A DNA stretch of 64,000 nucleotides, from positions 434,001-498,000 of the forward strand of contig CBFDEM010000001.1 in assembly GCA_965603825.1 (NCBI GenBank), read 5' to 3'. This document shows, in pieces, positions 1-64,000 of this stretch. Source of the stretch: Blepharisma stoltei ATCC 30299 (Eukaryota > Protista > Ciliophora). How positions within the stretch are numbered: the first letter of the stretch is position 1; every line of letters starts with the position of its first letter. A program made the translations under genes and the position numbers. The notes beneath the pieces are model-generated. The model had not been told where the DNA came from. It saw nothing but the letters and a program-made list of their open reading frames with translations, and did not search any database.

Positions 1-1
1 C

Positions 2-1012
2 AAAAGAAGCAACAAAGATAAACATGAAGTTTTATTTCTAGCTAAAGCTATGTGGAACAATGAGATATTGCCTATTTGAGCTAAATATACCCCAAAGCAA
101 GATGTCGAATTAATGGATATTTCAGCTAAAGATGAAATTCGTAATTATTTGCAATTCTTTTTAGATAAAAATGAAGAAGACACACTTGTAATTCTGTCTG
201 AAACTCTCCCAAAAGCAATTATCTTATATGGCCCGCATGGATCAGGAAAATCATCATTAGTAAAATGTATGGCGAATGTGCTGGGTTTTAAAATCCTTGA
301 ATCTAATGCATCACAGTGCAGAAATAGCTCATCAATTCTTAGTTTAATGAAGGAAGCAAGCCAAAACCAAGTTGTTCAGTCCCATTTTTGGAAAGGGTCC
401 TTAATTTTTATAGAAGACATTGATATTGTTTTAGAGCCTGACAAAAGATTTTATAAAGCTTTATCCAATTTAGTTAAAAATTCAAGAAATCCAGTAATTT
501 TGACTGCGACAAAAATCCCTCATGAATTTAGTAGAGACAAATATAAAAAAATTGAAATTAAAAGACCAGAAATAGAAGAAATTCAATTAAGGCTTGAAAT
601 TATTAATATTTTTGAAAAGCTGGAGATTGAAAGCGACGATATAAAATTTCTTATATATTTGGCAGATAGAGATTTGAATTGGATTTTTAGCTCTTTAGAT
701 GTGAAACCTTTATGATTTGGCCTAGGATTGACATTTCCGGTAAAACCATGCAGCAATTTCGAAAAGAAAGAAAAATTCATTACAGTCTCTTGCAGTGTTC
801 CAAGCCGCCCTATAATTCCATCATTTGAATATTTATACTTGAACTCTACAGAAATAGAACTTGATCTGGATGCACATTCAGAGTACCTATCAGCATTAGA
901 ATATGATTTTATAGATGTACTTAATGATTTTTTCTCTCAAAAATCAAAAATCGACTCTCTGGTCTCTATACCAAAACTGAGTGCTGAAAACGGCATTTTC
1001 TCAATAACTTAA
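2..1012 (+). CDS. ATAD5/Elg1-like RFC large-subunit AAA+ ATPase, 5'-partial
   Basis: One frame when TGA (77-79, 713-715) is read as W. Motifs: LPIWAKYTP (RFC box W..KY.P), Walker A GPHGSGKSS, ESNAS..R, SLIFIEDIDIV, RNPVILTA. Ends TAA at 1010-1012. Confidence 0.75.
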
Positions 1013-1045
1013 CAAACTTGTTTACAAAAAAACAATTATTTTCCA

Positions 1046-1525
1046 TTAAAACTCGTCCTCACTCTTTTCTGTCTCATTTTCACTTTCCTCTTCCTCTTCT
1101 TCATTGCTCTCTTCTTCTCCTTTTTCTGAGCCTTCTTCCTCTTCATTTTCATCGCTTTCTTTTTCATTTTGCAATAAACTTTCTTCAGCTTCTAAATCTT
1201 GATGCATATTTTTTACAGCTCCACCACCTTTTTCAAATGACTGCCTAATGACATCTACACTTAGCATGGTTTCTAAGCAAGCTCTCACAAATAAAACTCC
1301 AAAAACCAAAATAAAAATTGAAAAAATTATTCCAACAGTAAGCCCAAAATTCCCTCCTTTTATGCTGCATTCTACAGTTAAGAAAATAGTTCCCATTCAG
1401 ATTCCTACTAATGTAAAATAGTATAATATTGATAGTCATTTTTTCTATATGATGATTACACTTTCCCATGAATCGAAATAAAGCAGATCTGTCGGATTTC
1501 CTTGTGGGAGATGGGGAAAATTCAT
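1046..1525 (-). CDS. Small membrane protein with two hydrophobic helices and an acidic Glu-rich tail
   Basis: ATG at 1525, 15-nt intron at 1445-1459, two TGA=W (KKWLSILYYFTLVGIWMGTIF), then joins ORF 1046..1396 in frame. Confidence 0.65.
1445..1459 (-). other. 15-nt spliceosomal intron
   Basis: GTAATCATCATATAG with A at -6; removal deletes an in-frame TAG and restores the ORF. Confidence 0.8.
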
Positions 1526-1595
1526 AATAAATTACATTTGAAAATTATGAATTTCTTTTAATATGAATATGTCAAGTTTAGTGAATTAGCATGTA

Positions 1596-2705
1596 TTATA
1601 ATTCTGAAGGATCTTTTAGCCTTTTGCCTTCTTTCCATTCTCCTTCTTTCTTTTCTCCTCGGGCAGAAGCTTGATAAGTTCCTCTTCCATGTTGTTTTCC
1701 ATTAAACCAAGCCCCTTCATATACTCTTCCATCAGGCCATTTGAAGACTCCATATCCTTGTTTTTTGTCATCTACATAATCTCCAACATAGCATCTTCCG
1801 TCAGGCCATGTAAACGTACCTTTTCCATTCATCCTATTACTTTTTCACTCTCCTACGTATTTTCTTCCATCATTTCAAGTAAAGGTCCCAACTCCATGCA
1901 AATTATTATCTTGAAATTCTCCTTCATAAACATTTCCATCTGCACAATAAAACTTCCCTTTCCCATGCTTCTTTCCATGCAAATAGCTGCCTTCATATTT
2001 AGCTCCATCAGGCCAAGTTTCAACGCCAACTCCATGCTGCTTGTCTTCTTCTCAATTTCCAGCATACTGAGCTCCATCAATATGAGTATAAGTCCCAAAC
2101 CCATGAGCTTTATCATTAAATCAGGACCCTTCATATACATCTCCATCGCCATGAATCAGCCTTCCTTGTCCATTAGTCATATCATTTTTCCAATATCCTT
2201 CATAAATCGACCCATCTTTGAGCAGCTGCTGTCCTTTTCCATGCCTCTCATTCTTCTCATTCCATTCTCCAATATAAATTTCTCCATTTTCAAGCAAAAC
2301 TGGGCCTCTTTTGGTAACTTTATTGTTATCTTTAGGGTCGAAGTCATATCGATATGGTCCAAATTTGTGAATTGCAGCCATTGTGGCTGAATTAGAATAA
2401 TCAGGAATTTCGCCTTGGATTTCTTGAAGAGTTTCTCGTTTAAGATTTTTGGTGATACTTGTGGAATGCTCAATAATTAGGGATTTCATGTAGTTTCTGG
2501 CAAGATATCCACGGAGAGCAGCTTGAGCTTTGACTGGGAAGGTAGGATCTGGCAGGGTTATATTTAAAGTTGTGAACTGTGTGGGTTGATTTTCTGTAGA
2601 GACTTTTTCTGGAGCTTTTTTTATTAGGATAGATTCTTCGTTCATTATTCCGATTTCTTGGCTTGCGGTAGTATGCGAATTAAGGCATGAGCATGATGAA
2701 CCCAT
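1596..2705 (-). CDS. MORN-repeat protein with IQ motif and N-terminal MGxxCxC acylation motif (369 aa)
   Basis: Continuous MORN repeats (YxGxW...xHGxG). TGA at 2121, 2052 and 1845 is the W of YxGxW; TGA at 1875 is the W of TWxDG. IQ-like [12 protein letters not shown]. Confidence 0.9.
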
Positions 2706-3123
2706 TTAATTTTAATTATTAATAATGGTTAATTAATTACAATAATTGGATATGCCATTAATTTCATGGAGGAAGCTTATTATTTTTAAGAATATAATAA
2801 AAAATCTGAATTTATTGTCATATATTTTAATAAATAGGAGCATAAAAATAATTTGTTTTAATGATGGTACTTAGTCGTCTTAGGCTATTTCTTATAAGAA
2901 ATTAATTTTAAAAAGAGATTCTTATAATAATTTACTTTGAATTCTTAAATAGTTATCACATTAGAATTTAAATATTTTTATTTCCTATTTTCATCTGAAT
3001 TATACCTTTCAAGCATTTGCCAATTTAAATATTAATATATCAAGTATTCAAAACTTATAAGAAATTTAATCGTAATAACAAGTTAAAATCAAGTCTAATT
3101 TCTCCTAAAGAATTTCTTATTCA

Positions 3124-3414
3124 CTAAAATAAATCCTTCTGCCTTATATAGTTGAAATAGAAGTTGTTCATAAGTGCCATCTGGATTCCGAAAATTCCGT
3201 GAAGATGATATTGAAAAGCCAAGTCATTATTCTGAAATGTGCCATTAAATGTGCTGTCAAGAGCCCCATTAAACGTGTTATCAAATGTGCCAAATGCTCT
3301 CCCTTGTCTCTGCTTGTGTCTTGGATTAGACTCGCACTTCACAAACAACCTTTTGCCTCTTCTCACGAAATAGCACTTCTCGCATCTCTTTTTTAGTGAC
3401 CCTACAAGCTTCAT
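3124..3414 (-). CDS. MRPL36: Ribosomal protein bL36, probably mitochondrial, with C-terminal extension
   Basis: [38 protein letters not shown] is the bL36 Zn-ribbon signature. Confidence 0.85.
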
Positions 3415-3482
3415 ATTTGACTAAAAATTATATAATAGCCCAATATTAATCTAGCTTTCACATAATTTTTACAAATAAAATA

Positions 3483-5660
3483 ATGAAGATTAAGGTAAAA
3501 TTTCTCAACAATTTATCGAAAAGGAATATTTTAGAGCTTGACTTTAACCCTGATCATTCTGTATCTCAAGCTAAAAAAACAATTGCAAGCTTGCTTGGTG
3601 TCCCAAGCAAAACGATAAGGTTGTTGACATATCGATGTGGGCTTCAAGTTTTAATGAGCGATTCATGGCCGCTTAGATTTTTTATTTCAGACGATTTTTC
3701 AACTATAAAAGTAGACAAATTCAAATTTGCAATTGAAAATACACCACGAAAGTTGAGAAGAGCTTCCACATATATGGATACTTTAGGGCGTGGAAATTAT
3801 TTCCCCACCAGCAGAGAGTATGGGCCTTTTGATAAAGTTATTGACGAGTGCATATTGGGGAATTTAACAGATTTAAAGAAGGTTGTCGAAATTTATGAAA
3901 ATGAAGTCCCTGATGATGAAGATATTTTGAACCAAACCCAAGGATGCTTGTGGAGTCCTTTACATTATGCATGCTATTATGGGCATAGCCATATAGTCGA
4001 ATATTTAGTGAGTAGAAACGTAAATGCGAATAAAGTAACAATAGATGAATGGACGCCACTTCAGCTTTGCTGCTATCAAGGGAATATTGATGCTGTAGCT
4101 GAACTGCTAAAACACCCAAATCTTCAAATAAATAAAATGACAAAATTCCGAGGAACAGGACTTCATCTTGCATGTGAAAGAGGCTTTATCGATATCGTAA
4201 AAATGCTTCTTGACAAAAGCGCCTGCATGACTTTAGAAGATCCCAAAGGCAAAACGCCGATAGAAGTCTCAACAGAAGTCGAAATTTTATCAATAATCCC
4301 TGTATATCTTGGCCAAGAACAGCTGAAAAAATATACACAAATATCAGACTCCCTCACCTGTTTTTGTGGAGAAGTCTGGATGACTGGCTCTTTATTTATT
4401 CACGACAAATCAGTATTCTTATACATGGACCCAGAAAAAGGCACTATAGATAGGCATCAAAATAAAGAAAATTATTTAGATGGGGTAGCTCCAGAATCAA
4501 CGCTTTTATTAACTGATATTCAAGATATAAGGCTTTCAGGTGGCAATTCTTTTGTTATTGAAACCTCCAAAGCAAGCTACAAATTTTACACAAAATATGC
4601 AGATTTAACAAAAGAATGGGTCAATAGGATCAAGCAGGGCGTAAATTATTGCTTAATCACAAAGCCAATAGAAAAAACCAAAAAAACATTTACAGAAGCT
4701 ATAGCTAACGAAATCATAGAAGACGAAACAGTTTCAACCACAGCAGACGCTGCAAATTCAGTAGAAGCAGATGAAAAGGAAGTGGTTAATTTTAATAGTT
4801 TTTCTATATTAGAAGAAATAGGTAGCGGATCATTTGGAATAGTGTATAAAGTCCAAAAAAACAACACAGATGAAATATATGCTATGAAATCTTTATCTAA
4901 AGCTACATTACAAAAAGCAAAACAGCTGAAATATGCTATCAGTGAGTGCAAAATTATGAAGCAGCTAAAGCACCCTTTTATAGTGACTCTGCATTATGCA
5001 TTCCAAACAAGCAAGTTTTTATATTTAATTCTTGAACTGTGCCCTTATGGAGATCTTTTAGGTCAAATTGAGTCTAAAGGATACCTCAGAGAAAATGATG
5101 CCAAATTTTATTTAGCTGAAATTATATTGGCATTGGAGTATCTACATTCGCTAGATATTATATATAGAGACTTGAAGCCGGCGAATATCCTTATAGACCA
5201 AGGAGGGCATGCAAAACTTGCTGATTTTGGCTTAGCCAAAGAAAAAGTCGACAAGAATAATCCTGCAATGACCATGGCAGGCTCGCCAGCTTATTTGCCC
5301 CCAGAAATTGTTTCAAAAAAAGGAGCAAGTAAAGCCTCAGATATCTATGGAATTGGCCCACTTCTATACGAGCTTCTTACAGGAACTCCTCCTTATTACT
5401 CAACAGACATTGATGTTTTGTTTCAAAACATAAAGCAAGGCCGTTTATCATTCCCTCCAAATATGAGTATCAGTGCAAATGCAAAAGACCTTATCAACCT
5501 CGTCATGAACCGAGACCCTCTCAAGCGTCCACAGATCTCGCAAATAAAGCGACACCCTTTTTTCCGTAAACTCGACTGGGAAGCCTTACTCGCCAAGCGC
5601 ATTCGTTCCCCCAAGCTTGGCGGCTCCACAGATTCCTTATTTTTATGTGATGATAATTAA
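3483..5660 (+). CDS. AGC-family Ser/Thr kinase with ubiquitin-like N-terminus, ankyrin repeats and PH-like domain
   Basis: Ankyrin motifs SPLHYAC, TPLQLCC, TGLHLAC; PH C-terminal helix KEWVNRI; kinase motifs GSGSFG, YAMK, YRDLKPAN, DFG. Confidence 0.9.
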   Translation: MKIKVKFLNNLSKRNILELDFNPDHSVSQAKKTIASLLGVPSKTIRLLTYRCGLQVLMSDSWPLRFFISDDFSTIKVDKFKFAIENTPRKLRRASTYMDTLGRGNYFPTSREYGPFDKVIDECILGNLTDLKKVVEIYENEVPDDEDILNQTQGCLWSPLHYACYYGHSHIVEYLVSRNVNANKVTIDEWTPLQLCCYQGNIDAVAELLKHPNLQINKMTKFRGTGLHLACERGFIDIVKMLLDKSACMTLEDPKGKTPIEVSTEVEILSIIPVYLGQEQLKKYTQISDSLTCFCGEVWMTGSLFIHDKSVFLYMDPEKGTIDRHQNKENYLDGVAPESTLLLTDIQDIRLSGGNSFVIETSKASYKFYTKYADLTKEWVNRIKQGVNYCLITKPIEKTKKTFTEAIANEIIEDETVSTTADAANSVEADEKEVVNFNSFSILEEIGSGSFGIVYKVQKNNTDEIYAMKSLSKATLQKAKQLKYAISECKIMKQLKHPFIVTLHYAFQTSKFLYLILELCPYGDLLGQIESKGYLRENDAKFYLAEIILALEYLHSLDIIYRDLKPANILIDQGGHAKLADFGLAKEKVDKNNPAMTMAGSPAYLPPEIVSKKGASKASDIYGIGPLLYELLTGTPPYYSTDIDVLFQNIKQGRLSFPPNMSISANAKDLINLVMNRDPLKRPQISQIKRHPFFRKLDWEALLAKRIRSPKLGGSTDSLFLCDDN

Positions 5661-5676
5661 GAAGAATTTCTTAGTC

Positions 5677-6474
5677 TTAAACTGTTAAAGTCTTCTCAGC
5701 ACCTTGGCTTCTTAAAAAGTCCTGATGCTCGTCAAATGGAGTCTTCAAGAAGTAAGTTGGCTTCCACTGGTCTGGAGTCAAGAACTCAAATGTCTTAGAA
5801 AGGGCATCATAAGTGGCTCTTACAAAGTTGTAGGTTGACCTCGTCTTTCCAGCCGTCGAGGTATATACATCGCCAACTCCAGCTAAGTTCAAAATCTTCT
5901 TAGCCACTGGTGGAGCCACAATGCCAGTTCCTCTTGGTGCTGGGACAAGTCTCATCCTTACGCTTCCGCATTTTCCTGTCACCTTCATGGCAATTGTGTG
6001 AGGGTTTCCGATTTTGTTTCCCCAATAGCCTCTTCTGACTGGCACAATGTTGAGCTTGGCAAGCTGGGCTGCTCCTTTGATGGCAGTTGGAGCTTCCTTA
6101 GCGACTTTCATGCCAATTCCAATGTGTCCGTCTAAGTCACCGACGATCACACAAGCTTGGAATCTGGTTCTTTGTCCGGCTTGTGTCTGCTTTTGGACTG
6201 GCTTGATTCTCATAAGCTCTTCTTTCAGCTTGTCGCCTAAGAAGTGCTCCACGATTTCAGTCTCCTTGATAGGAATTGAGTGGAGGAAAATCTCTTCGAT
6301 TTTCTTGAGTTTTCCTGCCTTTACAAGTCTGCCTAATTTGGTGAGAGGAGTCCAGGCTTCCTTTTCTTTAGGAGCGTCGCCTCTGCGTGGTGGACGGTCG
6401 CCTTGTCTTCTTTCAGGCTTGCCTCTGCCAAATCCTCTACCTGTGCCTGTCTTAGGTGCTTGCTTTTGTTCCAT
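5677..6474 (-). CDS. RPS2: 40S ribosomal protein S2 (uS5)
   Basis: [44 protein letters not shown]. Confidence 0.97.
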
Positions 6475-6514
6475 TTTTGGCCACTAAATTATAAGTTTAA
6501 TCTAAGAGTATTAC

Positions 6515-7975
6515 TTAAAGCTTCCATGCTTGTCTGAGCATGGCTTCAAAGTAGTCGTCGTTATCAATGCTGGCGCTGACGTCTTCGTAGTATCTTGCGA
6601 ACTCTTGGAGCGTCACGATTCCGTCTGGTTTTTCTGTATCCCACATGGTGATGAATTCTCTGAAGATTTCAGCGTCAGTTTTCTTGCCTGAAACTACATC
6701 TGGGTGTCTGCTGGCGTCATAAGTTCTGGCGATGTCGTCTAATGTGACTTGGCCGTCTCCATTTTTATCGAGTTTTTCATAAGCTAAAGCGACAAGTCTG
6801 AGTCTTCGGTTGTTCATTGGGCCTTTGATGGTAGTGAGAAATTCGTCGAAATTGACGATTCCGTCTTTGTTGCGATCAAAACAGGAGACGAGGGTGCTAA
6901 TTTCGGAGTCGTTGAGTATTATGCCGTAATTTATAAGGCCCCATTTGAAGTCTTCTGGGTCTAGAAGTCTGTTTCCATTCGCGTCCATGTTTTTGAAGAT
7001 TTTGGAAAGACCTCTGATGCCATAGCCACCTCTTTCAAGTAGCACTTGTCTGATTCTGGAGAGAAGCTGCTCTGGGCCAATTGAAGTGCCTTCTGCTGGC
7101 AAGTTTTCTTGAGCTGCGCTTGGGTCATTTGAGGTTACAAACATCCAGACATTTTCATCACCTTGATGTCTACTAGGGATATCAACTGTTAATTTTCCAA
7201 CCTTTTCTGATGATAATTGTTGAGCCTTTTTATGATTTAAAAAGGAGTGGGAGCATACTTCAAATTCACTACCATAATCATTTTTATAGTTTATATTGTC
7301 AGCAGCAAGCCACTGGCCAGTCAAATTGTGTTTAATCACAACAGCTTGATTTGCTCCTACAGGATGGCCATTCATTTCAAAGCGGACTTTAGGGTCCGAA
7401 TGTTCAATTACCCATATAGTGTTTGCGTTTTTACGAGGAGCCATACAGACTTCTTGGTGACGTGAAAATCTGGCAAATCTCATTGGAGACACAACTAAGG
7501 AATGAAGATAAAGAGGGTATTGAGAAAGATAAGGGTGAACAGTCAGGGTAAATTGTTGTCCATAATGAAGGTAATCTCCAGGAAAACCATCATCTTCACT
7601 GAATCGTTGTAGAATGAATACTGAACGAGCTACTGGAGATCTGTACTGAGGCGATGCTGTAACTGCAACTCCTTCATCACCTTCAATCTTGTCTCCCATA
7701 TCAGTTACTAAGAACCCATTGGTTTTCTTATTAAGCAGCATAATTCTATCTCCGAAATGCAGCTTCCCATCACCACTAAAAGAATGCCCAACTGTTGTTA
7801 GACTTTTCTGGAGTTTTTCTTGAATTTGGTGCACTACCAGTTGTCCACCCTCTCTTCTTTTTAAAAAATCCTTGAACCTTATTTGGTCAAGATCTACATC
7901 TTCACGCCAATTTCCAATAAGAACTTTTGGATTATATCTCTGGCCGCCTTGTCGCTGTTGAGTTGTAAACAACAT
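6515..7975 (-). CDS. CFAP161: CFAP161-like ciliary protein fused to a calcyphosin-type four-EF-hand domain
   Basis: N-terminal YNPKVLIGNWRED and HYGQ.F.L motifs; C-terminal RGGYGIRGL..F..MD, DRNKDGIVNFDEF, DKNGDGQVT, SASIDNDDYF..ML..AWKL. Confidence 0.8.
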   Translation of the reverse strand: MLFTTQQRQGGQRYNPKVLIGNWREDVDLDQIRFKDFLKRREGGQLVVHQIQEKLQKSLTTVGHSFSGDGKLHFGDRIMLLNKKTNGFLVTDMGDKIEGDEGVAVTASPQYRSPVARSVFILQRFSEDDGFPGDYLHYGQQFTLTVHPYLSQYPLYLHSLVVSPMRFARFSRHQEVCMAPRKNANTIWVIEHSDPKVRFEMNGHPVGANQAVVIKHNLTGQWLAADNINYKNDYGSEFEVCSHSFLNHKKAQQLSSEKVGKLTVDIPSRHQGDENVWMFVTSNDPSAAQENLPAEGTSIGPEQLLSRIRQVLLERGGYGIRGLSKIFKNMDANGNRLLDPEDFKWGLINYGIILNDSEISTLVSCFDRNKDGIVNFDEFLTTIKGPMNNRRLRLVALAYEKLDKNGDGQVTLDDIARTYDASRHPDVVSGKKTDAEIFREFITMWDTEKPDGIVTLQEFARYYEDVSASIDNDDYFEAMLRQAWKL

Positions 7976-8013
7976 ATTTATTTGTTCAAATTATTTATGA
8001 TGAAACTTTATAA

Positions 8014-9475
8014 ATGGAAAACAAGCCTATTGAAACTAGATCCAGATCGAGTGGGGTTTTACCATCTCGATCAACAATTTTGAGGGAGTTTAATATGTTT
8101 AATAAAGCTAGACTTGAAGAAAGGAAAAAAAATGTATTAAATACAAGTGCATTGAATAAATCTGTGGTTTTCAAAAGGAAAGAATTCTATACACCTAATA
8201 TATCTCCTAGGCTCCTAAATAAAACGCAAATTGGCATAAGAAATGTTGAAACTCCTAATAGGTTAAATCAGTCACAAAACGTAAATCTTCCAATAAAAGA
8301 AACTTCTTTAAGGGGAAATAACGACCCACATGCATTTGCAAGAGCAATTCATCTTGAACCTAAACTAACAAATAATTCGCATTTATCGTTACAAAATAAA
8401 CAAAGGAAAGAAAAAATTAAAATTTATGAAGAAAGTTCTGTAGTTGAGCTCCCCTCAGTCAACAAGTCTAAAAGAAAAGCTATAAAAGAGGCTGTTTCAA
8501 GAAATCAGAGTCCTTTATCTAATTCAGTACCTGAGATAAGGCAGGTTAATATAGCATCAAAAATTCCTGTAAGATGTGCATATTTAACGAAAACAGGGGT
8601 TTCTGCAGGAAAAACAAAAGCTAATAATCAAGATGCGTTTATTTTGAAATATAAATTTGGACAAGTTTTTAATCAAATTTTATTAGGAGTTTTAGATGGT
8701 CATGGCATCGAAGGACATCTTGTGTCAAATTTCATTAAAAGGGTTCTGCCGATAGAAATAGAAAGCAACAGTCCTCCAGAAGGTAAAATTTTATATAGTT
8801 ATCACAAATAGCCATATCCCAACAGAAGAGCTGCATTCCAAGCTAAAAGAAAGCATTACTAAAGGCTTTTTAGCTGCAAATGTTGATTTAAGCCAAAATA
8901 AAACGATAGATTCCAAATTTTCTGGGACCACTGTAAATTTAGTTTTAATCAGAGGAAAATTTTGCATATGCGCCAATGCTGGAGACTCACGAGCCATTAT
9001 AGGAAGATATGAAAATAATCGATGAACGCCAATTCCATTATCAAACGACCATAAACCAGAAGTAGAAAGCGAAAGAATTAGAATAGAGAAATATGGAGGA
9101 AGGGTAGAACCTTATAGTGAAATTGCTGGACAATTTTTGGGCCCTCAAAGAGTATGATTGAAAAATTCACAAATTCCTGGACTTGCTATGACAAGGTCTT
9201 TAGGTGATTTTATAGCTTCACAGGTCGGGGTAATCCCAGATCCTGAAATAAAAATCCATGAAATGACGAAAAGTGATAAGTTTATAGTGCTTGCGACTGA
9301 TGGAGTATGAGAATTTGTATCTAATGAAGAGTGTGTCAATTTGGTAGGAAGATTTTATAGAGAAGGAATTCCAGAGTCAGCTTGCAATGCGTTGATGGAG
9401 AGAGCGTTGAATTATTGGAAAAATATCGATCAAGTTGTAGATGATATTACTATAATTGTAGCGTATATAAAATAA
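8014..9475 (+). CDS. Protein phosphatase 2C with long N-terminal extension
   Basis: NQDAF, DGHG, 16-nt intron 8783-8798, SGTT, ANAGDSR, DHKP, RV(TGA)L, GLAMTRSLGD, ATDGV(TGA)EF, DDIT; TAA at 9473-9475. Confidence 0.92.
8783..8798 (+). other. 16-nt spliceosomal intron
   Basis: GTAAAATTTTATATAG; removal is required to join the two halves of the PP2C domain in frame. Confidence 0.9.
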
Positions 9476-9904
9476 ATTTAATCTTATGTGCATTATCTTA
9501 AATCCACCCTTAAGAAATTTTGATCGGTAAGCAAGATCAGATTAATTTGAAAATAAATAAATTAACGGTTTCACTTTTATAAAAAAATCAAGTTAACTTA
9601 CACTATTTTGGGTTAGAGAAATAAAAACCAAGTTTTCCTTAATATTTTTATAAGTTTGAGCCAAAAAAATTCAAAGATTTCTTATGAGTAATTAAAATTT
9701 TATCGCATTTAATTTTTATATAATAATTACTGTAAATTTTAATAATTATAGCAATATATTTTATTTTTCACAATTTTTATCCTTTTCCATTGCTTTTATA
9801 ATACTAAAATTTCATTATTCCGTTGCTTTTCTCTTAAATTTGCTAAAAAAATCATCCATTTTCTTTTCCAGTTCACATATAATAACAATAATAACTACCA
9901 AATC

Positions 9905-10381
9905 ATGATTTGCATTGATAAAATCGATGACGGCATCTATCTAGGAAACGAGGCAGCAGCCTCTCGTCTAGATTTACTCAAAAACAATGGAATCTCTCAC
10001 ATAATTGTGGCAGGGATTGAGCTGGAACCTCATTTTCCAATCCATTTTAGCTACAAGAAACTTGAAGTACTGGACCGCAGCGAAGAAAAAATCGATAAAT
10101 ACTTTGAAGAATGTAATGAATTTATTGATGAAGCAATTAACAGCAATAACCGAGTTTTTATTCACTGCTACCAAGGGGTTTCCAGAAGCTGTTCTATAGC
10201 AGCGGCTTATTTAATATCCAAAAAGAAATTCAGCCCTCGGCTTGCTTTAGATTATATTAAAAGCAAGCATTTTGAGTGCAACCCAAATAAAGGGTTTTGT
10301 GAGCAATTAGAAAGCTATGGAAAGAGAATTAACATGAAGCGGGCTCATCAAAAGAATTCTACTTGTTGCCAAGTATTTTAA
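9905..10381 (+). CDS. Atypical dual-specificity phosphatase
   Basis: IYLGN, HCYQGVSRS catalytic motif, PNKGF..QL; C-terminal CCQVF. Confidence 0.92.
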   Translation: MICIDKIDDGIYLGNEAAASRLDLLKNNGISHIIVAGIELEPHFPIHFSYKKLEVLDRSEEKIDKYFEECNEFIDEAINSNNRVFIHCYQGVSRSCSIAAAYLISKKKFSPRLALDYIKSKHFECNPNKGFCEQLESYGKRINMKRAHQKNSTCCQVF

Positions 10382-10799
10382 GTTAAAATTTTGTAATTTC
10401 ATTATTGAAATGTTTCTAATGATTACTAATAGTAACTGCTAGTTAATGCAAATGGAGAAATCTATAGGCATAAATAATTAAAATGAAGTTGCATTGTAAA
10501 GTTTTTGAGAAAATTCTGATCATTTCTATTCGATGCTAATAATCTTGTGGATGTACTTAGTAAATGTTATTTTTCTAAGCAGTATATATAAATTTATGAG
10601 TATTAAAAAAAATACTTTTGTATTTTAATATCAATTAAGAATTTTAAATATTTTTATTCATCCTTCACTTCTTTTTAACTCCATTTTTAAGACGAACTAA
10701 TTCATTATCCTTATTTTTCTAAAGAATTAATTTTCTTAATATATATGTATATTTATTCAAAATTTCTCATGATTAATAGAAATTTAGTAGACCAACAAT

Positions 10800-12278
10800 A
10801 TGGAATCCGAAAGCGAGACTGTCATCTCTGAAAGTAAGCTCTACTCAGACGAAATTCCTCGATTTCTCCACGAATACCTCTCTCTTGCCTTGCAATTTAT
10901 CGTAAAAGGTGAATTCCAAAGTGCGTTAGAAGCTCTTTCTCACAGTCAAGAACTTCTTGACGCAGTTATTTCACAAAATGCTTATATAGACTCTGATTTT
11001 ATTATTGCAACATTTCATAACACTGCACTTTGCTATCAAAGGTATTTGAAATTTAGACTAGGAGAGCTTCAAGAATGTGCCTCTGCTCTTTATGCGTGCA
11101 TAACAACTTCTCAACGTCTAATAGCTCAAAAATACCAGCCAAGCCCTTCTCCTTTATCTATTGATGAAAGAATTATTAAGCTTCAATACATCAGTAAACT
11201 GCATTTACAATTGTGCGCAGTTTTTTCTCAATTAGGACAACATGAAGATGCTTTGCAGCATGCCAAAGAAGGGTTATCAAAAATACAAGAAAACGTTAAT
11301 TTAAATTTAAAAGTTTGTCAAGATCATTTAGAAAGGCATGAAAAATTGACCCATTTGAGTGCATTAAGAAAAAGAGTGCAAAATCAGCAACAGTATAAAC
11401 TATTTGAAAGTCCTCACTACAAAAGTTACCATAAAACTGTGACAAAGGCTATACCAATTTTGAAGTTTTTAGACGAAGATGCTAATTGTAATAATAAAAA
11501 GATGAAAATCAGCTTAAAACAAGATGATGAAGAATTTGAGTGGATTAATGAATATAATATTGGAGATATTATGGCAATAGAACCGTTAGGAATTGAAGAG
11601 CTAAAAGGATTAGTAAATGTATCACCCTCACTTAGCAAGGATATGCTACTAGAAAAAATATGTTTGATGATAGCTGCAAATTTTTGTGTGGCAACCGAAA
11701 TTCGTTTTTTAATTGAAAATGGAGCAAATGAGTATTATCTATTAGAATCCAAAGTGTGGCTGCAAAAATCGTTAAAATTTGGAGAAAATCTCCTTCCTGA
11801 AGAGTGCCCTTTATTAGCTTATATCCGGATGTTTTTTCATAAATATTATAAAGATGAAGTCAGAAAGCCTGTTGATAAATCTGCGAAATTTTCAAATGAT
11901 AATTTTCTATTCGCAAAAGCGATGCTGCGCTCTAAAACTCCTCAGCCTGTCGTAAACCACAGTGTTCGGAAAACTTATAAGCAAAATGTATTTAAAAATT
12001 CTACCAATTTGAATAAAAAAGAAAAATTGTCGAACTCTGCCCATAAGCCAAAACATAAAAGAAATAAAAAATCTAATTCGTACTTAGAAGACGACTTGCA
12101 GTCGTCAAATAGAAACGTTTCTAAAGAAGAAAAAAAGCCTCTAGAGGTATCCTATCCTGTGCCGTATCATCAATTGCACGAAAAACTAGAAAAAATCCAG
12201 AGCCAAGAATCAGAGCCAAGCTCCTCTGAAGATTATCCTGTCCATTTTGCCAATAAATCAAAAAACACAAAATTTTAA
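10800..12278 (+). CDS. TPR-like helical protein of unknown function
   Basis: 492-aa ORF with TPR-like segments (TFHNTALCYQR; LQLCAVFSQLGQHEDALQHA); probable in-frame 15-nt intron at 11042-11056. Confidence 0.7.
   Translation: MESESETVISESKLYSDEIPRFLHEYLSLALQFIVKGEFQSALEALSHSQELLDAVISQNAYIDSDFIIATFHNTALCYQRYLKFRLGELQECASALYACITTSQRLIAQKYQPSPSPLSIDERIIKLQYISKLHLQLCAVFSQLGQHEDALQHAKEGLSKIQENVNLNLKVCQDHLERHEKLTHLSALRKRVQNQQQYKLFESPHYKSYHKTVTKAIPILKFLDEDANCNNKKMKISLKQDDEEFEWINEYNIGDIMAIEPLGIEELKGLVNVSPSLSKDMLLEKICLMIAANFCVATEIRFLIENGANEYYLLESKVWLQKSLKFGENLLPEECPLLAYIRMFFHKYYKDEVRKPVDKSAKFSNDNFLFAKAMLRSKTPQPVVNHSVRKTYKQNVFKNSTNLNKKEKLSNSAHKPKHKRNKKSNSYLEDDLQSSNRNVSKEEKKPLEVSYPVPYHQLHEKLEKIQSQESEPSSSEDYPVHFANKSKNTKF
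11042..11056 (+). other. Probable 15-nt in-frame intron
   Basis: GTATTTGAAATTTAG matches the local consensus; removal gives the TPR-like CYQRLGEL. Confidence 0.6.
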
Positions 12279-12293
12279 TATCTATATTTAATA

Positions 12294-14009
12294 TTAATAA
12301 TTTTTTCTCCTTAATACCTCTCCAACTGCACATATTACTCCAGAATTATCATTGAACGCTAATTTTCCTCTAACATAGGTTCTCATGATTTTCCCATAGA
12401 GCTCTTCTCCCATCAACGGTGACATTTCTGAAGAAATATTTTCATTAGGTTTTACTATAAATTTTTGATAAGGATCCCATATAACCAAATCTGCATCTTT
12501 GCCAGCTGAAATCGATCCTTTACTCTTTAGCCCTAAGATTTCAGCAGGGGTTTGAGAAAGCCATTGTGATAATAACACCAAAAATGATTTCTCATTATCT
12601 TCTCTGACATCTGCTTTTAGCCTCGTCCATATTGCTTGAAGCAAATACCCCATGCTTGAAACTCCATTAACTGCTCTTTTAAAATCCCCTAAAAATTTTT
12701 GAGGAGGGGCTACAGGTTGATGGTAGCTTGATATACAATCAATATACCTTAATTTTAAAGAGTCCCATAGAAGGTTATAATTTCCGCCATCTCTAATAGG
12801 AGGGTTTACCTTATAGCGTGTATCTCCTGGTTTAACATCAATATTTGAAAAAAATAAATAAGGCAATGAAGTCTCGCACGTCAAATTTGGATAAGAATCC
12901 CTATAATTTCTTATCAATTCTATTGCTTTATTAGAGCAAACATTAGTAAAATGGATTTTTGCTTTGATATTTAAGCTCAGAACTTTCTCAACAGCTTCGG
13001 CTTCTCATGACTCTGGAAAGGTTTTCGCATAATTTTTATAAGATTCTGAGCTTATACTGCCTCTTTTCATAAACGGAAAATCTTGTGGAGGAATTGGCTT
13101 ATTTTGATTACCTAAAGTGCATAATATTGAATGCCGTTTTCCTCTAACTTTATTAGGACAAGTTTTTATTTCTTCAGAAAAACTATGATTTTGAATGACA
13201 CTGAAAACATTAGGCAATGACCCGCGCTTTTTTTCAGGGCTTCTATTTGGTAATATCTCAAATGGAGAAATTATAACGGGAATTTTAAAAGAAGTTCTAC
13301 GGATTCCACCAATATCTTTAGTTGTAGGGGTACTGTCAGGGGAATAATCAAATGGCTCTATTTCATCATCACTGCTTGAGCTTGAAAATTCATTTTCGGG
13401 AAATTCCTCAATTTTGAATTCTGAAGGCGTCAGACCTCTTTCCTCAGGAATTACCATATGAAAAGGGGTGTTTTCTAGCAGCTCTTTATGAGTCGTGAAC
13501 TCTGGATGCACAAAAATTGGCAAATTTCCATTAGTTTCTCTAAGAGCTTCTTCAACTTTCGTTAAAATTTGAGATTCTGGGCCTTGTGGCACTAAAAATG
13601 CTTTTAACCCAAAAATGTTACTATTGAGGAGGCTTGGAATTTCGCCGATCTTATCGTCTGAAATTTGGAGTAAAGGAGCGATATCAGTGTAGATTTCGCC
13701 ATCAAGTCTGTCTGTTGTAGAAATGCATGTAACTCCTCCACATAATCCAGCCTTTGTTGTAACTGATGATCCTTCGTATCCAAAGGTGACATTTAAATCT
13801 ATCAGCCCGGGAGATATAAAAAGATCGCCTAGATCTTCAACTAGATATTGTTCCATAAGAAAATCATAGGTATCTTTGTCATAAGGGAGTATTTGGGAAA
13901 TTATGCCGTCTTCTACCAAAATAAACCCATGAAGAGGCTGACGAGAACTGAATGGAATTTACCCTTCACATATGATATTTTTGCTTATAAAAGCCAGTTT
14001 GAAACTCAT
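12294..14009 (-). CDS. Allantoinase/dihydroorotase-like amidohydrolase with degenerate metal ligands
   Basis: ATG at 14009, intron 13948-13962, TGA=W at 13005. Motifs: PGLID, GGVT, YKVNPPIR, KGSISAGKDADLVIWDP, TYVRGK. Confidence 0.85.
13948..13962 (-). other. 15-nt spliceosomal intron
   Basis: GTAAATTCCATTCAG; removal deletes an in-frame TAA and links ATG 14009 to the main ORF. Confidence 0.85.
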
Positions 14010-14847
14010 CGGTTTTATTATTATAGTCCCGATCCGAAAACTTCACTGAATGGATACATATCTGGAGTATCCCAAAAGGGTTTTAGGAAATTAAAGAAAA
14101 GGGAATTGAACGAGGCTAATATTTTCAAATGGAAATTTGAAAAGATGCATAAAATATACGATTAGATAAAAAATAATTTTAATTATGAATTATAAATATT
14201 ATATTTTTCTTTAGAATACATATTTTCTATGAAAATGAGTAAAACTAGCTTATTTTATTACTTGGCTTATTTAAAATTTATTTTCAACTTCTAGAAGTGC
14301 ATTCTTCCTTAACTACTATATTGTGAGCTTATAGGAAAAGGCTTATAATCTTGCTTAGTTCTGGATTTAGAGAGTTTAAAGCTTATAGAAAGTATAAATA
14401 GTTTTGATTCTTTATGATTTGTGGCTAAATATTGATAATCTTTTCTAATAGAATTATAAAATTCATTTAATTGCTATTAATTTAATAAAGATAAATTAAC
14501 AATAATTTCCTCATCTGAAGATTTTTTTAAATAAAGATGTAAAATTAAGATTTTTTTAAAATCATTTTTGATTAAAAATGTATTGATAATAACTGCATTA
14601 AATTATTAGAAAATAATTCAGAATAACTCAATTTTTTAAAAATTTTATTATCTAATTAGATTACTGATGAATTATAATTTTTCAAATTTTTTAATTTAAT
14701 TCAATTGCTTGCTAGTGAATTTTCCAATTTGCAGAATAAGCTTAAGAAAATTTATTTAAATTTGTTGATTTTTCCAAAATTTTTGTCCTAACAGCTATTA
14801 ATTTTCTTCCCTATTTAAAATGATAACTCCTTTCAATATTAATTTGC

Positions 14848-15432
14848 ATGTGGAATTCATTAGCCTGCAATACAATTTACGGCAAATTTCTACGAGAAAA
14901 AGAAGCTCAAAGATATCATCGCTCTCTCAGCAGTGTCCGATCAGTCATGAACACACATAAAGCTCCCAAAGAAATGCGACATCTCCAATACAAAGCCAAA
15001 AGAATTCGCTTGATTCAAGATCGCAACGAAGAAATCGAGCATCAAAATCAGCTTCTACTAAACAAAATGTACAATATTGACAGCAAGCCTTCTTCGTTAA
15101 ATCCAAATAATTGTGCCCCGAGGTCTCCTTCAATCACAAATCTAAATTCAAAAGTTCGAAGTAGAAATTTGAGCAGAATTTATGATGAAAACAAAGTAAA
15201 ATCCAATTAGAAATTTTTAGAAAGACTGCAAAATGCTGAAAGTGCTTATTCTATTGAAAAATGAGATGAAGAAGAAAGAAGAAGGAATTATTTAAAAGAA
15301 AATATAAGCAAAAATTCAGGCAGATGCTTCAGGAAAAATAAAGTTATACAGGATTGGGAATCACAGGATTTAATTTCAAAAATATTATCGAGAAGGCAAA
15401 GCAGGCCGATAACTGCTGAGCAAGCTTTATAA
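14848..15432 (+). CDS. CFAP97/Hemingway (KIAA1430)-domain-like ciliary protein
   Basis: EIEHQNQLLLNKM ... RIYDENK|KFLERLQ..S.YS..K(TGA=W); intron 15196-15210; TAA at 15430-15432. Confidence 0.7.
15196..15210 (+). other. 15-nt spliceosomal intron
   Basis: GTAAAATCCAATTAG; its terminal TAG is the apparent stop in the ORF track. Confidence 0.85.
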
Positions 15433-15767
15433 TATAAATCAATCATTATTTATCAATAGGAGACTCTTCTTTTACCTTATTTTGTTTAATATATGAGAAA
15501 GTATATCTTCGGCTTATTTTATTGAAATCTTGAGTTTTGGATATGCTAATCTTTGTTCTCGTTATTGGCATAAATAAAATTGTAACTTCACTAGACAGGA
15601 TTATTTCAGTCTGAATCGAAATTTTGGAATTATATTTTTATGCTGAGCTAGATGATTTAGCGTGCGATATTTTGGCTATAAAAATCTTACTTTAGTGTTA
15701 AGCTTGCTTCTATCAATCTTAAAAGATTTAATAGAAAATCCGTTTTTCACTTTTATTATACATATTT

Positions 15768-16535
15768 ATGATATTTTTCTTAATTGTTCCAGCTTTAGCA
15801 TATGAGTGCTCCTTTTCTTTATCAAACGGCTACAGTGTAGACCTATCTCCTATGATCAATACTTCTCCTCCAGACTATCTAATCATAGACGATTATGGCA
15901 ATACCTACCAAGCCAATATATGCTCCGAGCTGAATTCTAACTGTGCAGGGGACATCACAGGAATTGCTTCTGTTACAAACTCTCAATCTCCTTGCAAAAT
16001 ATTAGGTCGCCAGTCTCCTTTAGGCCAGTTATCAGGCCCTAGAGTTGATTTTCTTGACAAATTGAATCCTATGAATGGGGTGAGTCTAACTTATTATGGA
16101 GGAGACCTATGTACAATGATTGGCTTCGTTGACACTCAAGTAGAATACAGGATAAAATGCAACCCTTATGGAGGCCCTGATGTCCTCACTCGGGCTTATG
16201 CTCTATCATCTTGCTCCTATATTTTTGAATTTTCAAGTAAATCTGCTTGCCCAATTCCTCCAGCTCCAGTAGACCCAAACTCTCAGCCAAAATCTAGAAT
16301 AAAGTCTTTCCTTGCTTTACTATTTGTAGGATTTTTATTTTATTTAGCTATTGGAACTATTTATAATAAACTGAAAAATGAAGAAAGCTGGATTGATAGC
16401 ATACCTCATAAAGAATTTTGGTTTAATTTGCCTGGAATGATAAGAGATGGGATTGGTTTCACAATTTGCAGGGCTAAAGAACTTATTAGAAGCGGAAATT
16501 TAAAATATTTAGGAAATGGGCACATTCCTGTCTAA
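15768..16535 (+). CDS. Mannose-6-phosphate receptor homology (M6PR/ATG27-like) type I membrane protein
   Basis: Signal peptide; Cys-spaced MRH domain (DLSP, Y..NIC, GVSLTYYGGD.C, C.YIFEF.S..AC); TM helix; cytosolic IPH.EFW..LP.MIRDG. Confidence 0.85.
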   Translation: MIFFLIVPALAYECSFSLSNGYSVDLSPMINTSPPDYLIIDDYGNTYQANICSELNSNCAGDITGIASVTNSQSPCKILGRQSPLGQLSGPRVDFLDKLNPMNGVSLTYYGGDLCTMIGFVDTQVEYRIKCNPYGGPDVLTRAYALSSCSYIFEFSSKSACPIPPAPVDPNSQPKSRIKSFLALLFVGFLFYLAIGTIYNKLKNEESWIDSIPHKEFWFNLPGMIRDGIGFTICRAKELIRSGNLKYLGNGHIPV

Positions 16536-16548
16536 TATTTTAATTAAT

Positions 16549-18147
16549 TTATGACTTAAGAAGATATTTTGTATATAAATTTTCAAACGTATCGCTTCTT
16601 GACAACGATTTTGATTCTTTGGAATTTTGAATATTATCTAATAATCTTGTCCTAGCTTTTTCGAAATTTTTTAAGACTTCTCCATTAGTTTTTAAATGCT
16701 GCTTTATTTTTTCATCAATTTTTTCAGGATTTTTATTTATTTCTGATAATGTCATAGGAATATTTTCTGGAGTTTTAATTCCTTCTCTGGAGGAAGAGCG
16801 AGGGTTTTCTTTTGTAGTGTCGGAATGGTGGCTTATTTCAGAAAGACGTGAAATGGTTCTAGGATCTTTTATTATTTCTTGATCAATTTCTATAATTTGT
16901 GGGCTTTCTTGCTTTTTAATGATTTCTTCTAATCGTGATCCTAAATTATCGTTTTCATTTTTGTATATTTCTATTAAAAACAAAGCAAATTCGCATTTTA
17001 TTAGTAAATCAATAAACTGCTTATTGAATTTTCCTTTATAAAATTTTTTTCTTGATTTTTCTTTTATAATCCACTCATGATGCCCAGCATAAAATTCTTC
17101 ATACAAAGGCTGAAGAATGTTTATTGCCTCATTGTAAGCATTTACATATTCCATTTTTGTGCTTTCTAGCTTTTCCATATTAATTCTCATTTCTTTTAAA
17201 ACTCCAGTGTCTTCTAATGTGACTTTTTCTAATTTCTCCAGCAAATTATTTTCCCTTTCTCTATTCGCAATTTCTATTTCTTCCAGCTCACTGTTTTTCA
17301 GTTCATTTAATCTATTTTTTTCTTGCTCATGTGAATCAATAAGACTTTGGATTTGAATTTCATATTTATGCTGCAGATTTTCCAGGTCAATTGCATATGC
17401 ATTTTTTGCTTTTTCTAATTGATTTAAAATTTCTTCTTTTTCTTCATTTAATTTCATATTTTCCATGATCAGCTCGTCAACATTTTTCATTTTATGAAAA
17501 TCTAACTGTGAGGATCTTGCTGAATTGCTCCTAGGGGAAAATTTTAATTGATATTCTTGGATTTTTTCAGTTTCTTTAGCTGCATTAATAGAAATTATTG
17601 ATAGCTCATTTTCGATTTCTTTCATTTTCTGCTCTTTTTCAAGCAAAGCTTCTTTTACTTTATCTATAGCTAAAACTGTTTGATTTTCGAATTCTTCGAA
17701 ATCTTGGGCTATAGCTTTTAGGTTTTCTAGCTCATTTTCTTCTAAGTCTCTGAATTTATCTAAAATGTCGTTATTAAATTCTTTTCTGCTAGCTGTAAGC
17801 TTCGGCAAGTCTCTTAACAGAACTTCCATAGCTCTTGACCTATTTGTTAGTTGAGTAATTTCTACTTTTTTGCCTACAATTTCTAATATTCTGTTGTGCT
17901 TTTCTAATGCAGTGCTCATCCCAGCTATCATAAAGTCCATGACTTTTGAATAGTTCCTAATAATCTCATGGCTTACATCAAGTCTATGTAAATAAGGAGA
18001 ATGCGTTTTCATAGTTTCTACGTCGGCTTTGTAGATTGCTGCTTCTCTGATGCTTTTGTATTTGCTTAGAATAGCTTCAGGCAAATTCAAAGAAAATAAG
18101 ATATCTTCAGCTATTCTTAATAGGAGTTTTATGCTATCATCGCCCAT
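16549..18147 (-). CDS. Coiled-coil protein of unknown function
   Basis: 532-aa uninterrupted E/K/L-rich ORF. Confidence 0.75.
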   Translation of the reverse strand: MGDDSIKLLLRIAEDILFSLNLPEAILSKYKSIREAAIYKADVETMKTHSPYLHRLDVSHEIIRNYSKVMDFMIAGMSTALEKHNRILEIVGKKVEITQLTNRSRAMEVLLRDLPKLTASRKEFNNDILDKFRDLEENELENLKAIAQDFEEFENQTVLAIDKVKEALLEKEQKMKEIENELSIISINAAKETEKIQEYQLKFSPRSNSARSSQLDFHKMKNVDELIMENMKLNEEKEEILNQLEKAKNAYAIDLENLQHKYEIQIQSLIDSHEQEKNRLNELKNSELEEIEIANRERENNLLEKLEKVTLEDTGVLKEMRINMEKLESTKMEYVNAYNEAINILQPLYEEFYAGHHEWIIKEKSRKKFYKGKFNKQFIDLLIKCEFALFLIEIYKNENDNLGSRLEEIIKKQESPQIIEIDQEIIKDPRTISRLSEISHHSDTTKENPRSSSREGIKTPENIPMTLSEINKNPEKIDEKIKQHLKTNGEVLKNFEKARTRLLDNIQNSKESKSLSRSDTFENLYTKYLLKS

Positions 18148-18180
18148 TTCTAATTAAATTATAAAGATTACTTTATAGTT

Positions 18181-20121
18181 CTAACATTTGAATCTCATAA
18201 GTTCCCATTGATTGCTTGCAATTGTATATTCAAAGACACCCATTAATTGTCCAATAACTACAATTTTTTCTTCATCTAAATATGAACAGCAAGACGTGAA
18301 AGCATCACCTTCGTCTATAGGTGTCCCAGGAACAATATCATTGCTTTCAATATTCCAATGATAAGTGTTTTGTGAATATGCTCCTCTTTCTCGTGCTCCA
18401 CCTACCATCAAAATATTATTCGGCGACGTTTTGATTAAAGCAACTCCAGACATAGGCTCAGGCAGCCTGATCTCTAATTCATTCCACACGCTATTTTCAA
18501 ATTTTTCAATGCTCGATAATAGATCCCACCTTCCAGAGTCTTTGTTTGACCCGCCTACCACATAAATATTCTGCTCAAAAACCACGCTTGTCGCATTTTC
18601 CCTTTTCCTTTGCATTGGGGAGATTAATTGCCAATTTTCGTTATTATAAATTTCAACACTAGCCAGTGCATCTTTTGATTCAGGGTTTCTGCCTCCTATT
18701 ACATATACAAAATCACCCAAAATTGCCATAGCGTGCCATGCTCTAGGCTCATTCATATCCTGCTGCTTGGTTGAGGCTGAAGATTTCAAATTGATAGAAA
18801 AAGTATTTTTTGGATTTTTTAAGCCTCCTGTTAGAAGGACATTTTCTCCTATAATGACAGCTCTTGAGGAGTATTGAAAACGGTGGCAGCTCATAGAAGT
18901 GATTTTTCGTGTCAAAATGCTGTAAATATTGGCTTTTCCAGGAGTTTGGGCAAGAGAAAATAGCATTGGGCCTGTAAATAAAGACTGACTGCGGGAAGGG
19001 GTTCTTGTTGTAAGTCTTGCATCGTTACGAGGAGTTGCAGGAGCTGATTGGGAGACTGGATGAGCTGCAGGGGAGCCAGTTATAAGTTCAGTTAAAAATG
19101 ATCTCAGCTGTACGAAATCTGACCTTCTGTTTTCTGGGACCTGGAGCATTCTATCTAGCAGCATTTTTATCCTTTCAGGGTAGTTTAGCTTAGAAATGGC
19201 TCTTTCCACTTGATTTTGTAAGGCGTCTGATCCTATTTCCAGGTTGTTCAGCTCAATAGGTTTATTTAAGCTAGCCATGTGGAGGAAGCTTAATCCTAAT
19301 GAATAAACATCAGACTTGATTGGGTTGTGCCTGACATCTCCTGAAACATTTTTGCCTTTGATTATTTCTAGATAAGCTTTGAATAACAAAGGGCTGAAAT
19401 AAATAACAGTTCCAGTTACCTGATAAGTCCTAGTAACCAATGCATGCATCCCTTGTCTAGACTCCCCAAAGTCTCCTATTTTCATTTTCCCATCATTCGC
19501 AATAAATAAGTTTCTAGGCTTTACGTCTCCATGTGACAGGTTTTTTTCTTGCAAATATGCAAAAGCATCAATTAAGTCTGTCATGTGAGTCATGAGGTCA
19601 GTTTCGCTCCAAGGGTTATTTCTCAGTCTTCGATTTTCTATATCTTGCTCCACGTCTCCGTTTTCTGAGAACTCCATTACAATAACATATTTATATCCGT
19701 ATTGATAAGATTGGTCAAGAAAAGCAGTAATGCATTTGCATATATTGGGGTGTCTCATAGAAATCTGGAGCTCTGCCTCTTTTTGTTTCTTTTTGAACTC
19801 CCCTTCAGATCGACAGATCATGGTTTTGATCGCGACTTTTCCGGCGACATCTTTTATGCGGCCTTCTGAGACTTCAGTTGTACCTTCAGGAGACCGATAA
19901 ATGTTTCGGGTAAAAATCAAATTTGATAGAGTCACCTGGGCTGGAGCACTGTCTAACGATTTGTGTGCGTCATTGATTGGGGTGAATTCATGACGATCTT
20001 GAGGGTTAGCTTCTCTGTGCTGCTCTATGTGGTCTACACATAGTTTGGTATTTTTGCATAAGCAGATGTAAAGAGCTTCATTTTTGCATCACTTGGCTTC
20101 GCAAGAGTTTTTGTTTCCCAT
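18181..20121 (-). CDS. Kinase-Kelch protein with N-myristoylation motif and B-box-like Cys/His cluster (646 aa)
   Basis: ATG at 20121 (MGNKNSCEAK[TGA]CKNEALYICLCKNTKLCVDHIEQH); VAIK, HGDVKPRN, DFG; Kelch repeats (YVIGG, YVVGG, W). Confidence 0.88.
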
Positions 20122-20533
20122 TTATAAATTTATTTAGCTCTGCGAGCTTATGCTTTATCCAATTTTTTTGTACTAAGAATTATTTGAAATATCAAAGACA
20201 ATTGGAGATTTTTAACAAGTTATTTTGATGATTGAGGAATTTAATGTTGATTATGGGAAAATCTTGGAAAAATGTTTTATAGGATTTAAATTAAAAGCAA
20301 CACAAAAACTTGAGACTTTTTAATATTTAGAGTATTTTGAAGTAAATCTGACATATTAAGATGCTAAATTAATTGCAGCTATTAAAAATGCAGCTTTACT
20401 ATCTCATTAAATAGTTTTAGTTCTATTATTGAAAGCTCTCAAAACTTCTTAATATATTCAATTTAATTTTCATAATTAAATCAACCGGGTATATATTATT
20501 TATTTTAATTACAATTTATCTATTTTACTCGAT

Positions 20534-21820
20534 TTATCTCTTCTTTTTCTTCCCTTTCTTCTTCTTTTTCCCTTTTTTCTTCTTTTTGATCTTACTAAAT
20601 GGGTTATCTAGTAATAATTCTCCTCCCTTAGGGAATATTAATGGTGATGAATTATCCGCATCAGGATAAAGCAGCGCATTTTCTAGGTTTTCCATTGAAC
20701 ATGGAATTCTTTTTGAGGCAAAAAGTCTTTTAATCCCAATAATTTCCTGATATTGCTCATTTTGCTGAGTTATTATTGGGGTAGAATTTCTTGGAATGTC
20801 ATATTGAGAATTTGATTTGTATTCAGTTTGAAATGGAGATAAACTCCCTTCAAATCTTCTTTTCGGCTTTGAGGGCTCAAGCTCTATATCAATTAATCCA
20901 CAATGCACTTGCCTTATATGTGCCAATCTTGATAAAATGGGCCTATTGATATCGCTATCATCACTTTGTGGGGTGTATCTTGATTTACTTTCGTCTATTC
21001 TAAAATCATAGCGATTAGGTGATTTTTCTGATTCTTGTCTTTTTATATTGTCTATCGGGGTAATGGACCTATAAATTCTGTTATCCAGTGTCGTTTTTAC
21101 TCTTGCTTGCTCACTTTTTCTTGAAAATTCTTCACTTAATCTGGCTTTTTTCTTTCCTCAAACATTCAAGGCTCTACTGTAATTTTCAATGGATTTTAAA
21201 TCTTCGACGTCCCTTTTTCGGTTATGAAGGTATCGATTTTCTAATTTTTCTATAATTTCTTTGCATTCCTCTGGATCAATTAGCTTTACTGGTTCTTTTG
21301 GAACGAAAGGTGAAGGTAATTTTATAGGCGAAGGCGTAGGACTGTCATAAAACGAAACACTTCTGCTTTCAAGTGTTTCTTTTGGCTTGGAAAATGAGGA
21401 ATTCTCTGAATATGAAGGCTCTTTTTGAATTAGTACTGAAGGGGTATTTGAGCGTGTAGAAATATCTGGGAGATGGAGCCTCCCAGATGTTTTTTCAAGA
21501 TATCATTTATGGACCTTGTCTAACAGCTTTAATTGTTCTTCAGGATATTTTGTGTAAGTAACTTCATTAAGGAGACCTTGCAAGGAAACATAAAAATGCT
21601 TTTTTCAACGCTGAGTTCGGATTTTGTGGAGACTTTGCAGCTCTGGAGGTAAACGGCATTCTTTGTAGTATTTTTCAAGTTCAGATTTAAGATGAATAAA
21701 TGTTGAGTTGTTATCAAGATTAGGGTGGCGAATAATTGATAGACCTGAATCTTCTACATTTGTGGGATGCTTGGGTATATCAATACCTGTCCCTAGGATT
21801 TCAAAATCTGCATCTGCCAT
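20534..21820 (-). CDS. Hypothetical protein (428 aa) with poly-Lys C-terminus
   Basis: One frame once three TGA are read as W; ends KKKKKGKKKKKGKKKKR. Confidence 0.72.
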
Positions 21821-21958
21821 ATGCTAAATAATTATTTAAAATATAGGAAAATTTATGATTATATGCAAGAGATTAAATTAAATATTAATTAATTCTCTTT
21901 TCAATGTTTTATAATTTAATTAATATAGAATTATTGTAGATATTTTTTTGAAAATAAA

Positions 21959-23062
21959 TTAAGAATTCTTATAAAGATCATTATAGATAGATCTTGCCTC
22001 TTCTATTGTAAACTTAGGATAATTTTTACTAATCTCTGAGTAAGCCAACTGAATAATATTTTTTTCATCAAATGTATCTATTAAAGCCTCAAAGACAGTT
22101 ATAGCGACTTTATATGCTGATTGCTTTTCTATCATTTGATCTATTTTTCTACTTGATGACGTAAAACGATTTATGATTGCATATAACTCGTCTATTATTG
22201 CGTTATGAGCATCTGTAATTTCAGAGTGCTGACTATTTATTGTTATTCTGCTCCGACATTCCTTGATTTTTTCAATGTGCTTTTCTATAGGAGCAATTAG
22301 TTCAGAATTCGATTCAATTGATCTTGTAAAAGAATCAATAATTCTTATCATCGAATCAATTTGCTCTCTTTCAATGATTTTGGCTTGATTTATTCAATTT
22401 TCAATATAAGCTTTTGACTTCAAAAGGTTATCTATTTTTTCTTGGCAATCGCTTTCATTTAGTTTTTTAAAGGCATTGTTGAGATCATAAATTGAATATA
22501 AAGATACGATAAATAGCAAAGGTAACTTCAAGTTATCTTGGCCTGAAAGCGTGAATATTTTAAGCATCCCAAGGCTTAAAAGCATTCTAATTGATGTAGA
22601 AGATGAAATATAATTTTTCCCTATTTGGTAGTTATAATCCAACTGATATTGTTCGTCAAAATAGGCATTTCGACTTATATAATTTCTATTTAACGGTGGT
22701 AATTGAAACTCAAAGAGGTACTCTGGGAAAGATTCTGATTCATCATTATTGTAGATTGTTGTAAAAGATTTCAAACTTAATATGCTTCTATCTACTGCTC
22801 TTATATTATTTGATAGGCCATTTAGAGAAATCTCTATGAGGTTTAACTTTGCACCTAAGTCTTTGAGCATTGAATTATTTTTTTCAATGCGACCTTGAAG
22901 GTTTTTTGCTTCTTTCCAATAATTTTTTGATGTAGTCAATTCCTTTTCAATTTGAGAATTTTTAGCCTGGATTATAGAATTTGCATGCTTTTCTATGAGC
23001 ATACTTGCTGAAAACATTGACAAATTGAATACAAGTGCAGCTGCTCCAAAGTATTCTTCCAT
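21959..23062 (-). CDS. Cassette gene X (copy A): orphan coiled-coil protein with two hydrophobic segments (367 aa)
   Basis: ORFs 22394..23062 and 21959..22351 join through TGA=W at 22394; paralog at 27270-28422. Confidence 0.8.
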
Positions 23063-23126
23063 TTTAAAATTATAGAATTGACTTTATTTTTCTTAACATT
23101 CTAAAATAAGAGTAATTTAGTTGTTA

Positions 23127-24128
23127 TTATGAATATTTTTTCAATTCATCTTCAGAAATTCCTTTTCTTTTTAAAAAGTCGATCATCTTTTCATATGAAA
23201 TATCCCCAGATTTATAAAGACTATCCATACACCTAATTAAAATTTTTTTTTTACTTTTTTCTTCTTCAGTTTCCCTTCTTGGCTTCTGAGATTTTATCTC
23301 GCTGATAAGTTTTTCCGCATTTTCGAAGAATTTCGTTTCATGAACTCCAGGGAGAATATTATTTATTGAGCGAGTAATATTTTGATCTATATTTATGATT
23401 TCTTTATCACATTTTTCAATTTCTATATTTACTCTAGATATATATTCTTCAAAAGCATGCAAATTATCTAATAAATATTTTTCTTTTCTATCAAAATCAT
23501 CATAGCTTAAAAGAATCTCTTTACCCAATTGAAGAACAATAAAAAAATTAAACCCTCTGCTAATTCGCATGGATCATGATGGAAGTAATTTAAAAACATC
23601 AATTAGATAAAAAGATGAAGTAAGGATTGCAAAAACTTCATCTATGCAGCTCAAGTATTTGAAAAATGAAGTTTTATCTTGTAAAGGAATTTTAGGAAAA
23701 TCCATCTTTGAAAAAGAAGCTTGTGAACAATTTTCCTCTTTTTCTATTCTATTTAATTGAAGTGCTTTAATTTCAATAATACGCTTTCTAATTTTGTTGA
23801 ATTTTTTAATTCTTTCATTTAATATTTTATGACGATTCTTGAAGTAGCTTACACGATTTTTCAAAATTTTTTCTTTATTTTGAAGATTTTTCTCCAAAAT
23901 ATCAAGGTTTGAGTAGCACTTTTCACTTATTCAGCTTTGAACTTTCAAGTTACGATCATCGAGGTACTTCTTCAAGCCCTTTATTTTGCCGGAAAAATAA
24001 AAAAAAGACAATACATTTGAAATCTCCAAAATCGTTTTGCATGTAAAAGTACAAACTTTAGAGCAACCCTTGACCACAAGCTCAGCAGCCTTCTTCACAG
24101 AATGCTTAATGAACCCAAATATTCCCAT
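23127..24128 (-). CDS. Cassette gene Y (copy A): orphan coiled-coil protein with hydrophobic segments (333 aa)
   Basis: Three ORF-track pieces share one frame via TGA at 23931 and 23574; both TGA positions are conserved in the paralog. Confidence 0.8.
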
Positions 24129-24327
24129 TCTACAAAAATATAAATAAAAATGGCTTATAAAATTAAAGCAATCGAGACTTAAATATTACCATTCTGAAAA
24201 TATTTAAATTTAAATGGCTCAAATAAATCTCATATTTAAAAATTGTTATTAAAGAATGACTGATATAAAATAGATAAATTAAGGCTCTCTGAATTATCAT
24301 AATTAATCCAGAGTAGCTTGAATACGT

Positions 24328-25602
24328 TTAGTGAGCATCCCCAGTGCGAGTTTCTTGGTCTATCTCTTCTAGAGTTTCTTTAATTAAATTCAAAGTGATT
24401 GAAGGATAGTCACTGCGAGAGACTTCGTAAATTCTATTTATTAATGTTGCATCGCTTTCTGATTTATTATGCGAGGCTCTAATCGCGAAAGCAATCAATT
24501 TTTTAAGATCTTTATTGCCTTTATATGCTAAATAAATACTCTTAACACCTTCGAGAGTCAATGTGCTGTATGATTTTTTTGCTTCCTCATAAACTTTACG
24601 TATTAATTTTTCACTATCATCAATTACCTCCTCCATGAAACTAATAATAATTGTAATTGAGCGTTCCATTAATACTTGATCTCTTTTTTGATAGCTGTTC
24701 TTGACCATATCAGTGACTAAATTAATGATATGATATATCTTATAATAAACTGGAGCCGAAATCTTAATCTCTTCATCAGCATCCAAAATTTCTAATAATT
24801 CTTCTTTTACAGTTTTAAATTCATTTTCCAAAGTTAATAAGTCTATTATTCTTTGAGAATTATTTTCATAAATCTCGTAAAAATTATTTGCTAGTTCTTT
24901 TAGTTTGTCAGTTAAGCTGTCGCTATCTTTTTTAAGCGTGCTGACTGCTTCTTCTAATTCCAACTTTCTTTTTTTAGCCTCATTGAGCAATCTTTCACTT
25001 TCTTCTTCTTGTTTTTGTGCTTTAGATATTGCATCGTAGGAGTGATAAATATCATAGAGAGCCATTCCAATGCTCCAACCGCATTTAAAACCTTTTCGTA
25101 AAGTTACATTTTTCGTATCATAATGTCCATTCCTTACTTTTTTACTGTAAGAGGATCCACGTTTCACTAGGTTTACAGCTCTAAACGCATAATCAGTTGA
25201 TGAGTTTAGTAGCTGGCTCATGCTTATAGTTTCAGGATTTGAATAATTTCCTCTCATTTTTTGGGTATTTGGGCACACAATCGTAGAATCATTGAACTCT
25301 TGTGCATCAAGATGATCTTTTAATTGTGAAATAATGATTTCTATCTTAGCTCTTAATTCCTTGAGCATACTTTTTTTATTCTTAATTTTTGATTTTTCTG
25401 ATTTAAACCTTTTAATTAAGCTATTGATGGGCTCTTCAAGTTCTTGAAGCTTATTAAAATTTTTTTGGGTGCCACTCTCCCAGCATAGAGTTGACAAATT
25501 TGATATACCAGCTACGACTCCAATAGCCTCTGCAGCTAGTGTTGCACATTTCACATACATCATTTTTATTATCAAATCTACAAAATTTAGTAAAATTATC
25601 AT
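24328..25602 (-). CDS. Cassette gene Z (copy A): orphan coiled-coil protein with duplicated C-terminal helical repeat (424 aa)
   Basis: Uninterrupted ORF; paralog at 29691-30968. Confidence 0.82.
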   Translation of the reverse strand: MIILLNFVDLIIKMMYVKCATLAAEAIGVVAGISNLSTLCWESGTQKNFNKLQELEEPINSLIKRFKSEKSKIKNKKSMLKELRAKIEIIISQLKDHLDAQEFNDSTIVCPNTQKMRGNYSNPETISMSQLLNSSTDYAFRAVNLVKRGSSYSKKVRNGHYDTKNVTLRKGFKCGWSIGMALYDIYHSYDAISKAQKQEEESERLLNEAKKRKLELEEAVSTLKKDSDSLTDKLKELANNFYEIYENNSQRIIDLLTLENEFKTVKEELLEILDADEEIKISAPVYYKIYHIINLVTDMVKNSYQKRDQVLMERSITIIISFMEEVIDDSEKLIRKVYEEAKKSYSTLTLEGVKSIYLAYKGNKDLKKLIAFAIRASHNKSESDATLINRIYEVSRSDYPSITLNLIKETLEEIDQETRTGDAH

Positions 25603-27269
25603 TACAAAATTTATAGAATCCTATTTAAAATGAAATGCAAATTTATATTTATATATAGTTGGTTTAATGCTACACTTTTATAAAGTCGAAAAACAGTATT
25701 TTGGCACTCTGGCTTATCAAACAAAGAAAGATTTTATTATATAATTTTTCTAAGAAATTTTACGTTTTTTAACTTTTTATCTGTTCGCTGGCATTTAGTT
25801 GGATTTCTTGAACATTAATTAATGTGAGGATATCTGAAGCTCTGCCTCGCAAGCATTCCAATCATCTAAAATAAATAGATTATTTTATCACATAATGCCA
25901 GGCTTGCTGTTTGCCTTTAGATATGAATTGCGGATAACTATTTAGAATGGTGTGTTGATATTTATTAGAGAGCGGCATTCAAGCAAATATTGAGTTATGT
26001 GCTTGTTTTGTATGCAAAAGCAGCACGTGAACCATTTTTAAAGAGATCATTTGCTGCATCATTATGGATTGCGCAAATTGAGTTGAATGACTAAATGCAA
26101 GGTTTGGTAACGATTTCAGCTGCAGTTTTTGAGAGGAGTTTTATAATCTAATATTCCATGCTCTAAGAGTTTAAATTTGATAAGTTAGGATATTTATGAT
26201 ATAGATTTCTTATTCTATAATTACTTTACAGGGAAATCTTTTGAATTTTTATGCAACGCTAAGGCATATTTGACTAGAATAGATCTGTGTTTGTGATGAT
26301 ACGATATGAGTAGAGAATGATTGCAAACATTCGTTATTAATCAGGATTATGGGCCTGATTGCGAATAAAATAATAAAGCTTTTTTGTAAAATAGTGACAT
26401 AAAGTTATGGCCTAGGCATTCAGTTCAGTGAAGAAATTGTCTGTACAAATGCCAGCAAGAAAGTCTTGATAAATATTGTTTAAAAACTAAAACTGATCAG
26501 AGTTTACAAATATTTTATGTATAAAAATTAAATTTGTCAAACATATTTAGCGACCCAAATTGTGGCATATGAAGAGATGCTTCACAAAAAGACATAATAT
26601 TTTTCATATATTTTTTTTAAAGTTTTACTAGATAAATGCATCACAAACATCGCACAAAACCAAGACACTATATGACGAACTCTCAGCATAAAATTCATCC
26701 AAGACTAGAATTATTTACATCTCGCTATTATAATAAAAGCATTTTGAAGAGCATTTGTATCACAAACCCAATAAAAGCATTGATAGTGATACTTAATCAA
26801 CTAATTTCTCACATCATACATCATTCAAGGATGTTAAATTCATGCAAATTTAGTTTGAAATGAATTTTAACCACTTTTATGCATTGGTTTGCCGCTTAAG
26901 CAAGCATCAATACAATGTATTTTATAGATCATTGCAGCTACATACAAAAAAGAAACGGAGAATCATGCGGCGCATAAATTATAGATGCCAACTCACAACC
27001 AAATGCTCAAAAGCATTTTTCGCTATTTCAGCATACCCCTGTAACGATAATCCGACTCAGTATTACTACTTGAAATCAATTTAATTAGATAGATCGATTA
27101 ATATAGCAGCCTATAATAGTTCGGCTAATTTCAAAGGGGCTAATTTTCTTTTTAAAAATTTTCTCTAACTACTAATTATCAAAATAGTCTATTGGGAAGC
27201 TCAATCTCTTTTCATAGTTTTATATTTAATTAATGTGGAATTAGTATAGATATTTTTTTTGAAAATAAA

Positions 27270-28422
27270 TTAAGAATTCTTATAAAGATCATTATAGATA
27301 GATCTTGCCTCTTTTATTGTAAACTTAGGGTAATTTTTTCTAATCTCTGAGTAAGCCAACTCAATAATATTTTTTTCATCAAATGCTTCTTTTAAAGCCT
27401 CAAAGACTCTTATAGTAGCTTTATATGCTGATTGCTTTTCTATCATTTGATCTATTTTTCTACTTGATGACATAAAACGATTTATGATTGCATATAACTC
27501 GTCTATTATTGCGCTATGAGCGTCTGTAATTTCAGAGTGCTGACTATTTATTTTTATTCTGCTCCGACATTCCTTGATTTTCAATGTGCTTTTGTATAGG
27601 AGCAATTAGTTCTGAATTCGATTCAATTGATCTTGTAAAAGAATCAATAATTCTTTCCATCGAATCAATTTGCTCTCTTTCAATAATTTTGGCTTCATTT
27701 ATTCAATCCTCAATATAAGCTTTTGACCTCAAAAGCTTATCTATTTTTTCTTGGCAATTTCTTTCATTTAGTTTTTTTAGGCTATTGCTTAAATCATAAA
27801 TTGAATATAGAAATTGCCCGAGGATGGCACAAAATAGTGCCATCCTCGGGCAATTATATAAAACTTTTATAAGGTGTAAAGGAAATGTCCAGATATTTTG
27901 GTGTGAAAGCAAGAATATTTTAAGCATTCCAAGGCTTAAAAGTATTCTAATTAATTTATATAATCCAATATAAATTTTTTCTATTTGATAGTTATATTCA
28001 ACCTGATATTGTTCGTCAAAATGGGCATTTCGACTTCTATAATTTCTCTCTAAAGGGGGTAATTGAAACTCAAAGAGGTACTCTGGGAAAGATTCTGATT
28101 CATCATTATTGTAGATCGTTGTAAAAGATTTCAATCTTAGCATGCTTCTATCTACTACCCTTATATTATTTGATAGGCCATTTAGGGAAATCTCTATGAG
28201 GTTTAACTTTTCACCTAAGTCTTTGAGCATTGAATTATTTTTCTCAATACGACCTTGGAGATTTTTTGCTTCTTTCCAATAATTTTTCGATGTAGTCAAT
28301 TCCTTATCAATTTGAGAATTTTTAGCCTTGATTTTAGATTTTGCATGCTTCTCTATGAGCTTACTTGTTAAAAAAATTGACAAATTGATTGCAAGTCCAG
28401 CTTTTCAAAAGTTATATCCCAT
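27270..28422 (-). pseudogene. Cassette gene X' (copy B), frameshifted
   Basis: The T-run at 27578-27581 is 4 nt versus 6 nt in copy A, giving a premature TAG at 27544-27546. Sequence past the shift is still near-identical to X. Could be a homopolymer assembly error. Confidence 0.6.
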
Positions 28423-28470
28423 TTTAAAATTATAGAATTCACTTTATTTTTCTTAAATTTCTAAAATAAT

Positions 28471-29496
28471 TTAGTTGTTATTATGAATTTTTTTCAATTC
28501 ATCCTCAGAAATTCCCCTTCTCTTTAAAGCGATGCTCATCTTTTCATATGAAATTGTCCCAGATTTATAACGACTAACCACACAATCAATAAAAGATTTT
28601 TTAATTTTTTCTTCTTCTTTTTCTTTTTCTTCTTCTTCTATTTCGCTTATTGGCTTCCGAGATTTTAGTTCGCTGATCATTTTTTCTGAAACTTCGAAAA
28701 ATTTCGTTTCATCAACTCCAGGAAAAGCATTATTTATTTCTTGTAAAATATTTCTATTTATATTAGAGATTTCTGAATCACATTTTTTAATTTCATCATT
28801 CACTTTTAATATATATTCATCAAAAGCTTTCAAATTATCCAATAAATATTTTTCTTTTCTGTTAAAATCATCATAGCTTAAAAGAACTTCTATGCCCATT
28901 TGAAGAACAAGCAAACCTCCGCCAATTCACATGGATCATAATAATGAAAATAATGAAAATAATTCACCAACAAAATCAACTATATAAATAGCTGTAGAAA
29001 GAATTGCCGGAACTTTATCTATATTGCTCAAGCATTTGAAAAATTGAGTTTGATCTTGTAAAGGCAATTTAGAAAATTCCATCACTGAATAAGAAGCTTG
29101 CGAATAATTTTCCTTTCTTTCTGTTTTATTTCATTGAAGTTGTTGAATTTCCTCAATACGGTTTATAATTTCGTTGAGTTTTTCAATTCTTTCATTTAAT
29201 TTTCCGCAACGATCCTTGAGATCGTTTTTATGATTTTCAAGAATTTTTTCTTTATCCTGAAGGCTTTTTTCCAAATTATCAAATCTTGAGTATAGATTTC
29301 CACTTATTCAGCTTTTGAATTCCAAGTCACGATCTTCAAGCCACTTCATCAAGCCCGTTTTTTTACCGGAAGAATAAAATAAATATATCGAATTACAAAT
29401 AGTCAAAATCTTTGTGAATGCACTAAATAAAGCTTTGCCCACACTCTTAGTAGCACTCAGCAGTTGATGCTTAATGAACTCTCATATTTTTTCCAT
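28471..29496 (-). CDS. Cassette gene Y' (copy B, 341 aa)
   Basis: ATG at 29496 (MEKI[TGA]EFIKH); open to TAA at 28471 with five TGA=W. Confidence 0.78.
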
Positions 29497-29690
29497 TCTA
29501 CAAATATTTATATAAAAATGGTTTATAGAATCAAAGAAATCGACACTTCAATTCTATAAATATTAAAAATAAAAATCGATTAAATATCTCTAATATATAG
29601 CAAAATTATGATTAAAGAATGACTTATAAAATTAGATAAATCAAGGCTCTCTGAATTATGATAATCAATCCAGAGTAAGTTGAAATACGT

Positions 29691-30968
29691 TTATTGAGCA
29701 TCCCTAATGCAATTTGCTTGTTTTATCTCTTCTAGAGTTTCTCTAATTAAACTCAAAGTAATTAAAGGATAATCTCTGCGAGAGCCTTGGTAAATTCTAT
29801 TTATTAATTCTTCATCGCTTTCTGATTTATTATGCGTATTTCTCATCATGGAAGCAATTATTTCTTTAAGCTCTTTGCTTCTTTTGTATTCTAAATAAAC
29901 ACGCTCAACAACTTCAAAAGTCAATGTGCTATAAGATTCTTTTGATTTATCATAAACTTCATGGATTAATTCTTCGCTATCATCAATTAAATCCTCCAAG
30001 TAACTGATAATTTTTTTAATTGAACTTTCCATTAATGCTTGATCTCATTGTTGATAGCTGGCCTTGACCATATCAATGACAGAATTAATAATATGATATA
30101 TTTTAGAATAAACTGAATTCGAAATTCTAAGCTCTTCTCCAGCATGCACAATTTCTAATACTTCTTCTTTTACAGCTCTAAATTCATTTTCCAAAGGTAA
30201 TAAGTCTGTTATTGTCTTAGCATTTTTTTCATAAATCTCATAAAAATTATTTGCTAGCTTTTTTAAATTGTCAGTTAAGCTATCGCTAACTTTTTTAAGC
30301 ATGTTGACTGCTTCTTCTAATTCCTCCTTTCTTTTTATAGCCTCTGTGAGCAATCTTTCACTTTCTTCTTTCTTGTTTTTTGCTTTAGATATTGTATCGT
30401 AGGAGTCATAAATATTATAGAGAGCCATTCCAATGCTCCAACCGCATTTAAAACCTTTTCATAAAGTTACATCTTTGACATCATAATGTCCATTTGTTGC
30501 TTTTTCAAAGTAAAAAAATCCACGTTTTAACTGGCTTGGGAATCCTTTAAGTACAGCCTCAGTCGAAATGCTTAATAGATTTCTCGTGCTTATAGTTTCA
30601 GGATTTGAATAATTTCCTCTCATTGTTTGGGTGTTTAAATTCATTTTATTGGAATTCGCTAACTTTTGCATATCAAGATGATCTTCTAAATGTGAAATGA
30701 TGATTTCCATCTTACCTCTTAATCCCTTGTGCATTCTTATTTTATTCTCAATTTTTGATTTTTCTGATTCAAGCCTTTTAATTAAGTTATTGATGGTCTC
30801 TTCAAGTTTTTCAAGCTTATTAAAATTTTCTTTGGTGTCACTATCCCAGACGAGGGTTGCAAAATTGGATAAGCTAGCTACCATTCCAATAGCATCTGCA
30901 GCTATTCTTGCACCTTTCACATAAATCATTTTTATTATCAATTCTACAAAATTTAGTAAAATTATCAT
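29691..30968 (-). CDS. Cassette gene Z' (copy B, 425 aa)
   Basis: Three ORF pieces join via TGA at 30459 and 30045; colinear with Z. Confidence 0.78.
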
Positions 30969-32328
30969 TATAACATATTTATAGAATCGATTTTAAATGA
31001 AATGCAAATTTATATTTATATATAGTTGATTTAATGCTCCACTTTTATAAAGTCGAAAAACAGTGCTTTTTAGCACTTTGGCTTACCGAGAAAAGAAAGA
31101 TCTTATTATATACTAATTTTTCTAAGAAAAGTCCAGTATTTTTAATTTCTTATCTGTTCGCTGGCACTTAGCTGGATTTTCTTAAACGTTAATTAATATG
31201 AGGATATCTGAAGCTCTACCTCAAAATAATTCCAATTATCGAAAATTAATAGATTATTTTATCAAATGATGCCATCCATGCTTACCTGCTGATATCTATT
31301 TACCTTTTAGATATGAATTGCGGATAACTATTTAGAATAGTGTGTTGATATTTAATTGTAGAGCGACATTAGGCAAAATATTGAATTATGTGCTTGTTTG
31401 GTATGTGAAAGCAACACATGGACATTTTTAAAGGGTCATTACTGCATCGTTATGGATTGCGCAAAATTGAGTTGAATGACTATAATGCAAGGTTTGGTAG
31501 CAATTTTAGCTGCAATTTTGAGAGGAGTTCTATAATCTAATAATCCATACTCTAAAAGTTTAAATTTGACTAGGCAGGATATTAATGCTATAGATTTTTC
31601 ATTCTATAATTACTTTAAAGGGAAATCTTTTGAATTTTTATGCAACACTGAGGCATATTTGACTAGAATAGATCTGTGTTTGTGATGATACTATAGGAGT
31701 AGAGAATGATGGCAAACATTCGTTATTAAGTGGCAATTATGGCCTGGTTGCAACTAATTATTATAAAGCTTTTTTTATAATAATTACATAAAGTTATGGC
31801 CTAGGCATTCGGTTCAGTGAAGAGACAGTCCGTACTAATGCCAGCAAGAAAGTCTTTAAAATCTTGTCAAAAAATTAAAACCGATCATATTTACCAAATG
31901 AAAATTAATTTGTCAAACATATTCAGCGAGCCAAATTTTATTTTAAAATGCATCTGGCATTCAAAAGATGCTTCAAAAGACATAGTATTTCATGTGAATT
32001 TTTATTAGAGTTTTATAAGATAATGCACCACAAGCATCACAATTGCGTGCCACGAAACCAAAATACAATATCACGCAGCTCTCAGCATAAATTTCAGCCA
32101 AAACTACAATTATTTACCTATATAAAATTAATAAAATTAATATGAATTTAAATTATCATTCTTGCAAAGAAAATAGAAATCAGCTTTCAGATTTATTATG
32201 TATAATCGTAAAATATTGTTGCATGCTTTATAGAAATCTAAATAAGTAAATAGATTTCAAATGTTTTCTAACAAAATTTATCAAATAAATCATAAAATAC
32301 CAAAATATCTGAACTTAATATCGTAAAA

Positions 32329-34491
32329 TTAATTTAAACGATTTAAATATTTTTGTATCGTCTCAATAATCACTTCAGAACTACAAGGCTTAACCAAGCA
32401 CTCTGTCATTCCACTTTCATAGCATTTTTTCACATCATCACTTGAACTAAATGCCGAATATCCAATAATCCACGGCACTCTCCTCAATCTCCCTCCTTCA
32501 TACTTCTCATGAATAACCTTAGTCGCTTCTCACCCATCTAGCTCTGGCATACTGCAGTCCATAATAACAACATAATACGGCTTATCTTTATTATCCATAG
32601 TCATCACACATTCTACCGCTTCTTTTCCATTGCAAGCTTCATTATATAAAATCTCATTTCTCGTCAGCAGTGAGCCAAGAATAATCCTATTAAAATCATT
32701 ATCATCCACAATTAGTACCTTTGGGTATCTATTTCTTATATCATTATATGTAAAAAACTGAATGACTTTTAGAGGCTGCTTTTCTTCTTCAATTGTATAA
32801 TCAGAGTCTTCTTCTTGAAAAGAGGACGGGGAGTTATTGGAATCAAACGCATTTATTGCAAAAGAAAATGTTGAGCCTTTACCAGGCTGTGAAGAAACAT
32901 TAATGCATGTCCCTTCAAGTTCTTTTACAATGCGATTTGTTATGTGAAGGCCTAGTCCACAGCCTTGAGGATTAATATTGGCAGTGTTTGAAGTGCTGAA
33001 TTCTTCAAATAGCTTCAAAAGTTTATCATCAGGGATGCCAATTCCTGTGTCATTTACAACTAATTTCAATTGTTCTTCAGCTGTCATCAGACAACAGATC
33101 TCGATTGAGCCTTTCATGGTGAATTTCAAAGCGTTACTTAGTAAGTTTAAGATAGCTTGGCTAAGTCTCAAAGGGTCTGTATAAACTCATTCAGGTAAAT
33201 CTGGATCAAATCTTAAATTCAACTCTAAGTTTTTTTTTTGAGCTTGAAGTTTTATAAGGTCGCTTGTACTGGAAACCAGCTCTCTTATGCGAAATTTTGA
33301 CTTTTGGATACTAAATACCCCAGCAAGCATTCTGGAATAGTCTAATAAATCATTAACTAAGGAAAGAAGCAGCTTAGAAGAAACCAGAATCATTTCAATT
33401 TTCTTGATTTGGCATTCATCAATAACAATTCTTAATTCTTCCAGCAATTCCTTCGCTAAAAATAATATCGCATTAATAGGGGTTCTTAGTTCATGAGACA
33501 CCGATCTCAATAAAACCGTCTTAATCTTGTTTTCTGCATTAGTTTGCTCAAGTTGAATAATTTGATTAGCATTTTTTGCATATATAATTAATGCTACTTT
33601 TTTATTTTCCCACAAAATTTTTGTCGCTTTTCACTCAATATTGATGTCCCTCTCCATCGAAATCCCTAGCATCACTTCATGGTTAAATTCATAATTAAAA
33701 ATAAATTGAATATCATCAATTAGCCTATTTGAATTTGTTAAAGTCGAATATTTTTTATCTTTTGTATATTCTATATCTTGAAGCAAAGAAATTACTTCTT
33801 CTTTAGAGCAAGAAAGTAGTCTTAGAATATTGGGGTTAAAATATTCAATTTTATTTGGTCTTGAAATTACTAGAATTCCATCAGGGCATCCATTGATTAC
33901 GATACCTAGTCTGCTTTCGGCTTTCTCTAATTCTTTCCAATATATGAACCTCTCTTGAGAAGCCCGCAAGCGAAGGTAAGAAATCAAGTTAAAAATGATG
34001 AAAATATAGAGAATTGTCATGTAAATAGAAAGATTTTGTATATAATTCAAATTTTCTGGAAAAGAGTTTATATAGTATCAAAGCACTATATGTCGTCCAT
34101 ATATTAGATTTTTAAGCCAGATTTGTTGAATAAATGGTAGCTCTAGGTGTTTCACGATTAAGCAGGCTAGCATTTCAAAAAGGATTTTATGTTCTATGCT
34201 GAAAAATAAAGAATGATAAAAAAGTGCTAAGCTTGCCAGCTCTGCGTATAATAAAGACGAAATTGCTTTATAAATGGCTTTCTTGTTTTTTAGAAATTTT
34301 ACAATTAAAAAGGTCATTGTGTGAATCCCTATAAAAGGGGCTACAAAGACTGGGAAAGTTTTGTCATAAAACAAAAAGCTGAGAGACCAGACTAGCAGAA
34401 TAATAGCCATAGAGAGGTAGATATACTTCTTTAAAATTTGAAAAGTCTCATTCACCTCTTCTTCCCACCAACTATTTTGGAAATCAGTCAT
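32329..34491 (-). CDS. Membrane hybrid histidine kinase (TM-PAS-like-HisKA-HATPase-receiver, 720 aa)
   Basis: One frame through TGA at 34078, 33631, 33187 and 32530. H-box SVSHELRTP, N-box NLLSNALKFT, DTGIGI, GCGLGL; receiver VDDN, IMDCSMPELDG[W], KP. Confidence 0.92.
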
Positions 34492-35148
34492 TTAATAATA
34501 ATTAATTTATTTGGGAAATTAGGATTTAATTATACTGACATTAATATCAATTATCATATTCAATTAGATTGATGCCAGAAAGAAAATAAATTATTTTGGA
34601 ATTATTAATTTCTGAGAGAAAAATAAATTAATAAGTCAATTAATTTTTAATCAGATTTATAAAAATGCGGTCTGTGTTATCGCAATATGGCAAATGAAAT
34701 TCTATTGAAAGTCACAATTTATTTTCTTGAAAAGAAAATTCTTAAATTTATGTTTTTTTATTTTTTTGGAAAGATTGAGACTCAATTTGCATTTTTAGAG
34801 ATTTCATTGCCATTATTGAAGAATTATTTTTTAATTTTAGACCGACTGAATTAAGATATTATAAATAATGATAATTATATCAGGTTATTTATTTTAGTAA
34901 TTCTGTTCTTGATGGCTTGAGCATATGACAAAACATTCGCATTTTAGATTATCTTTAATTTTTATATAGCTCGCAGCTTAATAGGACCTTTTTAAAATAT
35001 CACAGATTTGATAATCAGAATACGCCATTAAAAGAGGGTAATTCCTTCTTATAATAAGATGAGAATTAGTAGAAATATAATTTAGAGGGTAAATAGATTT
35101 TAATTCTATCAATATTAATAATTTATATCAATAATTTTATCGTCAAAA

Positions 35149-36384
35149 TTATACTTGATATTTCAATCTTCTTCTACCATAGTCTTTCCATAGCCCTGTA
35201 AGTTCTTCTCTAAGCTTTTTATTTTCATTTAAAAGTTCTTCATAATCCTTTTCCCCACCTCCGATTTTCCCTAATTGGTCTTTTAAATCCTCATTTTGTT
35301 TCTTAAGCGTGAAAATTGACTGTTCGTTTATTTGCAATTTTAAGTCATATTCTTTTCTTAATTCTTCCATCTTTTTTTGAGAATACTTCTTATGCTGCTC
35401 GCCTTCAACTAATTTTGCTTCCACATCTTTCATGCAATTTTCGAATTTTTCTGCATATGCATTTTTCACAGTATTTAATTGTGTTTTAAACACGTCAATT
35501 AATTTTTCTTTGAAGTTTTCCATTGGGTTTACCTGGGTCTTCAATGAAGCCATTTCTTGCTGCAGCATAAAAATTTGTTTTTCCGCATTTTCTTTATACG
35601 ATATAAACTGTGTTTGCAGTATGATTAAAGCTTTATCATATTTCTGGGCTTGTTTTCTTAATAATGCTTTTACTTCAGAATTTATATTTCTTGGTATATT
35701 ATTTTCTTTGTTTTCTGTCGAGCATTGCAAAGGTTTATCAATTAATACTTTGCATTGGGGGCCAATTATAGAGCTTTCATCAAGTCTTGAATATGTTTTT
35801 TGGTTTGCAACTGGGGAAAGCTGCAATGTATTATTTTCCCACTCTTTTTCTGCTTCCTGTTCTAGCATTTTAATTAGCTGAAAACTTTCGTCTTCTCCCG
35901 CAATTGTTACAGGCTGCTGATTTTTTGAAGAAATTTCACAGCCAATAGCTGAAAGATTGAGACTTGCCTGTTCTGAATCTTCTTCAAGAAGTGAGTCAAG
36001 TGGAAGCTTAGGGATTCTGGGCTTTTTCGAGTTCCCAAAAGTTTGAAGTTCTTCGTTGCTTTCTGGGTAGCCAAGAAGCCCGGACATATTTCGAGTCGCT
36101 TGTCGAGAAGACGAGAGAGGCTCAAACTGATGGTTCAATGCTTGTCTTGAGGTATATCTTTCACTTTGTTCGATACCAAAATTAGGTGTGCATGATCGCC
36201 TGCTAGTAGAAACTGGCTGCTTGGAATCGAATGATTTTACACTTTGAATGGAATTCTCAAGAATATTGTGATCGCATCGGTAGGCGCGGGGCTGAGAAAG
36301 ATCGCGGTGCTGAGAAGAAAGCTTTGATGTATTTATTGACTGATTTTGAGTGAGCATAACGCTTTTGCTGTGAATCCCGGACAT
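35149..36384 (-). CDS. Hypothetical protein with disordered N-terminus and C-terminal coiled coil
   Basis: 411-aa uninterrupted ORF. Confidence 0.75.
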   Translation of the reverse strand: MSGIHSKSVMLTQNQSINTSKLSSQHRDLSQPRAYRCDHNILENSIQSVKSFDSKQPVSTSRRSCTPNFGIEQSERYTSRQALNHQFEPLSSSRQATRNMSGLLGYPESNEELQTFGNSKKPRIPKLPLDSLLEEDSEQASLNLSAIGCEISSKNQQPVTIAGEDESFQLIKMLEQEAEKEWENNTLQLSPVANQKTYSRLDESSIIGPQCKVLIDKPLQCSTENKENNIPRNINSEVKALLRKQAQKYDKALIILQTQFISYKENAEKQIFMLQQEMASLKTQVNPMENFKEKLIDVFKTQLNTVKNAYAEKFENCMKDVEAKLVEGEQHKKYSQKKMEELRKEYDLKLQINEQSIFTLKKQNEDLKDQLGKIGGGEKDYEELLNENKKLREELTGLWKDYGRRRLKYQV

Positions 36385-36565
36385 TATTTGAATTTAATAA
36401 ATTCATAAAAAGATGTTAAAAAAAGTCATCAAATAATTTTATGATTTTTTTTAAAAATCTAGGTTTATTTGCATTGTGAAATATTTATACACAAAAATCA
36501 TAATTAATCTTATGCTAAAAGAATTTATATCCATATTTCTCTTTTTACCATAATAATTTCTTTAT

Positions 36566-39500
36566 ATGCTGAGATTAAGCCGACTCCTGAGGCTTCAATC
36601 CACTATAAAGACTTACTCTAAAGAAATCATCAAACAAATGAGGAGTGAAATCGATGCAAAACTAATGAAAAGTAGAAACTTAGAAATGGGAAGCGACATT
36701 CTTGCCCATGAAAATCTTAATTTATATCAAAAAGTGTATGGCCTATCTGTTTTAGATGAGAAATATGCAAACAAATCTCTTGAAGGAAACCCAAAAGCGA
36801 TCTATAAAGTCTTCGATCAAATTAAACAAAACATCAAAAGTCTAGACCCTTTAAGTCTATTAGAGTTTACCCAGTTTCTTTCTAAACATTGAGAAACAGA
36901 GTTATTCCGACTAAATAAAGATATTGACAAAAAAAATCTCATAGATCAAACAAATGAACTGTTTTCATCATTTACTGCCTCTCAATTGATTTCTTTATTT
37001 AAAAGCTTAAATGACATAAAAGTCAACATCAAGATGTTAAATGATGAAATAGAAAAGATAGTTATTATGTCACCTAATGATTTATCTGTAAAACAAATTT
37101 CTGAAATTATTTCGGGATATGGGAATAGAAACTTTACCACATACAAGTATGTTTTAGATGTGCTACTAGAAAGATTATCAAAGTTCAAAATTTCTGAAAT
37201 TGATTGTGATTCTGCGCTGAGGATTCTTGAGGCTTTGACTTTTGCATATAAAAATGCTTATAACAAAATATTGATAAATGATTTTTTAAGAATTTTGGAG
37301 CCATCTATGAGATATTGGAATGATTATCAGCTGCTTTCAGCTGCATCTATTTTGAGCAGGATAGAGCTTGTACCAATAAAACTAACTTATTCAGTCTGGT
37401 CAGAAATTTTAAAAATTTTAGAGGCAAATGAAAATTTAGACATTAGCTTTCATATTAAAGTTCTGAAAATAAAACTGCAAAAAGATAGGATTAGCCCATA
37501 CATGGAATCTTGCAAGCTTGCACTTGATTTAGCACTCAAAGCAGAGCATATAGGAGAAAATGATTATTTACAAATTTTAGAAAGTGCTAAAGCCGAATTA
37601 CTCTCCTATGAAAATGCTCTTTTATTAAAAAGTCATTTAAAAAATATTCAGTTTAGGCGACCTCAAAACTTTTTCAAAGTAATTAAATATTCATCACTTC
37701 TAACATTCCAAAGTGATGGGAAAATCTATTCGATGGATTCTTTAATATCACTTTTCGATCTTCCTTTGCTTTCAAGCAGCAGCATTCCTGATAATTTTTT
37801 TGAAAAAATTATGATATTGGACAACATTTTAACTACAAAAAATTACGAAAATAAAATTCTCAAAAAATATGCAGACGATATTCTAAATCAAATATCTATG
37901 CAATGCTCAAACGATTTTTGGATTAAACAATTTATTACAGCATATAATAGATGCTTTGATTTTGAGCTGTCCACAGCTACCATACAATTTTTAAAACCTC
38001 TCAATAAAATGATGCAGAGCTCCCTTATTTCACAAATAATTGGTGATCCTGATGATAAAACCTTATTATGTGCGATAAATGTTCTCGGCCCAGATTCTGA
38101 AGAATGGCAACATTTCAAAAAAAAATATGACCCACTCTTTACTCAAAATCAAATATACCATGCAATTGAGTGTCTCAATAAATCATTTGCAAAAATCAAT
38201 GAAATACTATCTATACCAGAACTTCAATCGCCAGGATTATTAAAAAGTGCTGCTAGCAAAATACATATTGCAACTACAAAGGAATTTAATGATTTTTTGA
38301 TTATTTTAAATAAATATCCTGCAAAAGAATTTATAAGCAAAATCAATTTAATTTTAATACCTGAACTTTCGCATAAAATTTCGCTGGAAGGAGACTTATC
38401 ATTGATGTCTGAGTTATTTGAAAAATGCTCTACTGAAATATACCAATTAAATTCCAGTGAATTTAAAAATGAAGCGATTTGACGATTTTTGTATTTAATG
38501 GCACAAGCACAAAAATTAAATGAGAACCTTGCCAATAAAATTATTTCAAATACTGACATAAATTTTAAACAAAAACATTATATATATCCAGTAATTCAAG
38601 CAGCTTCAAACCAAGAAAGGGTCGAGCAATTGCTAAAAGAGTCTCTGCTGAAAGGTACGCAATTTCAAGAGCTCATAAATGCCATTAAAGAAATACTTGC
38701 AAACCCCAGAAAAGAATTTATTGATGAAATATTAATCAATGAAATAAATAAAAGACAGTTTAATTACTCAAATTTCGACCTATTTTGTTTTAATAGGGCC
38801 CTACAGACTTTAGAAAATCGTAAGCAAGAATATAAAAAACTATTTGACTGTTTAGTTAATTTATTTGTAGATGCTGTGAATAAAAATATAAGAAAACTGG
38901 ATATGAATGAAGTAGTAAACTTATTTGAGTTAATAAAATATGATTGATCTGACAAATTAAACTGAAATGGCATTTCTGAACACTTAATATCAGGTCCAGA
39001 GAGAGACAAAATAGTAAACTGAAACCCTACCTTTACAAATAAATTAGTTCAAAGCGGATTTTATAATAAGACGATTTTTGATATCTTGCTTAACGGAAAG
39101 CTCATGAGATATAACGATCCATTTTATGGGCCCGAACATCTTTCATGTCTAGCAGATATAAAGCCAATGATGAGGCATAACGACAATGGAAATGCCATCG
39201 CTAAAAATTTAATTGATGTAGCAACAATGAAAATGATTACCTTTAGAAACAATATTTCCACGATAAAATGATTATATGGGATTATGAACTTTAAATCACT
39301 TGAATCAGAAATCGAAAGGCATTACCTAAATTCTAAAGAATTTGAAATAAAAGAGCTCACATTTAAGCATATTTTAGTTGAAAATTATATAGCCTTAAAC
39401 TGCTCATATTTAAAGCCAGACCTTGATTTGCAACATTGTTTTGACTTTTTAAGCTATTTTGGATTCAATAGAGGCTTACTTAGTTCATATAAATTACTGT

Positions 39501-39772
39501 TTGAGAAGGGGGGTTTTGAAGTAAAAGAAAATGAGTTTGTTAATAATATCTGGGTTCCTCTTTATTTAGTGAAGAAAAGAATTGCTTTATGGCCTGTTTC
39601 CAATAAAATTTGGTTTTACGGCACAAATGTATTGAGAGGAGAGTTCTGTATGCATAAACAGCATATCAAGCAAATGTGTGAAAATGTGGCTTTTCTACCT
39701 CAGTATGAAGAAAATATGGAAAATGCTGATCCCAATGAAATTTTAAAGAAGTTCAAGCTGAGAATAGAATAA
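36566..39772 (+). CDS. Probable mitochondrial helical-repeat protein with degenerate C-terminal RAP-like domain (1068 aa)
   Basis: Five ORF pieces share one frame, separated only by TGA. Presequence-like MLRLSRLLRLQSTIKTYS. C-terminal EVKENEFVNNIWVPLYLVKKRIAL...LRGEFCMHKQHI resembles RAP. Confidence 0.65.
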
Positions 39773-39803
39773 GTAAACTATTATTAGATATTAAATTTTT
39801 GTG

Positions 39804-42800
39804 TTAGTCATGAACTTTCATTTCTTTCATAAGAATTGATTTTGTGATAGGTTGTTTTGATTGTTTATCTTTTTTCAATTTTTTGTAAAAACAAATAACT
39901 GCTATTGCAATTAATAAGATTGCAAGTACCGCAAAAGTAAAAATTCATCATGCATAATCACCTTCTTCTACTGGCTCTTGTCTTTTTATCTTTAAAAGAG
40001 TTGAACGTATTGATCCATTTTCGTTATTTACTGTGACAAAAATATCAAAAGCATTACTTCCTCATTCATTAATCATAGAATAATATTGATTTTTACTCAA
40101 CTTTTTAATAGTAAGTACACTTGGGTTGATCCGAAAAGTTTTGAAATTGTCATTAACACTTTCAAGTGCGATAAATGTATTTGCATTAATAAATATAACT
40201 CTACCAAGATAGTTCATTGAATGAATATTTGATAGATAAACATTTGAGACTATTGAGGAGACTTTGCTTGTATTTAAATCTCAAACCCTTATATAGTTGC
40301 TATCGCTGAGCATCTTTAAAAATGAGACAACGTACTGTAGGTTATCAGAGCATATAAGCTCACTTACTTGAGTAATAAATTCAATAAAAACAGAGCTATA
40401 AGAATTATATAAAGCCTCGAGATTTAGTTCAGTGAAATTACTGATTAAATATTTTTTCAAGTTGCTCTCCTCATCAATAGTAAAAAGAAAATCTCCACAT
40501 ATACCTAGCGTGCCAATGTAGTTTAATTCATTTTCAATTTTTATATTTTTTATGACTTTGGATGAGTTTCTTTGGCTAGTCTCAACTATTTTAATATTTG
40601 AGGGATGCTCTCCAAAATATCAATATACTTGATCGTCATTTTTTACCTTAAAGTCCATGAAATACGGAGAAAATGATACCAGAGATAAAGTAAAAAAATT
40701 AATTTTCTCAGTAAGAGTTAAAGTCAATTCAGTTATGTCCCAAATTCCTCTTACTCTTATTAAGTTTTTATTTTCGATACTTATTGAATCATAATCATTT
40801 TTAAATAGAGTCATTATTTCAAATAATGAGTCGTTAATTGTTGCAAGTTTAAGGTGAAAAATATCATAGTCAATAGGCATTTCTTTTAGTCTAATAATTT
40901 TGAAATTTATTGTGTCTAATTCAAAAATTATTAATGAGTAAAGTGAATATTTGTTGATGGATATCCAGCCAGATTGGGGTATTTCTTCTTCAAAAGTGTA
41001 AATGCATGATACCGAAATAAGTAATAGCCCATTTTTCATGTATTTAAAATTATCCATATGCTTGCAAATGGGATTTTGATACTTAGTATATTTATCAATT
41101 TTTATATTTCATGAGGCTACATAGTTCGCTGAATTTATCACCGTAAACCCTTCATCTGATAAAATTATTGAAAAGTTTGTATTCGGGATCATCATATAGT
41201 CATAGATAATGAGTCCATCTTTTGTATGATATTCACTAATTTTTTCTACTCTCTCTGCTATTTCAGCTGGACTTATCATTTTATTTTGATTTTTTTCGTC
41301 GAGTCCATTTATATTTAAAGAAAAATTCAAATTTTGCCCAAAAAATACTTGACTTAAGTCAACCTCAAAGGTTTCATCATAGCTTATTTCATTCGGTATT
41401 TGCCAATATGTAGATTTAAAGCGAGGATAAAATCCATTGGAATTTAAATTCAATGGTACGTCAATTGTTTTAATATCAAATTCATTATATGCAATTATTG
41501 ATATCAATATCGAATACTCGCTCTCAGTTAATAAGTGCGGTTGGACTGCTGTAATCATAACTTTGCCAACAGTTTTGCATTTATATAAATTGTTTTCAGA
41601 ATTGTTTTCACATGCCACTTGGTACATATCATACATTTTTTGGCCCTCTTGTTCATAGGCTATGCATATTGTATTTGGCCAATATTGTATATCAATAGAA
41701 ATGACATCTGATTTTCCAAGTTTTTTAATAAAAAATAGTGAATTTAAGGTAGGTTCAGAGAAATCATATATCAGTAAATAATCAGCAATATGAAGATAAA
41801 GTAAATTATAAGTTGCACATGCTTGGATGACATTTCCTGTAATAAAAGTTTTTAAAGTTTTATTAAGAGTTGTTGGATATGTATAAATATCAACAGATTC
41901 TTGGTTGATTAAATATATGAAAGTTTCTGAAGCAACAATTTTTTGAAAATGTTTTAGTAATTTTACAAGACTAATATAATAAGTTGCATCAACTATATAT
42001 ATATCTGTAATCGATATTATAATAATTTCATTTTCTTGATTAAGAATATAGATATAGTGTCATTTAAAAAATGTGATATCTGTAATATTTCATGGCTTTT
42101 CATGAATTAATGAGGCATCAAATGAGGCAAACTTTACTATTTGAATTTCGTTGCAATAATATAAGTTTACTTGACTGGAATTAGCACATAGAAATAAATT
42201 ATTTCAAGATTTGAAGAATAAGCACTCTATATCTGATATAAAGCTATCAAAAGTCAGAAATTCACCATTTATAGCTAAAATGCTGTACTGTTTTATCGAA
42301 GGCTCAAAATATATAATTTGATAGTTATAGCAAGTCAAAACTTTCTTGGGATTTTTTATATTTATTGCAAATTCTCTAAAATTTCTAATTAGACCAAAAA
42401 TGGACTCATCATAAAAATAAATTTCCCATCCATTTTCAATTTGGACATCTCTAACACTGCTAGAAATAGTTTTTGTCTCAAGGTAGTGCAATTTTTCAAT
42501 TGGATATGCTTCAATAGTAAGATAGTCTACGTATGGCTCTTTAACAATAAAATTCAGATTTTGGCCTGAAAAATAATCGGTTGGATAAAGATAAATTGAT
42601 CTATTATTTCTTCATTCATAAAGAGAAAAATTTATAGGCACTACAGAGCTAGGCTTGTACTCATTAATATAATAAATCTCTTTTGAATTCTCAGGAAGAG
42701 AAATTACATTCATAGTAGATGATAATGACGACATCTTTGATGATAGCTCTGTTGCTTCAATATTAAGAGTATGGTTTGAATCTCCCCAAATTGTTAGTGT

Positions 42801-44072
42801 CCATTCTTCAATGACCATAAGAAATATTCTTATTCCATCTTTATCTCTCCTTACGTAATATATATTCTTAGTTATCTGATCTTCAAAAATACCAACTGTT
42901 CCATGCATTTCAAAATCTTTTCCAATTTTTTCTTTTAAATCAATATCTGATAATCTATATTTTGAAGTAGAGCCAGATATTATTGATAAGATTGATGAAG
43001 CCTGAGCAATATAGTATTCTTTGGTTTGTTGAAATAAACTAAAAGACAAATATTTTCCATGAATTTCTATATTTGGTATCATTTCAATTATTCGACTTGG
43101 GCTTTCCACAATAAAAATTCCTGCTTTTGTGTTTATATATATATACTTATTTTTAGATTCAATGGCAATTCATGGTACAATAAAAGGGCTTAAATATTCT
43201 AGGCTGATAAATCCTTGCTCTCTGAAAAGCCCATCTTTCAATAATAATCTTTTAAAAAATATTATCCCTATGTTGGCATCAATAACGGTAAAAAATCAAT
43301 TTTCTCTCATTAAAACGTCTAAAACCTTCATATTTTTGTCTGGGAAAAGTCTGTATTTGTTTATCTTTTGTAAAAGTATAGGGTTATATATTTTTTCAAT
43401 ATTATAAATGTTGAGAGTATTGACATTATCTATTTCAAAATAAATAGGCAAGCAATATGCTATAGATCCAGAGCCTATTATGATTTTTGAGGAATATGTT
43501 ATTTCACTTATATTTACTCATAATGGATATTCATTTATAAGATTTACCAGGTTAAGCACATAAATATCATTCCTTCATATCAATTTTTCATCAAAATTCT
43601 CTTGCTGCCTGACATGTATTAGCAGATAGTAAAAAATATATGAAGGTGTAATCAATCTAATGTCCTCTATATATGTGTTCTTGTACTGATTTTCGATTTT
43701 ATAATTGTATACCACAGTATAATTTTGGAAAAGAAATGAAAATTTGTAAATAATTATTTCATTTTGGAAAAAATCTGCTATTAACTCATCACCGTTTTGA
43801 TTTCATATTAAAAATTGCTTATCTTGAGCTTTATATGTTTGATTTAAATTCGGAATAAAAGCAAAAAGCTGCAAGTCAAATTTGCTATTCAATTCTGGTT
43901 TTTTATTTAATGTGTTTGAACCAGAAAGTGAGAAAGTTAAATTATTTCCTTCAAAATAACGTGATAGTGGGAACTCTACAAATTCTCCATTTGTCAAATA
44001 TATATCTCCAAAGTTTTCCAAAAGATTCAATGATGAAGCCAAGGATCAAAGGAGTCAATAAATTTTCCACAT
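39804..44072 (-). CDS. Large beta-rich type I membrane surface protein (~1422 aa), paralog 1
   Basis: ATG at 44072 with signal peptide; all ORF pieces are in one frame; three L-S-x-YF-x-G-x-NL-type modules; C-terminal TM YA[TGA][TGA]IFTFAVLAILLIAIAVICFYKK. Not every linker was checked codon by codon. Confidence 0.78.
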
Positions 44073-44202
44073 TAAAATTATAAAATCAACAAAAATGATT
44101 TTTCGAAAAAATCCTAATAAAATTTTTATCATATATCGCTCTCAGCATTATTTAATTAATAATCTAATAAATTAGAAAATTATTTTTAAGATTTATAACT
44201 CT

Positions 44203-47200
44203 TTATTTTAATCTAAATGAATTAGTTTTCTCCTTCTTTTCTATAGGCATCCTTCTAAAACTTATGACTGTAGAATTGGCTTGGCTATCTTTATTTTTAG
44301 CTGTCAAAAAAACATCAAATGCATTTGTTCCTCATTCTTCAATCATTTCATTATATTCACTTTCATTTAATTTTGGAATGTATAGCATAATAGGATTTAT
44401 TTGAATAGCCAAAAATTTATGTTTACGAACAACAAAAAAAGTGTTTAAATTCATAAATTTCACCTCATTTATTTCTGAAAGCACAGCATCATTATTTATC
44501 TCAATATCGTGCACGTGAGAAGAAGAAGGATCTGCTGAAGTATCAATTATTCGAACTGATAAACCTATGCCATTAAATAAGTATAAAGCTACATATTTTC
44601 CATCTGCTGAGCAAGCTACTCTTGAATATGATGAAGTTAATATATGGTTTAAATAGTATTCCTCTATTAATGCTAACTCAGAATAGTTTTTTATTGAGTA
44701 TTTTTTGAGGGATTCATCAGCGATATATAAATAGTTACCACAAACTCCTATTGAGGTAAAAAATTTTAACGATTTTATAGGAAATCCTGTGATAATTTCT
44801 AAATTATTTTCATGTGCTTTTAAAACTCTTAAGCCGTATGCCACGTCTAGTATATATCAATAAGCTGTTTGTGAATCCGCAGCAATTCCATCAAAAATGC
44901 ATGAACGAAAGCTAGGTAATTTTAAGGAGGCAGAGCTGATTATTTCTACTTGTTGGAGCTTTATATCTCCCAATATTCATGAGCCTCGAAATCTTAATAT
45001 TTTCTTTTCGAAATTTATATTTGTGTAAGACTCTGACACCAAAATTTCGAAATTTGTATTATCTAAAGTAAGAGTTTTTAAGTTTACTGGGCGATATCCT
45101 AAAGGGAGCGATTTATATGATTTTATTGCAAATAAACTATAGTCAAATTCCCATAAGATTAATAGTTTTTTCATACTAAATATGCCAGTATCATTAAGTG
45201 AATAAACTTTATGCTCACAAGTTGTCACAATAAGCGTATGAGAGTTTTTAGTATGCTCAAAATTGTCAATCAAACTACATTTTAAGCTATCAGCATTAAA
45301 AATTTCTGATAGATTAAGAGAAATGCCTTCGCTATTATTTTTCGTAATTTGCGTAAGAATTAAAGCTCCATCTGATGTAATGACTTGGATATCAGCTCCA
45401 GATATCAGAATATAGTGACACAAGATACCAGAAGAATTATAATGCCCAGTAATTTCAGTCCTTTTGTTTACATAAGCTGGAGCTAGAATTCCATTTTGAT
45501 TATCGACATATCTATCATTTACATTAAGAGCCATCTCAATCTCTTGTCCATTAAAAAGATTACTTAAATCGATTTCATAGTGATCATTATAATCAATCTC
45601 TTTTTTAATGCTTAACTGGCTGTTTTCATTATATCAAATAAAAGCTCCATTTACAATTAAATTCAGATTTAAATCAATACTTGACTTAGAGTATTCATTA
45701 TATGCTATAACCGAAAAATCTTCTTGGTAAATCTGATCAATCAATTTTTCAGGAGATTTAGCTGAAATTGATACTTTAGCCGATTGCTTTTGAATATCAA
45801 AGATTCTATACATTTCATAATACTTTTCTTCACAAGCAGGATAATATATCATAAATTCAAAAGCCAAATTAAATAAATTAGCTTTGCTAGTATCTATAGT
45901 TGAAAAGTAGCTGTTTTTTTCTAATTTCATCTCTAAAAATAAAGCATTATGAACGGGCATATCGATATTGTAAATAAGTAGTGTTTCATCAAACTGTATA
46001 TAAAGATAATTATTAGCTAAAGAGGTATGCAATACATTCAAATTTTTTTCGCATTGAAAGGTTTTCACATAATTCAAAGGATAATCAAAAACATTTACAG
46101 TCCCATTTTTTCTAACCATATATTAAAGACTTTTGAAAAGATTTTGGATAAATAAAAATTTCATTTAAATTCCATTGAAATCCTTCTTTGAAGTTTTCTC
46201 CTGCTAAAGTAATTCATTTTTTAGAGCTGTAGTCTAAAGCTAAATAAATATCAATTCGCTTTCGATCAGAACATACAAAAAACATGAAATTAATATCATG
46301 CTTAAAAATAGAGCATTCTGTTTCAGACTCCCAAGTTTCTATAGCTGAATAATCCTTTAACATATAAGATGATATCATAGGAATAGACTCTTGAGTTTTC
46401 CAATATATTCATGCATATTTCTCCGTGCTGACAATATTGATTGGCTTGGTGATATTTCAAATTTCTTCTCTTGTTATTTCTATATAGTCTTTGTAGTAGT
46501 GAATTATTGAAGCATCTTTGTACTCGACTCATAAAGTTTCTTTAGGAACTGTAACTCTTTTATACAGCTCAACTTTATTTGGAATACTGATATTATATGA
46601 AAATAGAGCAGAATTAGAAGGTTCTATCGTGTAGCTTAAATTTGGACCTGAAAAATAAGATCTAAGCGGAAACATTATTTCTTTGCAGTGTGCATCAAAA
46701 ATTAAAGAAATAGGCTCAACTATTGCTGGCCTATAATTACTAATGGGAATTATATTTTTAGATCCAAGTGGGATTGAAAATATGTTTAGAGAATTCGATA
46801 TAGAAGAATCATTTTCTTTAGCTGTTATTACAGCTTTGAAATTTGAATTTCCTGTAATTTTCAGTTTAAAAGGTTCAAAATTTAGAGAGAACTGTCTTAG
46901 CCCATCAATATCACTTCTCACGTAAAAAATTTCATCATCAGGAAAATTATTTATAATCATTCACATGCCTCTGGGATTATAAGTATTCCCAATTAAATTA
47001 TCTATGTTTATATCTATTAGCGTTTCCAGTGGGCTGTTTATATCTATAATCGATAAAATAGATTCGTTTTTATGGACATAGCTTGCCATAAAATAATCAT
47101 CATATAATTGAGAAAACAATGTCTCATATTTTATTTCATTATTTTCTCTGTTTGGAATTCATCTTTTTACGTCTCCTCCCATATGAATTAAAATACTACC

Positions 47201-48175
47201 TAGGCTGGTCCGAATATTTATTAGCTCTACTGGCATATATTTTCCACTCAAAAATCACATTGAAATTAAATCTCCATAAGATCTAAGGTCAACAAAGTAG
47301 TTTTCTCTTAATTTGCGTGGAAAAATATTAGCATACGTCAACAATCCAATATTTTCATCGAGAACATATATCTGAATCATTTTGTGCAAAATGCCTTTAA
47401 CTGATAATTGCTGATCTGGAGAACTAAAGCCAAAGTGCTTTGTGATGTTGAAACAATTAATTGGGTGATAAGGATACGTGAAATCATAAAAGTAAATTGT
47501 ATTTGGAATATTTTCGTTAAGAAATTCGGCATAAAGAGAAATTTCCAGAGAACTTTCTCCATTGCTCATAACAATTTTTGAAGCATAAGTTAAAGGGCTT
47601 AACTCGAGCAGGATAGGCTCTTCAATTTCTAAAGCATTTGTGGCTTTTAAGATATAAAAATCATTCCTCCATTTTAAACTTTTATCTATATTTTCTTGCT
47701 GCCGAATATATATGAGAAAAATCAGCTCATTTTCACTTTTGATATTTTGAACATTTTCTATAGTTGGGCTAAGAAATTGAGTTTGAATTTTTGCTGCATA
47801 GATTAAGGTAATATTTCTTTCGCCATGTGGAATTTGATATATATAAATATAATTTTGATAGAAACTACAGAAAACTAAAGAAGTTTTCAAATTCCAAGAC
47901 TTGTAAGATTGGTCTGCCAAATTGAAAGAATCATTGCTAGCTTGAAATTTAAAAGGTAGAAAAGAAAGCAATTTAAAGTTGATATCACCTTTAATTGAAA
48001 TTTCGTCTTCTTTACCGTCTGTTTCAGAGATCTGATAAGTTAGATTATTCCCGAAAAAATAATCAGATAACTTAAGCTCATAAGTTTCGCCTTCAGCCAG
48101 ATAGAGATCGCCAATATTTTCTTCAAGGTATATACCTCGTACCAGTCAGAAAAGAGATAAGATATAAATCATCAT
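44203..48175 (-). pseudogene. Surface protein paralog 2, frameshifted near 46120 and lacking the TM anchor
   Basis: Homologous to paralog 1 (GDLYLAEGE/GDIYLTNGE; RQQEN..WRND; WGTNAFDVF/WGSNAFDIF). In-frame TAG at 46112-46114 with homology continuing in another frame. Confidence 0.65.
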
Positions 48176-48300
48176 TTTCTTCACCAGCAATAATTATATT
48201 AAATAAAAGACAAAATTAAAAAATCTGATTAACTGGTCTTGAAAAAACTACAAAAACTTATATTAAAATGTAAATATTAATATATCAGCAAAATTTTCTC

Positions 48301-48894
48301 ATGAAAATGGAAATAAGATCAGGTCTCCCCAAATATTCGGGGGCATTTCAACCTAATGCATTATGTGGAAGAATCGGAAACATCAATGGTTTTTTATTCA
48401 ACGGAAAAGGGATGCCAAGACTTTGCTTAGGCCCAGACTGTAAAATCTATTTAGGATTATATTTTTTAGGCTTATTAATAGCAATGATTGTTTTAATTTG
48501 GGTTTTCATCATTATTATTGCTCCTTCTAACTATATAGCTTATGCAGGAGAGCTGATATTTGCTTATTTAATCATTTGCTTCTTACTTGCTTCATTTTTG
48601 AACCCAGGAATTCTTTTTAACCCTCTAGAAGACGAATCAGTAGACTCAGAGCCAAGCAATAAAAGTCGAAGGTTTTGCAAAATCTGTGGACTATTTCGAG
48701 CTGAGAGAACAGAACATTGTGATCAGTGTGGGGTTTGTATTGATGAATATGACCACCATTGCCCTTGGATTAGTAAATGTATAGGAAGAGGGAATATTAT
48801 TTTTTTCTATGGATTTTTAGCAGGACTTGTGATTACTGTGATTTATATGGCTCTGACGATTGCATTCTTATCAAATGGCACAGCGAAACAATAA
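48301..48894 (+). CDS. DHHC palmitoyltransferase (short form)
   Basis: FCKICGLFRAERTEHCDQCGVCIDEYDHHCPWISKCIGRGN; NPG; probable intron 48440-48454. Confidence 0.92.
   Translation: MKMEIRSGLPKYSGAFQPNALCGRIGNINGFLFNGKGMPRLCLGPDCKIYLGLYFLGLLIAMIVLIWVFIIIIAPSNYIAYAGELIFAYLIICFLLASFLNPGILFNPLEDESVDSEPSNKSRRFCKICGLFRAERTEHCDQCGVCIDEYDHHCPWISKCIGRGNIIFFYGFLAGLVITVIYMALTIAFLSNGTAKQ
48440..48454 (+). other. 15-nt in-frame intron
   Basis: GTAAAATCTATTTAG; splicing yields GPD-(T|GA=W). Confidence 0.72.
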
Positions 48895-48960
48895 GGTAAT
48901 TTTTTATAATATTTAATTTAAAGAATTTTTGCAAAAAATTAATTAAATGGTTTGTTTAAA

Positions 48961-50154
48961 TTATATTAATTGGTAATATAAATCTGCGATTGTCCCTGTC
49001 ACAGTGTCAGTTTTGTTGCTTTTATAAGCTGTTATCTGAGAATTGAAGAACTCGATTGCGACATCGCCTTCTCCTTGCTCACTCAGAATGCAATTTTTGC
49101 AGCGAAAAGTAGGAGAACCTTGAATTTGGAAAAATAATGTGTAAATTGTGTTAGCCTGCAAAATCACAGGGCTTTTCAATGGGATTTTAAACGTTGAATT
49201 CCCTGTGTATTCCATATAAACTGATTGAGGGTGTGTGTATATCAAAGGGCAATTTGTCCCAGGCCCATCGTAAATGCAGAAACTCTTTACACAATTGCAG
49301 CCTTTTTCTTTATATGGGCTGCAAATCCCTACAGCTCTTAACAAAATTGGCTTAGAGACCCTCAGACTGATTGCGTCAACTCGTTTGCCGTTGTATTTTC
49401 ATTTAGTTCCCCATGGCATTCGTGATCTAGATATTTTGTGTTCATTTTTGAATAACAGAGAAGTCTCAATATTATTTTCTATCAATTTTGACACAATTTT
49501 ATCAGGAATTGCCACTTCGACCCTTGATTTCAATGAAGCGTCAATTTCTTGAAGTTTCAAACTCGGCCGCTTCAATTCAAAAGCTTTTTTAAGTCTAAGC
49601 AGAGGGTTTGTCTCAGAATTAACAGCTTCTTTAAAAGCCATATATAATTCCTGCTCTTTTTCAATTATGGTAATAATTTCCTTAACATTATTTTGCAGTT
49701 CCTCAAATCTTTCAGCGTTTTCTGTGTCTAAAATTTCTTGTAATTCTTCTTCTCTATCAATTAGTGCATGTTTTAATTTATTTGCAGCACTAATCAATTT
49801 CATATCAGTCATAATTTTCTGCTCTAGATTTTGATTGTTCAATGGGATGTTTTGCAGATTTATAAAGGATTTTATGGAATTTTGCCATGAAATTACTTCA
49901 TTTAGGTTCCCAAAAGATAGAGTAAGCTTTGTTTTTTGTGTAAGAACGACCAAAGTGAAATATTTTCCGTCTTTTTTGTCAGCTGGGCAGACAGTAACTA
50001 TTTCATTGATCGGAATTTGCATTAGAAGCTTGGAGCTTGGTGTGTAGTCTCTAAAGAATGAAAGATAAGCGGAATTTAAGGTTGCCCACTTCCATTCCCA
50101 GCGCCGAAAATATTTAGATCGAGTCTCCAGTCATCCTTCTTTAATTATTTCCAT
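48961..50154 (-). CDS. PH-domain / coiled-coil / PHR-domain protein (397 aa)
   Basis: MEIIKEG[TGA]L...W..W PH start and ISWQNSI PH end; [TGA]KYNGKRVDAISLRVSKPILLRAVG and TGTIADLYY match PHR. Confidence 0.82.
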
Positions 50155-50402
50155 TTATATTAGGCGAAAATATTTTGATAAATGGGTTTTTTAATCTGCC
50201 ATTTTTATTATTTATAAAGTAGCCAAAAACCTAGAGAATAAAAGATTTTTTAAAATTCAAGAAAAAAATCATATAATAAGTTTTATTTTCTTATAAAATC
50301 AATATGCATTATACTGGATTTTTTTAAAAAATCAATAGTTTTTTTGATAAAATTAAAATTCTGTTAAAATGAGTATGGTTAATTTCTTAAAAAAGTTGTT
50401 AA

Positions 50403-51506
50403 TTAAAGCTTTTTAATAATCTGCACGATATCTTCATCCATCAGCACATGCTCTCTTCCAACTTTCTGCGCATAATGCTTCGCAGACATCCCCCATACAA
50501 GTGCGTACTTAAATTCGCTCATAATACCCCTATGAATCCTATTGCAAAAATCTTCAACTGTACATTTTCTTCTCGGCAGCACTACTGGTGCATCATAATC
50601 TGGCGCAATTCCTTTAGGTTTTGTATATATTCTAAGCAAGTCCAGCATATCCCATATTCTTTCGATCATCCCTGATAAATTCCACTCTTTATCAGCTGAC
50701 ACATAAGCACAATTTGGAAGCCTATTCATAATATTTAAGTCTTCCAAGCTAAGTTCATCGCATTTATTAATGACATATAGGCAAGGAATATAAGCTCTAT
50801 TTCCTTCCAAAACATCAATAAGCTCATCAGCAGTGCATGGAGCCCTTAGAGTGATATCAGCACTGTTCATCCTATATTCTTTACATATCAAATTCACTGT
50901 CTCATCTGACAATCTAGGTGTTGGCACAGTTCTTGTGATAAAAATGCCTCCTTTGTCTTTTTTCCTAACAATGATATCTGGAGGAGTCTTGTTTAGCCTG
51001 ATTCCGAACCCCTCTAATTCCCTTTCAATAATCAGCTTATCTGTAAGAGGCCTTGTCCCATCTAGGACTATGCAAATCAAGTTACAAGTTTTGGCCACAG
51101 CAATGACTTGCTTACCTCTTCCTTTGCCATCTTTGGCGCCTTCGATAATTCCAGGAAGATCTAATAATTGGATTCTGGCTCCTAAGTGTTGGATAACACC
51201 AGGGATACAGGTCAAGGTAGTAAATTCATAAGCTGCCACTTCTGAATATGTCTCTGTAAGTTTGTTAAGAAGGGTTGATTTCCCAACTGATGGGAATCCA
51301 ACCAGCCCCACACGTGCATCTCCTGATTTGCTGACATCGAAGCCTTCACCAGCGCCTTTGCTACCTTTTGTGGCGGATTCTAAGAGTTCGCGGCGAAATC
51401 TGGCGAGCTTGGCTTTCAGTAAGCCTAAATGGTTTTCTGTGGCTTTGTTTTTTTGTGTTCGAGCGATTTCGGCTTCGATTTCAGCGATTTTTTGTGCCGC
51501 ACTCAT
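50403..51506 (-). CDS. DRG1: Developmentally regulated GTP-binding protein 1 (OBG family)
   Basis: [43 protein letters not shown] domain. Confidence 0.93.
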
Positions 51507-52071
51507 AATTATTATTAAAATGAAGAATTTTAACCAGGTTATGAGATAGATTGTGAGAAGTAGATTGTAAATAAATTAATAGAGAATTTACTAGAAAATG
51601 GAAAAAGATATAACTGATTGAGATGAGAAGGTTTCTGTGAATTGAGCTATAGATGATAAGATCAAATTGCCGATAAAGCATCCAAGGGATTTGAGCATGA
51701 TTCTAAATTTTCTTTAAAAATGAGTCAAAATTCTTTAATTAAGATTTTCAATGCGAAAGTGAAGGAATAAATCCACAAAAATTAACTGCGTATTTTTCAA
51801 AGCCTGCTAAAAAAACATCAACTTAAAATTTTCTATTTAAAAAGATTCTCAAAGAAGCAAAGGACTGATATTGCATTTCTTCAATTACTCAAGAGATGAT
51901 ATTCTATTAATTTGAAACGTTGAAAAATGCTTAAGCGAATATAAAAATGGAAGCAATGCACGCTGAGTTATTTATTCAGAAAACAATTTTTCTGGGATTT
52001 CTTAACGAAAAACTCTATAAAAAATTATTAAAAGAATAGCTAAATAAATGGGTTATTTATATATATTGAGC

Positions 52072-52749
52072 TTAGCAAGGAATAAAGGAGTAGTCAGGGT
52101 TATGTATATCGCCTCTAGAAGGAATGTGTCGTTTAGGATACTTTGTTGGGATGATTTGTGTAGATTCAACATCAAAATAATTCGAGAAATGATTAGGATT
52201 GTAACTTAATTGTGGGGGTAACATAGATAAGGATAAATTTTCATTGGATTGATTGGTAGAGTTTAATAGAATAGGGTGTGAAGGAATTGGTACAATACAA
52301 CATGGTGGATTTGCTATAGTTGGAGGAGATATAGGCTGAGGAGCTGATACAATAAAGCATGGAGGAGCTTCCATGATTGTGGGAGGAATAGCTTGAGGCG
52401 TAAAAAATGATAAATCAACTATATTGGAATTTGGCAAGTTGAATTTTGGGATTGATAATGTAATATCTATGATTTCGGAATGAATTGGATCTATCTCTGA
52501 AGAGATTAAGGAGTGATCATCATCTGTCTGCATCATTTGATCACAGTTGTTATTAGGGTACATAGCTCCTCTGCATTTTTTACAAAGATCGCTTGGTTTC
52601 AAACTATTCACTTCAGGAATTGCTATTTCAGATGATTCTGAAGGATGACAATTATAACTTTTTGAAATTAAGCTTTCCAAATCTATGATTTGATTTTCTG
52701 TCTCTTTTCTTGTGGTATTTTCTGCTTGACTTTCAATTTCTTCTATCAT
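52072..52749 (-). CDS. Hypothetical Pro/Ser/Ile-rich protein
   Basis: 225-aa ORF with internal repeat IPPTIMEAPPCFIV / SPPTIANPPCCIV. Confidence 0.6.
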   Translation of the reverse strand: MIEEIESQAENTTRKETENQIIDLESLISKSYNCHPSESSEIAIPEVNSLKPSDLCKKCRGAMYPNNNCDQMMQTDDDHSLISSEIDPIHSEIIDITLSIPKFNLPNSNIVDLSFFTPQAIPPTIMEAPPCFIVSAPQPISPPTIANPPCCIVPIPSHPILLNSTNQSNENLSLSMLPPQLSYNPNHFSNYFDVESTQIIPTKYPKRHIPSRGDIHNPDYSFIPC

Positions 52750-52863
52750 AAATTTATAATAAATTTAGACTTTTATTAAATTTAATGGGGGGCATATGGA
52801 AAATTTAATTATTCTAAATTGAGAAAAAAAAATTATATCAGACTTTAGTTATTTTTGCTTATC

Positions 52864-54171
52864 TTAATTATATTTCTCATTAAGCTTGTCTTCAATTTCT
52901 TTAGTGTTCATTATAATCTGCTCAAACTCAGCAATCGAAGTATTTGCAAATGATCTCAATATAAGCTCATATTTCTTTGATTTACTCTGCTTAAACGTAG
53001 GAATCTCTAACGATGCTAACCTTGCCGTGACGATTTTAATAATGATTACCAAAGCTTCAATTTCTGCTTCTAAATTTATGGTATTATCCTGAAGAATTTT
53101 CATGTTTTTTTCTTTTGATTTTGTTGAAAGGATTTGTGATAATGATTTTTTGCCTAACTGCAATTTTTGGTACTGAATTCTGTCACTTTCAAGTTTTGCT
53201 TCAGTCTTTGCTTTGATTTTTTCGAGCTCTTTTTTCCACCCGACTGCTTCTATCATAGCTTCAATATCAATTATTTCCCATCTCGCCCAGTCAAGCAGAA
53301 CAATAAAAGGATTTTTGAATTTTTCTCTTGGGTTAACCTGCAAATCAGGGTTTCCATAAGTTTGTGAATAAAATGTGTTGACTTCATTGATTCCATTAAA
53401 CAGCTGTGCGTGTGAGGCTTCAAAAGAATGGAAATAATCAGTGTTTACTTTGCAAATTTGTTCAAATTTATCTAATACACATTTTCCAGCTTTGAAATAT
53501 TCGTTGGCTTCGTCTATGATTCTTTCATAATTTTCATTATAATCACATGAGGAAAAATTCTTAAAAATTCTTTGGTAATTTCTGGAAATTTCGTCGTAAG
53601 TAGGCTTTTTCAGCTCATTAACTTTTTTATTGAATTCTGAAGGGCCTCTTATAAAGAGCTGAAACTCGTCGGATTCATAAAGAAAACTCATTGATGAAAT
53701 TTTGCTTAAAAATAAGTTAAGTAATTTTTTTCTCTGCTCTATAAATTGTGGCTGGGTAGTTCCCTAAATATAAAATACTAAGTGCTGCTTGCGAGGAACT
53801 GGGGGTATATAGCAGCCTGGCCATGAGTTAGATAAATGCTCCCTAAGAGTTCTAAAATCTTTAAATCTCCTATAATTCTCAAAAGTCCCTGACTTGTCTT
53901 GGCCTTGGATATTATAATAAACATGCTTTTTCAGAAGCTCAGATCTGAGAGTATGCTCATTAATTGCTATTTTTATACTTAAATCTGACTTTTGTTCCTC
54001 TTCTTCATCTTCATCAGGGAGACTTGGCACATTTGGTACTATTGGATATTTAACATCAACTTTTTCCATTGAAGGATAATTTGGCTGATTTCCAGTTTCA
54101 TCAATTAGATCTTCCTCTTTGTATTCAACAACCTTGATTTCCTCCAAAGGATTTATATTTGAGTGTTCCAT
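52864..54171 (-). CDS. PX-domain sorting nexin with BAR-like C-terminus
   Basis: HVYYNI, RRFKDF..LR..L...WPGCYIPPVP.K, intron 53764-53778, FIEQRKKLLNLFL. First ATG at 54171. Confidence 0.88.
53764..53778 (-). other. 15-nt spliceosomal intron
   Basis: GTATTTTATATTTAG; removal completes the PX domain. Confidence 0.88.
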
Positions 54172-54333
54172 AATTACTTTCCAACTATTATTAAACACCC
54201 AATATCATAGCCTTTTTTCTAATATTATGTCAACACATAATACTATTATAAGCATTCTTTTCTTGCCTAATATTCCTCCTAAAAAATTAAATTTTTGATA
54301 ATTATAAAAATTTCTTTAAAATATCACAATTAC

Positions 54334-55245
54334 TTAAACAGACGAATCTTTATAGCTTTTAAGTTTTCCTAACGAATATATCATTGCCCCTGTCGTACTA
54401 CACAATAATCCTATTAAAAATAAAGGACTTAAAACAACATCTCCAAACGCTACTAGTCCCACAAACATCGAGCAAAGGTCTTTTACATTCCCAGTTATTG
54501 TCGTTGCCATTGGGGAGTTATAAGTTGTGCAGAGTGTGATTGAAAAGTTGCACAAAAGCCCTACAAAAGAAGACGCTGACAGTCAAAACACAAAATTCCA
54601 CGTCTTAGTTAGCGGATTTAAGGCTACATCGACATATTCTTCCTGTGTATAAACCCCAACCATGACGATTGGCAATGATAAAACTGCTGTATAATAAAAT
54701 TGTGATAAAGCATCTAGCTTATCATTTTTTTGTTTTAATTTATTCATAAGCTGTAATTGAAGAGCACACATCACATCTGATAGTAAAACGAAAAATAGTC
54801 CTATGAAACTTAATGTAAGGTCATTACAGCCTGCTATTAAAGCACCAGCTGTAATAAAAATGACCCCTAAGGTGCTTCATAGGTCGACAGGCTTACGTAA
54901 GACAAAAATATCTATTGAGTATATCATGGCTGTAACTAGTTTTCTCAACGCAACATACATAGGAAGATTTGTATAGGCCATCCCAATTAGTCCTAGCACA
55001 ATGTTGCCTATAAATGCTAAAGATACATGGATAGTCTCAAAAGCCTGATCTATGTGAAACCTAGGAAGTGACTTGTAAATCCCATAATACCTTGTAGCTT
55101 CAATCACAAATACAGAGAGAAAATACTGAGCGAAAAGCATAAGAAAAGTGCAGCGGAATTCGTATAGACTTATCATGACTTTGTTGGACAAGTTCATCAT
55201 TGTGGCTGTGATGCCGTAAAAGATACATATTAGTAATGGTCTCAT
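54334..55245 (-). CDS. Nucleotide-sugar transporter, SLC35D-like (303 aa)
   Basis: NK, NLPMYVALRK, CTTYNSPMATTITGNVKD; multi-TM; TGA at 54877 and 54583 read through. Confidence 0.88.
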
Positions 55246-55372
55246 TTATAACTTTTCCATTTTATATTACGTGTTAAGCTGAAGAAAAGTTATTTTTAAT
55301 TATTCCCAATTTTTATAAGAATAATCATATTAATATATTGGGGAATTTACAGCTACTTAAAATTCATAGTCA

Positions 55373-56887
55373 ATGTCTGGAGAAAAATCTGAAAAACTTG
55401 CTATTGATGCAAATAAAGCTGCTATAGTCTACCTAAAAGAAGGAGAGCTTAACAAGTGCTACGATTTATTGAAAAAAGCAGAAAATGCGTTAATCACATG
55501 CCCTTTCAAAAATTCCAAACAATTGTTAGGGACCACATGAAATAATTTAGGCTGCTTTTATAAGAAAACTGAGAATTATAATGCGGCTTTGTATTATTTT
55601 CGAAAATCCTTGGAAATCGGGATAAAAGAATCAGTTGACCCAGGGAATATCGCTTCGACTCATCTAAATATGTGCACGATTTTATCACGTCAAGGAAACC
55701 ATGAGCCAGCGATTGGCCATGCAAAGCAAGCAATGGAGATTTTGATACCATTATATGATAAAAGGCCAGAATTAATTGCTAATTTGGTGCTGTCGTATTT
55801 TAATGCAGCTGTTGAATATGAACATATGAATTTTAGGACTGAGTCTATTGAATATTATAAGCTTGGGCTGGAAATTGCCCAGAAATATATGGGAGCTAAG
55901 CATCATTTAACGAGCACTTTGAAGAAAAATCTAGACAGGGTTATGACAGCTAAGAGAAATACGGCAAACAGAGTGAGGTCGATTGATCGATCTATTTCTC
56001 CTATAGAAGATGAAAATTCTTTTAGTAGGAGATGAAGAAATAGCAAATATCTGAAAAACATTGACGATGAAGACGCAATCGGAAATCTTCCAACCTCATT
56101 GAGTGTGAAATCTCACAAGAACTCACAAAAAAATCAATTTACTATGTACAGAAGACGGCAAAGTCTAAATAAATGGAGCAGCCATAGAGCAAGCCCAAAT
56201 AAATTTGATTTTGATGAATTTTTTCCGGCAGAAAAACCGAAATACGTACCGAAAATACAGAAAAATTTTGAAAATAGTTTAGATCCTGCCAGTGGCAGGG
56301 TAAGAAAAAATAGAGAGAAAAGCAATAAACAATTGAATAGGAAACCTTCTACTTTGAAAATAGAAGCCCCAAAAATAATTCTGACAAAAGCAGAGTATGA
56401 AGACGGAGGAAAGTTTTTACAAGATATACAGTATAGAAAGAAAGAGTTATATCTGAGTAAATGTGATTTTAAAAAGCATCTTGAAAATGTGAAAAAAATA
56501 ATAGAGGGAAATTTACAGTCAAATTATTTAGATACACAAAAAAACGGAGCCTTTACATATCATTCAGCTAAGCTTATAGGAAATCCTGAAACTCCGCCTA
56601 GGCCAAGAAAAATTGATTTAAAGCCTCTATTAGAGCAATTTCCACCAAGGTCACCTTTATCAAGATTTGCCAAAGAAAAAGCCCGTGTAACGAAAATCCA
56701 ATCACATGTAAGAAAGCTAATTGCTGTAAAATCATATAAAAACTTAAAAAGCTCAGTTGTAAAAATTCAAAGCTATATAAGAATGTTTCTTATCAGGAAA
56801 CTTTATAAATCAATTTTAAGTGCAGTTGTTTTTATACAATCTGTGTACAGGGGTCATAGAGTAAGAAAGAACCTTAACTATTTATAA
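55373..56887 (+). CDS. TPR-repeat protein with C-terminal IQ motifs (504 aa)
   Basis: ATG at 55373; T[TGA]NNLGCFY, THLNMCTILS, SYFNAAVEYE; IQSHVRK, IQSYIRMF, IQSVYRG. Confidence 0.85.
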
Positions 56888-57062
56888 CATATTTTATCAC
56901 TTAATTAAAAAAATCACATAATAAACAGATTCTATATTTAGCCTAATAAATTATGCCATTGCTACAATTCATAAAGCTCCTAAAATATTGCTATTAATTT
57001 AGCACAATCAAATTAATTATTTCTCCTAATTATAAATAAATATTTTCTTTTCATATTATGTT

Positions 57063-57983
57063 TTACGCAGCTGGCTCAAATAAATTCAAAAAGTCTCCAT
57101 CTAAAGATGACTGAAAAGCAGCTTTCACAGCTTTATAAGATGGAGGCCTTTGCTTTCCAGATTTAGCTTCAATTACATGTGCACTAAAAATCCTCCTATT
57201 ATACTTCTCATCCCTATTCAAAATAATAGGCACATCATAAAGCTTATCTGTAAGTGGCTTTTTTATTATATCATTTCCCATAGGAGGCTGTACTTTTTCT
57301 TGCGCTGCAATAATCCTCATTCTTCTAGTCTTTTCATTCTGAGTCTTCGGTCTTGTTACACCTTCATCTCATGCGTGTTCAAATGCTGGGGATCCAGCAT
57401 TTTTTCTGTCAGAATATTGCAATTCACTATTTTCTTGCTGCTCTGCTGGGTGCTTATATGACCAAGTTTTCTCAAACATTTCTTTCGTTGCCAATTCATT
57501 AGGAGGTGTGCAGCTTGATGGAGGAAGATAAAGGCCAGTTGCTTTTGGAGGAGTTTTATGCCTTGAAGGTGGGCGATGTCTTGCCATTTCATTGATTTTT
57601 GTTACCTCTGACGCTCGATAGCCAATAGTTACTGGCCTTTTAAAATCTTCTGTAGGTTTTAAAGCACTAGTTTTTGGATTTTCCTGCATCATTGTAAGCA
57701 ATTTCACTGGAGCTCTTGATATTGAAGAATTTCAACCTGAGCCCCGGATAGAAACCTTATTACTTTTTGGATGGCTTGGAGAGTTCATAGAATTTACTTC
57801 AAATTTGTGAGAACTCACGGGAAGCTTTTTTTGGTAATAAAAATTCCGTTCTGGAAAGCCAGGTGCTGTCCCACCTCTTTTAGCTTCTTCTCTACATTAT
57901 TTTTACAATGGACTAAATGGCCAAATAGAGTAGCCTAGTGAAGAGCCTTCTTTTTGCTTCCTTTGGTTTCCTGTTGAATACAT
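57063..57983 (-). CDS. Hypothetical protein (301 aa)
   Basis: ATG at 57983, intron 57892-57906, two TGA=W; joins ORFs 57369..57707 and 57063..57320. Confidence 0.72.
57892..57906 (-). other. 15-nt spliceosomal intron
   Basis: GTAAAAATAATGTAG; removal deletes an in-frame TAA. Confidence 0.8.
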
Positions 57984-58008
57984 AAAATTAAATTTTATTA
58001 AAATATTT

Positions 58009-58923
58009 ATGTCTCAGTTCGCCACTGAAAATTTTCTTAAAAAAATCGCTGACCTTCAATCAGAAATAAAAATAAAGGAAGCACAGATATATGATCAGCT
58101 GAAAAATCAAAGAAAATTAGAAATTGACTTAGAAGCAATGAAAAAAAGATATAAAGAAAAAGAATATGAAAATCGACGAATTCTAGAAGATAATCATAGG
58201 CTAAGGGCGAGATTTAAAGAAATAGGCACTTTTAATTTTGGAGAAAATAATGAAATTAATGCAGAAATGATGGAGAAAGAAATAATTAGAAGGAATGAAG
58301 AAATCAAGCGGCTTCAAGATCAATTGAAATCACAAGAAAAGGACTTTAAAACGAAGCTTGATGGTGAAACAAGAAGGCTTTCAAAATTAGTAGCAGAAGG
58401 TGATAGAAAACTAATCGAGCTTAAAAAATTCATTAAAAATTCAACAGAACCTAAAGAAGAGAATAATGTTGACCCTCAATTTCTAACAATGCTTTCAGAG
58501 CTAAAAGAAGAAAATAAATTTTTGAAGCAAGAATTAGCTCAAAAGACTATAGATCCTTGCATGGAAGACAGAATTAAAGAGCTTGAAGAAATGCAAGCTG
58601 TAATAATTCAAGAGAACAATAGAATGAAAGAAGAATTACAAAGCTCTTTAAAAGATAAAGGAAGTGGAGCTTATACAATTAGCAGAGAAATTAATAGGAT
58701 ATCCAAAGATGTCCACAGTCTGTTTGAAATTTTGAATGCGTTTATTTCTGGAAAAGAAATCCCAATTAGGTTACTATTAACAGTTCAAGAACCTGATATT
58801 CCTTCTTTATATCAAATGGATAGAGATTTCCAAACAATTAGGAATGATCTCAACGAAATAAGAACAATGATCGCGGATTATCATGCGGAACAGACTGGAA
58901 ACAATATGTGCAATACTCAATAG
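58009..58923 (+). CDS. Coiled-coil protein with CEP85-like C-terminus and CaaX motif
   Basis: Ends IRNDLNEIRTMIADYHAEQTGNNMCNTQ, resembling the CEP85 C-terminus as recalled. Confidence 0.6.
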   Translation: MSQFATENFLKKIADLQSEIKIKEAQIYDQLKNQRKLEIDLEAMKKRYKEKEYENRRILEDNHRLRARFKEIGTFNFGENNEINAEMMEKEIIRRNEEIKRLQDQLKSQEKDFKTKLDGETRRLSKLVAEGDRKLIELKKFIKNSTEPKEENNVDPQFLTMLSELKEENKFLKQELAQKTIDPCMEDRIKELEEMQAVIIQENNRMKEELQSSLKDKGSGAYTISREINRISKDVHSLFEILNAFISGKEIPIRLLLTVQEPDIPSLYQMDRDFQTIRNDLNEIRTMIADYHAEQTGNNMCNTQ

Positions 58924-59067
58924 TGTTTCTCTTCCATTTATTTAATCGATTTATTTAATGTTTTTAATTTACGTAGTAATATTTGGTTTCCTCTGATATC
59001 AGCCAAATTTTAAGAAAAAGAAAATCTATTGAGGATAAGTAGAAAGTAGAAAAGCACTCTTATGAGA

Positions 59068-59141
59068 GCTCCCGTAGCTCAGTTGGTTAGAGCATTGGTC
59101 TTATGAGCCAAAGGTCGCGAGTTCGAGCCTCGCTGGGAGCA
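59068..59141 (+). tRNA. tRNA-Ile (anticodon TAT), intronless
   Basis: Acceptor stem GCTCCCG/TGGGAGC; D-arm TAGCTCAGTTGGTTAGAGC; anticodon arm TTGGT-CT-TAT-GA-GCCAA; T-loop GTTCGAG; discriminator A. Confidence 0.95.
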
Positions 59142-59147
59142 TTTTTT
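59142..59147 (+). terminator. RNA polymerase III oligo-dT terminator
   Basis: T6 run immediately after the tRNA. Confidence 0.75.
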
Positions 59148-59193
59148 ATATCACTATAACCTTTTTTAAAACATTTCTTAATTAAGTAGATTA

Positions 59194-60186
59194 TTAATTC
59201 TCCGCTCTTGAAACAGTAGAAGAACCATCCTCACATGAGTCTTTATGTCTATACAGCATATTATACAAATCTTTCATTGTCCAAGTGCATCTATCCCCTA
59301 GCTCAGTCTCAAATGTATATTGAATCTTAGCAGGCGCTTCTCCGTTCTCATACATTTCTAGTGCTTTTTCCTTTATATGATCCGGAATAAACCTATTTTT
59401 CGCAGTTTTTCTGATTTCTTCACGTGTCAATAACTCATGAGTGTGTTGAAGTTTTCTCGTTGTAATCATTCACTGATTTAATTTTTTCCTCAAAATTATG
59501 TGGCATTTGCACATTTTCTTGATACTTTTTCTATTTCTTCTCTTATCTTGGTCAGTCACTTTCCTCATCCGAACCTTCCCTCTGGCGGAGCATGCGTATT
59601 CTTGATATGCATCTTTTTTGCTGTTTCCTTTGCAAATGTTAAATCCGCACTTTAAAGCGTATTTATTGAATTCTTCAGCTGCATCTTCTAAGGAATCAAA
59701 TAATTTGCCAACTGCAATGCATTCACTGTCAATGGAGGGATCAAATTCTGTTTCTTCCTTAAATAAAGGAGGGAGATCTTTTTTAAGCATATAGATTTGT
59801 GGCTGTATATCTTCTTTTATCTCTTTAAAAGACGACACTAAATGGTTAGTTTGAGGTGTCGAAATTTTAAGTTCGTCTTCAGGCTTTATAATTGGGGTTA
59901 ATTCTGCAGAAGCTATATTAAATTCAGTAGCAATTTTATTAAGAGCTTTTGAGGCTTCTGAAACGTGCTTGCAAATTTTGTCATGTTCGGATTTTGAAAG
60001 ATCTAGATAGGGTTTACCTGATCTTAATGTTGTCGAATCAGCAGGCTCGCGAAGGATAGCAATCAAGTTATTAACGTTATCTATGATACTGTTTAAAGCT
60101 TGAGCTGCTGTCATGTCATAAGAAGGGCATTGGGAATATGTTTCCATGCCACTCCACTTTACTGGGGAATGTGCATACCAGTTCAT
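59194..60186 (-). CDS. FAR1 DNA-binding-domain protein (MULE transposase-derived, no DDE domain; 330 aa)
   Basis: VGKLFDSLEDA..EFNKYA..CGFNI, YACS..G, KKMCKCHI.....NQ[TGA=W]MI.....HTHEL. Confidence 0.8.
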
Positions 60187-60265
60187 TTAAGATACTAACT
60201 TGTAACTATTTTAATTTATTACAGAATTTCTAAAAGAAAATTCTGTTTTTAGGATAACGCAACAA

Positions 60266-61057
60266 TTATTTCTTCATTCTTCCTCTTTGGATTATATCTT
60301 CTTGAAGGTCAGCAAATCTTTGTTTATTGATGCTATCTAGAATTTTTTTCTTTTCATGAAACTCAGCAATTTTCTTTTTCTGAATTTCCATATATATTTT
60401 TCTTTTTTCTTCTTCTTTTCTTATTCATGCAGCTTGCTCCTCTTGCTCAATCTTCGCTTGTTCATACTTTTGTTTCACAACTTCTTTATATTTCTCTAAT
60501 TTATTTTTTTGTGCTTTGTGCTGTTTAAGCCTTTTCAACTCAGAGAGCTCATTCTCTATTTTTTTCATTTCTTCATTATCTTTGATTTTTTGTAATTTTT
60601 CTAACTTTTTCTTAGCTTTTTCTTCTTTATAAATTTCAATTTTTTCAAGAGTTATAAGCTTATTTTTATCAGGGAGGGAGCTGCGTCTTAGAGACGAAGA
60701 TGTTTGAGAAAATCTAGAAGAATTCCCTTTAAACCTGACTGTAAAATCTTTTGGCTGATTATTAATTGATGGGAGTGTGCAATTCATATGATCAATATTT
60801 ATATCTTCCAAAAGATGATTTAAAGGATGCTTTGGTAGGGAGACCATTGGCTCTTGCATATCTTCGATTGAAGAATAATGAGAACAAGGAATTTTCAATG
60901 TGCAAATTATGCAACGACCTTGCTGAGGAAGTGAGTTTTGATAATTCCCCACAGCATATTTGAACTCTTTTCTAGTGAGATCTTCTAAAGCAGTTTTTAA
61001 TTCTAATTTCTTTTGTTTAAGAGCATCAATAAGTACTTTGTCCATCTCAACCGACAT
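60266..61057 (-). CDS. Coiled-coil protein with a small C-x2-C-x5-C-x-H motif (263 aa)
   Basis: GRCIICTLKIPCSHY; read through TGA at 60425 to TAA at 60266. Confidence 0.7.
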
Positions 61058-61295
61058 GGGTAGAATCTATTATGCTTTTAAAAATATTAATATTTCATAG
61101 TTATCAACTACTCCTTATTCATTTTTAGAATACTCTCGCCAACTTTTTCTATCGAATTTTTAAGACCTTATATTTTTTTGCTAATGGCTGATTTTTTCTT
61201 CCAGGAAACTTTGCTCTTTTTCTCTCAAACTAAATTTTAAATAACTAATGCGATAACTTGGAAAATAGTCTCAAAACGCCTTTCAATGTATAAAT

Positions 61296-62366
61296 ATGCA
61301 TGATATTAGGATAGGAGGAAGATATCGAATTGGTAAAAAAATTGGAAGTGGATCATTTGGGGAAATTTTCTTGGGAATTGAAATTCAAACAAATGAAGAA
61401 GTTGCGATCAAACTAGAAAACATTAACACAAGGCACCCTCAATTGATTTATGAAAGCAAGCTTATAAAGCTCTTACAAGGAGGTCCTGGATTGCCAGGTG
61501 TTTTATGGTATGGAGTTGAAGGGAATTTTAATGTAATGGTGATGGATCTTCTAGGTCCTAGTTTAGAAGATCTTTTTAGCCTTTGCAGCAGAAGATTTAG
61601 CTTAAAAACAGTTCTTATGTTAGCGGATCAATTGATTTGTCGTGTGGAGTATGTTCATTCAAAAAGCTTTATCCACAGAGATATAAAGCCTGATAATTTT
61701 CTAATTGGGCTTGGAAAAAGAAGCAGCATTGTTCATATCATTGATTTTGGTCTAGCTAAAAAGTACAGAGACTTTAAGACACTTAAGCATATCCCTTATG
61801 TTGAAGGCAAAAGTTTAACAGGCACTGCAAGATATGCATCAATTAATGCTCATGTAGGAATCGAGCAAAGTAGAAGAGACGATTTAGAAGCAATTGGATA
61901 CGTTCTAATGTATTTCCTCAGAGGCTCATTGCCATGACAAGGAATTTCAGCTCACGGTAAACAAGAAAAATACCAAAAAATAAAGGAATCAAAAATGAGC
62001 ACTCCTGTGGATACATTATGTGAAGGGTATCCTAGAGAGTTCTCAATTTACATTAATTATTGCAGAAATTTGCAATTTGAAGACGCTCCTGATTATGCCT
62101 ATTTGAGAAGGCTATTTCGGGATTTATTTTTACAAGAAGGATATGAATACGATTATATGTTTGATTGGAATGCAATTAACGCTGTGCAAAAAACTCCGAG
62201 AAGAACACCGCAAAATGAAGAAACAAAGCATAATCTTGTCAATAATAGAGCACAGACATTCGGAAAAGCTGAGCTTGATAAGCATGAGCAAAAGCCAATA
62301 GATAGATCAAAAACTGCAGATAACAAAGCACAAGAAAAAAAGAAAACTAAATGTGCTATATTTTAA
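61296..62366 (+). CDS. Casein kinase 1 with C-terminal CaaX (356 aa)
   Basis: [36 protein letters not shown][TGA=W]QG; ends KKKTKCAIF. Confidence 0.96.
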
Positions 62367-62668
62367 TAAATTATTATAAATAGTTACTAATATATAACGA
62401 CAAATTTCTTATGAATTGTTAAATTTATATTAAATGAGAAATTTATTACCCTAAAGTACTTTAAAAATACTTCCTGACAGCTCAATTCTGCTATTCTAAT
62501 ATTATGAATATTATACAATATAAATAAATAGATTAAATCAGAAATGATTTTATAAATATTGATGCAAACTTTGGCAAACTTAAGAATTATGAAGCACAAT
62601 AAGAAATTCTTATAAATCAGCAATTCTTCTGTCATATTAATTATTAAAACATCAATAAAATCAATTTT

Positions 62669-64000
62669 TTAATCAATTTTTTCTTTTATCGAACTCCTTC
62701 CTGTCAAAATTTTAATGATTTCTGGCGACCTCATAATATCAATCAATTCATAGTACATTTCTTCTTCCTTCAACAAATCTCCAGTCATTCTGCTAATATG
62801 GACTGCAGTGCACATATTAATTAGTGGCTCAGAGTTTGGTATATCAGTTAAGACAATATTTTGAGCACCTCCTGACAGTGCCATTCTAAGCAGCCTCCCC
62901 GCCACATAAACTACTGAAATATAAAACGTCAGCACAGAAAAATCAAAAGTGGCAGGAGAATAATACTCCGATATCGTAATAAATGACAATCCTGAATTTT
63001 TCCCATCCGCATCAATCATTTCCCAATAAGAAAATTCATTTGTTATAGGAATTAATGAAAGAACCAGCTGACTTGTATGATGCTCTTCTAATAATACTTC
63101 TGGGGTAATTTTCGTCCCAGTGCTTGGCAGTTTAAAAATTTGGCGCTTTAAATCAGGGTAAATAAAAGTTTGGTTATGGTTCAAACAAATCATACTATTC
63201 AGATAAGTAATTTCTTCTTTGTCAAGGCTTGTTTGTGTAGATGTATATGTTCTCTGCTGAGTTGTTGGAAAATCTCTTACAAAAGTATAGCTGAGCTGCA
63301 TACTGATTTTTGTGTTTTTTGGTCCTAAGCCATCTACAAATGAATTGCAAAGCTGCAGCTTGCTTGGAGGTGCGATATCTCATATTGAATCTGATGTAGT
63401 CGGAATTGTAATTACTTGTGTGAGCTCTTTATCAGTGGCTTGAATTTCTTTTAAATCCTGCAAGCCCATTTGGTTTCATTCTGTATCTGTAACATCATGA
63501 ATATCAACTACTCTTGATGCTAAATATAATTTAAAATAATTATTGTCTTCAACTAAAATCCCAAACTCCAAGCCCATAGTTTTCACTTTATTCAGTTCTA
63601 TAATGGGATTTAAAGAGCTAAACAAGATAAGTGGGGTTAAAATCACTATTAAAATCAAAAACAAGCCGCAGCCACCTATAGCAAATTTTGATAAAAAATC
63701 CATTTTTTCGCCTCGTGGATGTTCTGCATAGCGTTTTTGGATACATTGTGTAATGTATAGCTGGGCGTGGATTTCTTCGAATTTTATCCATTGGAATAAG
63801 TCTAGGGCTGTAGGGGTGAAGGCTCAATCAATAATGGTGCGGAGCTCAAACATGAATGGAAATCCACGGTATATTTGGAATAAGATTTTACTTGGTCTTG
63901 ATGTGCTTCTCATTAGTGGAAATGACCCAGTTCTGAAGCTTGGCATTCCATATCGAATTTGCAAGGAAACAGTAATAAAATAAATCATATAAAGTACATA
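62669..64000 (-). CDS. Piezo mechanosensitive channel, C-terminal part (5'-partial)
   Basis: LQIRYG.P, PFMFELRTIID[TGA=W], QWIKFEEI, KF..GG, PLILFS, YYELIDIMRSPE. Confidence 0.92.

What the first reader, a model, noticed from the sequence alone, without database searches (positions are those of the whole stretch)
21891..32117. Tandemly duplicated three-gene cassette of related orphan coiled-coil/hydrophobic proteins: candidate tripartite membrane-active or recognition system
Seen: three co-oriented genes (Z 424 aa, Y 333 aa, X 367 aa; gaps about 200 and 64 bp) are duplicated as one unit with their upstream DNA. All three share a layout: hydrophobic/amphipathic N-terminal helix, coiled coil, central hydrophobic segment ending in a similar motif (X SLYSIYDLNNAF, Z ALYDIYHSYDAI, Y GKEILLSYDDF), second coiled coil, small C-terminal helical domain. 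X and Z are recognisably ancient paralogs (SMLKDLGAKLNLI vs SMLKELRAKIEII; ELYAIINRFT vs KIYHIINLVT); Y is more distant (FPKIPL vs FQLPPL). Established: three adjacent, distantly related ~35-45 kDa helical-bundle proteins with a hydrophobic hairpin is how ClyA-family tripartite pore-forming toxins (Hbl/Nhe, AhlABC) are organised, and APOL proteins are also clustered and fast-evolving. Inference only: a co-regulated hetero-oligomeric pore, toxin/antidote or self-recognition module. I recognise no direct sequence homology.
Basis: partly seen in the sequence, partly recalled or inferred. Interest (0 to 1): 0.85.

Follow-up and report, generated by a model that had tools for sequence, protein, structure and literature searches.

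The report
Hypervariable three-gene cassette in a ciliate
A ciliate carries a duplicated block of three genes with no relatives found elsewhere, and the block differs sharply in sequence and likely in copy number between isolates, which would fit a recognition, defence or incompatibility locus; the proposed three-part pore toxin remains untested.

Summary
The duplicated Z-Y-X block is real (82% identity) and lies in a heterotrich ciliate genome (TGA=Trp). X and Z are paralogs. Y shows no detectable homology to them, and Z has no hydrophobic centre, so the claim that all three share one layout fails. No homologs were found outside the window. No significant ClyA/Hbl, APOL or HeLo match came from Pfam or fold searches, but the models are weak (pLDDT 66 and 44). 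The new result is evolutionary. Between copies dN/dS is about 1 in Y and Z, yet the reading frames stay open. Run X8 carries a Y1 allele 9% divergent (flank 0.4%), with its hydrophobic segment under 90% alike, and a junction that skips copy 2. X2 is frameshifted and holds an in-frame 51-nt TA-bounded palindrome that is a high-copy dispersed element. Best reading (0.4): a hyper-divergent, copy-variable conflict locus, with Y likely membrane-inserting and X/Z its partners. Relaxed birth-and-death evolution (0.27) and a ClyA-like tripartite pore (0.15) remain open. The pore idea gains one point: hydrophobicity runs none/long/short in gene order, as in AhlABC.

The parts
21894..26718 (.). Copy 1 of the duplicated unit (X1, Y1, Z1, about 1.1 kb upstream DNA)
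   Evidence: blastn self-match, 81.7% over 4981 columns
27205..32117 (.). Copy 2 of the duplicated unit; likely absent from one haplotype of run X8
   Evidence: joint 27197->32131 in one X8 contig, depth 61.9, 25-letter side, letters between not known
21959..23062 (-). X1, 367 aa, intact; paralog of Z; hydrophobic N-terminus, two moderately hydrophobic segments (152-198), one C-terminal helical module
   Evidence: Atlas model pLDDT 0.70, no structural match above TM 0.27 by query
23127..24128 (-). Y1, 333 aa, intact; amphipathic N-terminus, long helices either side of a hydrophobic stretch (165-207), C-terminal three-helix module; most variable gene
   Evidence: weak Pex14_N match to the last 47 aa, E 0.002, below the curated cut-off
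23546..23632 (-). Y1 residues 166-195, the hydrophobic segment; same length but too diverged to lay at 90% in run X8
   Evidence: table 5; residues mapped
24328..25602 (-). Z1, 424 aa as called (411 aa from the likelier ATG at 25563), intact; two long helices joined by a poorly modelled linker, two tandem three-helix modules (about 295-352 and 352-406)
25030..25196 (-). Z1 residues 123-178, replaced by 33 unrelated letters in a half-depth variant of run X1 (would shift the frame)
   Evidence: tables 5 and 5c (depth 113.8 vs about 231)
25603..26718 (.). Duplicated upstream DNA, no open frame, indel-rich; homolog at 30969-32117
   Evidence: (no Pfam hit below E 0.2 in 12 frames)
26719..27204 (.). 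Single-copy spacer between the two units
   Evidence: covered by exact contigs of the four RNA? runs
27270..28422 (-). X2, broken: ORF 28422-27544 (292 aa), 2-nt deletion near 27577; the rest of the X-like sequence lies in another frame to 27270
   Evidence: one contig of run X10 has the two letters present
27806..27857 (.). TA-bounded palindromic insertion in X2 (51 nt net, in frame, 19-bp stem, 6-nt loop); high-copy dispersed element
   Evidence: bin depth 886/2012/7366/627 vs 28-266 in the neighbouring bins, many unlike flanks at both ends, bridged without difference by an X1 contig at depth 189
28471..29496 (-). Y2, 341 aa, intact here; 59% identical to Y1; a 2-nt deletion at 28757 in one X8 contig
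29691..30968 (-). Z2, 425 aa as called (412 from 30929), intact; 64% identical to Z1

Best explanation
This is a duplicated block of three orphan helical-protein genes with strongly diverged alleles that is likely kept diverse by a biological conflict (defence, self/non-self recognition or a selfish incompatibility), with Y predicted to insert its variable hydrophobic hairpin into a membrane and the paralogs X and Z likely acting as its matched binding partners. Shown: the duplication; X-Z paralogy; open frames despite near-neutral amino-acid change; a narrow peak of allelic divergence over Y. Inferred: a functional copy is needed but its sequence is free or driven to change; matched Z-Y-X alleles travel as a block; spare copies decay (X2 here, Y2 in run X8). 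Untested: any physical contact, membrane insertion, expression and the opponent. About 0.5 for a conflict-driven locus; about 0.2 for the specific Y-effector / X,Z-partner wiring.
For: Between copies the coding DNA differs as much as or more than non-coding DNA: Y 222/977, Z 216/1233, X 108/1099, upstream 175/1134; Y exceeds upstream, p=2e-5. dN/dS: Z 0.97 (0.71-1.34), Y 1.09 (0.83-1.59), X N-part 0.67 (0.41-1.11). Frames are nevertheless kept: 7 of 9 coding indels are in frame vs 6 of 23 non-coding (p=0.015); a neutral lineage would stay stop-free with P=0.002 (Z) and 0.006 (Y). Run X8 differs by 2/471 in the left flank, 8/337 in X1, 61/653 over Y1, 33/371 over the Y-Z spacer and the Z 3' end, and 5/380 upstream. 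At the listed Y1 sites all laid depth shows the other letter, so no reference-type Y1 was laid there. The Y1 hydrophobic segment is bridged but diverged beyond 90%. One X8 contig joins 27197 to 32131. Y has a roughly 45-residue hydrophobic stretch between two long helices. Punctuated hyper-divergent regions enriched in pathogen-response genes are described in C. elegans (10.1101/2020.07.23.218420, abstract).
Against: No dN/dS interval excludes 1, so positive selection is not shown; dS is also high in Y (0.26). Of 24 Y1 codons with a listed X8 variant, 17 are non-synonymous, no more than the roughly 19 expected at neutrality; X1 shows 3 of 8 (only 40 of 266 variant rows were visible). X8 is one sample, table 8 showed 6 of its 123 laid contigs, and the divergent contigs could be paralogs or conversion products (8 of 28 Y1 variant sites match Y2). 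The contig over Y2 differs by only 30/1184. Broken versions are frequent (X2; Y2 in X8; the Z1 variant in X1). The skip joint has only a 25-letter side. The Y model is poor (pLDDT 44.5). The 'RNA?' label of runs X9-X12 is a guess, and the spacer is covered like the genes.
Confidence: 0.4

Rival explanations
1. Birth-and-death of young, weakly constrained lineage-specific genes: selection removes truncated products or acts only loosely, the sequence drifts, and the divergence peak reflects old duplicates plus gene conversion.
For: dN/dS about 1 in Y and Z with no significant excess; near-neutral ratio among visible X8 variants; several broken versions and a mobile insertion; no homolog in any library.
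Against: Five long frames stay open over about 20% divergence. X and Z stay alignable end to end at 26% identity, so the family is old. Divergence in X8 falls to near background within 1-2 kb on both sides of Y1.
Confidence: 0.27
2. A ClyA-like tripartite pore: Z, Y and X would play the A, B and C roles and assemble a hetero-oligomeric pore against prey, predators or microbes.
For: Three adjacent co-oriented 333-411 aa helical proteins duplicated as a unit. Hydrophobicity none/long/short in gene order, as described for AhlA/B/C, whose A and C are only 6% and 9% identical to NheA/C (PMC6602965, passages), so lack of sequence homology is not fatal. The weak Y model has long helices either side of the hydrophobic stretch.
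Against: No Pfam hit to such families at E<=1. MakA appears only at E=0.89, TM 0.15, rmsd 56. Y is not detectably related to X/Z. The Z model is two very long helices plus HTH-like modules, not a five-helix tail. Y1's segment (45 aa, with several charges) is shorter than the 54-63 residues quoted for the B components.
Confidence: 0.15
3. Fast-evolving structural or trafficking proteins: X/Z would be coiled-coil adaptors with HTH-like ends (chromosome, meiosis or cortex), or SNAP-25-like two-helix proteins, and Y an unrelated neighbour copied along.
For: Z C-terminal modules align to cullin WHB (Z 7.5-7.6, rmsd 1.9-2.6, 57-71 residues) and PerR (Z 6.6, rmsd 1.7, 51). The top wide match is a SNARE-complex chain (Z 9.2, rmsd 3.5, 121 aligned), and viral SNAP-29/t-SNARE rows appear at E 0.07-0.9.
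Against: All Z-scores are within the tool's noise range for helical proteins (under 13). No SNARE Pfam hit; by eye, no conserved Gln layer. It does not explain the divergence peak on Y.
Confidence: 0.1
4. X/Z begin with a HeLo/RPW8/NLR-CC-like four-helix executor, and the locus is a cell-death module.
For: Weak matches of Z residues about 60-296 to the Rx CC domain (Z 6.7, 83 aligned, rmsd 3.4), a wheat resistosome chain (Z 6.5) and WeiTsing (Z 6.2). Z's N-terminus resembles HeLo-like starts (recalled, no call).
Against: Z-scores are in the noise; no HeLo, SesA or RPW8 hit for the full proteins or the first 100 residues.
Confidence: 0.06

Closest known systems
Tripartite ClyA-family alpha-pore-forming toxins (AhlABC, NheABC, Hbl, MakABE)
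   Same: Three adjacent co-oriented helical proteins of similar size; hydrophobic stretch none/long/short in gene order (PMC6602965 passages).
   Different: Eukaryotic host; no profile or significant fold match; only X and Z are shown to be related; X/Z end in HTH-like three-helix modules.
Hyper-divergent haplotypes of Caenorhabditis (10.1101/2020.07.23.218420, abstract) and the toxin-antidote elements linked to them (PMC13733741, search listing)
   Same: Narrow peak of allelic divergence, gene-content variation, lineage-specific genes.
   Different: Unrelated proteins; here one divergent sample only, no population statistics and no phenotype.
Blepharisma palindromic IESs / MITIES (10.1101/2022.05.02.489906, passages)
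   Same: TA-bounded palindrome, many copies with unlike flanks, inside a coding sequence.
   Different: 51 nt, below the roughly 65-bp start of the reported IES range and far from the roughly 228-bp palindromic peak; present in this assembly, in frame.
APOL, HeLo/RPW8/MLKL and SNAP-25-like Qbc SNARE proteins
   Same: Helical proteins with hydrophobic or amphipathic segments; APOL genes are clustered and fast-evolving (recalled).
   Different: No Pfam hit; only noise-level fold matches.

Membership tests
Tripartite ClyA-family alpha-PFT | Three adjacent co-oriented genes for roughly 35-45 kDa helical proteins | tested here: met
Tripartite ClyA-family alpha-PFT | Hydropathy pattern A none / B 54-63 residues / C 22-23 residues | tested here: inconclusive
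   Order fits (Z none, Y about 45 residues, X two moderate segments), lengths and strength only partly (PMC6602965 passages)
Tripartite ClyA-family alpha-PFT | ClyA fold (five-helix tail, neck, hydrophobic head) in each component | tested here: inconclusive
   Models pLDDT 65.8 and 44.5; MakA at E 0.89, TM 0.15; X only through the Atlas model
Tripartite ClyA-family alpha-PFT | Match to the family's Pfam profiles (HBL type, PF05791) | tested here: not met
   No such row for 6 of 6 proteins at E<=1; filters drop most matches above 0.1
Tripartite ClyA-family alpha-PFT | Hetero-oligomeric assembly and lysis needing all three | not testable with these tools
   No complex prediction or assay result is available
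APOL | Apolipoprotein L profile or fold match | tested here: inconclusive
   No Pfam row; absence from the fold lists is not exclusion
HeLo/RPW8/NLR-CC four-helix executors | N-terminal four-helix bundle with profile match | tested here: inconclusive
   No Pfam row; Z 6.2-6.7 fold matches within noise
Qbc SNARE (SNAP-25-like) | Two SNARE motifs with conserved Gln zero layers | tested here: inconclusive
   Z 9.2, rmsd 3.5, 121 aligned; no Pfam row; no conserved Gln seen by eye in the alignment
Hyper-divergent balanced haplotype | Local allelic divergence far above flanks | tested here: met
   61/653 over Y1 vs 2/471 flank, p=7e-13, one sample, allelism inferred
Hyper-divergent balanced haplotype | Population evidence of long-term balancing selection | not testable with these tools
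   Only one divergent DNA sample was laid
Palindromic MITE-like IES (insertion in X2) | TA-bounded inverted repeat, many copies at unrelated sites, empty site in a homolog | tested here: met
Palindromic MITE-like IES (insertion in X2) | Excised from the somatic genome | tested here: not met
   Present in the window and bridged without difference by an X1 contig at depth 189; no 51-nt skip among the 10 joints listed

The most novel reading that the evidence does not exclude
The first multi-gene self/non-self or selfish killer-protector locus of a heterotrich ciliate: Z, Y and X form an allele-matched membrane-permeabilising complex, convergent with bacterial tripartite pore toxins, whose specificity lies in Y's hypervariable hydrophobic hairpin, with haplotypes of one or two cassettes segregating in the species.
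Probability: 0.12. Interest if true: 0.85.

Novelty: new member of a known kind. Interest (0 to 1): 0.45.

Why it matters
Defence and incompatibility genes of ciliates are poorly known (own knowledge). A narrow, copy-variable divergence peak over orphan genes is how such loci have been found in nematodes, so this gives a concrete candidate for crosses and knock-downs. The X2 palindrome also looks like a mobile element too short for the reported excision range that stayed in a somatic gene by being in frame. If the genes are only drifting duplicates, the locus is ordinary.

Tried and rejected
No whole genome is held, so other copies, genome-wide backgrounds and synteny in other heterotrichs could not be searched. 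Homolog searches found only the window's own proteins: Z1 1 hit among 7997 scored candidates, X1 2 among 2986, Y profile 2 among 7993, X/Z profile 2 of 1.84 billion representatives. Metagenome contigs: 0 of 591 candidates. PDB sequences: best E 0.062, a coiled-coil match. Atlas: no usable feature hit and TM<=0.27 by query for X1; the Y1 request did not complete four times. ClyA, APOL and HeLo-type chains were not among the 50 rows shown; this is no exclusion. No complex prediction was obtained, so binding is open. No run on record as RNA was listed. The four 'RNA?' runs gave no cover of 23347-24188 (most of Y1) or 31346-32187 at 93%, and X8 gave little or no cover of 24468-25209 and 31146-31887 at 90%; holes prove nothing. 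Loose ends at 23263-23298 lie at an A-rich stretch and were set aside. The upstream DNA as a decayed gene: no Pfam hit below E 0.2 in 12 frames; unresolved. Tiny introns in X/Y/Z: 0 candidates for one 15-nt pattern in 6 genes. A 17-nt scan for the palindrome gave 120 loci; the best match was 20 nt and all had GC>=0.46, so these are chance hits. Literature searches (ciliate + pore-forming + Blepharisma; ciliate + balancing selection + tandem/orphan; ciliate + hyper-divergent; ciliates + MLKL/HeLo) listed nothing on such a locus; only listings were seen and no supplements were read. Earlier scan findings: none.
Full report
Setting. The window is gene-dense, about 31% GC, reads TGA as Trp at conserved sites and has a 16-nt GT..AG intron candidate that extends a neighbouring frame from 265 to 481 aa. 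These features match the somatic genome described for Blepharisma (15-16 bp introns, UGA=Trp; PMC9942806, passages). I infer a heterotrich ciliate, likely Blepharisma. No whole genome was available.

Observation. Apart from a short palindrome, the window has one internal repeat, 21894-26718 vs 27205-32117, 81.7% identical, with a single-copy spacer of about 490 bp between the units. Each unit holds Z, Y and X on the minus strand plus about 1.1 kb of upstream DNA. Z1/Z2 are 64% identical and Y1/Y2 59%. X and Z are paralogs: 26% identity end to end, z=12.1 and 8.6 against 300 block shuffles. Y is not detectably related (z<=2.5; the 21 control pairs reach 2.7; hhalign 0.1%). The centre of Z is not hydrophobic (KD19 0.42-0.47), X1 is moderate (1.15-1.23) and Y is clearly hydrophobic (1.59-1.77). 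X2 is broken by a 2-nt deletion near 27577.

Homologs and folds. All sequence searches returned only the window's own proteins. Pfam gave no hit above a curated cut-off for 6 of 6 proteins or for 8 of 8 terminal pieces. The Z model (pLDDT 65.8, pTM 0.41) has helices 2-93 and 155-236, a poorly modelled linker 93-158, and further helices to 410. Foldseek found 0 of 427 PDB rows and 0 viral rows at E<=0.001; MakA ranks 7th at E=0.89, TM 0.15. The wide aligner's best rows are a SNARE-complex chain (Z 9.2, rmsd 3.5, 121 aligned) and designed bundles, all in the noise range for helical proteins. The most consistent local result is that residues about 295-352 and 352-406 each match three-helix HTH-like domains: cullin WHB (Z 7.5-7.6, rmsd 1.9-2.6) and PerR (Z 6.6, rmsd 1.7). 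A profile of Z's first module ranks Z's second module and X's C-terminus next among 165 window frames, but weakly (domain E 0.05-0.12). The Y model is poor (pLDDT 44.5) except the C-terminal 40 residues; it places long helices (69-134 and 191-258) either side of the hydrophobic stretch and gives generic hairpin matches.

Selection between copies. Substitutions per aligned site: upstream 175/1134, Z 216/1233, Y 222/977, X 108/1099. Y exceeds and X falls below the upstream rate (p=2e-5 and 8e-5). dN/dS is 0.97 for Z, 1.09 for Y and 0.67 for the N-part of X; all intervals include 1. Frames are kept: 7 of 9 coding indels are multiples of three against 6 of 23 non-coding (p=0.015). The two exceptions are a 1-nt indel beside Y's stop and the X2 frameshift. 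Simulated neutral change leaves Z open in 0.2%, Y in 0.6% and X in 5.6% of 1500 runs. So selection keeps proteins but tolerates or favours amino-acid change. Positive selection is not shown.

Variation between samples. I laid 4 of the 8 DNA-type runs and 4 of the 4 'RNA?' runs listed. X1, X5 and X7 list no substitutions. X8 differs by 2/471 in the left flank, 8/337 in X1, 61/653 over Y1, 33/371 over the Y-Z spacer and the Z 3' end, 5/380 upstream and 30/1184 over Y2 (6 of its 123 laid contigs were shown). For scale, one B. stoltei strain is reported at 0.47% heterozygosity (PMC9942806, passages). One X8 contig bridges Y1 residues 166-195, the hydrophobic segment, at the same length but below 90% likeness; another does so for Z1 residues 363-385. 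One X8 contig joins 27197 to 32131 at about half the flank depth, which likely marks a haplotype without copy 2, though the short side is only 25 letters. X8's Y2-like contig has a 2-nt deletion. Run X1 holds a half-depth variant in which Z1 residues 123-178 are replaced by 33 letters. Of the 40 variant rows shown (of 266), Y1 has 17 non-synonymous of 24 codons and X1 3 of 8; 8 of 28 Y1 sites match Y2, so conversion contributes. Allelism of the X8 contigs is inferred from half depth and from no reference letter at the listed sites; paralogy is not excluded.

Expression. Contigs of runs guessed to be RNA match X1, Z1, X2, Y2 and Z2 with no differences at depths of about 3-14, and they stop at the ends of the flanking gene. 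They also cover the spacer, show no splice joints, and the label is a guess. Transcription is plausible but not shown. One X10 contig has the two letters that X2 lacks, so that break may not be fixed.

The X2 insertion. At 27806-27857 X2 has a 51-nt in-frame insertion, TA at both ends, with a 19-bp stem and a 6-nt loop; X1 has the empty site. Its bin has depth 886, 2012, 7366 and 627 against 28-266 beside it, with many unlike flanks ending at both borders, and an X1 contig bridges it unchanged. It is a dispersed high-copy element. Blepharisma IESs are reported as mostly TA-bound, partly palindromic and starting near 65 bp (10.1101/2022.05.02.489906, passages). I infer a MITE-like element too short to be excised, tolerated because it is in frame and adds 17 residues to the hydrophobic region.

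Mechanism. Most likely (0.4): a conflict-driven locus. Y, the most variable gene, would anchor or insert through its hydrophobic hairpin and set specificity. X and Z, an old paralog pair, would bind or restrain it. The block is inherited and duplicated whole, and spare copies decay. Only the anatomy and the variation are shown; the wiring is inferred. Relaxed birth-and-death evolution (0.27) explains dN/dS near 1 and the broken copies, but less well the open frames, the age of X/Z and the narrow peak. The ClyA-like pore (0.15) keeps one real parallel, the none/long/short hydrophobic order reported for AhlA/B/C (PMC6602965, passages), but it has no profile or significant fold match. It should not be filed as a member, and 'works like' is untested. 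Structural or SNARE-like (0.10) and HeLo-like (0.06) readings rest on noise-level matches.

Verdict. A real feature with new orphan proteins, and a new instance of a known kind of locus (hyper-divergent, copy-variable gene cluster; 10.1101/2020.07.23.218420, abstract). My four literature searches listed no description of it; supplements were not read.

Noticed in passing
window 39804-44132, 44203-46119, 46112-48175 (minus strand): A second, much older tandem pair: the 1442-aa orphan with a C-terminal hydrophobic segment is matched at 28-30% identity by two adjacent ORFs covering its N- and C-halves (E 7e-57 and 1e-72); the upstream copy is split or interrupted. No Pfam hit for the long one.
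   Followed up: partly
window 27806-27857: High-copy 51-nt palindromic element kept in frame inside X2; far more abundant in runs X5 and X7 than in X1.
   Followed up: yes
window 25030-25196: Half-depth variant in run X1 replaces this part of Z1 by 33 unrelated letters; allele or somatic rearrangement, unexplained.
   Followed up: partly
window 21875 and 32267: Contigs of DNA run X1 run on with unlike sequence at these points (255+ letters; 21875 also in X5), hinting at related pieces elsewhere in the genome.
   Followed up: no
window 31113-31345 and 26611-27087: 'RNA?' contigs cover part of the upstream DNA (with an unlike left extension, 3 of 4 runs listed) and the spacer (4 of 4); possibly a decayed gene or non-coding transcript.
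   Followed up: partly
window 32329-34491: Hybrid histidine kinase (HisKA, HATPase_c, response regulator, weak PAS) directly upstream of copy 2, same strand; no link shown.
   Followed up: no
window 8783-8798: 16-nt GT..AG intron candidate that extends the 8014 frame to 481 aa.
   Followed up: partly
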